From a virus, in the IMG/VR virus record IMGVR_UViG_3300045988_176431, positions 190,366 through 254,365 of that record: a stretch of DNA of 64,000 bases, one strand, 5' to 3'. The number at the start of each line of letters is the position of its first letter. Within the stretch, counting starts at the first letter, position 1. This document shows, in pieces, positions 1 through 64,000 of the stretch. Below the pieces are notes generated by a model. That model ran no database searches, was not told where the DNA came from, and worked only from the letters and a program-made list of their open reading frames with translations. The position numbers and the translations under genes were made by a program.

Positions 1-1
1 A

Positions 2-487
2 TCTAATTATGATAATGCATATGCACATTCAACAAGTGCTCATGCACCATCAAATGCTGAAAGAAATGTAATATTAGGTATTCAAAAGAATGGGATTGAT
101 ATAACTCCGAATACAAGTACGCGAAAGGTAAATATTACAGTTCCCAAAAAAATAAGTGAATTATCAAATGATTCTGGTTATATAAGCAAGCACCCATCTG
201 TAGAAACAGAGCCAGATACATCATCAAGCAAATCAATCAATATAAAAACTGGAGATTCATTTGATGTAGTTGATTCAGTAACAAGAGATTCAAATGGTCA
301 TGTAACAAAGATAAATGTAAAAACAGTTACTGTACCAAAACATGATAACTCAGGTGGAGGTGTTGTTAGAAGTAAAACAGCTCCAAAGGATACAACAGTA
401 TTATGGATTGATATTAGCAGTACAAACGAAATTCCTAAATATTATAATGGAACAGTTTGGATTACATTACCAGCAGTATGGGGGTGA
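2..487 (+). CDS. tail-fibre-like protein, C-terminal fragment (5' end outside window)
   Basis: Frame 2 is open from the window edge to TGA 485-487 (161 codons). The translation (..AYAHSTSAHAPSNAERN..ISELSNDSGYI..SNGHVTKINVKTVTV..WITLPAVWG) resembles fibre/receptor-binding proteins. The next gene starts 7 nt downstream. Confidence 0.55.
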   Translation, partial: SNYDNAYAHSTSAHAPSNAERNVILGIQKNGIDITPNTSTRKVNITVPKKISELSNDSGYISKHPSVETEPDTSSSKSINIKTGDSFDVVDSVTRDSNGHVTKINVKTVTVPKHDNSGGGVVRSKTAPKDTTVLWIDISSTNEIPKYYNGTVWITLPAVWG

Positions 488-493
488 TAAAAA

Positions 494-1996
494 ATGTTGA
501 CAGCAAATGAATTAATTGAATTAAAAAAACTGATTGATGCACAGATAAAGAGACGATGTGGATATGGACCAATGCAAGAAGTTGGTGATTTCGAAGAAAC
601 ACCAAAAGCAGGTGGAATTATAAAAGCAGAACAAGGAGAAAAAATTATTTCTCCCATTCTTGAAGTAGAAGATGTATCGGGATTAACTTTAACAATAGAT
701 TCGTATCATACCTCTACAACAAATTTAAAAGCTCATATCGAAGTGGGAACTCCAATTCCTAAAAATTTTAATAAAAATTTATTTGATATTGTACATAAGC
801 TATCAGAAGAAACGATGCAAAATCAAGCATCATGTTGTCGTGGTGCGTGTACAGGACTTTGCTATGGTACATGCTCATCGTTTTGTAGTGGGTGTTCTGG
901 TAGTTGCGGTACAGGTTGTGGGTCAAATTGTACAAAAACGTGTGGAAATAGTTGTGGAAACTGTACAAGATCATGTACGGCAACTTGTGGAGGAAGTTGT
1001 TTTGCTTCATGTGGTGCTGATTGTACTGGAGGATGTACTGGATCATGTTCTGCAGGTTGTGATGGATGTTCTGGTAGTTGTGGTACTGCATGTACATCCG
1101 GATGTACAGGATGCTCTGGATGTTCTAATGGTTGTACTGGTAGTTGTGAAAATGGCTGTGAGTTTGGTTGTATACATGGATGTAAAGGCTGTACTGGCAC
1201 TTGTGGAAATAGTTGTAGTGGTTGTCAAGGATGTACTACTGGTTGTTCTGGAGGATGTTCAGGATGTAAGGCATCATGTGGTTCTGAATGTGCAGCATCA
1301 TGTGGAAATAAATGTACTGGATGTGGTGACAGTTGTCACAGTGATTGTGGTGGATCATGTTCAAATTCCTGCTCAAATTTCTGTGCTAACGGATGTAATA
1401 CTTGTTCATCTGGTTGCACAGGTGGATGTACTGGGCATTGTTATGGATGTACAGGTACTTGTGGTAATACTTGTGGTGGAGGATGCGGCTCTACATGTTC
1501 AAGCAGTTGCATTGGTTGTTCTGGATGCGGTGGAACATGTTCTTCTAGTTGTGGTGGATGTACTACGACGTGTGACCATAGTTGTTCGGGATGTTCTGCA
1601 AGTTGTGGTGGATGTGACGGTGATTGTGCGAATTCATGTGCAGGTTGTTTTGGTTGTTCTACAAGTTGTAATGGATGTAGTTCATCTTGTTCTACAAGTT
1701 GTAATGGATGTTCAAAAACATGTGGCGGATGTTCAAGTTGTTCTGGATGTTCTACAAGTTGTGGTAATGCGTGTACATCTGGATGTGCTGGATGTTCTGG
1801 ATGTAGTTCATGTACTGCTGGTTGTTCAGATTCATGTAATGGATGTGTTGGTTGTTCAATATCATGTGGAAATGGATGTTCTGGATGTAGTTCAAATTGT
1901 CAAGGAGTATGCAAAAACTCATGCTTTAGTACATGTACATCAACATGTTTCGGAAATTGTACAGGATCATGTTATGGTTCTCTAACATCGATATAA
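494..1996 (+). CDS. cysteine-repeat (CxxxC/CxxC) protein, putative substrate of the downstream radical SAM/SPASM maturase
   Basis: ATG 494 follows GGGGGTGA. The protein is 500 aa. Residues 1-113 are ordinary sequence. Residues 114-493 hold about 104 Cys (hand count) spaced only as CxxxC or CxxC, with G/S/T/N/A/D fillers and no Pro, Trp or Met. Cys codons are almost all TGT. Confidence 0.8.
   Translation: MLTANELIELKKLIDAQIKRRCGYGPMQEVGDFEETPKAGGIIKAEQGEKIISPILEVEDVSGLTLTIDSYHTSTTNLKAHIEVGTPIPKNFNKNLFDIVHKLSEETMQNQASCCRGACTGLCYGTCSSFCSGCSGSCGTGCGSNCTKTCGNSCGNCTRSCTATCGGSCFASCGADCTGGCTGSCSAGCDGCSGSCGTACTSGCTGCSGCSNGCTGSCENGCEFGCIHGCKGCTGTCGNSCSGCQGCTTGCSGGCSGCKASCGSECAASCGNKCTGCGDSCHSDCGGSCSNSCSNFCANGCNTCSSGCTGGCTGHCYGCTGTCGNTCGGGCGSTCSSSCIGCSGCGGTCSSSCGGCTTTCDHSCSGCSASCGGCDGDCANSCAGCFGCSTSCNGCSSSCSTSCNGCSKTCGGCSSCSGCSTSCGNACTSGCAGCSGCSSCTAGCSDSCNGCVGCSISCGNGCSGCSSNCQGVCKNSCFSTCTSTCFGNCTGSCYGSLTSI
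1655..1711 (+). repeat. exact 24-nt direct repeat at 33-nt period inside the Cys-repeat gene
   Basis: tgttctacaagttgtaatggatgt occurs at 1655-1678 and again at 1688-1711 (CSTSCNGC twice). A third, diverged copy starts near 1749. Confidence 0.9.
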
Positions 1997-2030
1997 CAAA
2001 AAAATAACAAAATATAAAGGAGTGAAAAAA

Positions 2031-2318
2031 ATGAATATATTAAGATGTAAAAATGGTTCTTTTAAAATTGAAAATGTGCGTGAATATATTAATTTTCAAA
2101 ATGGAACACCGAAAAGATACATTGATATTCAATCAACAAATAGTATCACTTCATTCGATGAAGTAGCTGATGTATTGACAAAAGATACCGTAAAGGAATT
2201 TGAAATTCTCTCAGAATCTGGTGTAATATTAGATACAATTAAAAATGTAAAATTAACAAATATTAATAAAGACATTTCAAATTCAGTTTCTATTGTTATT
2301 AACTTCGAAAAAGAGTAA
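2031..2318 (+). CDS. hypothetical small protein (fibre-module associated)
   Basis: The ORF track starts at GTG 2022, but AAGGAG at 2018-2023 plus 7 nt favours ATG 2031 (MNILRCKNG..). There is no recognisable motif. It ends ..INFEKE, like the next ORF (..IFFNKEV). Confidence 0.5.
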   Translation: MNILRCKNGSFKIENVREYINFQNGTPKRYIDIQSTNSITSFDEVADVLTKDTVKEFEILSESGVILDTIKNVKLTNINKDISNSVSIVINFEKE

Positions 2319-2333
2319 AGGAGTTGATTCTTC

Positions 2334-2639
2334 ATGATAACTATTAAATTTGATAATGGTATACGGATTAATCCTGATTCGTATGGTTATCTAAAGAATA
2401 AAATGGTAAAATTACTCTTTTATAAAGATTATAATGAAGAAGACTTGATACGGAAAATAGGATATGCGAAAGACCAAAAATTTACTTTAATTATTGATTT
2501 ACCTGGAAGAGAAAAAGAAATTCGTTGTGTTAATTTCCATTTCTCTTCCATGATAAAACATATAAAAGGAAGTAATGGAAAAGAAATATCAGATGATTCT
2601 GTACAATATCTTGAAATTTTTTTTAACAAGGAGGTGTAA
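2334..2639 (+). CDS. hypothetical small protein (fibre-module associated)
   Basis: ATG 2334 is preceded by AAGGAG (2320-2325). 101 aa, tightly packed between neighbouring genes. Confidence 0.5.
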   Translation: MITIKFDNGIRINPDSYGYLKNKMVKLLFYKDYNEEDLIRKIGYAKDQKFTLIIDLPGREKEIRCVNFHFSSMIKHIKGSNGKEISDDSVQYLEIFFNKEV

Positions 2640-2642
2640 AAT

Positions 2643-4136
2643 TTGTCTTTTTTTAATGATAAATTTTTAACCGAAGTAAGTAATTACGAATATCAAAAGA
2701 GTTATGAAAAAAAATCACTTGTATTATATAATAATCATATTTATATTGCAAAAAAAGATACAAATGAAAAAATTGTTCCTGAAACAACAACTGATGATTG
2801 GGAATATATTAGTTACGACGATTGTATTAATATCATTGCCAATATTGGCTCTTTTACAGGTGATTCTTATTTAGGTACAAAAAAATATCCATTTATGGGA
2901 ACCATATTACAAAATTCTATTCAGATTTTACAAAAGAATAAAGTAAATCGACCAGGATATTTTTCTAATATTAAATTTGGAAAAGATATCGTAGATGATA
3001 ATAATGCAACGAATTTTGGTGTTTTATATGACATTGATAATGAAAATCCAAAGTTAATTGCTATGACAAATGCATTAAATGAAGTAGATTTGGGAACTGG
3101 ACAATTTTGTTTTAATAATATTTATTCTAGTTCACCAACTATTACTATTTCAGATGACGATAAAATAGCATCTACAAAAGATATCAATACAAATGATTAT
3201 ACAAATTTCTTTATGAGTTTAACACCAAAAGGTTATATTCTCACAAATGAAAATGGAACAAGTGGTAGAATGCATATTGGTTTTGCTGCTACTGATGTAG
3301 AAAAAGCATTAAAAGAAAACAATCTTTCACCTGATGATTTTGCACCACTTGTAAAAATCCCTGTATTAAAAAAAGATTTATATGTAGACCATTCAATTAA
3401 TGATTTGATGTTAAAACGTTTTCATTATGAAGATGGTGAAGAAGTTTCTGATGAGGATGAAAATGAACATGAAACAGGTGAAAGTTTAATACGTTATATT
3501 AAATTACCGATTTATCGAAAGAATATTGGATATTTTGTATTTAAAAATTATCCAATTGATCCAAATACAGAAACAAATGATGATGCAACAATCATTGTAA
3601 AAGAATTAGAATTAATTCCATTTGATAAAAACAAAAAATCATTAAAGATTAACTTTAACAAAGCTCGATTAAAAGAGAACTATAATGATGAATTTGAATG
3701 TCGTAGTAATATGGAAGTATTAGAAGATGGGTCATTAAAGATTACTTTTACAGGTGATAAACTTTCAGATCCATTTGCTTATATTACAGCAAGAGTATCT
3801 TTAAATGATATCAATGCAGAGAAAGCATATGATTTATCAAAATATGAATATCTTAAAATCGTAAGTGATTATAAGAGACCATACTTAATTGGTTTTGATG
3901 AATTTCAATCAAGTGAAGAAAATACAGCATATCATCCATATCAAACGAATGAATTTGGAGATTTCTACTGTTATTCACAAGATGACCAATATAGTGTAGA
4001 AAGTTATATCTATGCTCTTAGATATGATGAATTCATCGCTTTAAATACTATGATGATTCAAAATCAACAAAAACAAATTAATGAATTAAAAACTGAAATA
4101 TTGAATATCATATCAAAAATAAAAAATATTAAATAA
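2643..4136 (+). CDS. fibre-like protein with split peptidase-S74-type intramolecular chaperone domain
   Basis: TTG 2643 lies 5 nt after AAGGAGGTG, and the first in-frame ATG is 85 codons in. The TITISDDDKIASTKDI..RMHIGFAATDVEKAL..DFAPL block and the C-terminal YALRYDEFIALNTMMIQNQQKQINELK coiled coil match my memory of the S74 autoprocessing chaperone (..hlGfiAQeve.. / ..Y..l.alli.aiqeL..). About 230 aa are inserted between the two blocks. Confidence 0.5.
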   Translation: MSFFNDKFLTEVSNYEYQKSYEKKSLVLYNNHIYIAKKDTNEKIVPETTTDDWEYISYDDCINIIANIGSFTGDSYLGTKKYPFMGTILQNSIQILQKNKVNRPGYFSNIKFGKDIVDDNNATNFGVLYDIDNENPKLIAMTNALNEVDLGTGQFCFNNIYSSSPTITISDDDKIASTKDINTNDYTNFFMSLTPKGYILTNENGTSGRMHIGFAATDVEKALKENNLSPDDFAPLVKIPVLKKDLYVDHSINDLMLKRFHYEDGEEVSDEDENEHETGESLIRYIKLPIYRKNIGYFVFKNYPIDPNTETNDDATIIVKELELIPFDKNKKSLKINFNKARLKENYNDEFECRSNMEVLEDGSLKITFTGDKLSDPFAYITARVSLNDINAEKAYDLSKYEYLKIVSDYKRPYLIGFDEFQSSEENTAYHPYQTNEFGDFYCYSQDDQYSVESYIYALRYDEFIALNTMMIQNQQKQINELKTEILNIISKIKNIK

Positions 4137-4151
4137 TGGAGGAAATGAATT

Positions 4152-4487
4152 ATGACAAAAAAATTTAAAATTGAAATTACACAGGAAGCAATTGATTATG
4201 TACAGAGAATTGGATATGAGGTAGATGGTTTTACTCATATTATTAATTCCTTATTTGAACAGCATAAGAATGATATCGATGATTCTGTAATTAAAAGTGT
4301 GCCTTTCCAGACTTACCAAAAGAAATTCTTTAAGGTAAAAGCTGAATATGAATTAGCAAAACAGGCACTTGAGAAGGAATTGAAAAAGAAAGTAATTGAG
4401 AAAACGGGAATTGAAGATCCTAAATTCTCATGGAATATTCCTGACTTCCAAGAATTAATTGTAGATATTGAAGTTGAGGAGGACTAA
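4152..4487 (+). CDS. small acidic companion protein of the radical SAM maturase (possible CXXX-repeat modification-system protein)
   Basis: ATG 4152 follows TGGAGGAAA. 111 aa, helical and acidic (..DIEVEED). Its last codons contain the RBS (GAGGAGGA) of the maturase, which starts 3 nt after its stop. Confidence 0.45.
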   Translation: MTKKFKIEITQEAIDYVQRIGYEVDGFTHIINSLFEQHKNDIDDSVIKSVPFQTYQKKFFKVKAEYELAKQALEKELKKKVIEKTGIEDPKFSWNIPDFQELIVDIEVEED

Positions 4488-4490
4488 AAA

Positions 4491-5825
4491 ATGAATGGTA
4501 GAGTTCGTAAATTTGAGCAATGGCAAGACATGCTTGGAAGACTCTATCCAGAATTTAGAAAAAATAGTGACGGTTCAGATAAAGTATTATCTCGAACCGT
4601 CACTTTTCAGGTGACGGATAGATGTTCTCTCGCTTGTACTTATTGCTATCAGATTAATAAAAAAACAAGAGTTATGAAATTTGAGTATGCTAAAAAATTA
4701 ATTGATGCTTTATTAGAAGGAGATGAAAAATTCTCTGACTATGTAAACGTTGATACCTCGCCAGGAATCATTATCGAATTTATCGGTGGTGAACCTTTAT
4801 TAGAGCCAGAATTAATCGAACAAATCTGTGATTATTTCGAAAAAAGAGCAATCGAGTTAATGCATCCTTGGGCATTACATCATGAATTTTCAATTTGTTC
4901 AAATGGCGTTGCTTACTTTGAACCAACGGTACAACATCTTTTAAATAAATATCGTCATAAACTTTCTTTTTCTGTTACAATTGATGGAAACAAAGAACTT
5001 CATGATTCTTGTCGAGTATTTCCAGATGGTGTAACAGGAAGTTATGATTTAGCAGTTGCTGCAGCACAAGATTGGATTAATCACGGTGGTTATATGGGTA
5101 GTAAAATAACAATTGCACCTGGAAACATTAAATATATTTATGATGCAATCACTCATATGGTCGAATTAGGATATCAAGAAATCAATGCAAATACAGTATA
5201 CGAAAAAGGATGGACAATTGAACATGCTAAAATCTTTTATCAAGAATTAAAAAGAATTGCTGATTATTGGATTGATCATAATATTGTTGAATCTCATTTT
5301 TTGGCATTATTTAGTGAAAATTTCTTTAAACCAAAAGATGAAAAAGATTTAGATAACTGGTGTGGTGGTAATGCTTTAATGTTATCAATGGATCCAGATG
5401 GGTATCTATATCCATGTATTCGTTATATGGAATCATCATTGGGAGATGAAAGAGAACCATATCGAATTGGTCATGTTAATGTTGGAATTGCACAAGATGA
5501 ATGTACTCATAATTGTGTAGAGTGTCTAAGAAAAATAACAAGAAAAACACAATCAACAGATGAATGTTTTTATTGTCCAATTGCAGAGGGTTGTAGTTGG
5601 TGCACGGCTTACAATTATCAAGAAACTGGTACTCCAGATAAAAGAGTTACCTATATTTGTGATATGCATAAAGCAAGAGCATTAGCAAATGTTTACTTCT
5701 GGAATAAATGGTATATAAAAACAAAACAAAATAAAGTATTTAAAAATCATGTACCAGATGATTGGGCTCTTACAATTATTGATAAGGATGAATTAGATTA
5801 CTTGAAGAGTTTAGAAAAACGATAA
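4491..5825 (+). CDS. radical SAM / SPASM-domain peptide maturase
   Basis: Motifs seen: CSLACTYCY (Cx3Cx2C), FIGGEPLL, and a C-terminal auxiliary-cluster Cys set (WCGGNALMLSMDPDGYLYPC, CTHNCVEC, CFYCPIAEGCSWC, YIC). No sulfatase-type partner or CxPxR target is nearby. Confidence 0.8.
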   Translation: MNGRVRKFEQWQDMLGRLYPEFRKNSDGSDKVLSRTVTFQVTDRCSLACTYCYQINKKTRVMKFEYAKKLIDALLEGDEKFSDYVNVDTSPGIIIEFIGGEPLLEPELIEQICDYFEKRAIELMHPWALHHEFSICSNGVAYFEPTVQHLLNKYRHKLSFSVTIDGNKELHDSCRVFPDGVTGSYDLAVAAAQDWINHGGYMGSKITIAPGNIKYIYDAITHMVELGYQEINANTVYEKGWTIEHAKIFYQELKRIADYWIDHNIVESHFLALFSENFFKPKDEKDLDNWCGGNALMLSMDPDGYLYPCIRYMESSLGDEREPYRIGHVNVGIAQDECTHNCVECLRKITRKTQSTDECFYCPIAEGCSWCTAYNYQETGTPDKRVTYICDMHKARALANVYFWNKWYIKTKQNKVFKNHVPDDWALTIIDKDELDYLKSLEKR

Positions 5826-5830
5826 AAAAT

Positions 5831-5862
5831 ATGAGAGATAAGGAAATTTCCTTATCTCTCAT
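5831..5862. terminator. bidirectional rho-independent terminator
   Basis: Perfect 16+16 palindrome atgagagataaggaaa/tttccttatctctcat between the convergent maturase (+) and endolysin (-) genes. It is flanked by an A run and a T run. Confidence 0.85.
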
Positions 5863-5870
5863 ATTGCTTT

Positions 5871-6764
5871 TTACCATTTAATATTTTTTGTAGCAACCCA
5901 TTTACCGGTTCCAATATTAGTCCAATATTTTCTCTTACATACAATACTTACAGTATCACCTGCTTTGAGTTTACCGATTTTTTTCGATACTTTCTTATTT
6001 GTTTTACGAATATAACTATTCTTTTTTAATTTCTTCGTTGGATATTTACTAAGTCCAATTGTATTAAGGGCTGTATTTTTCATATATCCAGTTTTACCCT
6101 TATAATATACTTTAGACCATCCATCTTTCATATCTTTTAAGATATTCACATAGATTCCTTTATCTAATTTTGCAATAACACCCTTCTTAACATCCTGAGT
6201 TTTGTAAATCTTACAAACTACTTTTGTTTTAGAAGAACGTGTTTTGCCTTTCCCTTTAACGTTTGCCCCATTATAATCTACGCCATCAATTTTACCATAA
6301 TATGTAAAATCTTTTGCTCTCTCTTCCCATGTGGAGATTGTGCAATCTTTTGCTGTAGAACGTGCTTCATAGATATATGCTTTTCCTTCATCATTCACAT
6401 GAATCAAAGCAATATGTCCTTGATACCAGATTCCCATTCCATCTACAACATGACTATCATTACTCACTTTATGGCATACTTTAAAACTATCTTTAATACC
6501 AGTAGAACCACCGTGGTTTGTTCCAGTTGCTTTACCAACAAACCCAGAACAATCAATACCGATTTTTCCTACTTTATTCATAGCCATTGATTTAATAGAT
6601 CTTGTAAATACAGAAGGGTACATTCTAGCAAGATTCGAAACACCTGCTTTAGTTACTTTCGTTCCTTTGTATCCATACACATATACATATCCATCTTTAA
6701 TCATTCTTCTTGCATTCTTGCAAGCATCTGATGCTTTAACAGACATATAGACACTTCCTTTCAT
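5871..6764 (-). CDS. endolysin: NlpC/P60 cysteine peptidase + two SH3b-like domains
   Basis: GIDCSGFVGK (catalytic Cys) and QGHIALIH (His) match NlpC/P60. The C-terminal half has two SH3b-like repeats (GVIAKLDKGIYVNIL..GWSKVYYKGKTGYM; IGKLKAGDTVSIV..WTNIGTGKWV). The likely true start is the second ATG (6746), which follows AAAGGAAG. Confidence 0.75.
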   Translation of the reverse strand: MKGSVYMSVKASDACKNARRMIKDGYVYVYGYKGTKVTKAGVSNLARMYPSVFTRSIKSMAMNKVGKIGIDCSGFVGKATGTNHGGSTGIKDSFKVCHKVSNDSHVVDGMGIWYQGHIALIHVNDEGKAYIYEARSTAKDCTISTWEERAKDFTYYGKIDGVDYNGANVKGKGKTRSSKTKVVCKIYKTQDVKKGVIAKLDKGIYVNILKDMKDGWSKVYYKGKTGYMKNTALNTIGLSKYPTKKLKKNSYIRKTNKKVSKKIGKLKAGDTVSIVCKRKYWTNIGTGKWVATKNIKW

Positions 6765-6805
6765 TTATTTTTTATTTTCTCTTAATTATATGTCTAAAAA
6801 ATAGT

Positions 6806-8812
6806 TTAAGCAATGTATTTTTGTATTGATAAGATAATATAGAAAAAGATTGCTTTCTTATAATTAATTCGGCTTGCAATTCTACTGTATTTTTTATCTA
6901 CACCAGATTCTTTTAACCATTGATTTAAAATCGAATTAATTCTTTCTATATTATCATTTTTACTATTTGTTTTCTTAAATAATGAAGCAGCCCATGCTAA
7001 AAAGTATTGACTTCTAACATCACGAATTCGTTTTTTATCCTCATAAATATATAAGAATAAAATAGACTCGATCATTTTTTGTAGTTCATCAACATTCTTC
7101 TCTGTCATAAGTTCTGTTAAAAAGAATCGACAATCACTAATTCCAACACCTGCCATTTTAGCACTTGCTTCTGCTCGTACAATATCAACACCATTTGCAA
7201 TAATAGGCATATATACTTTTAAAACAGCATTTTGTACTTCTGTTGATGCATTAGATACTTCATCAATAATTGGAGTATCGTCATCATACATTGTATTTGT
7301 TGTCACAACTGCATTACCGTTTTTATAATTTTCCATATAAATATTAGCAATCTTTTTAAACATCGAGTTATGATCATTACGAATACGTTGAATAAATCGA
7401 ATTACTTCTTTATCATTTCCTTCTTTCATATAAGGTTTTAAGAACTTATATGAATTTTGAATGCTTTCAACCAAAGCTCCAAATACATGATTTGTCTTTT
7501 TAATCAAAAACTTATCTGTCATATTATCAATCGTATATTTCATAACAGGTTCAATGACACCATTTGGAAAATACTTTGTATAAATGGATGGATAAGCTGA
7601 TAAAGCATAAATAGATAAAGCGGAGTTTAAACTCTTTTTATCTGGATGAATTGTAAAATATCGAATCACAAAATAAAACAACGAAAAAATTGGATTACGA
7701 TTTAATAGCAAAAACTTCGAGCTACCAAGAGTTTTCGTGTGTTCTTTCATTGTTGCTTTTAATTGTTTTTCTGTAATTCCAAAAAGTGTATAATACTGAG
7801 CTTTATCATTATCTGTAAAAGGAATCAAATATACAGGACCACTTGTTGTTAGTTTCGTAATATTTCGGTTAATATAGTTACTTACAAGTTGATTAAATTT
7901 TCTTACATTTCCTGGATTCCCTTTAAAAGTATTTTCAATAAAAGGACTGATAAAGTCTCTAAGAAGAGTGCTATTTCCAGCAGCTTCTACAAATACATCA
8001 TATTCTTCATCAACACTTTTCATGATATAAGACCAGTCATTTGTTAAATCCTCTACAGATTCTTCAAAATCAATATCAAGATTAAACTCTTTAATCTTTT
8101 TATTGATATTTTTTCTAAGTTCCGTTCTCTTATTTTTTGGACAATAAGAGAACATTTTGATTGCTTGTCTTATATGAATCTCATCAATTAAAGGAAATTT
8201 TCTTTCTTCTGGTAATCCAAAATCAGAATCTTTTAATTCATTACGTTCATAAGTATTTAATTTGCTTTCTGGAAAATATTCTTCTTCTGAACTTTCTGTT
8301 ACTACTTTTTGATTATTCTTTGAAAAATACTTATCTTTCAATTTATCAAAAGCAGATTTATTTTCTTCTTTCTCTTTTTTTTCACGTTCTTCTTTTTTAA
8401 TATTTTTATCATAACGTTTTTTTCGTTTCATCAACATATCCATTTGTTTTTCATATACATCTTTGGAAATTAATCCTTGAGTCTTCATTTTCTTTATATG
8501 AGAAATTTGATCATCGATTACTGATTCATACATTGTCTCATCTAAGAAACTGATTTCTTTTGTTTCAGAATCAATCGTAATTATATTACTTTCGTAAATA
8601 TCTTCTGCATTCTTTGAATACAGGATAGCATCTAGTTTATCATCTGGATGCTCTTTTTTTGGTAAAGTCCTAATATAATCATTTACCGCTTCTGTTAAAG
8701 TGCTAAAGTGTTCATTAAATTGAATATCATCATTTAATAAATCAGTTATTACATAGTCACTTTCTTCAATATGTTCAATTGCAGATTCATTATACCATGT
8801 CATTATCATCAC
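6806..8812 (-). CDS. hypothetical 668-aa protein
   Basis: Long ORF with a Lys/Glu-rich middle and a FGLPEERKFPLIDEIHIRQAIKMF motif. No function recognised. It overlaps the upstream gene by 23 nt. Confidence 0.6.
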   Translation of the reverse strand: MMIMTWYNESAIEHIEESDYVITDLLNDDIQFNEHFSTLTEAVNDYIRTLPKKEHPDDKLDAILYSKNAEDIYESNIITIDSETKEISFLDETMYESVIDDQISHIKKMKTQGLISKDVYEKQMDMLMKRKKRYDKNIKKEEREKKEKEENKSAFDKLKDKYFSKNNQKVVTESSEEEYFPESKLNTYERNELKDSDFGLPEERKFPLIDEIHIRQAIKMFSYCPKNKRTELRKNINKKIKEFNLDIDFEESVEDLTNDWSYIMKSVDEEYDVFVEAAGNSTLLRDFISPFIENTFKGNPGNVRKFNQLVSNYINRNITKLTTSGPVYLIPFTDNDKAQYYTLFGITEKQLKATMKEHTKTLGSSKFLLLNRNPIFSLFYFVIRYFTIHPDKKSLNSALSIYALSAYPSIYTKYFPNGVIEPVMKYTIDNMTDKFLIKKTNHVFGALVESIQNSYKFLKPYMKEGNDKEVIRFIQRIRNDHNSMFKKIANIYMENYKNGNAVVTTNTMYDDDTPIIDEVSNASTEVQNAVLKVYMPIIANGVDIVRAEASAKMAGVGISDCRFFLTELMTEKNVDELQKMIESILFLYIYEDKKRIRDVRSQYFLAWAASLFKKTNSKNDNIERINSILNQWLKESGVDKKYSRIASRINYKKAIFFYIILSIQKYIA

Positions 8813-9701
8813 CTACATAATTTAATAAAATACTTTGAACTTCTTTGACCGACTCATGCATCGGTTTATTTTTCGAATTTTTCTTTTTCTCTTGAATATC
8901 TTTACGCTTTTTCTTATATTTATCATATTTATCCAAAGTCCTTTCTGATTTCTTACTAAGGATTCTCATTGCTCGATTCTTTGTACTTTCATCTTTTGTA
9001 AGTTTTCCACCTAGTTTAAATGATTTACTTACAGCAGATAAAGAAAGTCTTTTGATTTCTCCAGATACATACGAAATCCAAGAAGTCATACGAGAAAGAA
9101 TTTTATCTGTTTGATAAATATCAACCTCTTCTAATCTATTAATATTACTTTCTACCCACCGATTAAAATCATCAATAGCAGGAGCCCCTTGATTACAAAC
9201 TAATCTCTTATAATCAAGTAAGAAATCACCAATTGATGATAAAGCAATAAGTATTTCACTTGCTCCAGGAACAGGTGCTAATAATGGAGTCCACCCAAGA
9301 GCAAATGCTGTTGGTACAGATATTTTATTATATCCTCTCATATTTTTAAATTCTTTTGCCTTCGTTGTCAAAACATTTAAACTTGATGTAAGGATTTTTT
9401 TCTTTTTATCTGGATGAATTCCTTTTAATTTGACTTGCTCTTTATTTTTCTTTGTATTTTCAATTGCTTTCTTAAAAGTTTTTTCTTTAAAGAAATTTAC
9501 AATTTTTTGTAAAGCTTCTTTTACTTTATTAACTAATTGCTTTACTTTTTCTTTTACAGAATCACCTTTTGATTCTGTCATCCAATATAAATTATTTTTA
9601 TTTTTCGTATATTCTAATAAATTCTTCGACATATTGGTAGCCTCTGTAATACACGAATCTATATCAGAAAATATACTTTCAATCTCTTGTACATAATTCA
9701 T
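8790..9701 (-). CDS. paralog-family protein (leader-xES / amphipathic helix / hydrophobic segment / Lys-rich tail)
   Basis: Contains ..LYWMTES-KGDSVKEKVKQLVNKVKEALQKIVNFFKEK.., the hydrophobic segment FALGWTPLLAPVPGASEILIALSSIG, and a K-rich tail. The RBS is GAAAGTGAGG. Confidence 0.6.
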   Translation of the reverse strand: MNYVQEIESIFSDIDSCITEATNMSKNLLEYTKNKNNLYWMTESKGDSVKEKVKQLVNKVKEALQKIVNFFKEKTFKKAIENTKKNKEQVKLKGIHPDKKKKILTSSLNVLTTKAKEFKNMRGYNKISVPTAFALGWTPLLAPVPGASEILIALSSIGDFLLDYKRLVCNQGAPAIDDFNRWVESNINRLEEVDIYQTDKILSRMTSWISYVSGEIKRLSLSAVSKSFKLGGKLTKDESTKNRAMRILSKKSERTLDKYDKYKKKRKDIQEKKKNSKNKPMHESVKEVQSILLNYVGDDNDMV

Positions 9702-9809
9702 AGTATTTTCCTCACTTTCATAAAAAATATATTAATAAATTGTCCATCTCTTTATTTATATATTATTCTTATAGTGATGATATAAGAATAAGAAAGGTGG
9801 TAAATTATT

Positions 9810-10691
9810 ATGGTAGATAATTTGAACATGACGAGAGAAAGAATAAGAAAACGTCGTAAATATTGGATTGAACGAATGGAATCGAATTCAATTTATAAAA
9901 GAGAAACTGAACGAAGTATTGATAAATCTCGTTTATATCATTCTTATCATATAAGAGATAAGATTTCTCCAATTTATGATACTCCTGCTAAAGTAGAATA
10001 TCGTGAAGAAAAGACAAACGAAACGATTATGCATATATGTGATGAAGTGTCAAATTATGATAGTTCACCGGAAACTAAAATTGCTGTACTTAATTTTGCA
10101 TCTTATAAAAGACCTGGTGGAGGATTTCTTACAGGAACTGGCACGGCACAAGAAGAATCTCTTTGTGAAGTAAGTAACCTTGCTTTAATCTTAGAGAATT
10201 TTATCGATGAATATCGGGAAAGAAAAGCAAATTATGGATTGTATTCAAATGATTGTATTTATTCTCCTGATGTTTTATTTCGAGATAAAGGAAGAAAATG
10301 TATATTACGTCGATGTGATGTAATCAGTATATCGGCACCAAATTATATCGTTTATACGAGTAAGGGAAACGATTTCTCATTTAGAAATAAATATGGAACA
10401 ACTAGTATTCATCATCATTTAGATTACCTAGATGCAATTGATACTAGAATTCAAACTATTTTTGATATTGCGGTTGACAATAAGGTAGATGTTTTAGTTC
10501 TTGGTGCCTTTGGATGTGGAATTTTTGGAAACAAACCAACGTTAGTTGCTGAAACTATGTTTAAACTGGTAAAAATATATGAAAAGAACTTTAAGAAAAT
10601 TATTTTTACGATTCCATATAATCCAAAAGTAACACCAGCATTTAAATTATATTATAAATTATATAAGGAAGGAAAAGGTGAAGAACTATGA
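9810..10691 (+). CDS. bacterial-type poly(ADP-ribose) glycohydrolase-like macrodomain protein (DUF2263/TIGR02452-like)
   Basis: VLNFASYKRPGGGFLTGTGTAQEESLCEVS contains the PARG signature GGG-x8-QEE. VLVLGAFGCGIFGNKP matches the second conserved block of this family. Confidence 0.7.
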   Translation: MVDNLNMTRERIRKRRKYWIERMESNSIYKRETERSIDKSRLYHSYHIRDKISPIYDTPAKVEYREEKTNETIMHICDEVSNYDSSPETKIAVLNFASYKRPGGGFLTGTGTAQEESLCEVSNLALILENFIDEYRERKANYGLYSNDCIYSPDVLFRDKGRKCILRRCDVISISAPNYIVYTSKGNDFSFRNKYGTTSIHHHLDYLDAIDTRIQTIFDIAVDNKVDVLVLGAFGCGIFGNKPTLVAETMFKLVKIYEKNFKKIIFTIPYNPKVTPAFKLYYKLYKEGKGEEL

Positions 10692-11281
10692 AAAAAATAA
10701 ATTCATATGTTATTAAAGTATTAAAGAATTGCTTAGATTTTAAAAATACTAAAATCAATATGAAGTTTGAAGATAGAGTTTCTTTATTTATTCAAACAAT
10801 TTCAGGTACTTATTTCGACTTTTCAAAATGGGTAGAAAGAAGAACGTTTGAAAATCTCTTTCATATGATTTTTACATTTGATATGAATGATGTATTGAGA
10901 AGTTGTCCTGAAAAGAAACAAGAGTTAATGATTGGAGATTTTGATCCTGATGATGTGATTATTGCATTCTTAGGACCACTGATGGAATATCAACCATTAA
11001 ATGATGAAATGATTTCTGAATTATTTGAGAATGAGAATAAATCTTTTGTGACATACGCATTCTTAATTACGATGTATGTCTCATTTCCATTTCATGTAAT
11101 TGAGAGATTATTAGATGAGGTTTCTATTCCTGATAAAGAAATCATTATGAGATCTCAGTATTTTACAGAAGAAGAATATAATAGTATTTCTTTTCATTGT
11201 ACCTCTCTTGGTAGTTATACAAACTACTTAGAAAATTATATTGCACGAATAACCACAAGTATATCATTAGAAAGAAATTAG
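10688..11281 (+). CDS. hypothetical protein
   Basis: 197-aa ORF with a 4-nt ATGA overlap with the upstream gene. No motif recognised. Confidence 0.5.
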   Translation: MKKINSYVIKVLKNCLDFKNTKINMKFEDRVSLFIQTISGTYFDFSKWVERRTFENLFHMIFTFDMNDVLRSCPEKKQELMIGDFDPDDVIIAFLGPLMEYQPLNDEMISELFENENKSFVTYAFLITMYVSFPFHVIERLLDEVSIPDKEIIMRSQYFTEEEYNSISFHCTSLGSYTNYLENYIARITTSISLERN

Positions 11282-11296
11282 GGGGAAAATAATAAA

Positions 11297-11818
11297 ATGA
11301 ATTACGCAGATATAAAAGAATATGATGTAGCAAATGGTCCAGGAGTTCGACTTAGTTTATTTGTATCTGGATGTCCACATCATTGTAAGAATTGCTTTAA
11401 TGAAGAAACATGGGATTACTCTTACGGAAAACCATTTACTGAATTTGAAGAATCTAAGATGATTTCTATTTTGAAAAAGAAATTGGGATACATTTATGAC
11501 GGTCTTTCAATTCTTGGTGGAGAACCATTTGCTGACGAAAATAAAAATGATGTATTACATTTTGTCAAAAGAGTCAAAAAAGAAATTCCAGATATTAATA
11601 TCTGGATGTATTCTGGATATTTATTTGAAGAATTGATAGAAGATGACATAAAATATGAAATTTTAAGTCATATTAATACATTGGTCGATGGGAGATTCGT
11701 AGAAAACTTAAAGGACTTGAAATTACGATTTAGAGGTTCTTCAAATCAAAGAATTATCGATGTTCAGGAATCATTAAAAACAAAAACTGTAAAAGAAATG
11801 TATAATTACTATAAATAA
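11297..11818 (+). CDS. nrdG: anaerobic ribonucleotide reductase activating protein
   Basis: N-terminus MNYADIKEYDVANGPGVRLSLFVSGCPHHCKNCFN is the canonical NrdG start with the CxxxCxxC radical SAM cluster. 173 aa. Confidence 0.9.
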   Translation: MNYADIKEYDVANGPGVRLSLFVSGCPHHCKNCFNEETWDYSYGKPFTEFEESKMISILKKKLGYIYDGLSILGGEPFADENKNDVLHFVKRVKKEIPDINIWMYSGYLFEELIEDDIKYEILSHINTLVDGRFVENLKDLKLRFRGSSNQRIIDVQESLKTKTVKEMYNYYK

Positions 11819-12012
11819 TTATACATTATTTTCATGTCGATACTTAATATGTATATTAAGTATCTATTGAAAGCCCAAAGAGATTCAAAACTCATTCATG
11901 AGATTAGATCATCAGGAAGTTTAAATACACCGAGGTACCAAAAGGGGTTTTCCACCTAAAAATTTTATTCGGCATTTCCGATAAAAATCATGGTGAAAGG
12001 GTACACAGAAAA

Positions 12013-12050
12013 AAGAAGTCTGATAACTTTAATTATCAGACTTCTTTTTT
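12013..12050 (+). terminator. rho-independent terminator
   Basis: gaagtctgataa..ttatcagacttc stem followed by a T7 run. It lies about 40 nt upstream of the next start (12093). Confidence 0.8.
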
Positions 12051-12092
12051 TAATCAACACATAAAAATTAAAAAAATAAGGAGGATAAGAAA

Positions 12093-12818
12093 ATGAATGA
12101 CATTGTGAGATTTACAAAAGGAAATAAGAATGATTTTATCGCAAGAAATAACTCTGGTAAAATCATTCTGTCAAAGAATAGAATTAGAAAAGAAGGTTAT
12201 TATAAAATCACTGATTCTGAAGAAACAGAAAAATATATTTTAGCAAGTACAAAAAGAATTCCTTATGATTATTATCCAGAAATTGATTATGAGGAATTCT
12301 TAAAAGTTCTTGATGCAAATGGATTTAAAATTGGATTCATTGAAGATTTCCATTATAAATCAGATACTCATGAAGGAAATGAACATCTGGTGTTTGCATA
12401 TGATTTATCAACGAATCTTATTATTGTGGCAGAAACTTGGAATAATGGTGAATCCATAATTAACGTACACTTATATTGTCCGGGTTATACACGCCATAAT
12501 AAACTTACAGTGAAGCAAATAAATGACACAAGTGTATTAAGACTAGATATTGATGATATATATGATTCTCACAAGAATATAGGAATTATTCATATGATAA
12601 AGCATCATATGAATAAATTTTCTTCATCTGGTAAGAATACATATAAGAATGTCTCTATCAGTTTATGGAACTATTCAGAATCAATTGCTCAGAATATGTC
12701 AAATAATAAATTTATTGACTTTTATGCAAAGACTCTTGAGAAAATTAATCGTGCTGATAAAAATGATATGTTAAAGTTATTTAAAGGAAATACTATTATG
12801 TTAGAAGCCTTAAAATAA
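12093..12818 (+). CDS. hypothetical protein
   Basis: ATG follows AAGGAGGA. 241 aa, no motif recognised. Confidence 0.55.
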   Translation: MNDIVRFTKGNKNDFIARNNSGKIILSKNRIRKEGYYKITDSEETEKYILASTKRIPYDYYPEIDYEEFLKVLDANGFKIGFIEDFHYKSDTHEGNEHLVFAYDLSTNLIIVAETWNNGESIINVHLYCPGYTRHNKLTVKQINDTSVLRLDIDDIYDSHKNIGIIHMIKHHMNKFSSSGKNTYKNVSISLWNYSESIAQNMSNNKFIDFYAKTLEKINRADKNDMLKLFKGNTIMLEALK

Positions 12819-12828
12819 TTTTGACGAT

Positions 12829-12862
12829 AGAAAGTGGTGTAGTTAAAACTACACCACTTTCT
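12829..12862. terminator. bidirectional terminator
   Basis: agaaagtggtgtagtt/aactacaccactttct 16-bp stem plus a T run, between convergent genes. Confidence 0.85.
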
Positions 12863-12887
12863 TTTTTTAATATTGATAATCTTTTAT

Positions 12888-13637
12888 TTATTTTCTAAAT
12901 TCTTTAGTTATCTGCTTATTCCATTCTAATGCTTTCTTTTTTTCTTCCTCTGTTAAATTTCTACGCATACCTTTATTCTTATCATTATTCGTCTTTTCTT
13001 TTTCAATCTTTTTCATTGCTTTGTCAACTGCCTGAAGTTCCGCAGATGTTTCATCAGATATTATATTTAACTTACCTAATGTTTTTTGCATTAATATATC
13101 ATCTGAATTCATTGCTTCATTAAATATACGATCTAATTCACGTCTTTTATCGTTATTTCTATTTTTTATTTTTTTAATAATAGCTAGAGAAGCTGAAAGA
13201 GTTAGAACTAAACCAGCACCCGCAATAATTTTTTTCTTTTTTGATTTATACTCATCTACTAAATCGCTTACTTCTTCTTTTGATTCTGCTTTATCAATTT
13301 TTTTCATGGTAGCATCTGCTTCTTTTGAAATCTTTTCATAATCTGGTATATCAATTTCAACATCTTTCAATTCTGGAGTATCTTTTATAATTATTTCAAT
13401 TTTATTTTTATTAAAAAATTGAGAAATCTTATTGGTAATATTTTGTATTAACCTTTTAATTCTATCAATAATTTTTCTTATAAAACTTTTTTGTTTTACA
13501 GTTATTGTGAATAATTCTGAATCTTGAGTACTTTCTATCATAGTAATACATGATTCACATTCACATATTAACTTAGAAAAACTTGTATCTGTATCATAAA
13601 AATCAGAAAATGTCTCGAAACGTTGTTCTCTTAACAT
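12888..13637 (-). CDS. paralog-family protein
   Basis: Contains ..CITMIES-TQDSELFTITVKQKSFIRKIIDRIKRLIQNITNKISQFF.., the hydrophobic segment KIIAGAGLVLTLSASLAIIKKI, and a K/E tail. The RBS is GAAAGTGAGG. Confidence 0.6.
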   Translation of the reverse strand: MLREQRFETFSDFYDTDTSFSKLICECESCITMIESTQDSELFTITVKQKSFIRKIIDRIKRLIQNITNKISQFFNKNKIEIIIKDTPELKDVEIDIPDYEKISKEADATMKKIDKAESKEEVSDLVDEYKSKKKKIIAGAGLVLTLSASLAIIKKIKNRNNDKRRELDRIFNEAMNSDDILMQKTLGKLNIISDETSAELQAVDKAMKKIEKEKTNNDKNKGMRRNLTEEEKKKALEWNKQITKEFRK

Positions 13638-13715
13638 ATTTTTTACCTCACTTTCTTATATTAAACTAAAATATATTTATATTTATGTACTTTTTTTTAA
13701 ATAAATATATAAAAA

Positions 13716-13752
13716 AGAATGAAGTGATACTTTTTTAGTATCACTTCATTCT
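13716..13752. terminator. terminator downstream of nrdD exon 2
   Basis: agaatgaagtgatac/gtatcacttcattct 15-bp stem flanked by A6 and T6 runs. Confidence 0.85.
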
Positions 13753-13759
13753 TTTTTCT

Positions 13760-14140
13760 TTATAAATGAGTTACACGAGATTTTATTTCTTTTGTTTTTC
13801 CGATATTCCAGAAATTTTCACCTAAATATCCACATGTACGTCTTGTTACATTCATTTTTCTTTTATCTTTATTTCCACAGTTTGGACATTCCCATTCATT
13901 ATCATCATTAATGATAATCTCACCGTCATATCCACAAACGTGACAATAATCTGATTTTGTATTAAATTCACCATACTGAATATGATCATAAATATAATAT
14001 ACAACTTTTGCTACTGCTTCTAAGTTATTTTGTAAATTAGGAATTTCTACATAAGAAATTGCACCACCGCTTGATAATTCTTGAAATTCGGATTCAAAAT
14101 CGAATTTACTAAAAGCATCAATCTTTTCTCTCACATCTAT
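13760..14140 (-). CDS. nrdD: anaerobic ribonucleoside-triphosphate reductase, exon 2 (C-terminal Zn-ribbon + glycyl-radical domain)
   Basis: The translation ..IDVREKIDAFSKFDFES..GGAISYVE..CHVCGY..CPNCG..VTRRTCGYLG.. contains CxxC..CxxC and the RxCGY glycyl-radical motif. There is no ATG; the frame is open upstream of the tool's GTG start. Confidence 0.85.
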   Translation of the reverse strand: MDVREKIDAFSKFDFESEFQELSSGGAISYVEIPNLQNNLEAVAKVVYYIYDHIQYGEFNTKSDYCHVCGYDGEIIINDDNEWECPNCGNKDKRKMNVTRRTCGYLGENFWNIGKTKEIKSRVTHL

Positions 14141-15196
14141 CTTATTTACCCTCGATTTCTCGATATTTATATAGGGAATAGACTATCTCATAATCTAATA
14201 TAAAAAATATATTAGATCCTTTGCACTACACACGTGGAATTTCACCACAATGCTCTTATGACATAATAATCATTATATCAAATTTAGTCGTTACACTTTA
14301 CTTTTAATTAATTCTTTTACCTCTTAAACCTTTATATGTAGACATTCTACCACTAAGTAGAGATTTTAAACTAGATGGATTCCATCCATTCTCAAAACAT
14401 GTTTTATTAACATTTTTGTACTCTTTAGAACTTCCGTCTGGAAAATAAATTATAAATTTAACAGTTCTTCTTGTATTTCCTTGTTGTTCTTTAACATGAA
14501 CCCATCTACAATTTGACTTTTCATAGTTTCCATCAGGATCAATCCTATCTAATGAAACATTTTTTTCTCCATATAATAAACACGCATCTTTATAAGATTC
14601 AAACATATCATCATAAAAATCAATAAAATATATCCATGAATCACTGTTTATCCCTCTTCCGCCATAATCTGAATAATGTTCATATGTTGGATTAGTTGTC
14701 CGTGTTCGTAACGAACACCAAATTGAATGAAATTTTATATTTTTCGTTTTTAATCCAGTTCCACACGCACTATGATTTGTTCCAGAATGTCTCATGACAG
14801 TTTCAGGTAGCATTGTTTTATATCTTCCGCATTTTGTACATCTCATTAAATAGACTGATGTTTTTCTTTGTACATGATAACCATAACTGATACATTTTAG
14901 ATCATCTACAATTGTACCATTTTTGAGTATTTCTAAAGGTTTCAATATTTAATCACACCTTTCTTCTTTAATAAAAAATAGTATAATTAAATATTATTAA
15001 TTAAAAGTCTTAGCACGGTATTACCTGCTATCCAATATTATTGGACCGTAGGTTCTCTTAGGGAGCGTATTCGAGATTTAAAATCCTTATTTAACTCTTA
15101 CCGTTAGCAAATTATAAAAATATAATTCACACCTACTATTTAGTAGTTCACAAAGTTTTTCATTATATATCACTATATAATGCCACTAGTATGTCA
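14141..15196 (-). mobile_element. group I intron (phage IA2-like) interrupting nrdD, carrying an HNH endonuclease ORF
   Basis: The exon 1 frame hits TGA right after ..YYTNSYH, and the NrdD sequence resumes 1056 nt downstream. The exon end ACCAU can pair with the intron GUGG (U.G at the splice site). The proposed last intron base is G. RNA-strand segments CCGTGCTAAGACT, GTAACGACTAAA and GAGATAGTCT resemble T4 td/sunY intron core segments (from memory). Boundaries are +/- a few nt. Confidence 0.7.
14304..14945 (-). CDS. HNH homing endonuclease (intron-encoded)
   Basis: TTG start lies 12 nt after GAAAGG. SLDRIDPDGNYEKSNCRWVHVKEQQGN is an HNH motif, and there is an N-terminal Cys cluster (CTKCGRYK..HSAC). 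The ORF lies wholly inside the proposed intron. Confidence 0.75.
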   Translation of the reverse strand: MKPLEILKNGTIVDDLKCISYGYHVQRKTSVYLMRCTKCGRYKTMLPETVMRHSGTNHSACGTGLKTKNIKFHSIWCSLRTRTTNPTYEHYSDYGGRGINSDSWIYFIDFYDDMFESYKDACLLYGEKNVSLDRIDPDGNYEKSNCRWVHVKEQQGNTRRTVKFIIYFPDGSSKEYKNVNKTCFENGWNPSSLKSLLSGRMSTYKGLRGKRIN

Positions 15197-17488
15197 ATGG
15201 TAACTGTTGGTATAGTATCCTTTATCTGTGATATTTTCAATTTCACCAAACTTCTCTTTATCAATTTCAGCAAAGCGATAACAAAGACTTTCTGCTGGTG
15301 TACCATATAAACCAAATCCTAATCCTGTTTCTTTTTTCCATTTATCAACAGTTTGCTTTAAATATTTCATAACTCGTAAAGCAAACTCATGACCAACTTC
15401 TGTTGTATGACTTACACCTTTCATAGCAATTGTTGTTTCATATACTCCTATATACCCAAGTGAAATAGTAGCATAACCATTTTGTAATAATTTATTAATT
15501 TTTTCACCCGGTTTTAATCTAGCAATAGCACCGTATTGCCAATGAATTGGTGAAATATCACTCGGAGTATCTAAAAGATTTTTATATCGACAAATAAGTG
15601 CTTTCTTACAAAGTTTAAGTCTTTCATCTAATAATCTCCAAAATACTTTTTCATCACCATTAGCAATAATACCAATTTGTGGAAGATTAATTGATACCAC
15701 ACCCATATTAAAGCGTCCTTCCCATTTATAATTACCATTTTCATCTTTCCATGGTGATAAGAATGAACGACAATTATGGGAATACATACCATTTACCTCA
15801 AAATGATCGGATTCTGTTTCTACGTCATAACTATCCATAGAAATTCCTGTCATCATAGAGATTTTTTCAATTTCAACCTTTGTAATATTTGCTTTCTTAT
15901 TTTTGTCTTCTTCATTATTATAATAGACTTTATCTCCAATTTTGAGATCCAATCCATAAGTTCTTCCTTTTTCTACAACAACAAATGGATGATCTGTTGT
16001 ACAATAAATATTTACTTTATTATCCAATCGTACTTTCATCCAATTATTTACATTATAATTTTTAATTACTTTCTTTACACGAACCCATCCATCCATTGTA
16101 TCATAAATATAAAGTTCTGGAACTTCCATATACAAATGAGGAGATTCTTTTCCATTGATAATTTCTTGTGGAATTTCTTTATTTTCTTTTTTCAATTCTT
16201 TCCACATAAATTCAAAAGTTCCTCTTTTTTCTTCTCCTTTATATTTATAATGAATTTGGGATTTACCGCTTACACATCCCATACAAGAAAATACTTCACC
16301 CTCATAATTTTCTCTCATTTTCTTTGCTGAGATGTAATCTGGATACAATCGTTTTGCTGTACATTTAATCGCATCCTTTGTAATATAATGATATTTACCA
16401 CCAGGCATTGTATTATCATCCAAAACATAAATTAATTTTGGAAATGCTGGTGTAATATAAACACCTTTTTCATTCTTAATTCCTTCATATCGTTGTTTAA
16501 TAATCTCTTGAATAATCATTGCTGAATAATCTTCATAAGGATCATTATCATCGATGTGCATAAATAAAGTTACAAACGGGCTTTGACCGTTAGTTGTCAT
16601 CAACGAATTTATTTGATATTGAATCGTCTGTACTCCATCTTTTAATTCATCTTGTAATCGAACATAAGCAGATGATTCAATAGCTTTTTCTTTTTGCTCT
16701 TCATTTTCAAAATTCCATAATTCTGGATTTGAATCAATTTCTTCTCTTATCTTTCGTCTATGTTTATCATGACTAATTTTTAGATATTTTCCTAAATGTT
16801 TTACACTTACACTCTGTCCTCCATATTGATTACTTGCTACTGCAGCGATAATCTGAGTCATAACTGTACAAGCAACTCGGAAACTTTTTGGAGATTCAAT
16901 TAATTTTCCATTCATAACCGTTCCATTATCTAACATATCTTTGATATTGATAAGGCAACAATTAAATTCATTTTGTAAGTAATAATCCATATCATGGAAA
17001 TGAAGGATTCCTTCTTCATGTGCCTCCACAATATCTTTTGGAAGAAGTACACGTTTTGACAAATCCTTACTTACTTCACCTGCAATTAAATCTCTTTGTG
17101 TAGAAAGAACGGTTGCATTTTTATTTGAATTCTCTTCCATTAAGGTTTTATTTTTTTGTCGGATTAACGAAAGAATTGATTCATCTGTTGTGTTTACTTT
17201 TCTAGCAATTTCACGAGTATATCGATAAATAATATATTTTTTTGCTAACTCATATTTACCGAATTTTTCCACCATAGTTTTTTCAATAATATCTTGAATT
17301 TCTTCTACAGTAATTTTATTATTTTCTTTTTTTATTCCAGATTTTTTTACAATAGAGAGAATAATGTTAATTTCAGACATTGTAACACGATTATTCTCTG
17401 ACACCTCTTTATTTGCTTTCTGGATTGCAGATACGATTTTGTTTTCATCATAAACAACTTCGCGTCCATCTCGTTTTATTACTACCAT
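15197..17488 (-). CDS. nrdD: anaerobic ribonucleoside-triphosphate reductase, exon 1 (includes mini-intein)
   Basis: ATP-cone start MVVIKRDGREVVYDENKIVSAI, then ..HFHDMDYY..NCCLINI.., FSCMG[intein]CRSFLSPW..GVVSINLPQI.., ..GTPAESLCYRFA.., ending GYYTNSYH. Confidence 0.9.
15773..16276 (-). mobile_element. 168-aa mini-intein in NrdD
   Basis: It begins with Cys (CVSGKSQ..), has block B TTDHPF, and ends ..HFEVNGMYSHN followed by a +1 Cys. Removal restores the conserved ..FSCMG-CRSFLSPW.. sequence. No endonuclease domain is present. Confidence 0.8.
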
Positions 17489-17670
17489 ATAAAATAGCCT
17501 ACCTTTCTTTTATTTTTAGCCTAAAAAATAGATAATCTTAAAATCAAAATTATCCGTTAATTCTATGTAAAAATAATTATAAAAAGACAAAAAAATATTT
17601 TAATAAGGTTAATAACAAGTGATTATAAAAAAATATTAATCATATTTTTTACTTATTTTATACAAGGAAA

Positions 17671-17705
17671 AATTAGTGATACCTATTTTTTAGGTATCAC
17701 TAATT
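17671..17705 (-). terminator. rho-independent terminator
   Basis: aattagtgatacct/aggtatcactaatt stem immediately after the stop of gene 17716-18549. Confidence 0.75.
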
Positions 17706-17715
17706 TTATTCTTTA

Positions 17716-18549
17716 TTAATTATTTACATTCATTAAAGTATCAAAATTTTCTTTGTACTTACCAGTTAATGAACCATAAGAATATGTAATCTCATTGATT
17801 CGATCCGCTGATTTCATATTTAAAATCTGAGATTGAAGATGATTAAATAAAGTCGTATTATAAACAACATATTTCATCGCACCAGCATAAACTGCTTTAA
17901 TCTCATTAGATGTAAATACACGACACATTGTCTTTGATGAATGATACATAACAATTGCAGATGGATCATTTAATACGGTATCATATAATGATTTAATATT
18001 AATTTGATCTGTTTCTGTTAAATCAAAATGTTCTGTACCAACTGTTGTTTGAAGATCAATACCATGATAAATGGTAGATTTACAAATTTCACTTAATTCT
18101 GAAATTTTATTCATCTTAATCAATTCAAGTTTTTTATTCTCAAGTTCTGATATTTTGTTTTCATCAAGAATCCATTCATCTTCAGTTATCTCTTTTTCAA
18201 CTTTTTTTGTGATTATAGAACCAGATTCATCTAATTTTACTCGATTACTAACTTCAGTTCCTTCTGGTAAAGAAGAAATCTCATCTTCGGGTACCTTTAC
18301 TTCTTCTACAATTGTTTCTGTTGTAGGATTTCCATCTTTATCAGTGGTTTCTTGTTCTTTAGTTACTTTATAGTAATATTCTAATTCAGGAACTTCTTCT
18401 GTGATTGTTTTTGTTACTTTATCATATTTATAACATAACTGATTTTCTTCAGGTGGTAGTGATTTTACTAATGTGCCACCAGAAATATCTCCAGTTAAAG
18501 AATATGATCCAGTAAAAAATTTATTTTCATCTAATAATACTGAAATCAT
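17716..18549 (-). CDS. fibre-associated protein with DUF4376-like C-terminal domain
   Basis: 4-nt overlap with the upstream fibre gene. The C-terminal ..GIDLQTTVGTEHFDLTETDQINIKSLY..IVMYHSS..CRVFTSNEIKAVYAGAMKYV.. resembles the DUF4376/XkdW-type module. Confidence 0.4.
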   Translation of the reverse strand: MISVLLDENKFFTGSYSLTGDISGGTLVKSLPPEENQLCYKYDKVTKTITEEVPELEYYYKVTKEQETTDKDGNPTTETIVEEVKVPEDEISSLPEGTEVSNRVKLDESGSIITKKVEKEITEDEWILDENKISELENKKLELIKMNKISELSEICKSTIYHGIDLQTTVGTEHFDLTETDQINIKSLYDTVLNDPSAIVMYHSSKTMCRVFTSNEIKAVYAGAMKYVVYNTTLFNHLQSQILNMKSADRINEITYSYGSLTGKYKENFDTLMNVNN

Positions 18550-21518
18550 ACAGACGCACCTCCTTTAATCCCTGTAATTTTTGTAATATAAAAATCGTAA
18601 TAATTACTACTTGTATTAGTTGTATAGAAAATACCAAAAGAATTTCTAGTATTAAACCATAATATAGTTTGACAATTATAAGTAGATTTTGACCAATTTC
18701 CTGCTTGCATTGAAATTGCATTGGTCGTAATATCTTTTGGATTAAATGTTTCATATGTTGTAATAGGACGAGGTTCTGTAAAATCTTTATATTCAACACG
18801 AATTAAATCGTAATTATCAATTGAATCTGTTAAGTTATAAAAACTTCCTTTAGTATTTGCTTTACCCTCAAATAATACAGTCTCATTAAATCCAGCATAT
18901 GAATTATTAATAGTGATATTACTTCCGATTTCAATAATCAATATATTTGTTTGCTGTTGAAGACCGATTTTTGTTCCTGAAAATTCAGAAATAAATGGAT
19001 AAATTACAGTTTCTTTTGTTGTTTTTATAATACCAGGATGACTAGAACTAGACCATGTTTTTGAAGAGTAATTTTGATAAATATTATTTATAACTTGATA
19101 CATTGGTACATTATCAGTTTTATTATAAATACTAAATGCTGCAAAATTATAAGACTCTGTAACTGCGAATCTAGCATTAAACATTACTAAAAATTTTTTA
19201 TTTGCTGGTAAAACAATTTCATTATCACTATTAATACTAATACCATTAGCATCAACGTGTCTATTCATTGGAAGTTTTTGATCAATTCCTGCTTTTGTAT
19301 AATATGTTACATTATAACCAGATGATGTTTCATTTTCATTCAAAGGATGACATCCATAAAAATAACACACATCACTATTCACTTTTTGAATAATATCCAA
19401 TTGGTTATTTACATTCACATTAGCCCCTATTTCAATAATAGTGATATTTGATCTACCATTTAATTTCGGTGTATTATATGCTTCTGTTACAATTGGATAT
19501 ACTACATGTTCTTTCTCATCTGTTTTGATAATACCAATAGATTCACCATTTGAATAGTTCAAGGTTGCTTTTTGTGAATATTTAAATTCATCAGCTTCAC
19601 TTTTTAATGATTTATCTGTTTCATCATATAATTGAACGCCAATACATGGTGATGTACTATCACTAGGTCCATTTGCAATTCTGACAGAAATCTTATACAT
19701 ATAGGTTTTATTAGGATTTAATGTAATCTTTCCAGAGGTACTCACATTAATATTATTTCCATTAATAACTTTTTTCATTGGAACAATAACAGGATTTGTA
19801 AGGTCTGGAGAAGAAAAATCTGATGAAACTGTTAATGTTTCAGAATAATCCATTCTAGCATGAAGATAATCAGATTTTTTACCCTTAATTTGATCTACTG
19901 CAATTTCAGTACTAACCATATTTCTTATTTCTTCTTTTGTAGGATACTTTGTTAAATCGGTTTTTGGTGCATAAATACCATCTGCTTCAGTTGTAATGAT
20001 ATTTCCATCTTTTTTGGAAACATCAGAAATTCCACCACCTGAATTACTATTCCATTTCTTTTTTTCTTCAGCTGTTACATGAATATCATTATTATTTGCA
20101 TGAAGTTCAAACTTTGTATTCTTAACATAATTTGAAAATTCTTTAGTAACGGCTTTATTCTGAACAGAATTTGTGCTTGTAGCATTCAGAGTTCCATCAG
20201 GTGTAGTTTTAATATTCCATTTTGTTCTTTCATCAGCAGTAATATGAACTATATTATCACCAACATGCGATTCTAACGATGTTTTATCTGCTTTTTTATC
20301 TAAATCAGTTTTTAATGCTTTATTCTTTAAAGCTTCGTTGATTACTTTGTTCTGAACAGGATTTTTTGAAGTTGAAGATAAAGCTTCATCCACTGATACG
20401 ACTGGATTAAAACTATCAAATTTTGCATCCACCTCATTTTTATTATAAGATTCTTCTTTCGAATAAACTTCATTTTTTGCATAAGTTTCAGTTTTATTAT
20501 AATAATTATCAAGTTTTAAATCATCTGCACCCGTATTCTTCCAACCACCATCTCGATAAATCCATGATTGATATTGAGTTCCTGTTTCACCCTTTTCTAA
20601 ATAAATATATTCAATAGATGGTGTTTCGATATCAGTATGACTTTTACCATCTTCAATCACATAAAAATCAATTTTATCTATAGAACTATATTTGGAATCA
20701 ACATACGCTTTTGCATCTTCTAAAATCTTATTCCATTTCTCTTTCTCAGCAGAACTTACATGAAGTAAAGTATTTGTTACATGATCCGTAAAAGTATTTG
20801 TATCAATTTTATCTGCTAAATCAGAGGCATCTGCTTTTTTATTCAATGCTACAGAAACTGCTTTATTAGTAATTGCGTTTTCACTCGTGGAATCAAGTGA
20901 GCCATCAATTACAACATCTGATTTCGCATTCCACTTTGCTCTCTCTTCTGACGTAACATGAGATGTTGTATCAGCTTTATGCAATTCGAATTCTTCTGTG
21001 CTAATTTTTGTATCCAAATCCGTTGTATTTGCTTTTCTATCTAATGCTTTTGATATACCCATTGACGATACAGGATTTTCTGATAATGCTGTAACTTCAT
21101 CGTCTACTATAACATCTGATTTTTCATTCCATTTCTTTCTATCTTCTTCACTTATATGAACTGAGATATCATCTATATGTTTTTTGAAATCTGTTTCATT
21201 AACTTTTAAAGCAAGCTCTTTTGAAATTGCTTTATTCTGAACAGGATTTGTTGAGTTACCATTTAATTCGCTATCTACTATAACACCACCAGCATTCCAT
21301 TTCTTTCTATCTTCTTCACTTACATGAACATCATTGTTTTTAATATGATTATCAACTCTTGTTATATTCTCATCATATCCTGTAAGTTTTTCTTCCAAAC
21401 CAATCACATCATCGATATTATGTGTGTGATTTTCATTTAAATAACCAGCTGGGTCTTTTAACATTTTTCCGGACTCATCCCAAACCTCTTTATAACGATT
21501 AAATTCTTTTTTCGCCAT
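18546..21518 (-). CDS. tail fibre protein (repeat-module shaft + duplicated C-terminal receptor-binding-like domains)
   Basis: 990 aa. It has six copies of a roughly 45-aa module (..NPVQNKAISKELALKV.. plus ..HVSEEDRKKWN..). Two similar roughly 150-aa C-terminal domains each end in ..NITIIEIGANVNVNN / ..NILIIEIGSNITINN. Confidence 0.75.
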   Translation of the reverse strand: MAKKEFNRYKEVWDESGKMLKDPAGYLNENHTHNIDDVIGLEEKLTGYDENITRVDNHIKNNDVHVSEEDRKKWNAGGVIVDSELNGNSTNPVQNKAISKELALKVNETDFKKHIDDISVHISEEDRKKWNEKSDVIVDDEVTALSENPVSSMGISKALDRKANTTDLDTKISTEEFELHKADTTSHVTSEERAKWNAKSDVVIDGSLDSTSENAITNKAVSVALNKKADASDLADKIDTNTFTDHVTNTLLHVSSAEKEKWNKILEDAKAYVDSKYSSIDKIDFYVIEDGKSHTDIETPSIEYIYLEKGETGTQYQSWIYRDGGWKNTGADDLKLDNYYNKTETYAKNEVYSKEESYNKNEVDAKFDSFNPVVSVDEALSSTSKNPVQNKVINEALKNKALKTDLDKKADKTSLESHVGDNIVHITADERTKWNIKTTPDGTLNATSTNSVQNKAVTKEFSNYVKNTKFELHANNNDIHVTAEEKKKWNSNSGGGISDVSKKDGNIITTEADGIYAPKTDLTKYPTKEEIRNMVSTEIAVDQIKGKKSDYLHARMDYSETLTVSSDFSSPDLTNPVIVPMKKVINGNNINVSTSGKITLNPNKTYMYKISVRIANGPSDSTSPCIGVQLYDETDKSLKSEADEFKYSQKATLNYSNGESIGIIKTDEKEHVVYPIVTEAYNTPKLNGRSNITIIEIGANVNVNNQLDIIQKVNSDVCYFYGCHPLNENETSSGYNVTYYTKAGIDQKLPMNRHVDANGISINSDNEIVLPANKKFLVMFNARFAVTESYNFAAFSIYNKTDNVPMYQVINNIYQNYSSKTWSSSSHPGIIKTTKETVIYPFISEFSGTKIGLQQQTNILIIEIGSNITINNSYAGFNETVLFEGKANTKGSFYNLTDSIDNYDLIRVEYKDFTEPRPITTYETFNPKDITTNAISMQAGNWSKSTYNCQTILWFNTRNSFGIFYTTNTSSNYYDFYITKITGIKGGASV
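20050..20093. repeat. 44-nt near-identical repeat shared with 22351-22394
   Basis: ttccatttctttttttcttcagctgttacatgaatatcattatt versus the same sequence with one mismatch (gcag for gctg) at 22351-22394. Both encode NNDIHVTAEEKKKWN. Confidence 0.9.
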
Positions 21519-21541
21519 AAGTCAATCACCTACTTTCTTTT

Positions 21542-21868
21542 TTAATGATGTATACTAACTACTACATCTTCTACTTTTCCTAAGTCGAAATCTAAACTAT
21601 AATAATCACCCGGATACATTTTAATTTTAAATCCATCTGTCATATCAAAAATAGAATTTGGATAACAGATTATTCTGTTTACTCCAAGTTCTTTTGCATC
21701 ATTAATACTTTCAGATAGTATAGTAACCGTTAAATTTTCTAGTTTAAATTTACAATACTTAATGAGATTATTATCTTTATAAAGTTTAATTGCATTACAA
21801 CTATCACTTCGGTCTGTTATCTGAAGTTCTAATTTTTCTTTTACGTTTAAAAAACGAATATATGACAT
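21542..21868 (-). CDS. hypothetical small protein
   Basis: 108-aa ORF packed between two fibre-like genes. Confidence 0.45.
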   Translation of the reverse strand: MSYIRFLNVKEKLELQITDRSDSCNAIKLYKDNNLIKYCKFKLENLTVTILSESINDAKELGVNRIICYPNSIFDMTDGFKIKMYPGDYYSLDFDLGKVEDVVVSIHH

Positions 21869-21872
21869 TAAA

Positions 21873-22541
21873 TCACTCCTCTATTTGATTAAATTGATAT
21901 CCATAAACTCCAGTAATAACAAGATTCTCATCATTATTATAAATGGTAAGAATATCCTTATTCTCGTTTTTATAGAAAGCGAACACTACAGATTTATCTA
22001 AAATCGACAAAGCAACTTTTTTATCATATGAATAATTTACTAAACTAACAGATGTCATCATTTCATGATCTTCTGTTTCAGCGTTAACAACAACAAAATC
22101 ATACCCTTCAATTCGATTTTCTAATTCCGAGAAATTCTCAGAAAAAGGAGATGATAATAAAGAATCTTTTTTTATCAAATGATTCCATTGTTGTCTTTCT
22201 TTATTTGTGATATGAATGTTATCATCTTTAATATGTTTTTCTGTTGCATCTTTTTCAGCTTTTTTATTTAATTCTGATTTAATTACTTTAGAAGCAACAG
22301 GATTATTTGATTCTGATAAAGTATTATCAACATTTACTTTATTCAATGAATTCCATTTCTTTTTTTCTTCAGCAGTTACATGAATATCATTATTCATTGT
22401 ATGATTTGTAACAGTGGAAGAATCTGCTTTATTATTTAATAAAATACTATCTGCTTTTCGATCGAGTGCACGTTTTACAACACTATTTGCAATTGGATTC
22501 GTGCTATTAGCAGATAATCTGTAATCTACTTGTGTATCCAT
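21873..22541 (-). CDS. short fibre-like protein sharing the repeat module
   Basis: Contains STNPIANSVVKRALDRKAD, NNDIHVTAEEKKKWNS and DDNIHITNKERQQWN, the same module as in the 990-aa fibre. Confidence 0.6.
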   Translation of the reverse strand: MDTQVDYRLSANSTNPIANSVVKRALDRKADSILLNNKADSSTVTNHTMNNDIHVTAEEKKKWNSLNKVNVDNTLSESNNPVASKVIKSELNKKAEKDATEKHIKDDNIHITNKERQQWNHLIKKDSLLSSPFSENFSELENRIEGYDFVVVNAETEDHEMMTSVSLVNYSYDKKVALSILDKSVVFAFYKNENKDILTIYNNDENLVITGVYGYQFNQIEE

Positions 22542-22657
22542 ATCTCTTCATTCCTTTCTTTTAAATACTATTAAAATTATGTTTTTCTTCTTTAGATATA
22601 CGGAATCATATTATTTAAAACGCTTTATTAACAAAAATAAGAAAGGATTGATTTATT

Positions 22658-23233
22658 ATGAAACAAGAAAAAGTAATTGATGCTATTATAAACAATGATG
22701 AAATTGGAGTAATTATGGATGAGAATCCTAATAATGCAATAAGTGAAAAGTTTACTCCAAATAATAAAGAAGTTTGCATTCAAAAAAGCAGAGCTATTCC
22801 TGTTGAAATAAAGAAAATTGACTCAAATGCAATAATACCAACGAGAGGAACTTCTGAGTCTGCTGGAGCAGATTTATATGCAAATATCAATAATCCAATT
22901 TCTATTTCGCCACAACAGACAAAAATGATTGGTACTGGAATTTCAATGAAAATTCCAGATGGATTTGTTGGTCTTATTTACCCACGAAGCGGTATTTCTG
23001 TAAAGAGAGATTTGGCACCAGCAAATAAAGTAGGTGTTATTGATAGTGATTATCGAGGTGAAATTATGGTAGCTCTTCATAATCATGGTACAACATCAAA
23101 AATTATTAATCCAAACGAAAGAATCGCTCAGATTGTATTTACAGAATATTATGTACCAATATTCAATGAAGTAGAAGAACTTGATGATACTGAGAGAGGA
23201 GAGGGTGGATTTGGTTCAACAGGAGCAAAATAA
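22658..23233 (+). CDS. dut: dUTP diphosphatase (trimeric type) with about 50-aa N-terminal extension
   Basis: Motifs seen: SAGADLYA, GTGISMKIP, LIYPRSGISVK, GVIDSDYRGEI, ERIAQIVF, RGEGGFGSTG. Confidence 0.9.
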   Translation: MKQEKVIDAIINNDEIGVIMDENPNNAISEKFTPNNKEVCIQKSRAIPVEIKKIDSNAIIPTRGTSESAGADLYANINNPISISPQQTKMIGTGISMKIPDGFVGLIYPRSGISVKRDLAPANKVGVIDSDYRGEIMVALHNHGTTSKIINPNERIAQIVFTEYYVPIFNEVEELDDTERGEGGFGSTGAK

Positions 23234-23900
23234 AGTAATACGAATTGGTTTTGATATTGATAATACAATTACAGATTGTACTAGTGATTCTAGTCAATAT
23301 GAATATAATATGCTCCAGACATGGAGAACTGATATAAAGAAAATTGGACCATATACAGGAAGAGTAAATCCATCTGGTGTAGAATTTTTAGAAAGATATC
23401 CTGATATTAATATGATAGAATATCAAGAATTTATGGAATATTTTTTTCCAAGGATGGTAAAAGAAGCACCATTTCGACAAAATATATCAAAATTATTTGA
23501 TACCTTACAAGAACCTGGAAAATTTCCTGGTTATACAATTAAATGTGATATTATCACAAGAAGAGATGACTATTATCAGGGACCTTATTCAGGACCAATG
23601 ATGAAACAAGATACAATTGAACGGTTTAAAAATGAGAAGATTCATTATGACAGAATCTTCTTTAATTGTAAAAATAAGAAAAAAACGATGGAAGAAAATA
23701 ATATCGATATATTAGTTGATGATTCACCAATGAATATTTTTCAAGTAAGCACAAAATTCCCTGTAATCGTTTGTGCTACAGAATATAATAAAAAGATGAT
23801 AGGAAAGAATATTTACTTAGTAAGATTAGAAGATTATAATCTTTTTATAATGTATGTGTCAATAATACTAGACAAGATGAGTAGAGATGAGAATCGTTAG
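23181..23900 (+). CDS. HAD-superfamily 5'(3')-deoxyribonucleotidase-like hydrolase
   Basis: IGFDIDNTITD (the DxDxT motif) and DILVDDSPMN. The start is uncertain: the ORF overlaps dut by 53 nt, and a TTG/GTG near 23205-23211 after GAGGAGAGGG is plausible. Confidence 0.45.
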   Translation: MMILREERVDLVQQEQNKVIRIGFDIDNTITDCTSDSSQYEYNMLQTWRTDIKKIGPYTGRVNPSGVEFLERYPDINMIEYQEFMEYFFPRMVKEAPFRQNISKLFDTLQEPGKFPGYTIKCDIITRRDDYYQGPYSGPMMKQDTIERFKNEKIHYDRIFFNCKNKKKTMEENNIDILVDDSPMNIFQVSTKFPVIVCATEYNKKMIGKNIYLVRLEDYNLFIMYVSIILDKMSRDENR

Positions 23901-24090
23901 AAAAATAATTCATTATGTTTTCTTATGTTTAGGAGTAACCTTAACATTCTTATCTTTATTTTTATTAATTGCTTTATATTATCTTGGTGGATTAGAAATT
24001 TATTTTGAAGAATTCAATTTAATTATTGGATGTGTATTAGAAGGGATGATTGGATTAATTTCTTTAATCATATCATCCTTTACAAAATAG
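23887..24090 (+). CDS. small membrane protein (two predicted TM helices)
   Basis: 67 aa with two hydrophobic stretches (VFLCLGVTLTFLSLFLLIALYYL; IIGCVLEGMIGLISLIISSF). Confidence 0.45.
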   Translation: MRIVRKIIHYVFLCLGVTLTFLSLFLLIALYYLGGLEIYFEEFNLIIGCVLEGMIGLISLIISSFTK

Positions 24091-24093
24091 TGA

Positions 24094-24135
24094 AATTAAG
24101 AACAGATACAGAAATTTCTGTATCTGTTCTTAATT
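24094..24135. terminator. bidirectional terminator
   Basis: Perfect 21+21 palindrome aattaagaacagatacagaaa/tttctgtatctgttcttaatt. Confidence 0.85.
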
Positions 24136-24316
24136 CTTTTATCAATTATTTTTTATTTTTCTTATCATACATTTCTTTATATTTATTTGGTTTTCTTTCT
24201 TTTGTTTTTTCATAACGACCAGGTTGTCGTTTTGCGTGTATTTTTCCAACACCACCCTGATTTAATATTCCTAAACTATCTTTAAAATCAGCATCCTTAT
24301 AGTTATTAAGAGCTTC

Positions 24317-25378
24317 TTAAATCTTGGAATTTGCATTTTTTTTAACAGTTTCAGAGTTTGTTGTATTTTTTATAATACCATATTTATATACATCATCCTC
24401 TGCTTGATCTGCTTTCTTATGCATCTCTTTTGCATATCTTGTTGCTTCTGTAGCAACCGTCATCTCAGAAACCATATCGTCTAACATAGTATCTAATTCA
24501 AACTCAGCAGATTCTGAAACATTTTTTTGTTCCTTTCCGAATTTATCATAAGCTTTCTTTCCGCCAATTGATGCAGCAAGTCCTGCAAGAGTTACGATAG
24601 CACCAATCTTATGTTTAGAAACAACATTTACACATTTGTTATATGTTCTTGATACAAACTGTGCTGCTTTTTTATACTTTGGAACTTCTTCTAGTATTCT
24701 TCTTTTTTCTTCTTCAGCTTCCGCTAAGATCTTCTTTCTTTGAACGTCAAGTTCTTCTTTTGCAAGTTCTTTCATTTTTTTTTCATAAATATCACTTAAT
24801 TTATCAAGAATATCCCCATGAGTCTGTAATAAATCATACATTGTCGGCGATGTAGCCACTGTTTTAAGTTCACCAACAGTAATAAACTTATTGTGATTAA
24901 TATCGGATTTAAATTTTTCACAAATTCGCCCATCTTTTTTTATGCAATCATCCATGATATCTTTAGCTTCATCGAATGATTTTGCTTTTAAAATATCTTT
25001 AATCGCTTCTTGATTAAGTTTAATCTCTTCTTTCATATACTTTGATAATTGCTTTTCATTTGCATAACCTTTGTTAGCAATTTTTTCAATATCTTTAATA
25101 CCTGCTTTTGAAATCTTGTCAACTGCATGACTCAATTTCACCTGCTGAATCTTATTCTGAATAGCCTCTTTAATCTTTTTCAAAGTATTCTTAAATGCTT
25201 CAATCATTTTTTTAAAGAATTCTTTTACTTTATCTACGCCATCACTGACAGATTCTACCATATACATATCTTCGATATTAGATATATTCATCTGATCGAT
25301 CATTGCACATTCAAATGTGCCTGTAATTACATCAATTTCTTTCAATCCAGTATTTAAAAGTTTTTCATAATCTTTCAT
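24317..25378 (-). CDS. paralog-family protein
   Basis: Contains ..EDMYMVES-VSDGVDKVKEFFKKMIEAFKNTLKKIKEAIQNKI.. and the hydrophobic segment KIGAIVTLAGLAASIGGKKAY. The TAA stop is followed by a 56-codon in-frame open extension (see findings). Confidence 0.6.
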   Translation of the reverse strand: MKDYEKLLNTGLKEIDVITGTFECAMIDQMNISNIEDMYMVESVSDGVDKVKEFFKKMIEAFKNTLKKIKEAIQNKIQQVKLSHAVDKISKAGIKDIEKIANKGYANEKQLSKYMKEEIKLNQEAIKDILKAKSFDEAKDIMDDCIKKDGRICEKFKSDINHNKFITVGELKTVATSPTMYDLLQTHGDILDKLSDIYEKKMKELAKEELDVQRKKILAEAEEEKRRILEEVPKYKKAAQFVSRTYNKCVNVVSKHKIGAIVTLAGLAASIGGKKAYDKFGKEQKNVSESAEFELDTMLDDMVSEMTVATEATRYAKEMHKKADQAEDDVYKYGIIKNTTNSETVKKNANSKI

Positions 25379-25406
25379 AATTCTTTCACACTACCTTTCT
25401 TATTTT

Positions 25407-26204
25407 TTATGCAAAAAAGAAAACCACTGCCATTACAATTTTTTGCCAAAATTTTCCAAAAACAGAACTGATTTTTCGAATCACCCGTTTTATTAGTGAC
25501 ACATGTTCTTTTGCTATTTTCTCATCATCTGTTAATGAGATATTTTTTAAGTTTTTCTCCATTGTTATACCCACATTTTTAAGTTCATGAGTAATCTCTA
25601 TAAAATCTTTCTCCATCGTATTTGTACCTTTTAGATTATCCTCAACATATTTAATTGCTACATCAATTGGTACTTGGATTTTATTATGAAGAATATATTG
25701 TAATTCTTCTTCCATTTCATTTAAATCATCTTCAATACTAGAAGCAACTGCTTCTAATTTACGTTTTGATTTAAAATTTCCTCTGGATAAAGTATTTAAT
25801 TTCTTTTTTATTTTCATATAGCAAGAATCATAATATCTTACATAAGAAGGAACATCAACCATCTGGACTTTCTTTGAACCATTGGCTTTTTGTTCTTGTA
25901 AATCTTTTTTCAATTGTCTTAACTTAAAATGAACTTCTTTTTTCTTAATGAGAGAACTGACATCGTTCTTTAACTTTTTAGCAAAAGCAACGATATTATT
26001 AATCATCTTTTGAATAAAGGAAACCAGATCATTCAAAACATCATAAACAGCACCCTCAGAATAATATTCATTTTCATCAATATCATTCAAGATACTAAGT
26101 TCACCTAAAGTACAATCAAGAATTAAAGCATTCAATAATACTACCTCCTCTCTGTATTTTTTATAATTCATAAAAGATTTAATAATTATTACATTGTTTT
26201 TCAT
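25407..26204 (-). CDS. paralog-family protein (divergent)
   Basis: Contains ..NEYYSEG-AVYDVLNDLVSFIQKMINNIVAFAKKLKNDV.., with the hydrophobic segment at the extreme C-terminus (FWQKIVMAVVFFFA). Confidence 0.5.
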   Translation of the reverse strand: MKNNVIIIKSFMNYKKYREEVVLLNALILDCTLGELSILNDIDENEYYSEGAVYDVLNDLVSFIQKMINNIVAFAKKLKNDVSSLIKKKEVHFKLRQLKKDLQEQKANGSKKVQMVDVPSYVRYYDSCYMKIKKKLNTLSRGNFKSKRKLEAVASSIEDDLNEMEEELQYILHNKIQVPIDVAIKYVEDNLKGTNTMEKDFIEITHELKNVGITMEKNLKNISLTDDEKIAKEHVSLIKRVIRKISSVFGKFWQKIVMAVVFFFA

Positions 26205-26272
26205 ATATAAACTAGACAGAAAAGAATAAGTAGTAAGTATTGATATGAGCTGATATTATTAAACGGAAAAAT

Positions 26273-26304
26273 ATGTGATACACAGAAATTTCTGTGTATC
26301 ACAT
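26273..26304 (-). terminator. terminator downstream of the tRNA cluster
   Basis: Perfect 16+16 palindrome atgtgatacacagaaa/tttctgtgtatcacat. It shares the core acagaaatttctgt with the terminator at 24094. Confidence 0.8.
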
Positions 26305-26310
26305 AATTAA

Positions 26311-26398
26311 TGCCGGTGACGAGACTTGAACTCGTACGGACAACTACGTCCCCAGGATTTTAAGTCCTGTATGTCTACCACAATTCCATCACACCGGC
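26311..26398 (-). tRNA. trnL: tRNA-Leu (anticodon UAA), type II with long variable arm
   Basis: Reverse complement GCCGGTG..CAGGA-CTTAAAA-TCCTG..GGAC-GTAGTT-GTCC..ACGAG-TTCAAGT-CTCGT-CACCGGC-A folds as a cloverleaf. No CCA is encoded. Confidence 0.85.
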
Positions 26399-26433
26399 TT
26401 TCTTTTTAATTTGTTTTTTATTTATCTTATAAA

Positions 26434-26505
26434 CTGCTCAAGTAGGACTCGAACCTACAACAACACGATTAACAGTCGTGGGCTCTACCATTGAGCTATT
26501 GAGCA
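26434..26505 (-). tRNA. trnN: tRNA-Asn (anticodon GUU)
   Basis: Reverse complement TGCTCAA-TA-GCTC-AATGGTA-GAGC-C-CACGA-CTGTTAA-TCGTG-TTGTT-GTAGG-TTCGAGT-CCTAC-TTGAGCA-G. Confidence 0.85.
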
Positions 26506-26510
26506 TAAGT

Positions 26511-26631
26511 CCCCTGTTCTCGGCATATGAAACTTGTAATAATAAATTTATTTTAACATTATCAAGCCGAAAGAAGGAGTGCCGAGAATTTTAATCTTGC
26601 CGGAATATCCCGTTCAAGATTCTATCAGGGG
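26511..26631 (-). ncRNA. candidate structured small RNA embedded in the tRNA cluster (function unknown; strand assumed from context)
   Basis: Nested complementarity: cccctg (26511-16) with cagggg (26626-31); ttctcggca (26517-25) with tgccgagaa (26580-88); aatcttg (26593-99) with caagatt (26615-21). This gives a closing stem plus two hairpins in about 121 nt. No ORF and no tRNA cloverleaf. Confidence 0.35.
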
Positions 26632-26635
26632 ATAA

Positions 26636-26708
26636 TGACTCCAGGGAGATTCGAACTCCCGTTACCGCCGTGAAAGAGCGGTGTCACTAACCACTAGACC
26701 ATGGAGCC
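26636..26708 (-). tRNA. trnE: tRNA-Glu (anticodon UUC)
   Basis: Reverse complement GGCTCCA-TG-GTCTAGTGGTTAGTGAC-A-CCGCT-CTTTCAC-GGCGG-TAAC-GGGAG-TTCGAAT-CTCCC-TGGAGTC-A. Confidence 0.85.
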
Positions 26709-26732
26709 TTATTTCTTATTTGTTTTTTGCAA

Positions 26733-26806
26733 TGGATGCTCAGGGAATCGAACCCTGGACCTCTCGGTTATGAGCCGATTTCTCTAACCAACTGAGATAA
26801 GCATCC
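26733..26806 (-). tRNA. trnM: tRNA with CAU anticodon (elongator Met, or Ile2 if lysidine-modified)
   Basis: Reverse complement GGATGCT-TA-TCTC-AGTTGGTTA-GAGA-A-ATCGG-CTCATAA-CCGAG-AGGTC-CAGGG-TTCGATT-CCCTG-AGCATCC-A. The G1-C72 pair argues against an initiator. Confidence 0.8.
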
Positions 26807-26848
26807 TAAATTTAATTATTTGTTTTTCTTATTATAAATAATTATAAA

Positions 26849-26920
26849 CTGCCCTAACTGGATTCGAACCAGTAAATACACGAGTCAAAGTCATGTGCCT
26901 TACCATTTGGCGATAGGGCA
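26849..26920 (-). tRNA. trnQ: tRNA-Gln (anticodon UUG)
   Basis: Reverse complement TGCCCTA-TC-GCCAAATGGTAAGGC-A-CATGA-CTTTGAC-TCGTG-TATTT-ACTGG-TTCGAAT-CCAGT-TAGGGCA-G. Confidence 0.8.
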
Positions 26921-27073
26921 ATAATTTCCCATTTGAGAATATCTTAAATGGGAAATGTCGAAAAAAGAAGTTTTTTGAGTAAAAACACTACATTTAGTCT
27001 TGAGATTATTCCTGTCATCTCAAGACTAAATAATTGTTATGATATGAATTATTTATTATTTATACCAGAAAAA

Positions 27074-27108
27074 ATCTGGAGATAATAAATAAATTATCAT
27101 CTCCAGAT
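27074..27108 (-). terminator. terminator after gene 27120-27977
   Basis: atctggagat..atctccagat stem followed on the minus strand by a T run. Two further hairpins (26992-27030 and 26925-26955) lie between it and the tRNAs. Confidence 0.7.
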
Positions 27109-27119
27109 TCATTTTTTTA

Positions 27120-27977
27120 TTAATCAGCATTATAAGAAATTTCAATATTCTTAATTGCGTCTTTCGAACGACATGCACGAATCTTTGTTTCAATTGTCTG
27201 TTGTTTACTGATTAATGGACGAACAACTGTCTCCATCTCAAATGCAAGTTGTTTCAACTCATCAACAGTCCAATCATAAGTACATGCTTCACCTGTTGCA
27301 TTCCAAGATGGCTGATAAGATACACCTGCTTTTTCTGCCATTTCAGCAATTGCAATCATGGATACAAGATACTGCTGTTTATCTGAAGTTATCGCATAAG
27401 TTGCTTCTTTTCCACCATGACATGTAGAAGTAATTGGATTCTCTTCCAGATAAGTCTGTAAAGCTGCTTTACTTTCTTTAATCTTATATTCTTTTGCTTC
27501 TGCAAAAGTCATTGTGTCAATATTCGTATTTGGAATAATCGTTTCTACTGTTTTTTTCAGTTCTGTTGTTTCACTTTTAGCAGATTCAGATGCTGTTTTT
27601 GCATCGTTTGCCTTCTTAACAGTATCTGCTAAAGAGTTATTCCAGCTTTCAATTAATTTCTTTACATCACTTGTAAGAGCCATTGTTACAGAGAAGTTAT
27701 CTTCACTAGCATCTTCTATAAATAAGTAAGAAATTGATACTAACTTACAATAACCTGTGTATTCTCCACCTGATTTTTTATCATCTAAAATCAAACTAAC
27801 AAGTGCTGTAGCATCTTCATCGGTAAAGTCTTTTTTAATCTGCTCTAAAGAACCGGCAACATGATAAGTCATGGATGCTACATAAGTACCATCTACTAAA
27901 GAACTACCAAGTTCAGGGTTCTTTAATGCTGTATATTCCGAACCATTTGCTAATAAAAGTTTCATGATAATATACAC
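27120..27977 (-). CDS. fibre-associated protein with DUF4376-like C-terminal domain
   Basis: C-terminal ..ATYAITSDKQQYLVSMIAIAEMAEKAGVSYQPSWNATGEACTYDWTVDELKQLAFEMETVVRPL... The N-terminus resembles the small fibre-module proteins. ATG 27965 (MKLLLANG) is likelier than the tool's GTG 27977. Confidence 0.4.
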   Translation of the reverse strand: MYIIMKLLLANGSEYTALKNPELGSSLVDGTYVASMTYHVAGSLEQIKKDFTDEDATALVSLILDDKKSGGEYTGYCKLVSISYLFIEDASEDNFSVTMALTSDVKKLIESWNNSLADTVKKANDAKTASESAKSETTELKKTVETIIPNTNIDTMTFAEAKEYKIKESKAALQTYLEENPITSTCHGGKEATYAITSDKQQYLVSMIAIAEMAEKAGVSYQPSWNATGEACTYDWTVDELKQLAFEMETVVRPLISKQQTIETKIRACRSKDAIKNIEISYNAD

Positions 27978-28273
27978 ATCCTTTCAATTATTTTATATTA
28001 GAGAATTGTTTTTTACATACTATCTCGGATTTATTACATTGTTTTTTCTATAAAATAAACATCGAATAAAAATATTGAATTATATTAAAATAAATTCATA
28101 AACTTATAATTAATGAGTTTTGCTCATTTACAGAATCCTTTATTTAAATTCGTTCGTATTGTTCGTAGAAAAAGAGATATGTGAAATAAATCACATATCT
28201 CTTTTTTCGTCTTTTTAGCTTTATATTTTCTTTTTCACATATAATTTAAATGATTAAGAAAGGATTTAAAAAG

Positions 28274-29464
28274 ATGAGAAAAGGACTTTTAATTGCAGAT
28301 TTGCATATAAAAGCTCAAGATTATATGCAAACGTATAAAGAATATAAATTTTTAGAAAAGTACTTAGAAAATAAAACCTATGATTTTTGTATCATACTAG
28401 GTGACTTTTTTGATAGGAAGATTTATTCTTATGAAGATTATATTCAATTATCTTATAAGTATATGATTCTTCTTATGTCACATTGTAAAAAGATTCGTGT
28501 CGTTTATGGAACGCGTTCTCATGAAAATGATCAATACAATATCTTTGATATGGCAACAAAAGATATTTATAAATTAGCACCAAGTTCTTTTTCTATTGAT
28601 TACAAGGTAATTAAACATGTGGAAGAAGAAGAACTCTTTCCAGATATGAATGTTTTATATGTTCCAGAAGAATATATTTTAGATAAGAAAGAATATTATT
28701 CTTCTTATCTAGGTACTAAAAAATATGATTATATTTTTGGACATGGTGTAATCCAAGAGGTTATGAGTAATGCTGTACGACATAGTGATAAAAAAACAAA
28801 TAAAATAAAAAATCATAAAAAACCACCAGTGTTTACCACTGCTGAGTTAAAAGAATCTTGTAAAGGACAAACTTTTTTTGGTCATTACCATATTCATACA
28901 AATATCGATAACAAGATTTTTTATGTTGGTAGTTTCTCAAGATTTTGCTTTGGGGAAGAAGAATCAAAAGGATTTTATGAGATTCAAACTGATGGAAAAA
29001 ATTATGAAAGTAATTTTGTAAAAAATTTAGAAGCAAGAACTTTTATTACGAAACGATATGGATATAAGGATAAAATATTCTCTTCTGAAGAGAATTTAAT
29101 GAAAGAAATCAACAGTATTCAAAAAAGAAAAGAAGTTGCTGGAATTGATTATTTACGACTTGTTTTTAATATACCAGAAGATTATGAAAACTCAGAATTT
29201 ATGATAAATTTATTAAATGAGAAATTTAAATTTTCTGATGATATTAAGATTGAAGTAGTAAATGGCTATATTGAAAAGAAACGACAAGCAAACAAAGAAC
29301 AAGTAAAAGAAATCTTTAAAAACTATGATATCATTTTTGAAAAAGATATTCCTTTAGAGAATAAGATTTCTTATTTTATAAAAGAAAAAAATGAAAAAGA
29401 AATCATACCAGAAAATGTAAAGAAATATTTAAGTTTTAAAGCAATTGAATTATTAAAAGATTAA
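28274..29464 (+). CDS. SbcD/Mre11-like (T4 gp47-like) metallophosphoesterase nuclease subunit
   Basis: Motifs seen: LLIADLHIK, ILGDFFDR, GTRSHEND, FGHGV, FGHYHIH. The start is moved to ATG 28274 (GAAAGGA plus 9 nt); the ORF track starts at 28250. Confidence 0.55.
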   Translation: MRKGLLIADLHIKAQDYMQTYKEYKFLEKYLENKTYDFCIILGDFFDRKIYSYEDYIQLSYKYMILLMSHCKKIRVVYGTRSHENDQYNIFDMATKDIYKLAPSSFSIDYKVIKHVEEEELFPDMNVLYVPEEYILDKKEYYSSYLGTKKYDYIFGHGVIQEVMSNAVRHSDKKTNKIKNHKKPPVFTTAELKESCKGQTFFGHYHIHTNIDNKIFYVGSFSRFCFGEEESKGFYEIQTDGKNYESNFVKNLEARTFITKRYGYKDKIFSSEENLMKEINSIQKRKEVAGIDYLRLVFNIPEDYENSEFMINLLNEKFKFSDDIKIEVVNGYIEKKRQANKEQVKEIFKNYDIIFEKDIPLENKISYFIKEKNEKEIIPENVKKYLSFKAIELLKD

Positions 29465-29491
29465 ATATGAAAAAATGAAAGGAGATACAAA

Positions 29492-30205
29492 ATGATACAA
29501 ATTAAATTTGAATCTAATAATAAAATAAAGAATTTAGTTCTTAAAAATTTAATTGATGATTCCCATAATAATAGTGAATACTCGTATCGAGCTATTAGAA
29601 CGAAATGTTTAGAGTTAGCATCAACCCGATATGAACATTGTGTTATGGTTTCCATGATATGTGAAAGCTTATTAAAAAAATATTTCGAATTATTAGAAAA
29701 TCCATCAAATGAAGAATTATCAAAAAAAGAAGAAAAACAATTGATATCGTTGGCAGATCATGATGCTTTTAATTATGTATCAATTATGGGTATCATACAC
29801 GATATGTATAAATTAAACGAAAAATATGCTAAAAAACATGGAAAAGCTGCAGCATTGTGGTTCAGATGCTATATAAAAAAGAGTCATATACCATTCAAAA
29901 AAGAAATGAAAGATATTCATAAAGCAATTAAGTACCATTCAAATAAAAAGAAATTAACTAATAATATCTTTTATAAAATATTATGTGATGCAGATATACT
30001 TTCAAAGTTTACACCGCAAACTGTTTATAAATATCGAAAAGAAAATGAAATATTTTATTTTGTTACTAATGAAGAAGTTATTAATGAAATGCTTGAAAAA
30101 GAAAATTATTTTGGAAAAACATTATTCTTTTATGATGAATTACATTCTATAACAAAACTCATGATACAAAGTGATAGAGATTTAAAAGATAGTGGATGTT
30201 TATAA
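29492..30205 (+). CDS. HD-domain phosphohydrolase
   Basis: Contains ..RYEHCVMVS.., IMGIIHDMYK (the HD motif), and ..LCDADILSKF... Confidence 0.5.
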   Translation: MIQIKFESNNKIKNLVLKNLIDDSHNNSEYSYRAIRTKCLELASTRYEHCVMVSMICESLLKKYFELLENPSNEELSKKEEKQLISLADHDAFNYVSIMGIIHDMYKLNEKYAKKHGKAAALWFRCYIKKSHIPFKKEMKDIHKAIKYHSNKKKLTNNIFYKILCDADILSKFTPQTVYKYRKENEIFYFVTNEEVINEMLEKENYFGKTLFFYDELHSITKLMIQSDRDLKDSGCL

Positions 30206-30217
30206 TAATTTACAGAT

Positions 30218-30256
30218 AAGTCTAAGTATACATTTTATTAATGTATACTTAGACTT
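30218..30256 (+). terminator. hairpin terminator
   Basis: aagtctaagtatacatt/aatgtatacttagactt 17-bp stem after the HD gene. Confidence 0.7.
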
Positions 30257-30273
30257 TGTGAGGTGAATTAAAT

Positions 30274-30714
30274 ATGTTAAAAGAACAACGAAAAGATATA
30301 TTATTTGATTTATATACAGAATCAACACATAATAGAAAATTCAATATATTTAGTATAGATTCAAAAAATTTAAATGGAAAAACTGATAAAATATCAATAT
30401 ACAATAATAATCGGTTAACTATATATGATTTAGACTATCGTACTGGTGGTTATAAAGGTTACAGATCAATCAATATAGCATTAAATGCAAGTAAAATACC
30501 AAAAGGAAAATTAGCATATGTACATACATTCATAGATGTAACAGATTATGAGGAAGAAAGAAATAAAATAAATAAAGATAATGATACAAGTAAAGTAAAG
30601 AATTACTATATTCATTGTCAAATAGAATACAAATGTATTGGAAAAATACTAATAACTGAACCAGATAATAATGAAGATAGAGTTGGTTACGAATGGATTG
30701 AACGATACAATTAA
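30274..30714 (+). CDS. hypothetical protein
   Basis: 146-aa ORF after GTGAGGTGA. No motif recognised. Confidence 0.5.
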   Translation: MLKEQRKDILFDLYTESTHNRKFNIFSIDSKNLNGKTDKISIYNNNRLTIYDLDYRTGGYKGYRSINIALNASKIPKGKLAYVHTFIDVTDYEEERNKINKDNDTSKVKNYYIHCQIEYKCIGKILITEPDNNEDRVGYEWIERYN

Positions 30715-30754
30715 TAGATATGGTCTATGAATAATTATTCATAGACCATATCTA
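30715..30754 (+). terminator. rho-independent terminator
   Basis: Perfect 20+20 palindrome tagatatggtctatgaataa/ttattcatagaccatatcta followed by a T-rich tail. Confidence 0.85.
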
Positions 30755-30908
30755 GTTTTCTATACTTAGTTTTATTTATATATTATTTTTTTGTGATTCT
30801 TATCTAATACCAATGAATAGATTTCTAGTATTACAAAGAACACATTAATAATTTTGATTTTGGGAAACAACAAGAAGATCAGAAAGAACAGAAAGGAAGT
30901 GATAGGTC

Positions 30909-31967
30909 ATGCAAACAACCTCAAATGGTTATTTCGACATAACTATCAGGAACAAGTATGATTCGGTGACTACAAAAAGAAAGGGGAGAAAAGAAAAATT
31001 CATGTCTTTTATTATGTCATGTATTCTTTGTAGTTCACTTATGATATTTTCTAGTAGTGTTTCTTCATCATCAGAAGTTGCATCAGAAGATATTAAAGGG
31101 AAAAGCGAAGTTTTTCCAACGTCAACTCCAGAAGCAAAACGTAACAGAAAAGCTATTTCTGTTGCGAGTACGACATCAAAAGTTGATAAGCATGAAATTC
31201 AGATAAATAATTACTCATCTGTAAAATATTTGAATCATGCAAAAATAGTAAGCGTAACCAATAAATCTTCCGAAAATCAAAATGTTAGTACAAGTGGTTC
31301 AGCAGTTAGTGTTACAGGAAGTGCAATTTCTGTAACTGGTAGTGCAGTATCTGTTAGTGGTTCTGCAGTTACTACTAATTCAACTTTTATTGGACCATTC
31401 AACAAAGTAACTGTTAATCAATCTGAGGTAAATGATCGTGAAGTTATACTTACTCCTTCACCAGAACCATCTCAGAAACCAAAAACGAAAGAAGTGAAAA
31501 AAGAAAAGAAAAAGAAGAGCAAAAAAAGAATGAAATTAAATGTCAATACAGGATTGACAGGAAAAATGAAAATGCGTGCTGATATTATTGCGAATATCTG
31601 TTTAAATAACTGGGATGACTATGGTGTTCTACCATCGGTAGCAATTGGGCAGGCATTTGTAGAAAGTACAATCGGCAAACATTGTAGAGGATATAATCTC
31701 TGGGGGATTAATTCAGGAAGGGGCTATAATTATAGCTCACTAAGGGAAGGTACATTTGCGTACTTAAAGGTAATCAATAATGGTTATTATAAAAAAGCAC
31801 CATTTACAAAGAGTAGTCGATTACAAATTCGTCGTATCTTAAATGGTGGTTATTGTGTTCCTGAAGGTGATTATTATTCAAACTTTACTTGGGCATTAAA
31901 TCGGTATAACTTAGAAGAGTATGACCGACAAATGTTTGAAATCCTGAAAAATAGGGACAAAAAGTAA
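30909..31967 (+). CDS. membrane-anchored/secreted N-acetylglucosaminidase-like peptidoglycan hydrolase
   Basis: Hydrophobic N-terminal segment MSFIMSCILCSSLMIFSSSVSS. The C-terminal DDYGVLPSVAIGQAFVESTIGKHCRGYNLWGINS matches the glucosaminidase (LytD/FlgJ-type) motif. The start could be ATG 30909 or ATG 31002. Confidence 0.55.
   Translation: MQTTSNGYFDITIRNKYDSVTTKRKGRKEKFMSFIMSCILCSSLMIFSSSVSSSSEVASEDIKGKSEVFPTSTPEAKRNRKAISVASTTSKVDKHEIQINNYSSVKYLNHAKIVSVTNKSSENQNVSTSGSAVSVTGSAISVTGSAVSVSGSAVTTNSTFIGPFNKVTVNQSEVNDREVILTPSPEPSQKPKTKEVKKEKKKKSKKRMKLNVNTGLTGKMKMRADIIANICLNNWDDYGVLPSVAIGQAFVESTIGKHCRGYNLWGINSGRGYNYSSLREGTFAYLKVINNGYYKKAPFTKSSRLQIRRILNGGYCVPEGDYYSNFTWALNRYNLEEYDRQMFEILKNRDKK
31296..31379 (+). 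repeat. 4 x 21-nt tandem repeat (heptapeptide G-S-A-[VI]-S-V-[TS])
   Basis: Protein SGSAVSVTGSAISVTGSAVSVSGSAVTT. The DNA units are synonymous-diverged copies of ggtNNNgcaNttNNtgtNaNN. Confidence 0.8.
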
Positions 31968-32106
31968 ATATAAGAATAGATATAGATTTTTATTTAGATT
32001 CATACTTTAAATTAAGTATTTAACTATATATTATTATTAGGTATGATAATGATAGCTCAAGTCTATCTTTATTATCATATAAAATATTTTTAAGGAGGTC
32101 CTAACT

Positions 32107-32790
32107 ATGATGAAAGTTAGAAGCGGCGTTCAAGCGTCTGAAGACAGAGTAGAATACTCAATTACAACCACATTAGCAAAAGAGTACTTGCAGAATAAAT
32201 TTAATCTGCTTACAAGTACAGCAAAGAAAAAGGGATTAAATATCCCAGAAATTGACATTATGATGTACAATGAGAAACTTGGAAAGAATTTCATTCCATT
32301 CTTCTTGATTCTTCCAGAATCTGTTCTGGTATCAAACAAAAAAGATGATGAGATTCCAAGTATCTTTAAATCAGAAAATACAGATCATGCAAGACTTCAT
32401 ACTCCATTCTATGAGCTTCTGAAAACGTATACGTTTAATAAAGATGATAAACGTGCATTTAGAGCACCTGAATGGAAACGTCGTGCAGGTATTCAGTCCG
32501 GTAAAAACATCGGAACATTACTTAAGTATTCAACACCAAAGATTGAGAACTTTGGTGATGCTGGAAGAAAAGTAATCGTATTGATTGATCCGATTCGTTT
32601 ATTCCATGATATGCTTACTGATGATTCTGCAAGAAAGCAGAGATTTGAAGTTAATATTGACCGTTGGAAAGAGATTGACCGTGCAACGGGAACTTGGAAC
32701 TTCATTGTAAATCGTGTCATCGTTCGTAATAAACACGACAATGATAACGAAATCTATGCAAAGATGTTGCGTAGAATTAATGAACATTAA
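32107..32790 (+). CDS. hypothetical protein, apparently monocistronic and strongly signalled
   Basis: A strong RBS (TAAGGAGGT) lies 7 nt before the ATG, with its own terminator directly after. 227 aa, basic. Its codon composition looks visibly less AT-skewed than its neighbours. Confidence 0.6.
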   Translation: MMKVRSGVQASEDRVEYSITTTLAKEYLQNKFNLLTSTAKKKGLNIPEIDIMMYNEKLGKNFIPFFLILPESVLVSNKKDDEIPSIFKSENTDHARLHTPFYELLKTYTFNKDDKRAFRAPEWKRRAGIQSGKNIGTLLKYSTPKIENFGDAGRKVIVLIDPIRLFHDMLTDDSARKQRFEVNIDRWKEIDRATGTWNFIVNRVIVRNKHDNDNEIYAKMLRRINEH

Positions 32791-32803
32791 AATGATAATG
32801 TTT

Positions 32804-32837
32804 AATAATGCGTATGGTTTATTCCATACGCATTATT
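32804..32837 (+). terminator. rho-independent terminator
   Basis: aataatgcgtatgg/ccatacgcattatt stem plus a T7 run. Confidence 0.85.
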
Positions 32838-32914
32838 TTTTTCGCTGTAATAAATTACATGAACTAAAACTTTAAATTAACGACAAAAAAATAAGAAAGG
32901 TGTGTACGAATATT

Positions 32915-34003
32915 ATGGAGTACTCAAACCCTTTTAGCATTTGTTTTAATATGCTAAAATTAAGATATTCTGTGTATGATGAAAGTATCACATCACTTAA
33001 TATATTAACACCGGAAGATAAAGTAAATGTTTTTATTAACTTAGAGACAGCGTGGAAATATTTAAGTATGGTTCGTGACTTAGAAAAGAAACTGGTATTA
33101 AATCGAGATTTTAAAACCTTTATGATTGCAGATATTATCAATATTGCTGCACATTATAAAGAATTTTTTAAGAATAATGGATTAGACACAAAGGTCTTTT
33201 TATATACAACAGATTTTGATTCTATGATTGGTGAATTTAAAGAGTCAAAATTTAATGAAGATTACCGGTCATATTATTTAAATAAATACAACACAAATCC
33301 AAAATTTGTGTTACTGACAGATGGATTAAAAGATAAAATATTACCAAAAGTAAAAACTCTTTGTGACTTTATTCCAGATGTCTATTTTATTCAATCAAAG
33401 AATATTGATGGTTCGCTGATTCCGATGATTGTTGGGAATCAATATCCAGATCGAAAAAATTTCATTATATCAGCAGACCGTTATGAGACACAGTACTTGT
33501 TCGAGAAGAATTATGTTCATCATTTATTTTTAAGAAATTATTCAGCAACTTCTCTATCATGTACAATGAAAGATTATCTAAAAGCAATCTTTAAATTACA
33601 AGAAATTAAACAAGAAGATCTATTCTTATATCAAAACCGGTCATTTTATCTTCTTTTACTTTCTTGTATTGGAGATCGTTATCGTGCTGCTGATGGTATT
33701 ACTGGAATTGGTTATAAGACATTAACTAAACTATTACAACAAAGTATAACAGCAAAAACGATTACAAGAGAAACCGAAAGTATTGATTTACTTTCTCAAT
33801 TATTTGACTCTACAATTGCAGAATATGTAACAGAAAACTTTAATTGTTTAGACTTAAAGAATTCTTATCAAATGTTGTTAGATGGAGATAAAAAAGAGAT
33901 CTTATCTCAAATTGTAGATCGAAGTGATTTAAATAGTCTTCTCTCATTAAATAAGTCATTATTTAAAAATAATGAACTTAGAATTGAGAGTTTATTAAAG
34001 TAG
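32915..34003 (+). CDS. divergent FEN / T4 RNase H-like 5'-3' exonuclease family protein
   Basis: ISADRYETQYLF (compare SxDKDxxQL) and GDRYRAADGITGIGYKTLTKLL (H3TH-like, compare GDxSDNIPGVxGIGxKTA). The start is moved to ATG 32915 (GAAAGG plus 14 nt). Confidence 0.4.
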   Translation: MEYSNPFSICFNMLKLRYSVYDESITSLNILTPEDKVNVFINLETAWKYLSMVRDLEKKLVLNRDFKTFMIADIINIAAHYKEFFKNNGLDTKVFLYTTDFDSMIGEFKESKFNEDYRSYYLNKYNTNPKFVLLTDGLKDKILPKVKTLCDFIPDVYFIQSKNIDGSLIPMIVGNQYPDRKNFIISADRYETQYLFEKNYVHHLFLRNYSATSLSCTMKDYLKAIFKLQEIKQEDLFLYQNRSFYLLLLSCIGDRYRAADGITGIGYKTLTKLLQQSITAKTITRETESIDLLSQLFDSTIAEYVTENFNCLDLKNSYQMLLDGDKKEILSQIVDRSDLNSLLSLNKSLFKNNELRIESLLK

Positions 34004-34079
34004 GTAGAAATTTTCTACCTACTTTTTCTTTTTTTCTGTTTGGACAATGAATTAATTAGTTATAGTGAGGTGAAAACAA

Positions 34080-35321
34080 ATGTCATTAATCAAAAGCACT
34101 GACAGTCTGATTTATTATAGTTATTCAGTAAAAGAAGTTTATTTATTATACGAAGATGAAACCGTACAAATTCCATCCGAACGATTGACTGCTTTTACTT
34201 GTTTAAATGATTTCATAAATAATTTATTTCCAATTGTAAAAATAAAGATTACAATTGATACAGGGACATATTATAAAATACTGGAAAATAAGGATACCAT
34301 AAAATTCAAAATACGATTACAAAAATTTTATCGTAAAAACACAAACCAAGAAATCGTTTCTTTAAATGATGATTTCATATCAAAAACATTCTCTCTTATC
34401 TTAGATGATATTGATATTGATTTGGAAAAAGAAAAGAGAGAGTTAACTTACAAAAATACAAAACAAGAGACTGATTTATTTGCAGCAAAGAATGATGTTG
34501 AATTCTTTTTATTTGACAGTCGATTGATGAAGTCGATGAAAAAGACAATTAATATGATTTTAAAAAATGGAACGGTATCAAATGTCATTTCTTATATTGC
34601 ATCAGAACTCAATATCAGTAATCTTTTAATGTCCAAGGCTGATAATATAAAAGAATATGACCAACTTATCATTCCACCAATGAAATTATCATCAGCTCTT
34701 GCTTATTTAGATACATTTTATGGGATTCATGAAAAAGGTAGTATTATTTATTTTGGAATTGATCGAGGTTATATTACAAAATTTGATGGTCCATGTACGG
34801 CTTATGAAAGAAATGAAAAGAAAGATATCACAATTATTGTACCAAAAGCATTGGAAACATCTGCTAATCATATTTGTGAATTAAAGAAACCAGATCAACC
34901 AACAAATAAATTTTTAATTTGTGATTATAATACAATAGAATTTCGTGATGAATCTGTATCTAAGAATTTACTATCTGGTAAAGAAGTAAGAATTATAAAT
35001 CTATATGATGGTACAATTGAAAACACTGTAGATGATGACGATAGTATTAAAGAGATTATAACAAATCGTGGTGAGAATACTTATTTTAAATCAATATATC
35101 AATCTCAAATGTTAAGTAATGAAACAGTAATAAATTTAACTTTACGAGATATTGACTTTTCAAATATTACACCAAATAAAAGATTTAAATTTGTATTCGA
35201 AGATACTGAGTTATCGAGGAAGTATAAGGGTGATTACATTTTAGTAAAATTTAATATGACTTTAATTCGTAATGGTAATGAATTACGTGGAGTTGCGGAT
35301 TGTACTTTTAGAAAATCATAA
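34080..35321 (+). CDS. hypothetical 413-aa protein
   Basis: ATG follows GTGAGGTGA. A hairpin at 34001-34021 precedes it. No motif recognised. Confidence 0.55.
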   Translation: MSLIKSTDSLIYYSYSVKEVYLLYEDETVQIPSERLTAFTCLNDFINNLFPIVKIKITIDTGTYYKILENKDTIKFKIRLQKFYRKNTNQEIVSLNDDFISKTFSLILDDIDIDLEKEKRELTYKNTKQETDLFAAKNDVEFFLFDSRLMKSMKKTINMILKNGTVSNVISYIASELNISNLLMSKADNIKEYDQLIIPPMKLSSALAYLDTFYGIHEKGSIIYFGIDRGYITKFDGPCTAYERNEKKDITIIVPKALETSANHICELKKPDQPTNKFLICDYNTIEFRDESVSKNLLSGKEVRIINLYDGTIENTVDDDDSIKEIITNRGENTYFKSIYQSQMLSNETVINLTLRDIDFSNITPNKRFKFVFEDTELSRKYKGDYILVKFNMTLIRNGNELRGVADCTFRKS

Positions 35322-35323
35322 AA

Positions 35324-35360
35324 ATTAGTGAGTACTAGAAAATATCTAGTACTCACTAAT
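35324..35360. terminator. bidirectional terminator
   Basis: attagtgagtactag/ctagtactcactaat 15-bp stem between convergent blocks. Confidence 0.8.
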
Positions 35361-35479
35361 TTATTTTTATAATTGAAATTCTTCATCACTATCAAGAAAA
35401 TCTTCAAAGTCCTTTGCACTTCTAGTTTTCAAAAATTTATCTTGTTTAGAAGTTTTTGGTTTATTCTTTTTTTGTTTGG

Positions 35480-38164
35480 CTAGGCACCCTCCGAATTATC
35501 TTGCTTTTGTTCATCTTGTTGTTTTTGTTGATTATTATCAGCTGGCTTATTCTTTGGAACAAGACTGTTTAATACTGTCATATAATCATTAGCACGATCT
35601 CTTGCAGCATTTGTACATGAACCAATCAAAGTTGTCATACAGGTAGAAATCTTTGTAATGTTCCCTTGCAAAGAACTTCCTTCTGGTGATTTATCTTGTT
35701 CAGAACCTGCTTGTTGCATTTTTTTACTAAACTGATCAATAGTAGAATTGACTTTATCTGTTGCTGCAGTAATATCTTTAGCAAAACCATTATAATATTT
35801 TTCGCAATACTCAATCATCTTTGGAATCTGTTGTCCAAGTTCACTATTTGCATAGGTTACTGCTTGTAATTTTTGATTTCCAATTTTAATACATTGAGTA
35901 AGTTTTTCACCAAGTGCTGCATCTTTATTATCCATCTGGACAGATGATAAACCAATACTATTGAAAATATCAGATTCAATTTTATTAGCATCCATTGCAA
36001 TTACTTTTTTCTTATCAAGACCATTCACTGTACCGATTACTTTATCCACAATTTGAATAGGGCTTTGTTCTTGATATGGTAAGATGTTAACACTTACGTT
36101 TACATAACTTCTCTTTAATAGAGCATCTTTATTAGCAGCAAGCCATTTCGTATTTGCTTTATTTGTATTAATCGCTTTACTAATTTTATCTTTAATCGTA
36201 TTAATAAAGGCTTTAATCTTTTCAATAATTTTTTGCATAAAACCTTGATCTACTGTATTTCCATCACCATTACCGTTTCCACTACCACCACTTTCAGCAC
36301 TGTTATCATTAACAGTAACTTTTGTTGCATTGTTTTGTTGATTACTTTGCTGTGATGTATTTGATGTTGGTTGTGATGAATTGTTATTTGTGGTATTTCC
36401 AGACTGTTGACCGTTATTTACAGTTGGTTGTGTACCATTTGTATTTTGGTCTGCCTCGAAATAAGATTTCATCTTCATATCTGCAAAATAGATGTCTCTC
36501 TGAAGTTCCTGATAAGCAGATTCAATCATATATTCATTACTAATTTTATTTAATTCAATAGCACATTCGTTAGTAACTGAAATGTAATCTGTATTATCAA
36601 TAGAAACAGGGTCCACTTTAATCTTTTCTTCTCTTACACCTAATTCTACTTCAATATTTTCATATCGATCCAGAATTGCTCGACCAAGTAATAATAAGAA
36701 GTCACGATAAGACTTATTCAAATCTTTTAATAATTCAATAGTCTCTTTGTTTCTCTCAATATTTTCATACTGATTATTTACATTATTTTCAATTGATGAT
36801 TTGATAGTGATAATTTCTTGATAAATACCTTTTGCAATTTTACCATATTTAATCAATTCTTCAGCACTTTCTTTCATCTCATTTAAAATGCTAGAATATA
36901 CATCTGCATCTTTTGCATCTTCATAAGAAGTATAATAACTAACATCTGAAATCTGATCTAATACTGAAGAAAAAGTATTCGTATAAGTCATACTTAAACC
37001 AGACTTCTCTTTAATTTCTTCTATTGGTACATCTGGATCATTTAATTCTTGTTTTAAAATGACAAGACCCTTATGAATCGTATTAAACATCATAAAAATC
37101 TGATGATATGGTTTCTCATCGTATGGGAAATTATCCTGATACAATTTCTCTCCAGTCTCAAATTCAAGATTCAAAATTTTATCATTAAAATAATTTTCAA
37201 TTCTTTCATTTACAGATGTTAAGAAATCAGAATTTCCATTGATTAAGTCATGAACAATATCTTCATCTCTAAAATCATTTACACCATCTAAAACAGATTC
37301 ATGCATAATACTTTCTCCATCTGGGAAGTATCTCATAAGAGTTTCTTTTAAACGAGCAAACTCTTGTAAGTTATATTTATATGATGAAACTTTTCGAATA
37401 AAACATCCAATCACATATTTGGTTGTAGTAACGAATACATTAATTAAAGATGTTAAAACAAAATCAACATATCTTGCTGTTTGAATAGTAAGTTTTTTCT
37501 CTATTCGTAATTTATTATAGGCTGTGATAGTAGCGTTAATATCTACAACACATTCTTCTACTGTATTAATTAATAAAGAACTTTCTTTACTAATATCTTT
37601 CAATGAAACATTTGCTGTACGAATAATAGGTAAGATTGTACCCGAAATAAAATTAGAATCTACTGTACAAACTTGACGATTATCAAGATTTACCAACTCA
37701 GAATCTTTCATATATTTCGGAAGTTTTGTAACTACAACTTGTTTTCTTAAATTACACACATATTCAGATGTTGTATATTTAAGAAATGCACCTTTTGATA
37801 ATTTTCCATTAATTGCTTGATTCATTAAATTTGGGATTTTATCTACAAATTGTTTTAAATAAGCAGGTTTAATATCCTGAATCTCATCTACATCTAAAAT
37901 TGGAATCGATGTAGGAACTGTACCAATTAATGGAGAGGTATAAATACTGGTATAAAAATCTTCCATATCAGTATTACATTTTATTATATCAGTCAATTCT
38001 GTTACTGAATTTGTAATAAATTGAAACGGAATTGCTTCTTTCATCAAAGAAGGATATCGAACAACTTCTGTTAATTGATTAATAGAAGCTTTTTCTACTG
38101 CTAAAATTTCTTTTGAGTAATCTGTCATATAATTATTAACAGACTCTAAAAATCCTAAAATCAT
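35480..38164 (-). CDS. large virion-like protein with a paralog-family module in its C-terminal third
   Basis: 894 aa. A low-complexity Q/N/S/G linker (..NGQQSGNTTNNNSSQPTSNTSQQSNQQ..AESGGSGNGNGDGN..) is followed by FMQKIIEKIKAFINTIKDKISKAINT. The start overlaps the upstream stop by 1 nt (TAATG). Confidence 0.6.
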   Translation of the reverse strand: MILGFLESVNNYMTDYSKEILAVEKASINQLTEVVRYPSLMKEAIPFQFITNSVTELTDIIKCNTDMEDFYTSIYTSPLIGTVPTSIPILDVDEIQDIKPAYLKQFVDKIPNLMNQAINGKLSKGAFLKYTTSEYVCNLRKQVVVTKLPKYMKDSELVNLDNRQVCTVDSNFISGTILPIIRTANVSLKDISKESSLLINTVEECVVDINATITAYNKLRIEKKLTIQTARYVDFVLTSLINVFVTTTKYVIGCFIRKVSSYKYNLQEFARLKETLMRYFPDGESIMHESVLDGVNDFRDEDIVHDLINGNSDFLTSVNERIENYFNDKILNLEFETGEKLYQDNFPYDEKPYHQIFMMFNTIHKGLVILKQELNDPDVPIEEIKEKSGLSMTYTNTFSSVLDQISDVSYYTSYEDAKDADVYSSILNEMKESAEELIKYGKIAKGIYQEIITIKSSIENNVNNQYENIERNKETIELLKDLNKSYRDFLLLLGRAILDRYENIEVELGVREEKIKVDPVSIDNTDYISVTNECAIELNKISNEYMIESAYQELQRDIYFADMKMKSYFEADQNTNGTQPTVNNGQQSGNTTNNNSSQPTSNTSQQSNQQNNATKVTVNDNSAESGGSGNGNGDGNTVDQGFMQKIIEKIKAFINTIKDKISKAINTNKANTKWLAANKDALLKRSYVNVSVNILPYQEQSPIQIVDKVIGTVNGLDKKKVIAMDANKIESDIFNSIGLSSVQMDNKDAALGEKLTQCIKIGNQKLQAVTYANSELGQQIPKMIEYCEKYYNGFAKDITAATDKVNSTIDQFSKKMQQAGSEQDKSPEGSSLQGNITKISTCMTTLIGSCTNAARDRANDYMTVLNSLVPKNKPADNNQQKQQDEQKQDNSEGA

Positions 38165-39102
38165 TAAATCTCAACTCCTTTAAATTGGTTCTTCATTTTA
38201 TTAGCAATACCAAACATTGTCATATTTCCTTTAATACGTTTTGTAATAACAGCATTTGTTACTTTTTCATATTGTGTTGTCAAAATAGTAAGAACCGATT
38301 CTCTATTTCGAATCTTCTTCATATTTTCTGGAGACAACTCTACTGATTCTTTTATTAAACTAGAATCCTTTGAAGCTTTCTTTAATTTATCTCCCATCTT
38401 TTTCGATGCTTCTTGCATTTGAGAAAGTTCATTATCTTTCTTTCCGTTCTTAGACATAAATTCTAATACATTTTTAAATGATATAGAAACTGTCTTATCA
38501 TCAGATCCAGATTCAATGAATGTTTTTTTAAATTTATTCATAGCAACTGCGGCAGTAGCAACTGCACCAACTTTAATAATTACATCAGCAGACTTATCAA
38601 GAGCCTTTCCAGCTTTAGCCATTCTAGCACGAGCACTCTTTGCATCCATTTTATCAATTTCATTCAATGTATTATCAATCTCACGATAGAAAGAAGACAA
38701 ATCCCTAAAGTTATTCAACTTAATTTTATCTTCTTTTACTGCTGCTCTCACTTGACTTGCAATATCTGGACGTTTCTTTTCTAATTGACGAAGAACTTTT
38801 TCTTCGTCTTTTAATGTCCACATATAATGAGTAAACTGTCCTATTTTCTCCTGAATAAATTTAATACAACGATCTACAATCTCAATTATTTTTTTACCAA
38901 TCGAGGTAATAGCATCTTTTACAGATTCTTCATATACATCAACGGATTCACTAAACATTGTCGCAGTAGATACTTTTTCACTTAAGTAATCTAACTCTGA
39001 CATATGATCCTGAAAAAAATCTTCTGATTCTTGATACATTTCTTCCATCTTTAATAAGATATTATCATTTTGAATGTAATTCACAGATATCATTCTTTTC
39101 AC
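38164..39102 (-). CDS. paralog-family protein
   Basis: Contains ..ATMFSES-VDVYEESVKDAITSIGKKIIEIVDRCIKFIQEKIGQF.. and the hydrophobic segment ADVIIKVGAVATAAVAMNKF. Confidence 0.6.
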   Translation of the reverse strand: MKRMISVNYIQNDNILLKMEEMYQESEDFFQDHMSELDYLSEKVSTATMFSESVDVYEESVKDAITSIGKKIIEIVDRCIKFIQEKIGQFTHYMWTLKDEEKVLRQLEKKRPDIASQVRAAVKEDKIKLNNFRDLSSFYREIDNTLNEIDKMDAKSARARMAKAGKALDKSADVIIKVGAVATAAVAMNKFKKTFIESGSDDKTVSISFKNVLEFMSKNGKKDNELSQMQEASKKMGDKLKKASKDSSLIKESVELSPENMKKIRNRESVLTILTTQYEKVTNAVITKRIKGNMTMFGIANKMKNQFKGVEI

Positions 39103-39149
39103 GTCCTTTCATATAATATACTTAAACAACTGTTTTTAACGGTAAAAAA

Positions 39150-39183
39150 TAAGATACATTCAGACAAAACTGAATGTATCTTA
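39150..39183 (-). terminator. internal terminator within the paralog array
   Basis: taagatacattcag/ctgaatgtatctta stem followed on the minus strand by T6. Confidence 0.7.
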
Positions 39184-39208
39184 TAAAGAAATCCAATAAT
39201 CTATTTTT

Positions 39209-40240
39209 TTAATCTTTAAGTTCTGCTTTATCATTTTTCTTTTTAAGTTTCTTTTCTTCTTTTTGCAGTCTACGTCTTTCTCTACGATCTGAGATAGAAT
39301 CTTTAACTGCTTGTTTTCCTGCATTTACAGCAGTACTTGTTGCAAATTTTTTCGTTGCATTGACAGCATCTACTGTATCAGATGAAATCGTTCCTTTTTT
39401 CTTACAATCTTTGTAAGCTTCAAAGAGAGCTTTTCTTGCATCTTTCATAAATGTAGTATCAGCATTTGCTTTCTTTTTTCTAGCACCACCAATTAAACGA
39501 ACTAATTTGCAGTCACTGCTTAATTTTGATACTTTTTTATATAGTTTCTTACGTTCAGCATCATTCAATGCTTTTTCAATACAATTAATCGTTTCAGAAT
39601 CAAAATCCATAAGATTTTTAATAGTCTGAGCAGATTCTTTTGATTGTTTACAAAGATTGATAACTTCTTTTACGGTTAAATTAATAACCCCTTTACCACC
39701 AATCTTAATAGCATCTCCACCGAATGTAAGTAATTTATTCTGAAATTCATTTAACATATTTGGAGACATTTCATCTTCACTCTTTGCATATTTTCTTGCT
39801 TCTTTCTCCATCTTAGTTAAAACTTTTTCATATTCAGCATTCATTTCACGCCAATTTGCTACTGTGATTTTTTTATTAGCGAATTCTGGATTCTTAGCAC
39901 ATTCTTCACTAAATTTTTCGAATTCGTTTTTTTCATCACCTTTTAGTGTAAAATAATCAATGAAGTCACCGATAATAGTTTTAATCTTACGAAATATTCC
40001 TTTAATGAAATCAATAGCTTTTCGAATGAGATTAAAACTTTTTGTTCCTTGCTCATTATTCTTTTTTTCTGTTTCTTCAGAACCCTCTACGAATACAGAT
40101 TCAAACAAAGAAACACTTTGAATAGAATTTGCAAGACTTTCCGCTTCATTTAAATATTGCATACATAAGTCCAAGGTTTTCACCTCCTTGTTTTTGTGAT
40201 TTCTTAAAGTTAGTCTGGTACTAAAATAAGTACCAGACAT
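39209..40240 (-). CDS. paralog-family protein
   Basis: Contains ..SVSLFES-VFVEGSEE..GTKSFNLIRKAIDFIKGIFRKIKTIIGDFIDYF.. and an R/K/E tail (RRERRRLQKEEKKLKKKNDK). Confidence 0.6.
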   Translation of the reverse strand: MSGTYFSTRLTLRNHKNKEVKTLDLCMQYLNEAESLANSIQSVSLFESVFVEGSEETEKKNNEQGTKSFNLIRKAIDFIKGIFRKIKTIIGDFIDYFTLKGDEKNEFEKFSEECAKNPEFANKKITVANWREMNAEYEKVLTKMEKEARKYAKSEDEMSPNMLNEFQNKLLTFGGDAIKIGGKGVINLTVKEVINLCKQSKESAQTIKNLMDFDSETINCIEKALNDAERKKLYKKVSKLSSDCKLVRLIGGARKKKANADTTFMKDARKALFEAYKDCKKKGTISSDTVDAVNATKKFATSTAVNAGKQAVKDSISDRRERRRLQKEEKKLKKKNDKAELKD

Positions 40241-40256
40241 ATTTATTATGCGTTAA

Positions 40257-41213
40257 TTAAAAAAGATCTTCTAATTCTGCTAAAAGAGCATCTGAATCAT
40301 ATCCATTCTCAAGAAATGAATCAACATCATCATTAATGTCTTCAGCGGATTCTTTAATAACATCAGCTTCAGTATCTCCTTTAATTTTAGCAACTTCTTT
40401 TTTCAATACAGAAATGCGGTTCATAATAGAATCAACTAATTCATTTGATTCATATTTACCAAGTTTTGTTCTAAAGTTTGCTGCAGCACTATAAGCACCA
40501 CGAATACTTGTTGCTGTTTCCGGATCATCAATCGATTTAACCAGATTTTCTACAGCCTGAGAAGTTTCGTTAGAAACTTTCTCAATTGCTTTTGGTAACT
40601 CAGATAATTCTTTATTAATCTCTTTTATAAGAACTCCAACAGCAACTGTTGTGAGTGCAACAGTTCCTGCAACAGATTTCTTATAATCTTCATCAAACTT
40701 ATCTCTCTTAGAAAGAATACCCTCAATATCAGACTGCTTAAATACACCACCCTTAATCTTTGCGATTGCTTTATCACAATCAGATTTATAAGAATTGATT
40801 ACTTTAAGTGGTTTCTTCTTATCGATTACCTGAACTTTCTTCTTTGCAATGAAAGGATTTAGTTTTACTTTTTTCTCAACTTTGTTAAGTGTTTCTTTCG
40901 TTGTTTTTGATACAACGATGCGAACAACCTTATCTTTCAAGTTAGAAATGAATTGTTTAAATGCTTCAATAATAGCAACAATTGCTTTTTTCAATTTAAC
41001 AATTGCTCCTTCTTCAGCCTGCTCATAAAGAGCAAATAAATCATCATCATTTCCAGATTCCTGCATAACTTTTAACTCTGCTTTCTTATTATTTAAAGAA
41101 AGCTCATTCATAGTAGATTCAAGATAGGCAGATACTTTCATATTTGCACTATCAAAAGAATCAGAAATGTCGATATAATCGCTCATTGCTTCTAAAAATG
41201 TCATTGTTTTCAA
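40257..41213 (-). CDS. paralog-family protein
   Basis: Contains ..SAYLES-T..ELKVMQES-GNDDD..GAIVKLKKAIVAIIEAFKQFISNLKDKV.. and the hydrophobic segment SVAGTVALTTVAVGVLIKEI. Confidence 0.6.
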   Translation of the reverse strand: MKTMTFLEAMSDYIDISDSFDSANMKVSAYLESTMNELSLNNKKAELKVMQESGNDDDLFALYEQAEEGAIVKLKKAIVAIIEAFKQFISNLKDKVVRIVVSKTTKETLNKVEKKVKLNPFIAKKKVQVIDKKKPLKVINSYKSDCDKAIAKIKGGVFKQSDIEGILSKRDKFDEDYKKSVAGTVALTTVAVGVLIKEINKELSELPKAIEKVSNETSQAVENLVKSIDDPETATSIRGAYSAAANFRTKLGKYESNELVDSIMNRISVLKKEVAKIKGDTEADVIKESAEDINDDVDSFLENGYDSDALLAELEDLF

Positions 41214-41229
41214 CTCCTTTTATATTTTA

Positions 41230-42207
41230 TTATAATGTGTTCAGAAGAGATACAATATCATCAAGATCATTGGTATCATCTGAACTTTCTGAAAACAAAC
41301 TATCTAAGTTGAAGATATCATCTTCAACAGACTCATTTGTTGGTTTTTCTTCTTTATTTTTATTCTTTTCTGGTTTTTCTTCTTTCTTTTCAGAATTATT
41401 ATCTTTATTTTCTTCATCAGAATTGTCCTCTGAATCAGATTTTCCAAAAGGAATTAAGCCCTTAATCCAATTAGCAATCTTACTGAAGAAAGATTTAATC
41501 TTTCCTAAGAAACTACTTGCATTTGGTGTTTCCTGACCATTTTTATCAGTGAGTTTATCTTTAATTCCTTTAAAGATATCTAATACTTTATCAACAGTAT
41601 TACTCTTGATGAGCTCACACCATTCGTTAACCCAATCTTTAATACCTTTGATATCGCCAGATTTTACTTTCTTAACATTATGAGCAGTAAGAGGAATAGC
41701 AGCACCAAGTGTAGCAACACCTAAAAGCTCTAAAAGAATCTTCCAAGCACCTTGCTTTTTAAATCCTTCCCAACCCTTACCAATCATATTTTTCAGTTGT
41801 TTCAATTTATTAAGGTTCTGTTCAGCATCTGCATCAACACCATAAACTTCACCTTTTGCTGCATCTGCATCCAATTTCTTCATCTGTTTAGAACCGAATA
41901 AGAATTCTTTTAATTTACTAAAGAATGTTTTAATCTGTTCCCAGATTCTTTTAATAAGACCATCTTTCTTCTCAGCAGTTTCATCTGCTGCTTCTTTATA
42001 ATAATCAGCAAGGTCATTCATACCTGCAGATTCCATCATACATTTTAACTCTGCTTCACGAAGATTTAACTCTTCCTGTTCCATTACGGTATTGTAAGCA
42101 AGAATTAATTTGTCAATTTTAAGACTCTCTTGCATAAGAGAAACCTCTGACTCTAATTCATTTTGATCAATAAAGTCATTATATAATACATTAGCCATTT
42201 TTTTCAA
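41230..42207 (-). CDS. paralog-family protein
   Basis: Contains ..VSLMQES-L..LKCMMES-AG..DGLIKRIWEQIKTFFSKLKEFLFG.., the hydrophobic segment ILLELLGVATLGAAIPLTAH, and an acidic S/D/E/N tail. Confidence 0.6.
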   Translation of the reverse strand: MKKMANVLYNDFIDQNELESEVSLMQESLKIDKLILAYNTVMEQEELNLREAELKCMMESAGMNDLADYYKEAADETAEKKDGLIKRIWEQIKTFFSKLKEFLFGSKQMKKLDADAAKGEVYGVDADAEQNLNKLKQLKNMIGKGWEGFKKQGAWKILLELLGVATLGAAIPLTAHNVKKVKSGDIKGIKDWVNEWCELIKSNTVDKVLDIFKGIKDKLTDKNGQETPNASSFLGKIKSFFSKIANWIKGLIPFGKSDSEDNSDEENKDNNSEKKEEKPEKNKNKEEKPTNESVEDDIFNLDSLFSESSDDTNDLDDIVSLLNTL

Positions 42208-42216
42208 CTCCTTTTA

Positions 42217-42966
42217 TTATTTCTTACGAAATGTATTCAATTTTTTCGTTACATCATTAAACATAACAGTCAATTTCTTACTTCTTTCAGAAGCCATTGC
42301 TGTCAGTTTATTTAACTCAGCCATAATTGGATGACCATCTTTTTTCAACTTATCATAAGTAATCTTGTCTTTTCTCTTTAATTCTTTTTCAATTCCTTTA
42401 CGAGCTTCATTGATATCATCAACTACTTTATCGTTTTTCAGAATTGATTTTTTAATCTTATTACCTACAATAACCGCTGCAGCAGTACTAAGAATAACTG
42501 GTGCAGTAGTCTTAAATGCTTTTTGACCTTTATCAGTCATACGTTTCATAACAACTGGGTCAATTCCCATAAGTTTTGCAAGTTTACTTACAATCTTATG
42601 AGATTCTGCAATCTCATGGTCAATATCATCACAGATTTTAGCATAATCTGCATCTAATCTAACTTTTGCAGTTTCTGAAGAAATATAATCTTCAGCTGTT
42701 AATTTATCACCCATATTCATACCAATTGACTTGAAGAAGGAGATAATAAAATCTTTAATTTTATTAATCATTTTTCCAATCTTCTCACAGATTTTTAATA
42801 AAATACCATCACCCTTATCTGAATCTTCAGACTCAAATAAAACTGATTCCTGATACATATTTAATCCATCTATGATATCGTTCTGACATTCATCAAGTTC
42901 AATTACATTTTCACGCATGAATATTTCAGTTCCTAAATCACTTGAATAGAGATTCTCTAAATACAT
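42217..42966 (-). CDS. paralog-family protein
   Basis: The start is moved to ATG 42966 (GAAAGGAGGA plus 9 nt). Contains ..LNMYQES-VLFES-EDSDKGDGILLKICEKIGKMINKIKDFIISFF.. and the hydrophobic segment TTAPVILSTAAAVIVGNKI. Confidence 0.6.
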   Translation of the reverse strand: MYLENLYSSDLGTEIFMRENVIELDECQNDIIDGLNMYQESVLFESEDSDKGDGILLKICEKIGKMINKIKDFIISFFKSIGMNMGDKLTAEDYISSETAKVRLDADYAKICDDIDHEIAESHKIVSKLAKLMGIDPVVMKRMTDKGQKAFKTTAPVILSTAAAVIVGNKIKKSILKNDKVVDDINEARKGIEKELKRKDKITYDKLKKDGHPIMAELNKLTAMASERSKKLTVMFNDVTKKLNTFRKK

Positions 42967-43039
42967 ACAAAAGTATCCTCCTTTCTTCAATGATTCAATT
43001 AACTAAATGTTTTTTATATTGAAATAAAGCTTATTTCAT

Positions 43040-43765
43040 TTAAATCAATACTGGTTTTGGATTTGAACGTACATCCACCAATCTTATATCATCATTATTT
43101 ATGATATTCTTATATTCATTAAGAACATCTTGAATAGCTGTTTTAATATGAGCTAAAAAGGTATGAAAAGATTCTATTACAAACATAAGCAAAGCTCTCA
43201 GAATTCTATTCTTATAATCCGTAGAATAGAGATTATTTAAACTACATGCTTTTGAAAGAGATTCTATATCTTCATAGAATTTGTCAATCATATTTTTCAA
43301 ATCAATTATTGATTCGATATATATGATACCATCTTCAAAAGAAACCTCTTCTTCTTTTTTTAAAGATTCAATATAGGTTGAATCTTTATCATATACAATA
43401 GAAATCTTTGATGCAATTTCTTTATATTCAGATTCGGTTTTTTCTTCTTTTTTCAATGATTGAATAATTTCTGTTACATATTCTAACATACCTTGATAAT
43501 ATTCTGAGTATTGATGAATCACGTAATTTAAATCAGCTGGTGATTTAATCTTATTTCCTTTATACTTCTTTTCTTTAATAACTTTATAAATATTCAAAAT
43601 AAGATCTTTTTGATTACCGATTCTATCGATAAATGAATCATTTGATTCTTTAATATCTGAAATACGATGCATAATCATATCATAATCAAGATTGAAAAGT
43701 TGATCCACTTCAATAGAATCATGATATGCTTTTTTAATATCTTTTTCTACTCGATCAGCTTCCAT
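43040..43765 (-). CDS. hypothetical protein, possible distant paralog-family member
   Basis: The start is moved to ATG 43765 (AAAGGAGGTG plus 6 nt). Contains ..ISDIKES-NDSFIDRIGNQKDLILNIYKVIKEK... There is no clear hydrophobic segment. Confidence 0.45.
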   Translation of the reverse strand: MEADRVEKDIKKAYHDSIEVDQLFNLDYDMIMHRISDIKESNDSFIDRIGNQKDLILNIYKVIKEKKYKGNKIKSPADLNYVIHQYSEYYQGMLEYVTEIIQSLKKEEKTESEYKEIASKISIVYDKDSTYIESLKKEEEVSFEDGIIYIESIIDLKNMIDKFYEDIESLSKACSLNNLYSTDYKNRILRALLMFVIESFHTFLAHIKTAIQDVLNEYKNIINNDDIRLVDVRSNPKPVLI

Positions 43766-43779
43766 AACAAACACCTCCT

Positions 43780-44769
43780 TTATACAATTTCAATATCAGA
43801 ATCATTGATTTCGTCACGGATTCCATCAATTGTCATTGTTTTATTGTCCTTATCAAGTTCACGTTGAGATGCTTGTTTTGCCTGAGCATCAGACACCTTG
43901 AATTTATCAGATAAAGAAAGTAACATATTTCTTACTTTCTCTTGTTTCTTAAGTATTTTTTGTTTTTTCTTTGGATCAATCGTTTGATTATACTCTACAC
44001 ATTGTTTATTTAATTCCAAGAAATAAGCTTGCATAGCCAAAGATTCAGAAATCTTTCTTCTCATTTCTTTAAAATAATAAATGAGTTTTCTTGTAATTGG
44101 AATAATAGAAAATGCAATTAAAAGAATAGCACCTATACCAACTGCAGTGGCAGGATCAAAAATCATATTCTCTTTCCCAGCATTTAACATATTATTCAAA
44201 TATTTAGTATATTCATTATTCTCATTCACTCCATTAAATTTCTCTAATGATTGAATGAAAAATAAATTTCCACGATATTTATCGTTGTTGATTGTAATTT
44301 TCATATCATGAGATGATGTTTGAATATCATTCATGAATGCAGAAATCAAACTAGTTGTTGCTTCTACACAAGTATATACATAAAGTTGGTACTCTAATGT
44401 AATATACTCTTTTTTCTTTGTATATGCTTTTGCATAGATCAGTTTGTTTTTCTTAATATTTTCAATTGCAGTCATAACAGTTGTTGCATAATTCACTAAC
44501 TCATTACATTTCTCCTCTTTACCAAGAGCAATTAATGTACTCAAAGTTTCAATCATAGATTTATAACCAGAATATTTTTCAATATAACCTCTTGACTTTG
44601 GAATATCACCAAAGTCAACATGATTCCGATCAATGATTGATTGAAATAGCTTTTCATGATATTTTTTTGTGATTGGAGAAGTAGCATCTTCCAAAACTGT
44701 CATGACTCTTATTAAAGGTTCATTAGTACCCTCCATAAGGATACTAGCAGCCTCATATAATGCTTTCAT
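43780..44769 (-). CDS. membrane-segment protein, possible distant paralog-family member
   Basis: Contains ..AASILMEG-T.., the strong TM-like segment ATAVGIGAILLIAFSIIPITRKLIYYF, and a K-rich coiled-coil tail. Confidence 0.45.
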   Translation of the reverse strand: MKALYEAASILMEGTNEPLIRVMTVLEDATSPITKKYHEKLFQSIIDRNHVDFGDIPKSRGYIEKYSGYKSMIETLSTLIALGKEEKCNELVNYATTVMTAIENIKKNKLIYAKAYTKKKEYITLEYQLYVYTCVEATTSLISAFMNDIQTSSHDMKITINNDKYRGNLFFIQSLEKFNGVNENNEYTKYLNNMLNAGKENMIFDPATAVGIGAILLIAFSIIPITRKLIYYFKEMRRKISESLAMQAYFLELNKQCVEYNQTIDPKKKQKILKKQEKVRNMLLSLSDKFKVSDAQAKQASQRELDKDNKTMTIDGIRDEINDSDIEIV

Positions 44770-44787
44770 GATGCTTCCTTTCCCAGT

Positions 44788-46131
44788 TTAGTAATAAACT
44801 GATTTTATAAACTTAAAATATGGCTCGAAATTATACAGAGAATCAAATTCATTGACTAAGTCAGAAGAAACTGTATAAAAAGATGTCATCCCTCTTTTTG
44901 ATTTTAAATGATTCATAGTACCGGGGATTAACATATTTTGTACTTGAATCGACTTTGTTTTTTTATACACATCAATATTTACATCTTTATCTACTCTACC
45001 AATTAATCCGTCTAATAAATCTTTTTTTACATGTTTCATTGTATGATTTGATTCTCCGTCATCATTTCCACCATTTCCAAAAAATACAGTATCAATATCA
45101 GTAATATCTACTAAACAAGTGATACTGCTTCGTTTTGAAACTTTACATTTTCGTATAATCGAATCAACAGATTTATCTTCAGAAAGATAATCTCCAAATA
45201 AATGACCTGCATATATGGTCGTTACATTTTTACAATCAATAATATGTTGACCACAATCCATACAATCCGAAAATATAAGTAATTGTTTTGTATCCATATT
45301 ATTCAATAATTGTTTTGTTATCATCAAATTACTGCAAATTCCACCCAATTCAATTATAGAAGTATCTACAGAATTAGAAATTAAATTTGCTAGGTTTTTA
45401 CAATGGTAAAAACCACAATCAACTGATTGATAACTTATCGAAGAAACAGATGAACCTTTAATGGTTCCTCTTACAAAAACATTTGAAAAGGTGCTATTAA
45501 TTGATATAACACAAACTCCACTAGCAATCATATCAACATTATTTGATTCAATGTCAACTTCTGAAAATATAATATTTTCAATACAGGCATTCTCAATTTT
45601 CATAAAGAACGCAAAGCTATAAAATGGAATTTGTTTTGCATTTTTCAACCCAAAGATTGCGTGATTCATACCATTTAAAGTACCTTTAAAAACACCTTCT
45701 GAAAAAAATTTTTTTTCTTCTTTTTGATAAGTCGGTGAACCAATTGGTTGCCAAGAATATCCATTTAAGTCTATATTATTTTCAACTGTAACAGTACAGT
45801 TTTCGAATGTAATACCGTTTGAAACAAGTAAGCCAAAACCAGCTAATTGTTCTGCGGTATAAATGTGAAAAATTGTTTCTTCAGGATCATACCATGAAAT
45901 ATCTCTCATTTCTCCATTCCATTTAAAAGCATTTTTTTTATCTTCTACATCAGTTCTTTTATAAATATAATACTGACTAATGTCATTATTATTTGGAATC
46001 GATATATAGTCTCCTGATTTTGTCTGTTCAATTAAATCAAGAACGTCTTCTTCATATCTTACTTTACACTCAGAAGAGATTTCTGAATTTGTAATTTGAA
46101 CGTCATTATTTATTTTATTTAAGCTACTCAT
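44788..46131 (-). CDS. beta-helix-type (GLUG-motif-like) surface/virion protein
   Basis: IYTAEQLAGFGLLVSNGITFENCTVTVENNIDLNGYSWQPIGSP..FKGTLNGMNHAIFGL resembles the N-terminal signature of GLUG/beta-helix surface proteins. It is followed by repetitive segments of the (I/V)xGxxxS type. Confidence 0.35.
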   Translation of the reverse strand: MSSLNKINNDVQITNSEISSECKVRYEEDVLDLIEQTKSGDYISIPNNNDISQYYIYKRTDVEDKKNAFKWNGEMRDISWYDPEETIFHIYTAEQLAGFGLLVSNGITFENCTVTVENNIDLNGYSWQPIGSPTYQKEEKKFFSEGVFKGTLNGMNHAIFGLKNAKQIPFYSFAFFMKIENACIENIIFSEVDIESNNVDMIASGVCVISINSTFSNVFVRGTIKGSSVSSISYQSVDCGFYHCKNLANLISNSVDTSIIELGGICSNLMITKQLLNNMDTKQLLIFSDCMDCGQHIIDCKNVTTIYAGHLFGDYLSEDKSVDSIIRKCKVSKRSSITCLVDITDIDTVFFGNGGNDDGESNHTMKHVKKDLLDGLIGRVDKDVNIDVYKKTKSIQVQNMLIPGTMNHLKSKRGMTSFYTVSSDLVNEFDSLYNFEPYFKFIKSVYY

Positions 46132-47465
46132 CTGGAAGAACCTAGCATCCTTGTTAACTCTTGTCCTAACTTATTAGAATTCATTGTTACCTCACGTTGT
46201 AAAGTATCCAATGAATAAGTTTGGAATCCGGTTTTACTTCCATCTAAGAGCATATCAATCGTCTGTGTGGTTTCATCCACAATGACAAATCCCATGAGGA
46301 ATAATTCACTCATAAGTTTTTTAGCAAATACCACATTCTTTAAATCAAATCCATATTTTGTCAAAATCTCATTATACTCATATTGAGAAATAACAAGAGT
46401 AGCAAATGGAGCAAGACGACTAAGTCCTGTAGTAGATACTTTTACTTTTCTCTTTTTTAAATCTTTCAATTTAGAAATCATTCGTCCTGTTTGGTCAGAA
46501 CGATTTGATACATTGAAGTTTGTATCATTTACTTTAAAAATGATATCTTTTAATAAAGATAATTCTCCTGTTGTCCATCGAATGAAATTAAGAGAAAATC
46601 TTTTATTCTTTAAGACATAAGCAATATTATCAATTAAAGATTTACTCTTACCTAAGTGAAGAGTAGTCTTTACACCAATTGTAAATGTCATATATTGAGC
46701 AAATGATGTGTCACCTTTTGTTGCAAGAATTTTTAAATCCATTGCATAAGGTTGCATATCATTAATTTTTTTAATATCCCTTTCTAACATCCTAGGTGTT
46801 TGTTCATATTGTGTAGCTTTTACATTTCTTTCATTTGTAGCATTCTTTTCTTCATCTTCTAATGAATTCAAGTAATTACTAACAATGTCACCTTTCATCT
46901 CATTTTTACTTTTTGATTCTACATAAGGTTGAATCGCATTCAAATTGTACTGAGATAAGGACTCTTTCATACCAGCTTTCATACTTCGAATAAGAGTAGC
47001 TGGGATGGATTCAGATTCAGTAAACATAAATCCACGCTCATTGTCATCAGTCATATATAATCTCAGTTCACCATTATAAAAATCTTTATAATGATTAATT
47101 ACACAATCAATGACTTCTTTTTCACTTTCAGAATATAAATCATCATCTACTGATTCAAGACTGAAATTGTTCTGATATTGAGCAATGAACTGTCGTGGGT
47201 TTTTGATATAATTCAAATCTATAACACCGTTTGCTGAAAGATAAATTTGAGTAAAGGAAGCATACACTCGGTCTAAGTTTCTTGCAATCGTAGTACTCAT
47301 ATCAATTGGAATACTATCTGAAATAATACAAGGAAATTGAATTGTCTGCTCATTAGCACCTCGGGCAAAACTCTTTGTGTTCTTTTTACTTACAACATCA
47401 CCAACAGTTGCAACATTCCTTAAAACATCTTTCGTTGTATTATAGATATCTGAAAGGATTCCCAT
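46128..47465 (-). CDS. hypothetical 445-aa virion-block protein
   Basis: Long ORF with a 4-nt overlap (ATGA) with the downstream gene. No motif recognised. Confidence 0.55.
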   Translation of the reverse strand: MGILSDIYNTTKDVLRNVATVGDVVSKKNTKSFARGANEQTIQFPCIISDSIPIDMSTTIARNLDRVYASFTQIYLSANGVIDLNYIKNPRQFIAQYQNNFSLESVDDDLYSESEKEVIDCVINHYKDFYNGELRLYMTDDNERGFMFTESESIPATLIRSMKAGMKESLSQYNLNAIQPYVESKSKNEMKGDIVSNYLNSLEDEEKNATNERNVKATQYEQTPRMLERDIKKINDMQPYAMDLKILATKGDTSFAQYMTFTIGVKTTLHLGKSKSLIDNIAYVLKNKRFSLNFIRWTTGELSLLKDIIFKVNDTNFNVSNRSDQTGRMISKLKDLKKRKVKVSTTGLSRLAPFATLVISQYEYNEILTKYGFDLKNVVFAKKLMSELFLMGFVIVDETTQTIDMLLDGSKTGFQTYSLDTLQREVTMNSNKLGQELTRMLGSSR

Positions 47466-47550
47466 GACATTTTCACCCCTTTCTATTAAATTTTATTTAT
47501 AGTACTGTTTTTTGCCTTAAGTTCAAGGATTAATTTTTATACGTAAAAAT

Positions 47551-47590
47551 TAAAGAGAACGAATATGAATTAACATATTCGTTCTCTTTA
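47551..47590 (-). terminator. rho-independent terminator
   Basis: taaagagaacgaatatg/catattcgttctcttta 17-bp stem right after the stop of gene 47595-49025. Confidence 0.8.
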
Positions 47591-47594
47591 AATA

Positions 47595-49025
47595 TTATTT
47601 ATTTGCTTTTTTAGCAGCTCTTACAGATTCAATTGTCTTATCAAGCAATTTATCATATTCATTAAGCCTTACTTTTAAAGCATTCTTATATAAGTTTACA
47701 TCTTCCATTTCAACTTGTTTTACATCTTTCTTATCCCAATCTTTAATCACAACATTAACACGTTCAATAAGCTTTGTAATATTATTTACAATACTCGGAA
47801 TTCCGAAAGCCAATGGAGACAAGACACATGCAATTAAATCACGAAGAAAGAACGGATATGAACCAGTAATAAAACTAAATAAAACACTACCAATTGTACT
47901 TCCATCTTCTATCATTTCATCATAAGATTTATGTACAGTCTTTTTGGACTGCTCTAAAACTTTAATTGCTTTATCGTATTCTTTTTTCTTAATATATCCT
48001 TTAGCTTTTGCCATTTGTTCTTTGTATGTCTTCTTTGTCTCTTTAAATTTCTTTCTTGCGTCTAAGTTTGCACCCTCAGTTGCAACAAAATCATTTAGCA
48101 TAACTACACGATCATTTCTTAGCATATTTATTTCTCCTGTCTCTTTCATAGTTGCATAATTATTAGCAAGTTTCTTTGCAGATACACCATTATAACTTTC
48201 AAGCATTAAAGAATTTAATACAGAAAGTTTCGTGTATTCTTTCACAGATTCCATAAATGCTAATTTATGCTGAATTGCTGGGTCTAAATCATTCCCACTC
48301 TCTTTTACAAGATTCATTTTATTAATCATGATTCCCTCAAAAAGTGTTGGTTGATATAATTTTGAACTTGGTGATTTTACACCTTTTAAAACTAACGCTT
48401 TTTCATAAGCAGACTCTGTTGTAATATTCTCATCATTCTTCATAGAATCTTCAATATCTTTAATCTTTTGCTGCTCATCTTTTACACGTTTAATTTCATT
48501 ATTGGTAGCAATCTTCACATTATCTTTGATACATTCACTGAGTTCATCTAATTCCATATTTGTAGAGATTTCTTTCAATCTATCTTCTACATCAGGATCA
48601 TCAATATTGAAATCAATTTCATCAACTGATGTTTCATTAATATTGAGTGCATATTCTTTAAAATAATCATCTAAGAATTTATTAACAGATTCCATCAAGA
48701 TTTTTGCAGGTTTGCTACCTTTTTTAATTGCTTCTTTTACATAAAACGTTGTACCTTTTGGTTGTTTTGCTTTCAAAAATTGAATGAATTCATCATCCAA
48801 ATCATTGGATAAAACATCTTTTACATCATTATCAATTGGTACTGCATTTTTATAAATATCAGAAATCAGTTTATCTAAACAAATTTCTCTTGCATCTTCT
48901 TTTACTTCTTTAATTTTCTTAAACTTAAAATCCACACTTTCTGTGAATTTCTTAATATCTTTTTCTTTCTTCTTCGTCTTTTCAACTTCATCTAAGAAGT
49001 TAATCATGGCTTGTTCACGCACCAT
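47595..49025 (-). CDS. hypothetical 476-aa protein with C-terminal hydrophobic region (paralog-family-like features)
   Basis: Contains ..AKILMES-VNKFLDDYFKEY.., ..FMES.., ..LMLES.. and GSTIGSVLFSFITGSYPFFLRDLIACVLSPLAFGIPSIV. Confidence 0.5.
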   Translation of the reverse strand: MVREQAMINFLDEVEKTKKKEKDIKKFTESVDFKFKKIKEVKEDAREICLDKLISDIYKNAVPIDNDVKDVLSNDLDDEFIQFLKAKQPKGTTFYVKEAIKKGSKPAKILMESVNKFLDDYFKEYALNINETSVDEIDFNIDDPDVEDRLKEISTNMELDELSECIKDNVKIATNNEIKRVKDEQQKIKDIEDSMKNDENITTESAYEKALVLKGVKSPSSKLYQPTLFEGIMINKMNLVKESGNDLDPAIQHKLAFMESVKEYTKLSVLNSLMLESYNGVSAKKLANNYATMKETGEINMLRNDRVVMLNDFVATEGANLDARKKFKETKKTYKEQMAKAKGYIKKKEYDKAIKVLEQSKKTVHKSYDEMIEDGSTIGSVLFSFITGSYPFFLRDLIACVLSPLAFGIPSIVNNITKLIERVNVVIKDWDKKDVKQVEMEDVNLYKNALKVRLNEYDKLLDKTIESVRAAKKANK

Positions 49026-49070
49026 TTGTCACCACCTTTGATAGTTGTCTATATTAAGTTACTGTTTTCC

Positions 49071-52000
49071 TTATGTTGCTTCAAAAAATTTTAAGTTAAT
49101 ATTTGCTCGGTTTACTGTAATGAGTTCTGGAACAAAATGTCTTCTCTCTTCTTTTGATAAATCAGTCAATTTAATTGCCTTATTTTTAATCGCTTGATAA
49201 CTTACATCATAATCATTAATACCAATAAATACTAAATGATGTACATATGCAAAGTTATTTTCAATAGCACGAATCAAGTTAGAAATATATAAATCATTCG
49301 TTCCTTCATTATTAATTGATTCAATATACTCTTTAATAAATGTCTTCAGATTTGCTTCTGCAAATGTTGGGTCAGTGTTTGTAATTAACCAAACATTAAA
49401 AGCAATTCGAATATTTACTGTATCAATTAATTCACCATTCTCACCGATTACGAAGTTTGTACTTCTACCATAGGTATTATAAAACTTTGTATCAATATTT
49501 GTATTATTTCTCAAATAAAGTTTCGCTTCATTTAAAATACGATAATGATTTGTGTAACTCTTTAAGAAATAATCAAATTTTTTAACATCATCTGCTTCTA
49601 ATGTATCTGTAACTTCAGGTCCTTCATTTCGATATGCAATTGTAGAATACTTAACGAATGGTACATCATAAATATAGCAATCTAATGCATCAATACCTGG
49701 TTGATAGTAATCACGATACTGAATAGTTGAACGTAATAAATTCATTGGTTGGATGAACGTTATTGGTTCCATAACAGAAGCATATACATTTGTCCAATGA
49801 AATTGTTCATAATCTGGATTATATTGGACAAACTCATTATTAGTAGGAGGGATCTTTCCATACTCTTTACTTTCTGGATCCTCATAAATTGGATCTTTAT
49901 AAATAACATTTACACGAACAAGTGCATTTGTAACAGGCAACCAAATATCATCAATTTCATTCACATTAATAATACCTTCTGTAAACTCTTTTTTACAATA
50001 ATCACAATGATAATTTAACTTAAATTTCCCTTTCTCTGTATTTACAGAATTTAATATTTCATGTCCACAATATGGACATTGATGTGTAACCCTAAATAAG
50101 TTATCTACGGTAACATAATCATCTGTAATAAATTCACCAGAGAATGTAATCTGATCTGTTTTCTTATCATGTTTAGTAGGAATTAGTTCCATATAACCCT
50201 GTACTTGTTCTTCCTCAATATCGTAAAATGTAAGAATAACTCTCACGTGATTTTTATTTAATAATTTCTTATCATAAGTTAATAAATCTTTTACTAGTCC
50301 CTCTGCTAATTCTCCTGGATAAAATTGTCTATCATCTTCTGGATTATAAATTGTACTTTCATCTATCATTCCAACATCAGATTCTAATGAAACAGATGGG
50401 AGTAATACAATATCAAAATGATATCTCTTCTCATCTGACATATCACGATTCATATGTAATGTATACGTAATAAATTGTGTAAAGGCATCTGCATCATTCT
50501 GTTTAATAAAATCAAGCACGCAATCTTGTGAAACAGCAGTCATATAATAACCAATTAAACCAGAAGATTTTGTAATTGACATTAGGAATGGATTTGTAAA
50601 CAAGAATTTGTATTTTTTTGCAATTTCTTGTATATTAGGATCAAACACTTTCAATCGTGTATCTGCTCCAATGAATTTTTTATAATCTTTAAAAGTGAAG
50701 TTAAACATATATTCACTCATCGTCATAAAATCTTCTTTTAAATATCCATCCAAAACCATTTCATTTATTTCTTCTTCAGTCTTTGTTTGATTTGGGAGTT
50801 CACGATTTAAACTATCATAATGAACAAAAGTATCTTCTATCCAGATATAACTTGTATTATCTCTTGTATCAATATACTTAAGTCCTTTATTATTTTTACG
50901 ATAAGTTTCATAATACTGTAAATAATCATATCGTAACTCTAATTCTCTTTCGTTATCTCTCACATAATCAATATACTTACCATTTCCAATTTCTTGTATA
51001 TCATAAGTAAGTCCTTTTTCTCGGAATTTTAAATATAACTCATCTTCTGTTAAAATAAATGTATCATTATATAAATCATCAACTTCTTTAACAATTTCTT
51101 TATTTGTCACCATATCAGAAATTTGTTGATGAGTAAAGGATGTTTCTTCAATTAATTCATTTCTCTCATCATAATGATAAAATCCACCTTGTTTTAATTG
51201 ATAATAACTTCTATCAAATGGATTCCGATAAATTAATTTAGCTTTTGTTCCATCCTCATTATATAAGACAAAATAATCATTTACTAAAATATAGTATTGA
51301 TTTGGATTTTGTGTTAAATCACCAGATTTTAATTTCTTTATGATTTCTTCTTGAGTAAGGGATTCTTCTTGTAAATTACCATCTTTATCATGAAGTTTTC
51401 CATCTTTATCATAATAGGAACCATCACCATCTGTAATATAATAAATTGGTAAAACTCGATAAATATCTCTTGTTTTATAACTAAACAAGAAACCAGGATC
51501 CATATTATAGAATCCGCCTTCCTTTTCATCAAAATATAAAATATTTGTGTCAAGTGTCAACGTATTTGTTGGATAGAAGTAATCATCTTTCTTCACATAT
51601 AAGAATGCAGAGAATAAAAGTTCAGCATTATCATTTCTCTTTTTCAAGAATAATACTTCTGCACCATATCGATACTTATAATTATTAAAGTAAATCGATA
51701 AATCGTGTTCTGTTGTAAGAGCGTTTGCTGTAGCAAATCCCTCTACGGTAAGTGATTGTAAACCATCCATTGAAAGGGCATCTTTTCCACCAGCTGATGC
51801 TGATAAAGATTTTGCAGTAATTGCCCAAGAATAATCATATTGATATTTATCATTTCTCTTTAATAGTGAAAAGTTTTCACCATTATACATATCAAAATTT
51901 CCATCCTCACCAATTGATGTATATGTTACAATCATTAATTCTGAATTAAACTCTGGTTGAAAATAGGCATCTTTTGTTGTAAATGATAATTCAACACGTT

Positions 52001-52820
52001 CATCATCAATCTTTCTATAATAGCAGAAAGGATTCTTAGATGGTTGTGAAAATCTCACTTGTAAAGACAATTGAGTTTTAAACTCTGTTTCTGTTGGTTT
52101 TTTATATAATACATCAATTCCACAAATTTTATCATTATAAGGAATAATGACAGTCGGATAGTTGATTGTTGCATTATCTATAATAGATTCATATTTTTCT
52201 TTTCTTACATATTGTCCCATATTAACCTGAAGTGCTAACAATCCTGTTGAAGATTTTCGGATTTTAATATATGGGTCTTTAATCGGACTAATTGAGTTTG
52301 TATACTCAGTCATATTATATTTTGCACTGTAAATCCATCCACCTTGTGTTTCACGATAAATTGCACGAATGACAATATCGTAATCAAGAACAAACGGAAT
52401 ATCTTCGATATATATTGTGGTATCCTTATCAATATAAAAATATCGATAAGGGGAACCTTGTTCGTGAATAAAATTCTTTATCACATCTTCTTCTGATAAC
52501 ACCAAAAGAAACTCACATCTTGCTGCATCTGAAAATACATTCGATAATTGAAAGATTGCGGCATTTGAATAAATGCTATTTTCCATTTTTGCTCTTGTTG
52601 GAAAAGTTTCTAATAATAAAGTAGAAGCTGTATTAAAACCATCTTCAGTTATTTGTCCTGCCATATCAGTAACCATACCAGTTAATCCGATATTAAGATT
52701 ACTTGTTTCTTCTTCAAAATATTTTGGCATAATGTCATCTAATATCATTTGTTTAAATGAGAAGTTATCTACATAGTCTCTAGAAATCTTCTCAATCTCA
52801 TTGTATTCATTTTCTGTCAT
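49071..52820 (-). CDS. very large virion-like structural protein (possibly baseplate-wedge/J-like) with internal Zn-ribbon
   Basis: 1249-aa ORF. The N-terminal ..LLLETFPTRAKMENSIYSNAAIFQLSNVFSDAARCEFLLVLSE.. is loosely reminiscent of baseplate J/gp6-like N-termini. CPYCGHEILN..16..HCDYCKKEF is encoded near nt 49990-50095. Confidence 0.3.
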   Translation of the reverse strand: MTENEYNEIEKISRDYVDNFSFKQMILDDIMPKYFEEETSNLNIGLTGMVTDMAGQITEDGFNTASTLLLETFPTRAKMENSIYSNAAIFQLSNVFSDAARCEFLLVLSEEDVIKNFIHEQGSPYRYFYIDKDTTIYIEDIPFVLDYDIVIRAIYRETQGGWIYSAKYNMTEYTNSISPIKDPYIKIRKSSTGLLALQVNMGQYVRKEKYESIIDNATINYPTVIIPYNDKICGIDVLYKKPTETEFKTQLSLQVRFSQPSKNPFCYYRKIDDERVELSFTTKDAYFQPEFNSELMIVTYTSIGEDGNFDMYNGENFSLLKRNDKYQYDYSWAITAKSLSASAGGKDALSMDGLQSLTVEGFATANALTTEHDLSIYFNNYKYRYGAEVLFLKKRNDNAELLFSAFLYVKKDDYFYPTNTLTLDTNILYFDEKEGGFYNMDPGFLFSYKTRDIYRVLPIYYITDGDGSYYDKDGKLHDKDGNLQEESLTQEEIIKKLKSGDLTQNPNQYYILVNDYFVLYNEDGTKAKLIYRNPFDRSYYQLKQGGFYHYDERNELIEETSFTHQQISDMVTNKEIVKEVDDLYNDTFILTEDELYLKFREKGLTYDIQEIGNGKYIDYVRDNERELELRYDYLQYYETYRKNNKGLKYIDTRDNTSYIWIEDTFVHYDSLNRELPNQTKTEEEINEMVLDGYLKEDFMTMSEYMFNFTFKDYKKFIGADTRLKVFDPNIQEIAKKYKFLFTNPFLMSITKSSGLIGYYMTAVSQDCVLDFIKQNDADAFTQFITYTLHMNRDMSDEKRYHFDIVLLPSVSLESDVGMIDESTIYNPEDDRQFYPGELAEGLVKDLLTYDKKLLNKNHVRVILTFYDIEEEQVQGYMELIPTKHDKKTDQITFSGEFITDDYVTVDNLFRVTHQCPYCGHEILNSVNTEKGKFKLNYHCDYCKKEFTEGIINVNEIDDIWLPVTNALVRVNVIYKDPIYEDPESKEYGKIPPTNNEFVQYNPDYEQFHWTNVYASVMEPITFIQPMNLLRSTIQYRDYYQPGIDALDCYIYDVPFVKYSTIAYRNEGPEVTDTLEADDVKKFDYFLKSYTNHYRILNEAKLYLRNNTNIDTKFYNTYGRSTNFVIGENGELIDTVNIRIAFNVWLITNTDPTFAEANLKTFIKEYIESINNEGTNDLYISNLIRAIENNFAYVHHLVFIGINDYDVSYQAIKNKAIKLTDLSKEERRHFVPELITVNRANINLKFFEAT

Positions 52821-52844
52821 TTTTAATTCTCACTTCCTTTCGGA

Positions 52845-54779
52845 TTAATCATTATGACCTTTGAATTTTAATTTAAAATAATAATCACTGGAATCTTTTC
52901 CTCTCACAACTTCAATAAAAGGAGCACCAGCCCAAGTATATCCAGAACCTCCTATTTTAGGATTATATGTTCTAAGATATTTTGTTGTATCACTAACACG
53001 TGAATTTAAGTTAAATTCAATCAATGCCATTGGATTAAAATCTTCTTTTAAAGAATATTGATAAGTGATCGATACTTCTGGTGAAGATAATACGTTTCCT
53101 TTCGACCAACTATAAGAACTAGATGGGACATTAACTGGAAATATTCCATAATATTTTGACCAGAATAAAATCGTCTCACCATCTTCTGCTGTTAAAATAT
53201 AATAACAACTACAAGCATAATCTAATACTTTATTCCATAAATATTCTTTTTTCGGATACCAATATCCTAAATAAACATTTGAGATATAATCTGTCCATAA
53301 TTTATGAAGATGAAAAATATCCAATTCTCTATTATCAGTATATTGAATGGATACCTCACCATTTGCTTTTGATTCTGTATTACTTTTACCAAAAGCAATT
53401 TGATTTTTCTTAAAAGTCTGACCCGATACATCTGTCACAAGAGATTCATCTGTTAATGAAAATTCTTGTGCTTTATTCGATAAAAACATAGAAAAGTCAT
53501 TTTTACTATCATTTTGTGATAAGCAATCAAGAAGTCTTTTTCTATGGTTGTAAGCATATTGGAAATTAGGGTCTGCTTTTGTTTTATCATTCAAAGTACG
53601 ACCAGATTCACCATAAATATTACAATCAGGTTTTGTGAAAAATACATGAGCAAAACCTCTAGATAAGTAATCATCTGCTTGTGCTAATTTAAAACGATTA
53701 TAACGAGTAAACATATTATCATATAATTCATCAGGAGTTCTTACATTGAAATTTATATTTTTATATAAAGTTTCCATGTCTTTCTTTAAATCAGCACTCA
53801 TACTTTTTTCTAAATCTCCATTAAAGACTTCATCTGTCTGATAGTCCATATAGTAATTATATTTATAAGGTGACTTTTTATTTCCTGTACTAGGAAATTT
53901 TTTTGAATTTTGTACAATCTTAGGTCTATGATGAGTAATATCTGCAACTGACGTTCTAAAATTATTTTTTGGTTTAAGAAGATTATCTGTTGCTTTATTA
54001 CTAAACTTTGTAGCATAATTACTATTCTGTTTTCGTTTACCACCATAAACACTATAAGTTTCTTCATCAATATATCCTATTGTAACAATCTTATTCTGAC
54101 TATTCTTTAACCCAACAGGAACCTGAATATTAAAATCTTTACCTGAAGTTGGTGCTGCAAAAAATTGTAAAAAGTTTCTTCCAAAGTATTGATAAGAGCT
54201 TTTTAACTGAAATAATGCATCACCAAATTCTTTTACTTTTTTAGGGTCCAGTTCACCATTTGTCGTTATTACTTCGATATTATTACGAAATAATAAATTT
54301 ACAAAATTATTTCTTGAATTCTTGTAGATTAACCACCCATCTGTAATATCTTTTGGTTGTTTTCGATCATCTAATGTAACCGAATATATCCAAATTGTTC
54401 CGTTATCATCAATCCTAAAATGTGACGTAACTTGAACTGTATCATCAATTGAAAAACGTTTTACAGTCTTTGCTCCTGCACTTGCTTTTTCATACATACG
54501 AAGTCCCATTTTGCAATTAGGATTAATAATAGAACCTACGGTAGGGTAACAAGTCATAGTATGCTTACCAGACTTTTTATCAAAATATAAATAATAACGA
54601 TCTGTGTTTGGTGAATATATCCAACGATTTCCATCTTTATCTTCTATAACACATCTTGTATCAACAAAAAATTTTTTGATACTTTTTCCTAAATCATATT
54701 CCTTTGATTCTCCAATTATCTCAACTTCTTTTACACCAAAATCAATATCTTCATTTAATTTTGCATAACTAATCGACAT
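52845..54779 (-). CDS. hypothetical 644-aa virion-like protein
   Basis: Long ORF and first gene of the minus-strand block. No catalytic motif recognised. Confidence 0.55.
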   Translation of the reverse strand: MSISYAKLNEDIDFGVKEVEIIGESKEYDLGKSIKKFFVDTRCVIEDKDGNRWIYSPNTDRYYLYFDKKSGKHTMTCYPTVGSIINPNCKMGLRMYEKASAGAKTVKRFSIDDTVQVTSHFRIDDNGTIWIYSVTLDDRKQPKDITDGWLIYKNSRNNFVNLLFRNNIEVITTNGELDPKKVKEFGDALFQLKSSYQYFGRNFLQFFAAPTSGKDFNIQVPVGLKNSQNKIVTIGYIDEETYSVYGGKRKQNSNYATKFSNKATDNLLKPKNNFRTSVADITHHRPKIVQNSKKFPSTGNKKSPYKYNYYMDYQTDEVFNGDLEKSMSADLKKDMETLYKNINFNVRTPDELYDNMFTRYNRFKLAQADDYLSRGFAHVFFTKPDCNIYGESGRTLNDKTKADPNFQYAYNHRKRLLDCLSQNDSKNDFSMFLSNKAQEFSLTDESLVTDVSGQTFKKNQIAFGKSNTESKANGEVSIQYTDNRELDIFHLHKLWTDYISNVYLGYWYPKKEYLWNKVLDYACSCYYILTAEDGETILFWSKYYGIFPVNVPSSSYSWSKGNVLSSPEVSITYQYSLKEDFNPMALIEFNLNSRVSDTTKYLRTYNPKIGGSGYTWAGAPFIEVVRGKDSSDYYFKLKFKGHND

Positions 54780-55037
54780 CTATTTCACCACCTTTAAAAC
54801 CTTATATTTTTCATTAGATTATTGTTTTTTGATTGAATTTTGTGCTAAATGAAATATAGACTTTACTTATACATAAATATAACGAGATGTAAATTCAGAA
54901 ACTATTAATTTGTCTACAGATTAGTATAAAATATACTTAGTGTAGTTTAAAATTTAAACACACAACAGCCCTGTTTTATATAACTTTTTAAAATATTCAT
55001 TCAATTATCAAAAGCAAAGCAATTTACATCTTAATAG

Positions 55038-55117
55038 AATCACAATCTTAAGTTAAGATCGAAATCCTCAATTAAAAATTATTTTTTGATTTCTTGGATC
55101 TTCTTAAGATTGTGATT
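55038..55117 (+). promoter_or_regulatory. long imperfect hairpin in a divergent intergenic region
   Basis: Perfect 15-nt arms aatcacaatcttaag (55038-52) and cttaagattgtgatt (55103-17), with partly complementary inner segments, followed by T6. Confidence 0.4.
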
Positions 55118-55186
55118 TTTTATGTCTTGTAAATAATTATATATTATATTATTAGAATACTATAGAAAGCGAGGTAATTTATTATT

Positions 55187-55462
55187 ATGAGTAATGATGA
55201 AAATGAAGCAGATAACAAGATTGCAGCGATAGCAAAAGTAGCAGGAACAGTTGCTGGAATTGTAACAAGTGATGCAGGGAAGAAATTCTTATGTGGAACA
55301 TATTCAGATGGAACACCGAGATCACTAACAGATGCTCTAAATGGTGAAATTATATCACCAGAAGACAGAGGAAAGAAAATAAAAAAGTATGAAAAGAAAA
55401 AGAAAAAACTTAAAAAGAAAAAGAAGAAAATGAAAGATTTTAATGGAGGTTTCCAGTTATGA
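55187..55462 (+). CDS. small protein: Gly/Ala hydrophobic N-half + poly-Lys tail
   Basis: ATG follows AGCGAGGTAA. Contains ..KIAAIAKVAGTVAGIVTSDAGKK.. then KKIKKYEKKKKKLKKKKKKMK. Confidence 0.5.
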   Translation: MSNDENEADNKIAAIAKVAGTVAGIVTSDAGKKFLCGTYSDGTPRSLTDALNGEIISPEDRGKKIKKYEKKKKKLKKKKKKMKDFNGGFQL

Positions 55463-55599
55463 TGAACATAGCAATTCTTACTCTATTAAAAAATGCATCC
55501 AAAATGTTGGTTGAAATACGAAATGAAGGACGTACTTCTCCAACATTTAAAAAACTTAAAAAACAAAACAAAAAGAAAGATAAAGTGATAATTAAGTAA
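55459..55599 (+). CDS. 46-aa micro-ORF (not in ORF track), hydrophobic N-terminus + Lys-rich tail
   Basis: ATG 55459 overlaps the upstream stop (ttATGAtg), and GGAGG lies 8 nt upstream. MMNIAILTLLKNASKMLVEIRNEGRTSPTFKKLKKQNKKKDKVIIK, followed by a terminator. Confidence 0.35.
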   Translation: MMNIAILTLLKNASKMLVEIRNEGRTSPTFKKLKKQNKKKDKVIIK

Positions 55600-55608
55600 A
55601 GAAAAAAA

Positions 55609-55646
55609 TAAGAGAGATAAATAGTAAATACTATTTATCTCTCTTA
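55609..55646. terminator. bidirectional terminator
   Basis: taagagagataaatag/ctatttatctctctta 16-bp stem between convergent genes. Confidence 0.85.
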
Positions 55647-55650
55647 TAAT

Positions 55651-55911
55651 TTACTTAATTTTTTTTCGTATATAGACGTTATTTTTTATCTCACAAACGT
55701 CTAAAATAATTTGTAAAACAATCTTAGGTATGGATAAAGTCCTGATTAGATTATTTATATTTTTTTTCGTTTCATTTGAGACGATAATTTCGTTCGCTGA
55801 TGCATTGCGAGTGAAATCAATGCTGTTTTCTTCTAATAATGAAGCAATATCATCCATGATATTATTTATTTCTTTACAACTCTCCATTACTTCAGAATAC
55901 TCTTTCATCAA
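55651..55911 (-). CDS. hypothetical small protein
   Basis: 86-aa ORF. The RBS is AAGAAAGGTAGGTGA on the minus strand. Confidence 0.5.
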   Translation of the reverse strand: MMKEYSEVMESCKEINNIMDDIASLLEENSIDFTRNASANEIIVSNETKKNINNLIRTLSIPKIVLQIILDVCEIKNNVYIRKKIK

Positions 55912-55964
55912 GATTCACCTACCTTTCTTGTTTATTAATTATATTGTAACGAATGTTTTAAAAA

Positions 55965-56990
55965 TCAATTACCTTCTTTTGAAGTATCCTCATTAAATAT
56001 ATCTTTTGTTTCTTCATCTGATGTATTTTCGTTATCTTCTGTTTTAGAACCAGTATCTTCAGTTCCTGATGAATCGGTTGTAGATCCACTAGATTCTCCG
56101 GTTCCCGATGAACCACTTGCAGGTCCACTAGGTTTTTCAGTTTCTGATGAATCGGTTGTAGATCCACCAGGTTTTTCAGTTACTTTATTATTTTCTGTAA
56201 TGATATTTAAAATTGTATCTCTATCATAAGTAATAAAGTAATTATTCAATATTATAGAAATCTTAAGAGTTAAATTTCTAAATCTATTTTCAATATAGAT
56301 TGGATCTAATTCAATTCCTTCATTCTTAGCATCAAATACTACAATGTCTTGAGGTTTTTTATAATTCATTTTATATGTCTCACGAGTAACAGCAACCCCT
56401 TCTGAACATTTATGGAAAATATCCATTCTATCATTTAATCCATTTATATAAGCATCTTTATCATATACAATCTCGTGAACGATAATATTTCTTATAACTA
56501 AAACAAACTGTTTGTTTGGATTACCCATGATTCCACATGGGACACTTTCTCGATAATTAAATTTAAATGGAATATTGATATATTTTATCAATCGATGATG
56601 CATCTCGTTTTCAGCATTTGTTCCAAGAATTCGAAACATATTAAATGCTTCTGATTTACTACAATGACGAACCATTACACCTTCGTCAAGCACTTTGTTT
56701 TCAGATAGCAGTATAAAATCAATTGCTACTTCAAAAAATGGTTCAAGTGTACCAATTGAAAGAATTTTATTTTCTTTTAAATATGTAGTAATATCATCTA
56801 CTACTTCTTTATTTGTTTTATAATCATCATTAATCAATCCAAGATTAATATTAACAGAAGCTTCGTTATTTGCTTCTGAATATCGATAGTTAATTTGTCG
56901 TTCTTTCACATCTATATTTTGATAACAATTACTAGGTTCCTCATTTAACAAATATACATTATTACCATATTTTGCAAATAATCCTTTCAT
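55965..56990 (-). CDS. hypothetical protein with S/T/G/E-rich repetitive C-terminus
   Basis: 341 aa. The tail is ..TEKPGGSTTDSSETEKPSGPASGSSGTGESSGSTTDSSGTED.., encoded by a direct repeat ctgatgaatcggttgtagatccac (near 56066 and 56143). Confidence 0.55.
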   Translation of the reverse strand: MKGLFAKYGNNVYLLNEEPSNCYQNIDVKERQINYRYSEANNEASVNINLGLINDDYKTNKEVVDDITTYLKENKILSIGTLEPFFEVAIDFILLSENKVLDEGVMVRHCSKSEAFNMFRILGTNAENEMHHRLIKYINIPFKFNYRESVPCGIMGNPNKQFVLVIRNIIVHEIVYDKDAYINGLNDRMDIFHKCSEGVAVTRETYKMNYKKPQDIVVFDAKNEGIELDPIYIENRFRNLTLKISIILNNYFITYDRDTILNIITENNKVTEKPGGSTTDSSETEKPSGPASGSSGTGESSGSTTDSSGTEDTGSKTEDNENTSDEETKDIFNEDTSKEGN

Positions 56991-57006
56991 CTCTTTTCTT
57001 CCTTTC

Positions 57007-57600
57007 TTATTTCATTATTTTTTTCTTATTAAATTTTGAATCAAAGTCTTTCATATAACGAATTGTAACTTCGATTCTTGGTTTTACAGAGTAATACTTT
57101 TCAGATACTCCTTTGTAAATGAGTCCATCATCATATAATAATGAGCCCTTAATCATATCCGTATATGTCTTTACCAAATTATCAAAATCAGGTAAAAACG
57201 GATAAACAAAACCAAGTTCTGCTAAAACTTTTTCTAAATTATTCATTGATTTTGGAATTGGTAAATAAGATTTACAATAAAACTCACAAGGAGTATAAAT
57301 CATATTAAAATCAGATTTTACTAATTCTCTTTGAAAAAGTTTTTTATTATCACTAGCTCCTTTTACATAAAAGAAACCATTACTTGTACTTCTTGGTCTT
57401 GGAGTTGCTTTTGGAAGTAAATAAATTGTATAATTTATTTCTTCATAATTTCGATTCATACATTTTTTAATTTCATTTATTATCTTTCCTTTTAATGATA
57501 TATTTGATTTAAAAGTTGATAATAAATAATCAAGTCTTCCAATCTTATCTTTTGGAATATGTCCATATTCTTTTATATAATCTTTTTCTATCTTTAACAT
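57007..57600 (-). CDS. rusA: RusA-like Holliday junction resolvase with N-terminal extension
   Basis: YLLPKATPRPRST..GFFYV and PDFDNLVKTYTDMIKGSLLYDDGLIY match RusA motifs (..pRpR.. / DxDNxxKxxxDxL..DDxxI). The start is moved to ATG 57600 (AAAGGGGA plus 5 nt), which removes the 68-nt overlap. Confidence 0.6.
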   Translation of the reverse strand: MLKIEKDYIKEYGHIPKDKIGRLDYLLSTFKSNISLKGKIINEIKKCMNRNYEEINYTIYLLPKATPRPRSTSNGFFYVKGASDNKKLFQRELVKSDFNMIYTPCEFYCKSYLPIPKSMNNLEKVLAELGFVYPFLPDFDNLVKTYTDMIKGSLLYDDGLIYKGVSEKYYSVKPRIEVTIRYMKDFDSKFNKKKIMK

Positions 57601-57613
57601 ATTTGTCCCCTTT

Positions 57614-59668
57614 TTATAAGCCTGTAAAACTATAAAGTAAATCGTCGATTTTTTGTCCAACTTTACCAACTTCACTATCAATAATATCTGCAGGCATATT
57701 TTTAAAGTTATCTAAGAATAAACTAACTTTTGTGCTAAACTTATTCTCTAATAAGTTTAGTCCACATTGTGTTGCTAAATACTCAATTAAACTACTATTA
57801 TTAACAAACATAACCGGATGAGATGCTGGTGTCATAGCCATATCTGGATATAAATCAGTAATATTCAAAGTTACTGTTCCACCCATATATAAACCATCAG
57901 CATTCATATTTTCGTCATGTGTAATTGAAATATCAGTTACAATACCTAGATTACAGTTAATAACACCTTTCATAAATACTTTTACTAAGAACGGTGAAGT
58001 ATAACTATTTGCACCAGTCGCTCTAGGCATTGCTAATGCTAAAATATGCATAAGTGGTACTAAATAATCAAAATAATAAGAGTATTTATTACCATAGACA
58101 CATTTTAACGGAATTGTTACAGTAATACTTGCCGTACGTGATGAACCAGAATAAATATCTGGCATACTTACATTATCACCCTTAACAATATTTTGTCCAA
58201 ATGATGTAATTCTTTCAACCAAACTTCCAGCACCAGATGTAATCTTTCCAGCTACATCTCCTAAAAGTCCACCTACTTCTTTAATCACAGTTTCACCAAG
58301 TTTCTGAATTCCAGATTGATCGACACCACCAGAATTTGTTAAAAATGCGATTTCTTTCATAGCTGAACTTGCTTGATCTAACATTCCTTTGAATGATGAT
58401 TGTTGAGTCGAATTTGATATACTTTCACTATAGTTTGTATTCGTTGGATCACAATAAAACTGCATATAATGTACTTTTCTACCAAGTGTCTCCATAATAG
58501 ATAATTCATCATTACTCATATCAGTTGTATTATCATTTACATCCAAGTTTGAATCTTGACTATATCCTTTATCAATACCAGCAGTACCTTTTTTGCTTTT
58601 TGGATTATAAACTGGTTCATAATTTTTTATTGTACTATCACTAACAGCATGTTTTTTTCCAGCACCAGGAATTGCACCATTATATTTACTTGCATCAGCC
58701 GCTTTATTTTCTTTATCATATCCCATCAGGTAATCCATAATACTGCTACCACTATCTTTTAAATCTCCAAATACAGTTTTTGCTATATCTTTTGCAGCAG
58801 TTAAAGCCATTCCAGCAGCAGAACCAACACTACTATGATAATCACTTCCATCCCATCGATAATCTTTCCAATCCATTGTTAATAAATTCGGATAATCACC
58901 ATTTACTTTATAATATTTCTCTTCTTTATTTAAGTCTAACTCTAAAAAAGATGCACATGCACGACATAATACATTTACATATTGCATACATTCAATATAC
59001 GCTGATTGAAAATCATACAATCGTAAATCTTTTCCACTCAAATCAGCATCTGCACTAATTTGTTTTAAAGCACCTAAACTACCCACAGTAGCCTCTAAAA
59101 AAGACTGTGTGTATCCTGCTTTATTTTTTTCACCTGGAAGATATTTTGGCTGCCCAGGCATAATTGTAACAACGGGTGCATCTAATACAAAGTTTTTCAA
59201 ATATTTTCTACCAAGTTTTTTATTTACATCTTCAACTCTTGTATCAACAGAATTTAAAAATTGATAAGGAATACCGAATAATTGCATTGTTTTATTAATA
59301 GCACCATTCGTATTTAAATCACTTTTTGTATATTTTGATAACTGATTTACTTGTTTTGATACAGTTTTCCATGAACCTTTTTTAGTTTTTTCCGATGATG
59401 TTGAAGTTTTTACTTTTTTCTTACCTTTTGTATAATCTTCTTTCTTCTTTTTATTTGTGAGCATAAACCATCCATCTTCTGTATAACCCCAACTATTACC
59501 GTTACTATCAGTACTTGTTTTTATTACAACTACTTTTGTATCTTTTAAATAATCACCAAGTTTAATTGATGAAGTATTTGCTTCTTGATATAGTCCGACC
59601 TTTTTTTTGATTGTAGTTTCATAAGAACTACTAGTCGTTTTTTTCTTTGTTTTCTTTTTTTCAGCCAT
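57614..59668 (-). CDS. hypothetical 684-aa virion-like protein (N-terminal SH3-like segment)
   Basis: K-rich N-terminus, then VGLYQEANTSSIKLGDYLKDTKVVVIKTSTDSNGNSWGYTEDGWFML (SH3b-like). The rest is unrecognised. Confidence 0.5.
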   Translation of the reverse strand: MAEKKKTKKKTTSSSYETTIKKKVGLYQEANTSSIKLGDYLKDTKVVVIKTSTDSNGNSWGYTEDGWFMLTNKKKKEDYTKGKKKVKTSTSSEKTKKGSWKTVSKQVNQLSKYTKSDLNTNGAINKTMQLFGIPYQFLNSVDTRVEDVNKKLGRKYLKNFVLDAPVVTIMPGQPKYLPGEKNKAGYTQSFLEATVGSLGALKQISADADLSGKDLRLYDFQSAYIECMQYVNVLCRACASFLELDLNKEEKYYKVNGDYPNLLTMDWKDYRWDGSDYHSSVGSAAGMALTAAKDIAKTVFGDLKDSGSSIMDYLMGYDKENKAADASKYNGAIPGAGKKHAVSDSTIKNYEPVYNPKSKKGTAGIDKGYSQDSNLDVNDNTTDMSNDELSIMETLGRKVHYMQFYCDPTNTNYSESISNSTQQSSFKGMLDQASSAMKEIAFLTNSGGVDQSGIQKLGETVIKEVGGLLGDVAGKITSGAGSLVERITSFGQNIVKGDNVSMPDIYSGSSRTASITVTIPLKCVYGNKYSYYFDYLVPLMHILALAMPRATGANSYTSPFLVKVFMKGVINCNLGIVTDISITHDENMNADGLYMGGTVTLNITDLYPDMAMTPASHPVMFVNNSSLIEYLATQCGLNLLENKFSTKVSLFLDNFKNMPADIIDSEVGKVGQKIDDLLYSFTGL

Positions 59669-59735
59669 TCTTTTTCACCTGCCTTTATCTTAATATTTTG
59701 TTCTCTGACTATTTTTCGTTCATAATGACATAAAA

Positions 59736-59765
59736 AGAATCTAATACCTTTCAGTATTAGATTCT
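59736..59765 (-). terminator. hairpin terminator
   Basis: agaatctaatac/gtattagattct stem just after the stop of gene 59778-60386. Confidence 0.65.
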
Positions 59766-59777
59766 CTTTGCTTCTCT

Positions 59778-60386
59778 CTAGTGTTTGGTTGGGAGATTCC
59801 TGAGTTCGGTCATGATTTTATCAATAAAATCATCACTTTCATCTCCCAGTTCTTCTAAATATTTTTTATATAATCTTTCAATGTTTTGTAAAGTAATCAA
59901 ATCAATCACTTTACCTTCCCACTTATAATATTCGCTCATAATAAATGAGCGAATCGTTTCTTTATCAGAATCTATCAAAATATGAATATTCTTCATAATA
60001 TTATCAATGGAATCTAATATTTTATTAATATTCATTTGATACCCATTTATTTGATTTTCGATTTTATCAATTTCAATATCGTTACTCTCTACATTACATT
60101 GAACTTTTTTAATTTTATTATCTACATATTTTTTCATTTCAATATTTTGTTGTTCAATGGTTTCTTCCAATGAATTCATTTTACTCAATAGCAAATTAAT
60201 ATTATTACTTTCTTCCTCTTCTTTTTTATTCTTTAAAGCTATTTCACCACCCTCATCACTTATTTCTTTTTTTGTATCTTTCCATTTTTTACGATAAGTA
60301 AAAATCAGTGTACCAACACTAAAAAGAAATAATAAAAATGAACCAGCAGGAAAAGCATTCAAAACATCAACAATTGTTTTATCCAC
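59778..60386 (-). CDS. N-terminally membrane-anchored coiled-coil protein
   Basis: TM-like AFPAGSFLLFLFSVGTLIFTY followed by K/E/N-rich heptad-like sequence. Immediately downstream of the tail lysin gene. Confidence 0.5.
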   Translation of the reverse strand: MDKTIVDVLNAFPAGSFLLFLFSVGTLIFTYRKKWKDTKKEISDEGGEIALKNKKEEEESNNINLLLSKMNSLEETIEQQNIEMKKYVDNKIKKVQCNVESNDIEIDKIENQINGYQMNINKILDSIDNIMKNIHILIDSDKETIRSFIMSEYYKWEGKVIDLITLQNIERLYKKYLEELGDESDDFIDKIMTELRNLPTKH

Positions 60387-60514
60387 AAGAATCTCACCTC
60401 AATTCTTTATTAAAATTTTCTTATTTATATGTTTCTAGATATTCAGAAACCCTTTTTATCTAAAGAATATTGTATACAGATACTTAATTAAAAAAGAAAG
60501 TGGGTGAAAATAGA

Positions 60515-60799
60515 GTGATAAATTATAATGAACTACCTTTAGTATACGGAAGATTAAATCCTGAAATTGCAAAAGGATTTGAAAAGATTGTAAGTAATAT
60601 TCAACCAATGATGTATGTTCCAATAGAATCTTTAAAATCTCAATTAAGTGATATAAAATGGCAATATGAGATTACGGCGAAAATAATAGACCCAGAATCA
60701 GATATTGAAATTGGAACAGCAGTTGTTACAATATTAAAAAAATATGATGAAAAAAATCATGAAAATAGTTACAAATTAATTGATTATAAAGAACAGTAA
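60515..60799 (+). CDS. hypothetical small protein
   Basis: The tool's GTG 60500 lies inside the RBS GAAAGTGGGTG. GTG 60515 (MINYNELPL..) has 8-nt spacing. Confidence 0.4.
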   Translation: MINYNELPLVYGRLNPEIAKGFEKIVSNIQPMMYVPIESLKSQLSDIKWQYEITAKIIDPESDIEIGTAVVTILKKYDEKNHENSYKLIDYKEQ

Positions 60800-60801
60800 A
60801 T

Positions 60802-60839
60802 AAATGAGTAAGGTGCTTAAATAAGCACCTTACTCATTT
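60802..60839. terminator. bidirectional terminator
   Basis: aaatgagtaaggtgctta/taagcaccttactcattt 18-bp stem between convergent genes. Confidence 0.85.
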
Positions 60840-60842
60840 TCT

Positions 60843-63800
60843 TTATCCTCTAGCCAACATTGCAGCTAGTTTAGAATTTCTATCATTAATATTTTTGCCA
60901 GTTGCTGTTGTTCCTGACTGGTTACTCGTATTATAGATATTATTGTTTGTAACATTATTCATCTGATTATTTGATGCATTTCTTAAGTTCTGAAGTTCTT
61001 TCTGGGAAGATGATGTTGATTTATCAATTGACTCTAATACAGAGACTGCTTTCTCAAGAATCTCTTCGAGTTTCTTTGTATCAATCACATTCATTATATT
61101 ATTTCCAGATTTATTTGTTGTATTTACATGAACTGTTCTATTTACATCAAATGTATTTGTTTTCTTATATTGTGGATTGAAGTAACGTTCTGATGTTTCA
61201 TTCAGATAAGTATCTGTTCCTTCACCTTCACCATTACCACCAACTTTATCACCATACTTATTCATCATCTTCTTTGCATAAGCAATACGACGTGAAAAAT
61301 GTGGTTTTCCTGCACGCTCGAATGCAGCTTCGAATACTTTGGTAGCTTCGGTTGGATCAGTCATTTGTTTATATCCTTCAAATCCACCTTTAACAGGTTT
61401 TACTGAATAGTGTTTATTATCTGTATCAGTCATATTCCAAGGATTATGTTGCAAATATCCAATTTTACCAGCAAATCGTTTATTAAGATCTGCACTTTGC
61501 ATTTCACCAAGGGCATACTCTAATTGAACACCAATATCTTTCCAACTTTTATTACGTTTTTTGGCTTTCTTTAAAAGACCTCCAAAGCGTCCATTTTTTT
61601 TATTATAGTTTTCCCATTGGAAAATACCAGCCGCTGGACCAGCACCATTTCCCTGAATTGATTTTGGATTTACACCAGATTCTTGATACATATTACCAAG
61701 AATACCCGCAGTAGCAGCTGGTGAGAAACCGTTATTCGTAAAGAAGTTCCATACTTGTTCTGATTCATTATTACCTGATATACTAGTATCAATTTTACCA
61801 TCACTAGTACCGGATGTATTATCAGTAGTGTCATTACCACTAGAAGAGGAATCAGTGGTATTACCATCAGCATTGAAATTGTAATCCCATTTACCTGTTG
61901 TGATACCATTCATTGCTTTTTCAGAAAATTGTGTAAATAAATTTGTGAATTTATCACTAAAGGATGTGATTGCATTATCACTACTAGATTCTGTAGTAGA
62001 TGAATTGGAATCACTTGAACTATCTGCAGTTCCAACCTGACCATTAAATGATGATGAACCATCATATTTTGGATGTCCAAAGCCAGATATTCTTCTATTA
62101 CTCTTATAGTTATATTTCTTTTCAGCAACACATCCACCGTTTCTGTTAAATTTACCAGGAGAAGTATTACCTTCAACTGTTGTGATTGTATTTCCATCTA
62201 CTGCAACAACGATACCAGTATGAGATGAACCAGCTCCTAAGAAAAATACAACGTCACCAGGTTGTGGTTTCATATCAAGACGTCCTGCTTTTTTGAAAGC
62301 ATTTGAATTATCTCTACATGCTTGAGTATTTGCACCACAAAGAACTTCTTTTGCTTTTTTCTTATCACCATTTGCAGCTTGTATGAAACACCAGTTTACA
62401 AATGTAGCACACCAATATAATCCATTTGCAACACCAATATCTCTTGCATACTTTGTAAAGTTTTTAGTACCATGATTTGCTTTTTTATCATCTAACTTAG
62501 AATTAGTCTGCTTTTCACAATATCCAACTTCACCTTTTGCTATTTTAATAACATCTTCAGCAGTAAATGTGTTTTTATCACCATGTCCACCAATTCGTTT
62601 TGTTATCTTTTTAATTGTATGTCCAGGACTTTCAAATGTCCAACCAATTCGTGTTTCCTTTGCTAAGTCTTCTGGAGAAATTGGAACAGATTTACTCTTT
62701 CCACGTGGGTCATTGATTAAGATGTTTCCATTTTTATCACGACCTACAGCAACTACATAATGTCCAGATTTCGTATAAGCAGAGTCTTTTGATCCTGATG
62801 TAATACCGTTCAGAATCATTGGTCGACCTTTATCCATTTGTCCAATAATATATTCAGCACTAGGTGTATCTTGTTGTGTAGTATCTAATCCATATTTTTG
62901 TGATTCATAATCAATGAAGTTAGCATTTGTACCAGTCTCATCACGATATCCTGATTTAATTGCATCATCTGCAATTGTTGTAGGATCAATCTTTCCTCCT
63001 TTTAACTGATTAGCAACCATCGCAAATGCAGTTGGTCCACAACCAGATTTACCAAATGAGGAAGAATGTTTACCATCTTTCGATCCGTACTTATTACCAC
63101 TCCATTTTTTGTCTTTTTGTGAGAAATAAGAGAATCCATTTACTTCTTCTCCATTTCCACCATTTTCGTCATCTTCATTTTCTCCATTACCACCAGTTTT
63201 CTTCTGGTTAGCCATAGATTTTTTAGCAGCATCTTTTCCACCAGGAACGATTGCGGCTGTTTGTTTTGTTACCTTTCCAGTGGTCTTTGAAACTTCATCG
63301 CCACCACCACCAAAGAAATTAGTGATTCCACTCCACAAAGATGAAGCACCATCTTTAATTTTATCCCATCCTTTAGAAACAGCATTTTGGAATTTTTCAC
63401 CAATTTTCTGTAAACCAGATTTATCTGTTATCTCTGTTTGAACGAGTGTACCATTTTTAATTTTACTATTAATTTCTTTGATTTTTTCTTTATCTTTAAT
63501 CTTGTCTTCTAAGATACCACCAGTTGCACTATAATGAGTCCATGTTTTATCATTATTAAGTATATAGTAGTCACCTTCAGGAGACATATAACCTTGTTTT
63601 TTTGAACTTGTAAAGAAACTCTTGACTGATCCTAATGGGTCTTTTGCAAATTTAACGAATCCATCTTTTAATTCACCAAATTTTTCTTTTACGCCACCAG
63701 CAAAACTCTTGAGTCCTTCCCATCCTTTCTTAATACCACCAGTTAAACCATTCCATGCTTTACTAGCAAGATTCTTAATACCAGATTTTTTAACTTTCTC

Positions 63801-64000
63801 TTTCTTCACAAGAGTACCAGCTTTAATTCTTGCTTGTAATTCTTTTGGTGATATATCTTGGTTCTTTAATCTTTCATCGTTTTTATTAAAACATTCACCT
63901 TTAGCGTTATAATAAGTACCATCTGCAGCAGCAAAAACACTTTCTTTACTATCCATAAAGAAGTTCTTCGTTTTTTCAGCAGCATTTTTGACACCATTTA
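60843..64000 (-). CDS. tail-associated multi-domain peptidoglycan hydrolase / tape-measure-like protein (N-terminus outside window)
   Basis: The frame stays open upstream of ATG 63956 to the window edge (..NGVKNAAEKTKNFF-MDSK..). There are three hydrolase modules. The first is papain-like: SGCGPTAFAMV..SGHYVVAVG..NDPRG, about nt 62637-63134. The second is CHAP: YWCATFVNWCF..SHTGIVVAVDGNTITTVEGNT, about nt 62082-62564. The third is a phage tail-lysozyme module: AATAGILGNMYQESGVNP..AAGIFQWE, about nt 61257-61769. The N-terminal part has GxxKGWxxLK repeats. Confidence 0.7.
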   Translation of the reverse strand, partial: NGVKNAAEKTKNFFMDSKESVFAAADGTYYNAKGECFNKNDERLKNQDISPKELQARIKAGTLVKKEKVKKSGIKNLASKAWNGLTGGIKKGWEGLKSFAGGVKEKFGELKDGFVKFAKDPLGSVKSFFTSSKKQGYMSPEGDYYILNNDKTWTHYSATGGILEDKIKDKEKIKEINSKIKNGTLVQTEITDKSGLQKIGEKFQNAVSKGWDKIKDGASSLWSGITNFFGGGGDEVSKTTGKVTKQTAAIVPGGKDAAKKSMANQKKTGGNGENEDDENGGNGEEVNGFSYFSQKDKKWSGNKYGSKDGKHSSSFGKSGCGPTAFAMVANQLKGGKIDPTTIADDAIKSGYRDETGTNANFIDYESQKYGLDTTQQDTPSAEYIIGQMDKGRPMILNGITSGSKDSAYTKSGHYVVAVGRDKNGNILINDPRGKSKSVPISPEDLAKETRIGWTFESPGHTIKKITKRIGGHGDKNTFTAEDVIKIAKGEVGYCEKQTNSKLDDKKANHGTKNFTKYARDIGVANGLYWCATFVNWCFIQAANGDKKKAKEVLCGANTQACRDNSNAFKKAGRLDMKPQPGDVVFFLGAGSSHTGIVVAVDGNTITTVEGNTSPGKFNRNGGCVAEKKYNYKSNRRISGFGHPKYDGSSSFNGQVGTADSSSDSNSSTTESSSDNAITSFSDKFTNLFTQFSEKAMNGITTGKWDYNFNADGNTTDSSSSGNDTTDNTSGTSDGKIDTSISGNNESEQVWNFFTNNGFSPAATAGILGNMYQESGVNPKSIQGNGAGPAAGIFQWENYNKKNGRFGGLLKKAKKRNKSWKDIGVQLEYALGEMQSADLNKRFAGKIGYLQHNPWNMTDTDNKHYSVKPVKGGFEGYKQMTDPTEATKVFEAAFERAGKPHFSRRIAYAKKMMNKYGDKVGGNGEGEGTDTYLNETSERYFNPQYKKTNTFDVNRTVHVNTTNKSGNNIMNVIDTKKLEEILEKAVSVLESIDKSTSSSQKELQNLRNASNNQMNNVTNNNIYNTSNQSGTTATGKNINDRNSKLAAMLARG

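Follow-up and report, generated by a model that had tools for sequence, protein, structure and literature searches.

We asked what a gene for a protein with a cysteine every three or four residues, followed downstream by a gene for a radical SAM/SPASM enzyme, is doing among the tail-fibre genes of a virus. The window, by which we mean the whole stretch of 64,000 nucleotides of viral DNA that was analysed, belongs to the genome of a gut jumbo phage. An earlier note had read the locus as a peptide-maturation cassette embedded in a fibre module, an interpretation that we find partly supported; its ORF coordinates all agree with ours, and the relevant features are the following.

2-487, + strand: 3' end of a tail-fibre gene; its full-length 773-aa homologue in the near-identical contig L001 matches Pfam Phage_fiber_2
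494-1996, + strand: Cys-rich ORF of 500 aa with 105 Cys, 104 of them within residues 114-493
494-832, + strand: N-terminal non-repeat domain (aa 1-113), with its own HMM and found in related loci
833-1972, + strand: Cys-repeat array (aa 114-493, 104 Cys), delimited by spacing statistics, a conserved start motif and a cap
1973-1996, + strand: short C-terminal tail of the Cys-rich protein (YGSLTSI), with the stop codon
2022-2318, + strand: lineage-specific 98-aa ORF, among the loci only in L001
2334-2639, + strand: lineage-specific 101-aa ORF, among the loci only in L001
2643-4136, + strand: second fibre-like protein, 497 aa (phrog_7121 tail fiber, 6e-10; phrog_17635; weakly Peptidase_S74)
4152-4487, + strand: companion protein, 111 aa, predicted helical hairpin, adjoining the 5' side of the maturase gene in viral loci
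4491-5825, + strand: radical SAM/SPASM maturase, 444 aa, above the TIGR04115 cutoff
5828-5865, no strand assigned: bidirectional terminator with a perfect 17-bp hairpin between the convergent maturase and lysin genes, closing the block
5871-6764, - strand: 297-aa SH3_3-domain protein, probably a lysin (Pfam SH3_3, 7.8e-12)

The enzyme encoded at 4491-5825 scored 496 bits against NCBIfam TIGR04115 ("radical SAM peptide maturase, CXXX-repeat target family"; curated cutoff 350), and judged by this profile it belongs to the CXXX-repeat-target radical SAM/SPASM family. The next-best profiles were all those of Cys-thioether enzymes, namely PapB (168 bits, cutoff 340), the nearest by score among characterised enzymes, QhpD (97 bits, far under its cutoff of 453) and the SCIFF maturase model TIGR03974 (90 bits, cutoff 425). 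The radical SAM motif CX3CX2C is present as C45/C49/C52 and the SPASM cysteines, which had been recognised from the letters, form a complete set (C291..G304..C309, C345, C359/C362/C368/C371 and C390); both are invariant in 17 homologues. An identity as an anaerobic sulfatase maturase, which the earlier note had listed among the outcomes that would refute its reading, was ruled out at 46 bits versus a cutoff of 349. The closest solved structure was CteB (PDB 5wgg, E 2e-14), which has the radical SAM and SPASM architecture in common with the phage enzyme. The alignment begins at CteB residue 93, and the N-terminal RRE domain of about 90 aa found in CteB is therefore absent from the phage maturase, in which only about 30 residues precede the radical SAM core.

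The putative substrate is defined by its regularity. The array contains 104 Cys, as had been estimated, and the gaps between consecutive Cys comprise 72 CxxxC, 30 CxxC and a single CC, such that all but one of the 103 spacings follow a CxxC or CxxxC pattern and 99% of gaps measure 3 or 4 residues; the maximum in 2000 composition-preserving shuffles was 40%, with none near the observed value. It consists of 27% C, 22% G, 19% S and 10.5% T, lacks Pro, Trp and Met, and holds 8 Asp, with Asp and Glu together accounting for 11 of 380 residues. Since scanning of the underlying DNA with TRF returned short degenerate arrays only, the array is not a recent DNA expansion. It starts with SCCRGACTGLC, corresponding to a motif (SSCRGACTGLC) that is near-invariant across the family, and ends with the cap ...CFSTCTSTCFGNCTGSC-YG, a version of the ...TC[YF]xxCxx[QT]C[FY]G cap kept in distant lineages. 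The Cys-rich ORF also weakly matches phrog_6085.

An alternative-frame ORF (783-1985) is likewise open across the repeats, which would fit the notion that the Cys-rich ORF does not encode a protein and is an artefact of low complexity. Against this stand the perfectly conserved Cys register without DNA-level repeats, the conserved motifs at both ends of the array and the 111 ORFs in the fetched loci that matched our N-domain HMM. Moreover, comparison of the window with L001 gave 94.7% identity and a pN/pS of 0.41 for the N-domain, which by this measure is under purifying selection. We regard an artefact as hardly credible and effectively refuted by conservation.

The companion had been described as an acidic protein coupled to the maturase, and this holds: it has 23 D+E versus 17 K+R, ends in ...GAGGAGGACTAA and is followed by AAA and the maturase ATG, leaving a gap of 3 nt, and the Shine-Dalgarno sequence for the maturase (GAGGAGG, 4476-4482) therefore lies within its last codons. 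The two genes are thus translationally coupled. Its AlphaFold model (pLDDT 73) contains helices at residues 11-37 and 50-85, and a fold search with it returned neither an RRE-like nor any other significant match. Homologues form 103 representative clusters among 1.84 billion proteins.

The arrangement resembles the CXXX-repeat system of NCBIfam, which the earlier note had correctly described as having three parts: Cys-repeat targets (TIGR04114 and TIGR04117), a maturase (TIGR04115) and an associated protein (TIGR04116). To our knowledge, that system is computationally defined and has never been characterised experimentally. Both sets combine a target with a Cys every 3 or 4 residues with a small partner adjoining the enzyme, yet of the proteins in the window only the maturase passes a curated cutoff of that system. 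The window companion does not match TIGR04116, which was touched by just 1 of 24 companion family members (E=0.005), and the window target reached neither the TIGR04114 nor the TIGR04117 cutoff, its match to the latter being weak (14.6 bits, cutoff 50). In addition, whereas the curated target model spans about 98 positions, phage targets of 170-670 aa with a distinct N-domain of about 110 aa are the norm in this clade; the large substrate, which the earlier note had set apart as roughly ten times the size of a peptide, is consequently no peculiarity of the present phage. Finally, all lineages tested here place the system in a phage tail-fibre module, a context for which we found no record for the NCBIfam family.

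Co-occurrence of the maturase with Cys-repeat genes had been named beforehand as a refutation test. We evaluated 40 non-redundant maturase lineages at 90% identity, taken from prophages of Clostridia and from viral contigs 30-249 kb in length, and found a Cys-array ORF in 40/40, the companion in 38/40 and the N-domain (about 110 aa) in 37/40. In viral loci, the companion lies directly upstream of the maturase in 80/80 and the N-domain is present in 76/80, the four exceptions all being contig ends. The array is very probably the substrate of the maturase. It had also been suggested that the N-domain might serve as a leader; however, several lineages carry most repeats on a separate, leaderless polypeptide, and the N-domain can therefore not be a leader required in cis. 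Its AlphaFold model (pLDDT 46) is of low confidence and too poor for testing a fibre-docking fold.

The placement within a fibre module is equally consistent. Without exception among the lineages tested, the cassette is flanked by a tail-fibre gene on one side and holin/endolysin genes on the other, in myovirus-like, siphovirus-like and jumbo genomes alike; in prophages the order is tape measure, hub, baseplate wedge, fibre, Cys protein, companion, maturase, holin, endolysin. The upstream genes match Phage_fiber_2 or Phage_tail_fib, BppU_N or PHROG tail-fibre families, and their C-termini fall into at least three classes. In the window, the fibre-like character of the flanking genes is confirmed by the PHROG matches of 2643-4136 and by the L001 homologue of 2-487 (Phage_fiber_2 25.3 bits, cutoff 22). 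The C-terminal 45 or so residues of the 2-487 product carry the motif ...TVLWIDxS...KYYNGTVW...VWG, which immediately precedes the Cys-rich gene in 19 of the first 41 loci and in 37/80 viral loci. This fibre gene is translationally coupled to the Cys-rich gene (TGG GGG TGA TAA AAA ATG), with a GGGGG Shine-Dalgarno sequence at 480-484 in its last codons. The 2643-4136 insertion between the Cys-rich gene and the companion is particular to this lineage, with homologues just in L001 and one further locus (L007); profile searches gave no family matches for the 98-aa ORF and no meaningful ones for the 101-aa ORF. On the other side, the block is closed by a palindromic terminator as had been described, with a hairpin of 17 bp rather than 16 bp. 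The SH3 part of the adjacent 5871-6764 product resembles (35.7% over 70 aa) an ORF downstream of the cassette in another locus, L012, that matches PHROG endolysin families.

A slot beside lysis genes often houses accessory genes, and the cassette may alternatively be a phage-carried RiPP-like accessory set whose modified product is released at lysis or exported as a diffusible bacteriocin, adhesin or metal scavenger and is not part of the virion. The curation of the family as peptide maturases is in keeping with this, as are small substrate versions of about 100-230 aa, whose leader-like N-terminus recalls RiPP precursors. The related scaffold MT837480.1 encodes a Cys-repeat protein with a Tat signal peptide, which makes export, and not attachment to a fibre, the probable fate of some family members. 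Furthermore, the only proteomic data that we found come from the phage SPN3US, whose version of the system is distant: mass spectrometry of its virions picked up the neighbouring tail proteins gp167-171, whereas the small Cys-repeat protein gp166 was not detected. The enzymes gp163-165 were also absent from SPN3US virions, and together with the absence of gp166 this would suit a protein that acts inside the infected cell, as a thiol/redox sink, anti-defence decoy or regulator, and is merely co-located with late genes. Several observations argue against the first of these readings. Among the flanking ORFs tested there was no exporter, leader peptidase or immunity gene, so that the cassette is not a classic RiPP cluster; it occurs in large, apparently lytic jumbo phages; it always shares a strand with the fibre gene that precedes it, and in the window the Cys-rich gene is coupled to that fibre gene; and the substrates reach 670 aa with a conserved domain of 110 aa. 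An intracellular role is difficult to reconcile with the strict placement between fibre and lysis genes across such different genomes, and we saw no link to defence or anti-defence genes.

Divergence from L001 bears on both readings. While neighbouring genes are 98-100% identical, the array is only 82% identical and the fibre C-terminus (2-487) 84% at the amino acid level, the two diverging together. Within the array, 104/104 Cys columns are kept, 24% of non-Cys positions differ and pN/pS at non-Cys codons is 0.74; the array is hypervariable yet Cys-invariant. Shared divergence with the fibre counts against both a diffusible and an intracellular product, and we consider the former unlikely and the latter very unlikely. 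Presence of the product in the virion is, in our judgement, slightly favoured.

With regard to chemistry, PapB is a radical SAM/SPASM enzyme that forms several in-line thioether rings from CX3-register Cys of PapA, the precursor of the ranthipeptide freyrasin, and the PapA leader is presumed to bind the RRE domain of the enzyme (PMC9413430). The phage system differs in having a separate helical companion instead of an RRE domain, and about 100 sites compared with 6 in PapA. PapB links Cys to Asp/Glu at i+4. Since such an acceptor (Asp at i+4) is mostly absent from the array, where i+4 is the next Cys, the predicted chemistry cannot be simply PapB-like. The SCIFF precursor is a peptide with a length of about 45 aa and six Cys. 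QhpD, another radical SAM/SPASM enzyme, cross-links the QhpC subunit of quinohemoprotein amine dehydrogenase, placing three cross-links in about 80-110 aa. This offers a parallel for SPASM-installed Cys thioethers in a protein that stays in a complex and is not a secreted peptide, although the QhpC complex is cellular and not a virus particle. By analogy with these enzymes, thioether formation appears reasonably probable.

The scarcity of PapB-type acceptors, and the high cost in SAM (modifying some 100 sites per chain would consume about 100 SAM per molecule), would also be compatible with an array that serves as a scaffold for metal or Fe-S clusters, or that assists fibre assembly transiently, and is not a poly-thioether. 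The enzyme would then make few or different modifications (such as a single priming cross-link or the conversion of Cys to formylglycine) or act on the fibre protein. CxxC and CxxxC are classic metal-binding spacings, the inter-Cys residues are small, flexible and G/S/T-rich, and the cassette occupies the post-fibre slot, which usually encodes tail-fibre assembly chaperones. The enzyme, however, lies much nearer to thioether formers than to sulfatase maturases by score, and its family tracks Cys arrays and not one fibre class; conserved caps combined with hypervariable surface positions are more easily explained by a structure that is retained and exposed than by a chaperone acting transiently. 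We therefore view a scaffold or assembly role as improbable.

We favour, with a probability of about 0.5, a conserved three-gene phage module of substrate, helper and enzyme that matures a tail-fibre-associated, thioether-cross-linked protein. The Cys-rich protein would be made together with the fibre protein from the gene just upstream, and in the anaerobic cytoplasm of the infected cell the radical SAM/SPASM enzyme would process its array. By analogy with PapB, CteB and QhpD, the enzyme may join Cys sulfurs to carbons of nearby residues, so that the CxxxC/CxxC array would become a series of small thioether rings arranged like a ladder. The helical-hairpin companion, produced at a fixed ratio to the enzyme, could present or hold the substrate and thereby substitute for the missing RRE domain. 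The product would be rigid and shaped like a rod or knob, would withstand proteases and reduction, and would sit at the fibre tip or close to it, with exposed non-Cys positions diversifying with host range on a fixed Cys scaffold. Covalently reinforced virion proteins have a precedent in the HK97 capsid chainmail, which differs in that its cross-links are autocatalytic isopeptides, and T4 gp57A and P2/Mu Tfa are small helpers encoded in a post-fibre slot, but they are fibre chaperones and not enzymes; we know of no dedicated Fe-S/SAM radical enzyme in any of these. The module points to chemical cross-linking of a fibre component in many phages whose hosts are anaerobic bacteria, which, if true, has not been described before: we found no description in the literature searched of a phage fibre component cross-linked by a radical SAM enzyme.

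Of the top 120 maturase homologues, 9 were over-length with Hint/intein-type Pfam domains, and a close relative carries an intein exactly at the SPASM ligand C371. Inteins tend toward critical sites of important genes, and we count this insertion as a sign of the importance of the maturase to the phage.

The cassette formed by the Cys-rich gene, its small companion and the radical SAM maturase lies among fibre genes on the plus strand, and all ORF coordinates read from the sequence in the earlier note held on re-analysis:

2-487 (+), end of the upstream fibre gene, encoding the C-terminal part of a 773-aa Phage_fiber_2 protein
494-1996 (+), Cys-rich protein, 500 aa (N-domain, residues 1-113; Cys array, residues 114-493)
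2643-4136 (+), second fibre-like gene, matching PHROG tail-fibre families
4152-4487 (+), companion, 111 aa
4491-5825 (+), maturase, 444 aa
5828-5865, perfect 17-bp hairpin that ends the block

The proposed coupling of companion and maturase was confirmed, with the companion ending in GAGGAGGACTAA, followed by AAA and then the maturase ATG, and the Cys-rich gene is likewise coupled to the preceding fibre gene. A terminator does close the block, but the hairpin measures 17 bp and not the 16 bp first reported. The window is phage-like, with a low GC content of 28%, and encodes virion proteins, NrdD, a lysin/tape-measure protein and five tRNAs; it is almost identical to a 249-kb IMG/VR contig, and a nucleotide search of the phage collection returned no close record.

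The placement of the cassette in a fibre module was borne out by its neighbours, since recognised tail-fibre and baseplate genes flank it on the same strand in the window and in its relatives, and it was found downstream of tail genes at every locus whose neighbours were scanned. In Desnuesiella a run of tape measure, hub, baseplate wedge, tail protein and fibre genes leads, in that order, into the genes for Cys protein, companion and maturase, which are followed by holin and endolysin; comparable flanking tail genes, not in the full Desnuesiella order, occur in six further loci (L012, L015, L017, L033, L034 and L040), and BppU_N or tail-collar fibre domains lie immediately upstream of the cassette in L002-L006 and L037. 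Cassette carriers include contractile-tail-like, siphovirus-like and jumbo genomes, and such prophages are present in isolates of Desnuesiella massiliensis, Eubacterium pyruvativorans and Vallitalea maricola. We rejected the C-terminal motif of the upstream fibre as a universal docking site, because the Cys gene follows upstream fibres with at least three unrelated types of C-terminus.

We then asked how consistently the three components travel together. The database holds 3,428 maturase relatives at E<=1e-20, the top 120 of which are at least 59% identical, many of them on contigs of 100-236 kb. Relatives were sampled through two conserved peptide patterns, so that coverage extends to maturases of about 40% identity or more, and the sample comprised 35 bacterial-genome loci (almost all from Clostridia, isolates included) and 80 of the 197 matching IMG/VR contigs. 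Maturases were clustered into lineages at 90% identity, and the 40 lineages with at least 3 kb of upstream sequence were counted. The maturase was accompanied by an ORF with 20 or more Cys on the same strand in all 40, by the companion in 38 and by the N-domain in 37, with all three present in 36; this supplies the synteny check suggested by the earlier note. The Cys protein, the companion and the maturase form one functional unit in the fibre and fibre-assembly slot.

TIGR04115-type enzymes have long been known from computational work, as have their Cys-repeat targets, and the maturase belongs to this family. It scored 496 bits (cutoff 350, E 8e-149) against the NCBIfam model TIGR04115, "radical SAM peptide maturase, CXXX-repeat target family", over model positions 2-359 of 359, a family named in the earlier note. 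Scores against neighbouring families stayed under their cutoffs: 168 bits for the PapB model NF047865 (cutoff 340), 90 bits for the SCIFF model TIGR03974 (cutoff 425), 97 bits for the QhpD model (far under cutoff) and 46 bits for the anaerobic sulfatase maturase model TIGR03942 (cutoff 349), the last being a grouping that the earlier note had named as counter-evidence. The radical SAM motif CX3CX2C corresponds to C45/C49/C52, and the SPASM-type set of C-terminal Cys seen at first reading is complete for two auxiliary clusters (C291-X12-G-X4-C309, C345, C359-X2-C-X5-C-X2-C371 and C390); neither the CX3CX2C motif nor the eight C-terminal Cys varied in 17 homologues. The nearest solved structure is that of the thioether-forming CteB (5wgg), with an alignment from query residue 31 and CteB residue 93; because it starts only there, the maturase has no counterpart of the CteB RRE domain. 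The cassette differs from the SCIFF/CteB system both in this N-terminal RRE and in the TIGR03974 score.

Several maturases are longer than that of the window. In the near-identical IMG/VR contig L001, the maturase gene (L001:8001-10358) carries an intein of 341 aa (CFKAG...IVHN/C) directly before the SPASM ligand C371 of the CX2CX5CX2C motif; the site corresponds to window 5598-5603, and the window maturase is free of it. Nine of the top 120 homologues are likewise over-length and contain Hint/intein-type Pfam domains (P0006, with LAGLIDADG, P0047, P0067, P0070, P0073, P0103, P0112, P0116 and P0117), and on these domain matches they probably contain inteins too. Separately, the maturases of L035 and L036, from one uncultured Bacilli MAG and one Bacillota MAG, measure 581 aa, about 135 aa above the usual length. 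Of these two loci only L036 was scanned; downstream, at 10618-11787, it encodes a T4 gp63-type "RNA ligase and tail fiber attachment catalyst" homologue (phrog_562, 5e-46).

The Cys-rich protein, the putative substrate, contains 105 Cys in 500 aa, and both the count of 104 within residues 114-493 and the CxxxC/CxxC spacing reported earlier were reproduced: consecutive Cys are spaced as CxxxC 72 times, as CxxC 30 times and as CC once, so that 99% of gaps measure 3-4 residues, compared with at most 40% in any of 2000 composition-preserving shuffles. Pro, Trp and Met are absent from the array, which is rich in C, G, S, T, N and A. Tandem Repeats Finder detected only short degenerate arrays in its DNA, and we therefore rejected recent slippage expansion as its origin and conclude that the Cys register is kept by selection. 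The 380-residue array holds only 8 Asp and 3 Glu, and the i+4 position is Cys; this scarcity of Asp and Glu excludes acceptor atoms like those used by PapB, and the cassette differs from PapB-type ranthipeptide systems in their CX3D/E acceptor motifs as well as in the NF047865 score. The array could instead act as a metal-binding or assembly scaffold, a reading that we regard as quite unlikely. An alternative-frame ORF of 400 aa (783-1985, +) is open across the Cys-repeat DNA; its translation is rich in V, D, L and H, and the composition of the repeats almost certainly accounts for its being open.

Across the family, the shortest Cys proteins have about 170 aa and the longest about 670, and the number of Cys reaches 145. 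The N-domain of about 110 aa has the consensus ...LKxKVKAEMxRRxGYGSL...EHGQKTIDLLLKI... and terminates in a near-invariant SSCRGACTGLC, and the arrays close with a conserved cap, ...TC[YF]xxCxx[QT]C-[FY]-G. In the window protein, the match to TIGR04117 covers the SSCRGACTGLC region at 14.6 bits (cutoff 50), and TIGR04114 (cutoff 20 bits) gave no match; among the Cys proteins of relatives, weak matches were seen in 7 of 20 for TIGR04117 and in 4 of 20 for TIGR04114. Searches with the N-domain yielded no match by tblastn and one fragment in a word-indexed protein search, and a concatenated profile of N-domain and companion retrieved only 19 proteins. AlphaFold modelled the N-domain with 85 repeat residues at a pLDDT of 46, and this model was left out of the fold search. 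A precomputed Pfam family, PF27846, covers some N-domain/CXXX proteins (P0128, P0131, P0133 and P0140); should this family already be described as a phage fibre domain, novelty would be lower.

In several lineages the protein is split into an N-domain protein with only about 12-20 Cys and a separate all-repeat polypeptide with its own Shine-Dalgarno sequence and ATG. We therefore rejected the N-domain as an obligatory cis leader. At L092:8103-9314, L099:4306-5547, L101:8062-9315 and about 20 similar viral loci, the N-domain and repeat ORFs share a frame and are separated by a single TAA or TAG followed by AAGGAGG. There the repeat ORF has no canonical in-frame start until codon 176 (L099, L101) or codon 48 (L092), with AGG at the position that is ATG in L086, and its Cys register and end cap are intact. 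Stop-codon readthrough or non-canonical initiation could operate at these junctions.

Comparison of the window with L001 revealed where the module varies. Neighbouring genes are 96-100% identical at the aa level, the companion 100% and the maturase 98.9%, and identity falls to 84% in the C-terminus of the upstream fibre and 82% in the Cys array. All 104 Cys columns of the array are kept, and pN/pS at its non-Cys codons is 0.74. Judging from this comparison, the divergence pattern of the array and the fibre C-terminus is that of host-range modules.

The window companion belongs to a family of its own, which consists of proteins of about 100-120 aa and counts 103 representative clusters. AlphaFold predicts a long two-helix hairpin (pLDDT 73, moderate confidence), in which the PqqD-like winged helix and three-stranded sheet of an RRE do not appear. 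Foldseek searches with the model against PDB and BFVD gave generic helical hairpins only and no match at E<0.001, and a profile search against PDB sequences gave no match. TIGR04116 proteins, the "CXXX repeat peptide modification system protein" family, occupy an equivalent position beside the maturase, but the window companion does not reach the curated cutoff and had no match to TIGR04116 even at E<=10; one of 24 companion-family members matched, at E=0.005. The NCBIfam cassette outlined in the earlier note does exist, with models TIGR04114 and TIGR04117 for the targets, TIGR04115 for the maturase and TIGR04116 for the associated protein; the window maturase scores above its cutoff, and the window companion and target fall under theirs. 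Tandem-double companions of about 205-265 aa were seen at L012:7337-7996 and in P0158, P0164, P0172, P0174, P0175 and P0181.

Considering that the three genes form one unit in the fibre slot, that the relatives of the enzyme all make Cys thioethers, and that the ends and the Cys scaffold of the array are fixed and its surface positions vary, we favour a fibre-associated protein in which the enzyme would install a ladder of thioether rings as cross-links, the companion being a candidate substrate adaptor. We infer both the thioether chemistry of the maturase on the array and the incorporation of the Cys-rich protein into the virion. In its full form, the reading that a phage radical SAM/SPASM enzyme and a new helical adaptor turn widespread tail-fibre tip proteins, with 25-145 CxxxC/CxxC units, into a continuous poly-thioether ladder has, in our estimate, a probability of about 40%. 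If true, this would be the first case of a virion protein covalently reinforced by an enzyme through radical chemistry, the substrate would be far larger than any other known for a RiPP-type maturase, and RiPP-type radical SAM chemistry would extend to entire structural proteins, each modified at about 100 sites. A new principle of phage assembly would come with it, in which an oxygen-sensitive Fe-S enzyme covalently hardens a fibre component in anaerobic hosts, and the resistance of gut phage fibres to proteases and reducing conditions would become easier to explain. The reading would mark a hypervariable host-range element in which the variable non-Cys positions form the host-recognition surface, and many predicted Clostridia "RiPP clusters" would really be prophage fibre genes, a caution for genome mining that this "RiPP" family consists largely of prophage tail components. 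The reading is directly testable because isolates carrying such prophages exist. Our literature search turned up no paper that deals with the CXXX-repeat family or with the maturation of a phage protein by a radical SAM enzyme. It likewise gave no description of the cassette's consistent setting among tail-fibre genes, of such large multi-domain substrates, of the helical companions as a family, of arrays with caps or of the hypervariability.

More distant versions bear on two further readings. A gut-phage scaffold with a 38%-identical maturase retains the complete gene set. On another human gut phage scaffold, MT837480.1, the ORF directly before a maturase 36% identical to that of the window (L125:2219-2743) encodes a Cys-repeat protein of 175 aa whose signal is of the twin-arginine type (SRREFFK...), which suggests an exported, non-fibre variant of the system. 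A canonical RiPP cluster pairs a short precursor, carrying a cleavable leader, with a leader peptidase and/or an exporter; here the precursor has 500 aa, and the flanking ORFs tested are tail, holin and endolysin genes, with no transporter or peptidase among them. We consider it unlikely that the window product is a released RiPP-like factor.

In the cultured Salmonella jumbo phage SPN3US (JN641803.1), two tandem CxxxC-repeat ORFs of about 133 aa (L043:3130-3528 and 3542-3943) lie just upstream of the radical SAM genes and after the tail protein genes gp167 and gp168, the first of them in an annotation gap. They scored 19.6 and 17.1 bits against TIGR04114 (cutoff 20), and the best NCBIfam match of gp163 was again TIGR04115, under cutoff at 126 bits. 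The gp168 protein is similar to phiKZ gp131, a protein of the baseplate periphery (PMC5105663). By virion mass spectrometry of SPN3US, which gave the only proteome that we found, gp167-171 were detected and gp163-166, including the small Cys-repeat protein, were not. An intracellular role of the modified protein would fit this last result; we hold it to be very improbable. The same ORF pair lies between a tail gene and radical SAM genes in the cultured Erwinia jumbo phage pEa_SNUABM_43 (L124:3116-3514 and 3518-3916), where both ORFs are unannotated and opposite-strand ORFs are annotated across them.

Elsewhere in the window, three further features were recorded:

15194-17488 (-), NrdD-like anaerobic ribonucleotide reductase, with PHROG matches over residues 1-423 and 568-764; the unmatched stretch of about 145 aa between them may be an insertion
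26311-26921 (-), cluster of five tRNA genes (Leu-taa, Asn, Glu, Met and Gln)
60843-63956 (-), 1037-aa protein with an endolysin-like segment (residues 466-657) and tape-measure-like segments, probably a tail-associated lysin or tape measure protein

Follow-up and report, generated by a model that had tools for sequence, protein, structure and literature searches.

A family of about ten old paralogues, candidate internal virion proteins, in a distant AR9/PBS1-like jumbo phage

The 64-kb stretch of DNA analyzed here (the window) comes from a distant AR9/PBS1-like jumbo phage known solely from metagenomes. Sequence comparison places in it a protein family of eight robust and two marginal members, i.e., about ten old copies. 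We lean toward reading these as virion proteins, internal or ejected, that are processed by a protease; the phiKZ inner-body proteins (PF12699) would be their analogues and perhaps their remote homologues. Previously, a first-pass annotation had proposed an old family of at least ten paralogues; profile tests show that the family is real and old but smaller than claimed.

Members of the family and tests of homology

All of the proposed ORFs were found at their coordinates on the minus strand. Profile-profile tests, controlled by reversed profiles and by non-family neighbours, accepted the following members, of which the last two are marginal.

40257..41213, minus strand: member C, the prototype and best conserved type (hhalign C-D 95.8%, E = 8e-9)
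41230..42207, minus strand: member D (C-type probe 95.5%, E = 1.6e-8)
42217..42966, minus strand: member E (C-type probe 64%; leave-one-out HMM E = 1.3e-6)
39209..40240, minus strand: member B (C-type probe 95.8%, E = 6.6e-9)
38164..39102, minus strand: member A (C-type probe 88.2%, E = 3e-6, 111 columns)
35480..36487, minus strand: C-terminal third ("Gc"), residues about 560-894 of the array's last gene (35480-38164, 894 aa)
12888..13637, minus strand: dispersed member H (C-type probe 97.8%, E = 8e-13, 121 columns)
25407..26204, minus strand: dispersed member K (C-type probe 95.2%, E = 2.8e-8, 100 columns)
8790..9701, minus strand: probable dispersed member I (I-A 50%, E = 1.6e-4, 114 columns)
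24317..25378, minus strand: probable dispersed member J (C-type probe 62.5%, E = 7.3e-5, 61 columns; no orthologue profile)

The window sequences alone gave marginal results: E = 1e-4 to 0.06 by BLASTP (in a tiny database) and 4 to 24 bits with leave-one-out HMMs, with reversed decoys scoring alike. The all-vs-all profile comparison yielded significant pairs. With hhalign profiles to which syntenic relatives (L002, L009) contributed orthologues, C and D matched over 159 columns; D-E reached 72.6% and A-E 44% over 149 columns, A-E and A-B were collinear across 149 to 166 columns, and the best ten of 78 pairs all fell inside the set of A to E and Gc. The top score among 156 reversed-profile nulls was 30.2. 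The C-type probe consisted of 100 metagenomic C-type sequences, without orthologues of the tested groups; its null maximum was 25, and non-family neighbours, equally K/E-rich, scored at most 17. Member I reached 24% with this probe, yet 50% against A. When the deep profile was run against every window ORF of 80 aa or more (71 in all), the ten ORFs listed above, whether robust or marginal, and no others rose over the noise. Since the deep profile holds cluster representatives of several window paralogues, this ranking is not independent evidence for most members; K, which has no representative in it, still gave E = 2.4e-14. At the DNA level, the earlier statement that no identity is evident holds: the matches are weak and 21 to 89 nt long.

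The marginal window-only scores, with their similar decoys, and the short aligned stretches in Gc, I, and J would suit the view that there is no real family and that the likeness reflects K/E/I-rich composition and amphipathic-helix periodicity. However, orthologue-based and deep profiles gave pairs at E = 1e-8 to 1e-13 over 80 to 160 collinear columns, where reversed nulls stayed at or below 30 and K/E-rich neighbours at or below 17; furthermore, intermediate sequences connect the groups (116 hits bridge at least two of them), and specific motifs, e.g., NP-x-x-A-x-KK-V, link the members. As a general account, this view is thus extremely improbable: the sequence comparisons refute it for the eight core members, and composition alone is a possible explanation just for I and J.

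Protein layout and the hydrophobic-x-E-S motif

The four-part layout described earlier holds in its first half. Each of the nine stand-alone members has an acidic leader, with a net charge of -2 to -11, and behind it a basic helix of charge +3 to +7, but the Gly/Ala hydrophobic segment is degenerate in B and missing at that place in K, and the tail is variable. Between the acidic first helix and the basic second helix lies a conserved hydrophobic-x-Glu-Ser/Gly/Ala motif. Its Glu is 92% conserved among 140 diverse sequences and is held at aligned columns among orthologues with otherwise variable leaders. The position of the motif in the inter-helix loop suits a prohead-protease cleavage site. 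In the window, enrichment of hydrophobic-x-E-S is confined to family members, their neighbours in the operon, and virion protein 6806-8812, the large tail, replication, and metabolic proteins showing none; the p values for I, D, and C are near 0.02-0.04, which is weak singly and uncorrected for the approximately 50 proteins tested. Several members carry multiple sites (five in A), which gather in the leader and near the C-terminus with a site-poor core of about 200 aa between them. For C, a pI of 5.2 is predicted for the precursor, against 9.3 for the putative mature protein. In contrast to the S/A/G-x-E sites of phiKZ-like proteases, P3 is hydrophobic in the window motif (PMC5694885).

In C, the leader (sites YLES and VMQES) is followed by the basic helix IVKLKKAIVAIIEAFKQF, a K-x-N-P-x-x-A-K-K-K-V motif, and the hydrophobic segment AGTVALTTVAVGVLI, and VIKES stands ahead of the acidic C-terminal tail. 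The leader sites are LMQES and CMMES in D, MYQES and LFES in E, SLFES in B, and MYQES, MFSES, and VYEES in A. A C-terminal site before the acidic tail of D is conserved (TNES, FEES, or YTES among orthologues), and the motif NPEFANKKITV is common to B and C. H has the leader site MIES and the hydrophobic segment IAGAGLVLTLSASLAII, while K retains leader and helix, lacks the mid-protein hydrophobic segment, and has a hydrophobic C-terminus instead. Immediately upstream of the motif-rich virion protein 6806-8812 sits member I, which is cross-hit by A-type orthologues (BLASTP E = 3e-4) and keeps its leader site WMTES and C-terminal site PMHES in orthologues. J combines the leader site YMVES, a late hydrophobic segment IGAIVTLAGLAASIGG at residue 258, and NVSES ahead of an acidic tail. 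In Gc, a Q/N-rich linker precedes the basic helix GFMQKIIEKIKAFINTIKDKISKA, and the C-terminal domain is conserved. Gc is akin to X4, the stand-alone fourth array gene of distant relatives (93.8%, E = 1.7e-7, 156 columns), and matches X2 at 79%, H at 65%, and the C-type probe at 50%, in the helix only. Database orthologues of 309, 315, and 322 aa indicate that A, C, and D likely start at an ATG three codons downstream (39093 for A and 41204 for C).

Genome neighbourhood, relatives, and predicted fold

The array sits in one co-directional block on the minus strand, with strong hairpins at either side and a further one inside.

47550..47591, both strands: bidirectional terminator-like hairpin, 18 pairs, on the upstream edge of the transcription unit
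35322..35362, both strands: bidirectional terminator-like hairpin, 18 pairs, at the array end, between convergent genes
39149..39184, minus strand: terminator-like hairpin, 15 pairs, within the 106 nt that separate B from A; a possible internal attenuator

Neighbours of the array match PHROGs called "virion structural protein." Three ORFs previously counted as members are unrelated. The co-transcribed 43040..43765 (minus strand; best hhalign score 19.9-22.5, at null level) has conserved synteny and four hydrophobic-x-E-S sites against 0.75 expected. The co-transcribed 43780..44769 (minus strand) belongs to its own family, phrog_23545 "virion structural protein" (PHROG E = 3e-16); it is the AR9 gp214 homologue (BLASTP E = 1e-9), marks the array's upstream edge in all relatives, and served as the query that recovered relatives L008-L015. 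The third, 47595-49025, scored 17.8 in hhalign. Similarly, the N-terminal 560 aa of the 894-aa protein (36488..38164, minus strand) are unrelated, all hhalign links lying within the null, and matched none of the Pfam and PHROG families searched. Tail-type genes lie upstream in the flanks (52845-54779, with a tail-tube-like domain, and 60843-63956, a tape-measure/lysin) and count against a firm head, rather than tail, location of the family proteins. No prohead protease gene was recognised within the window.

A profile from the window copies alone retrieved at least 434 protein clusters (50% identity; 1.84 billion representatives). The matches cover the whole 182-position profile at protein N-termini, delimiting an N-terminal domain of about 190 aa, and 103 of the 147 top representative hits are C-type. 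Neither Pfam nor the PHROGs yielded a model for this domain when the window members and 118 diverse relatives were queried, so on sequence grounds the family is undescribed, as the first-pass annotation had suspected. Its proposed lineage-specific expansion, however, does not fit this spread: in divergent relatives every paralogue is matched by an orthologue of its own, and AR9 carries the array in a version of two genes (gp215, gp216) at the same position, the AR9 order gp213 - gp214 - [gp215, gp216] corresponding to 46128 - 43780 - [array]. The annotation of AR9 gp215 reads "virion structural protein," with the head not specified, and its sequence matches the X1-3 array profile (HMM E = 2e-9, hhalign 92.7%); gp216, annotated as hypothetical, reaches 49% against the window profile (null score 18).

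The AF2 model of C (pLDDT 88.7, pTM 0.84) is a helical bundle in which an acidic N-terminal helix (2-48) runs antiparallel to a long basic amphipathic helix (53-97), with the motif in loop 49-52; the B-type model is of low confidence (pLDDT 60). The hydrophobic segment, earlier taken as one discrete part, is modelled as a short strand and helix start within the folded bundle and is no obvious free membrane anchor. In a Foldseek search of BFVD, the closest viral matches of the C model were an AR9 "virion protein" (E = 3e-4), virion structural proteins from the phages Noxifer, Psa21, Phabio, and 201phi2-1, and two further proteins annotated "internal head protein," with probabilities of 0.9-1.0 except 0.51 for 201phi2-1. 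The matches from Psa21 and Phabio, 366 and 483 aa long, have the lengths of inner-body-locus genes in the iterated phiKZ_IP set.

The window family has its layout, and perhaps remote ancestry, in common with phiKZ_IP (PF12699), the set of inner-body paralogues found in phiKZ-like phages. When the window HMM was run on about 170 AR9 and phiKZ ORFs, phiKZ gp95, gp96, gp93, and gp92 ranked as the top four, and every group aligns its basic helix with the phiKZ_IP segment StEDIKe.aKKiwd.ikk. B matched phiKZ_IP with a five-sequence profile (65%, E = 6e-5) but at just 2.9% with a 21-sequence profile; with the latter, window-type matches were weak (2-21%), and the reversed null rose to 29-32 in some comparisons. 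Against PF12699 itself, two X-type relatives scored 26.0 and 26.7 bits, short of the cutoff of 27 for formal membership.

Candidate function and alternatives

Of the two functions suggested earlier, the better reading is that of jumbo-phage virion proteins, internal or ejected, with the head paralogue families of phiKZ and SPN3US as precedent: in such giant-phage families long propeptides are removed by cuts at x-x-E, and the inner-body paralogues of phiKZ undergo proteolysis and injection (PMC5694885; bioRxiv 10.1101/2024.03.24.586471). The other suggestion, membrane remodelling, is speculative.

Much less probable, though the strongest rival, is that these are prohead scaffold or core proteins, degraded at multiple x-E sites, expelled, absent from mature virions, and never ejected. 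The all-helical, highly charged composition, the multiple sites in several members, and the other motif-rich proteins in the operon are consistent with this, as is the cleavage of T4 core proteins at L/I-x-E, likewise with a hydrophobic P3 (PMC5694885). However, sites are sparse in the confidently folded core, gp215, the homologue in AR9, bears the annotation "virion structural protein," and ten diverged scaffold paralogues would be without precedent, whereas internal-protein paralogue sets have one (PMC5694885). A somewhat smaller chance attaches to tail-lumen or "pilot" proteins, which would be stored in the tail with the tape measure, released first, and breach or line the membrane, x-E-S being no protease site. 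The upstream tail-type genes, the conserved, tape-measure-like small-residue hydrophobic segment, and weak PHROG tape-measure matches (D, E = 2.6e-4; X-type, ~3e-5; a few of the 118 relatives) point this way; yet those matches are spread over different PHROGs, as expected from composition, the neighbours by fold are phiKZ-like head or inner-body-locus proteins, none of them tail, and the conserved motif Glu would need explaining. Non-virion membrane or host-takeover proteins from a structural operon, e.g., superinfection-exclusion or lysis-related, would account for the hydrophobic segment in most members but are quite improbable given the acidic N-termini without signal peptides, the place in a virion module kept in relatives as distant as AR9, the virion proteins among the fold neighbours, and the modelling of that segment within a soluble bundle.

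As internal virion proteins, the family members are probably packaged in the head and ejected with the DNA. Each would be made late as a precursor whose leader would act as a capsid-targeting and masking propeptide. The maturation protease would cut after the motif Glu inside the prohead and, in some paralogues, a second time at the conserved site ahead of the acidic C-terminal tail. The acidic peptides would exit, and the helical bundle left on the packaged DNA, strongly basic with a predicted pI of about 9-10, would be ejected along with the genome at infection; more speculatively, the conserved Gly/Ala/Thr-rich segment may contact the membrane after ejection. Duplication and divergence of the gene would have given rise to about ten specialised copies. 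For the function of this family, the hydrophobic-x-E-S motif, absent from the earlier reading, is the most informative feature.

Membership of the paralogue family in the window

Previously, the first-pass annotation proposed a lineage-specific family of at least ten members. The present analysis finds eight solid members, borne out by the C-type probe (a profile of 100 C-type metagenomic sequences) and other comparisons, and two marginal ones. Three further proposed genes are rejected, as they stay at noise level in profile-profile tests.

38164-39102, minus strand, array member A, solid
39209-40240, minus strand, array member B, solid
40257-41213, minus strand, array member C, solid
41230-42207, minus strand, array member D, solid
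42217-42966, minus strand, array member E, solid
35480-38164, minus strand, 894-aa protein, solid in its C-terminal third; N-terminal 560 aa rejected, at noise level in profile-profile tests
12888-13637, dispersed member H, solid
25407-26204, dispersed member K, solid
8790-9701, dispersed member I, marginal
24317-25378, dispersed member J, marginal
43040-43765, minus strand, array neighbour, rejected
43780-44769, 329-aa array neighbour, rejected
47595-49025, minus strand, array neighbour, rejected

DNA comparison found negligible similarity among the copies, in agreement with the earlier claim. Within-window BLASTP joins 12888, 38164, 39209, 40257, 41230, 42217 and the 35480 C-terminus at E = 1e-4 to 0.06, values that refer to a tiny database. 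When each member in turn was left out of the HMM, it was the best real protein in five of six trials, at 7-24 bits, and reversed decoys scored similarly. The window-only signal is marginal and too weak to decide; therefore, orthologues were gathered for profiles. Two contigs, L002 (255.7 kb, ENA) and L009 (257.7 kb, IMG/VR), show perfect synteny with the window and hold their own orthologue for every paralogue at 20-66% identity (neighbouring genes, 30-73%). Thus, the duplications are older than the divergence of these phages.

With position-specific profiles, hhalign joined C and D at 95.8% (E = 8e-9, 159 columns), D and E at 72.6%, A and E at 44% (149 columns), C and E at 32%, E and the 35480 C-terminus at 19%, B and C at 12.7%, and A and B at 11.3% (166 columns). 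Each of these scores lies above 30.2, the highest among 156 reversed-profile comparisons. The best 10 of the 78 pairs lie inside the six groups formed by A-E and the 35480 C-terminus, and the equally K/E-rich neighbour proteins appear in none of them. Similarity due to composition alone, the reading that profile comparison might have exposed, is therefore refuted for the eight solid members, whose relationships rise above reversed nulls.

A profile built from nine window paralogues only was run in an exhaustive HMMER search against 1.84 billion representative proteins. It matched 434 protein clusters at E <= 1e-3, 49 of them at <= 1e-10. In nearly every case the alignment spans all 182 profile positions and falls at the N-terminal end of a protein of 300-700 aa. 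BLAST similarity to more than one paralogue group was seen in 116 of the 147 best matches, which therefore act as intermediates between the groups. The C-type probe, built only from C-type sequences (nulls <= 25, controls <= 17), matched 12888 at 97.8% (E = 8e-13), 39209 at 95.8%, 41230 at 95.5%, 25407 at 95.2% and 38164 at 88%. Weaker matches were 42217 (64%), 24317 (62.5%), the 35480 C-terminus (50%, helix only) and 8790 (24%); the last matched 38164 at 50% in profile-profile comparison. When 71 window ORFs of >= 80 aa were scanned with the full deep profile from the large-scale search, exactly the ten accepted or marginal ORFs rose above noise, a result that is non-independent for most members, as this profile includes cluster representatives of several window paralogues. 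25407 reached E = 2.4e-14 despite having no representative in it.

Neither the window members nor 118 relatives have a consistent Pfam or PHROG family. The family profile gave nothing significant against PDB sequences (best E = 0.024), and its matches there to paramyxovirus F (E = 0.05-0.9) were taken as compositional. A profile search with an eight-paralogue alignment gave mostly near-identical A-type sequences among the matches listed. One A-type JGI/IMG record, P0011 (equal to window 38164-39102), is named 'DNA repair ATPase RecN' by IMG, very probably a coiled-coil-driven misannotation.

Layout, candidate cleavage site and predicted fold

The deep consensus starts with a variable acidic stretch and 'AELKV-x-x-E-S-G-T' (Glu 92% conserved), followed by a basic amphipathic helix, 'I-x-K-I-I-x-A-I-x-x-F', and by 'K-x-N-P-x-L-x-x-K-K-V-x-V-x-D' (Pro 92% and Lys 91% conserved). 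It ends with a small-residue hydrophobic stretch, 'gAa.vtiTv.AaiaL', and then KK. In nine of nine stand-alone members, the leader (the acidic N-terminus) has a net charge of -2 to -11 and the next 32 residues one of +3 to +7, with a hydrophobic-x-E-[S/G/A] site between leader and basic stretch. The motif is kept at aligned orthologue columns, although the leaders are otherwise poorly conserved.

Motif sites in orthologues of five members
A (38164-39102): MFSES / LFYES / IYEES / LFAES
B (39209-40240): LFES / LFES / IYES
C (40257-41213): VMQES / VMTES / CITES
D (41230-42207): CMMES / CIEES / CVMEG
I (8790-9701): WMTE-S / WVTEA

D and I have a second conserved site right ahead of the acidic C-terminal tail. 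Only family members, their operon neighbours 43040, 46128 and 47595, and 6806-8812 show an excess of hydrophobic-x-E-S among all 50 window proteins (within-protein shuffling, uncorrected p < 0.04; with about 50 proteins tested, values near 0.02-0.04 are weak singly). The non-family neighbours 46128-47465, 43040-43765 and 47595-49025, all on the minus strand, hold 4-5 sites each against about 0.8 expected. No enrichment was found in the NrdD, radical-SAM, tail-fibre-like, tail-tube-like, tape-measure-like and 1249-aa proteins.

Computed cuts at the predicted sites move the pI of C from 5.2 to 9.3, and most mature forms come to pI 9.2-10. The motif together with this charge shift is the pattern expected of substrates of a T4 gp21 or phiKZ gp175-type prohead protease, and points at the sequence level to putative cleavage. 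Such proteases cut after Glu at x-x-E, and giant-phage head proteins lose long N-terminal propeptides to them, often at several sites (PMC5694885). No prohead protease was recognised within the 64-kb window.

6806-8812 (minus strand, 668 aa), directly downstream of family member 8790-9701, has 10 hydrophobic-x-E-S sites against 1.4 expected, 7 of the 10 in an N-terminal extension of about 280 aa. Its C-terminal 385 aa match AR9 gp052 and phiR1-37 g205, 'phage structural protein'. It is a candidate heavily processed head protein with a long propeptide. A PDB sequence search with this protein and the likewise motif-rich 46128-47465 gave no matches.

AlphaFold2 on the C-type alignment gave a confident model (pLDDT 88.7, pTM 0.84), in which the leader forms helix 2-48, loop 49-52 bears the conserved Glu and the basic helix spans 53-97. 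Further helices follow, together with two short strands (123-127 and 184-188), and the acidic C-terminal tail is disordered. The hydrophobic segment corresponds to strand 184-188 and the start of helix 189-224, and so is placed by the model inside the fold. The B-type model (21 sequences) is of low confidence (pLDDT 60); therefore, only its helix boundaries were compared, without a fold search, and those of residues 53-180 are nearly the same as in C.

Foldseek of the C-type model against the PDB gave no match at E <= 1e-3, and neither the PDB sequence search nor the fold comparison connects the family to a solved structure. Among predicted viral structures, the model matched an AR9 'virion protein' (E = 3e-4), a 296-aa AR9 protein of the length of gp216, virion structural proteins from phiKZ-like phages and two proteins that carry the annotation 'internal head protein', with probabilities of 0.9-1.0, except for 201phi2-1 (0.51), and TM-scores of 0.18-0.54. 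The Psa21 and Phabio matches have the exact lengths of inner-body-locus genes recruited by an iterated HMM of phiKZ_IP (PF12699). The 268-aa AR9 'virion protein' matched by Foldseek was not located in the 92 kb of AR9 annotation examined.

Genomic setting and relatives in other jumbo phages

Five adjacent members and the C-terminus of the next gene lie in one operon among virion-protein genes. The array sits within a minus-strand virion-gene block, in which several genes have matches to PHROGs with the name 'virion structural protein'. The block is flanked by strong hairpins (47550-47591 and 35322-35362), and a third hairpin lies at 39149-39184. A sigma-70 promoter scan gave 85 matches where 88 were expected, a lack of enrichment that fits phages with RNA polymerases of their own.

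The window covers about one quarter of the genome and has a GC content of about 28%, rising locally to 34-38% at 1-2000 and 62001-64000; several ORFs overlap on both strands at 494-1996. In IMG/VR, ENA and Logan, essentially the same phage recurs on contigs 249-258 kb long. Megablast of the array gave no near-identical record among 50,697 deposited phages, nor did tblastn of member C or an X-type protein (from the arrays of more distant relatives) match any of them. A related-locus search seeded with the 329-aa neighbour alone returned the same phage only, and a metagenome-contig scan gave no match. The large virion proteins of the window have 25-29% identical homologues in AR9, PBS1, phiR1-37, Staphylococcus S6-like phages, LPJP1 and Fusobacterium JD-Fnp jumbo phages.

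Several other genes were noted. Five tRNA genes, Leu(taa), Asn(gtt), Glu(ttc), Met(cat) and Gln(ttg), lie at 26311-26921 (minus strand), immediately downstream of 25407-26204. The minus-strand genes 18546-21518 (990 aa) and 21873-22541 (222 aa) have a module in common (BLASTP E down to 6e-18, several offsets), which occurs several times within the larger protein; by PHROG they match 'tail protein' and 'minor tail protein'. The anaerobic ribonucleotide reductase NrdD (15194-17488, minus strand) matches its family in two parts, residues 1-423 and 568-764, implying an insertion of about 145 aa, and the plus-strand ORF 15776-16330 overlaps its gene. Together with a radical-SAM gene at 4491-5825, NrdD suggests an anaerobic host. 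Two minus-strand genes, 17716-18549 and 27120-27977, encode about 280 aa each with a weak C-terminal DUF4376 match, and could together form another small two-member paralogue set, perhaps related to fibres. The stretch of about 1.2 kb that separates the tail-tube-like gene from 55965-56990 (54780-55964) contains no ORF of >= 100 aa, only ORFs of 86-91 aa.

The tandem layout is the same in L002, L009 and AR9. BLASTP relates AR9 gp213, a virion structural protein whose annotation includes a transmembrane domain, to window 46128 (E = 7e-22) and gp214 to 43780 (E = 1e-9). Directly after gp213 and gp214, AR9 gp215 (annotated virion structural protein) matches the profile of X1-X3, three of the X types, at HMM E = 2e-9 and hhalign 92.7%, and gp216 (hypothetical) matches the window deep profile at 49% (null score 18). 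Thus, AR9 holds a two-gene array at the same position. The X types come from the distant relatives L010, L012 and L013 (neighbour gene 33-35% identical), in which the 329-aa gene is immediately followed by 2-4 genes coding for 330-380 aa each. X1-X3, three of these positions, are clear paralogues among themselves (96-99%), and X4 is the fourth position. The X types are joined to the window family because the 35480 C-terminus matches X4 (93.8%, E = 1.7e-7) and X2 (79%), and the C-type probe matches X1 (62.5%). Like the window members, gp215 has an acidic leader, a basic helix EFFKKAIAFFQELWKKF and an acidic tail; it falls in the X-type branch, where the hydrophobic segment of the window family is missing. 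The copy number is 2 in AR9, 4 in L010 and L013 and about 10 in the window.

Among the closest known systems is phiKZ_IP, with phiKZ gp92-96, 162 and 163 and SPN3US gp53/54, which are inner-body or 'paralog family A' internal head proteins. Both families form tandem, diverged paralogues in a virion module, closed by an 800-900 aa protein (phiKZ gp97; window 35480-38164), and in both the copy number varies among phages. Both have an N-terminal propeptide (putative in the window), an x-x-Glu site and a basic amphipathic helix in the same register in all groups, and the models suggest a helical fold with Foldseek cross-matches. The two have layout and context in common, and probably the fold class too. 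In phiKZ, the PF12699 paralogues undergo proteolysis and injection and are found together with DNA and a lipid vesicle (bioRxiv 10.1101/2024.03.24.586471). Head paralogue families of phiKZ and SPN3US have 2-20 members, with propeptides of >100 residues and extra internal cleavage sites (PMC5694885). In contrast, the window leaders measure 47-82 aa, the motif has a hydrophobic P3 (M/F/L/I/Y/C) where phiKZ has S/A/G (PMC5694885), and the Gly/Ala/Thr-rich hydrophobic segment is conserved. Furthermore, the window phage falls in the AR9/PBS1 clade, whereas phiKZ belongs to the nucleus-forming phiKZ clade.

No window member or L009 orthologue matched PF12699 at E <= 0.1, none reached its gathering threshold (27 bits), and 0 of 118 diverse relatives matched at E <= 1e-3. 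Two X1 proteins of distant relatives scored just below the threshold (26.7 and 26.0 bits, E = 4e-6 and 7e-6), and phiKZ gp92-96, as positive control, scored 32-253 bits. A five-sequence phiKZ profile matched 39209 at 65% (E = 6e-5), and a 21-sequence one at 3%. The 21-sequence profile matched X1 at 67%, X123 at 57%, the C-type probe at 21%, 41230 at 10% and the window's own type at 2-21%, with reversed nulls to 32. On it, the basic helix of all family groups falls in register on 'iStEDIKe.aKKiwd.ikk', i.e., the phiKZ S-x-E cleavage motif and then a basic helix. The top four of about 170 AR9 and phiKZ ORFs with the window HMM were phiKZ gp95, gp96, gp93 and gp92, at only 9-11 bits, and a search with the phiKZ IP alignment had three proteins among the matches listed. 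On these sequence comparisons the family may be a remote relative of phiKZ_IP. Since its scores stay below the PF12699 threshold, it is best called an undescribed sister family of the AR9-like clade.

Interpretation and meaning

Taken together, it appears fairly probable that the leader acts as a propeptide that the prohead protease would cut, and that the basic mature form would reside with DNA inside the head and be ejected. The nearest experimental datum on capsid location or ejection is the annotation of AR9 gp215 as 'virion structural protein'. In T4, a peptide directs the internal proteins IPI-III and Alt to the prohead core, and the basic mature proteins lie with DNA and are ejected. 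Their N-terminal targeting peptide is removed by gp21 at L/I-x-E (PMC5694885), and a hydrophobic P3 is common to these sites and the window motif. However, the T4 targeting sequence measures only 10-20 aa, and the T4 proteins are unrelated by sequence and form no large paralogue array. SPN3US gp47, an essential ejection-protein candidate, evolves rapidly at a syntenic position and loses a long N-terminal propeptide at an x-x-E site; the mature protein starts near a predicted transmembrane helix, and contact with the host membrane after ejection has been proposed (PMC5694885). gp47 is a single gene of over 560 aa, whereas the window family consists of smaller paralogues, and the two are likened by layout, not by sequence. 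Membrane activity of the hydrophobic segment is speculative.

Among other explanations, it is unlikely that these are scaffold or core proteins. Still less probable is a previously unrecognised class of 'switchable' ejected proteins, which would refold into the host membrane and build a DNA conduit or an early membrane compartment. The acidic propeptide helix of the precursor would pin the basic amphipathic helix, with the Gly/Ala/Thr-rich segment buried in a soluble bundle; prohead cleavage would arm the protein, and refolding after ejection would resemble that of ClyA-type alpha-pore-forming toxins or viral fusion proteins. If so, the many paralogues would have specialised tasks in a membrane-remodelling machine that a jumbo phage without a nucleus injects. 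A role as tail-lumen or pilot proteins is very unlikely, and stays alive because tail-type genes flank the block. Identity with tape measures was rejected (250-350 aa proteins; only weak, scattered matches to differing tape-measure PHROGs, E = 1e-4 to 3e-5), as were ClyA-type toxins themselves (PaxB/XaxB, AhlB, SmhB, Hbl; Foldseek PDB E = 0.1-0.6, probability 0.1-0.25, TM 0.15-0.2). A separate tape-measure/lysin candidate lies at 60843-63956 (minus strand, 1037 aa); it combines an endolysin/lysozyme-type domain (residues 465-657) with tape-measure-like regions and is probably the tape measure, carrying its own cell-wall hydrolase.

Jumbo phages with an enlarged repertoire of protease-processed internal virion proteins are already known as a kind; the family itself is undescribed. 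Its features include the other P3 preference, the conserved small-residue hydrophobic element, the compact, confidently modelled domain and a copy number that goes from 2 to about 10 inside a single clade. It provides a domain of about 190 aa with a confident model, in which an exposed loop bears the candidate cleavage site, itself sharply conserved. With a Pfam-style model for this domain, hundreds of phage proteins now called 'hypothetical' or given a wrong name would receive an annotation. In giant phages, the capsid contains tens of megadaltons of protein that are injected with the DNA, and the AR9/PBS1-like clade has uracil DNA and forms no nucleus. The family carries the theme of packed and injected protein to this clade and to many metagenome-only relatives, and the series of 2, 4 and about 10 copies is natural material for asking why these proteins multiply.
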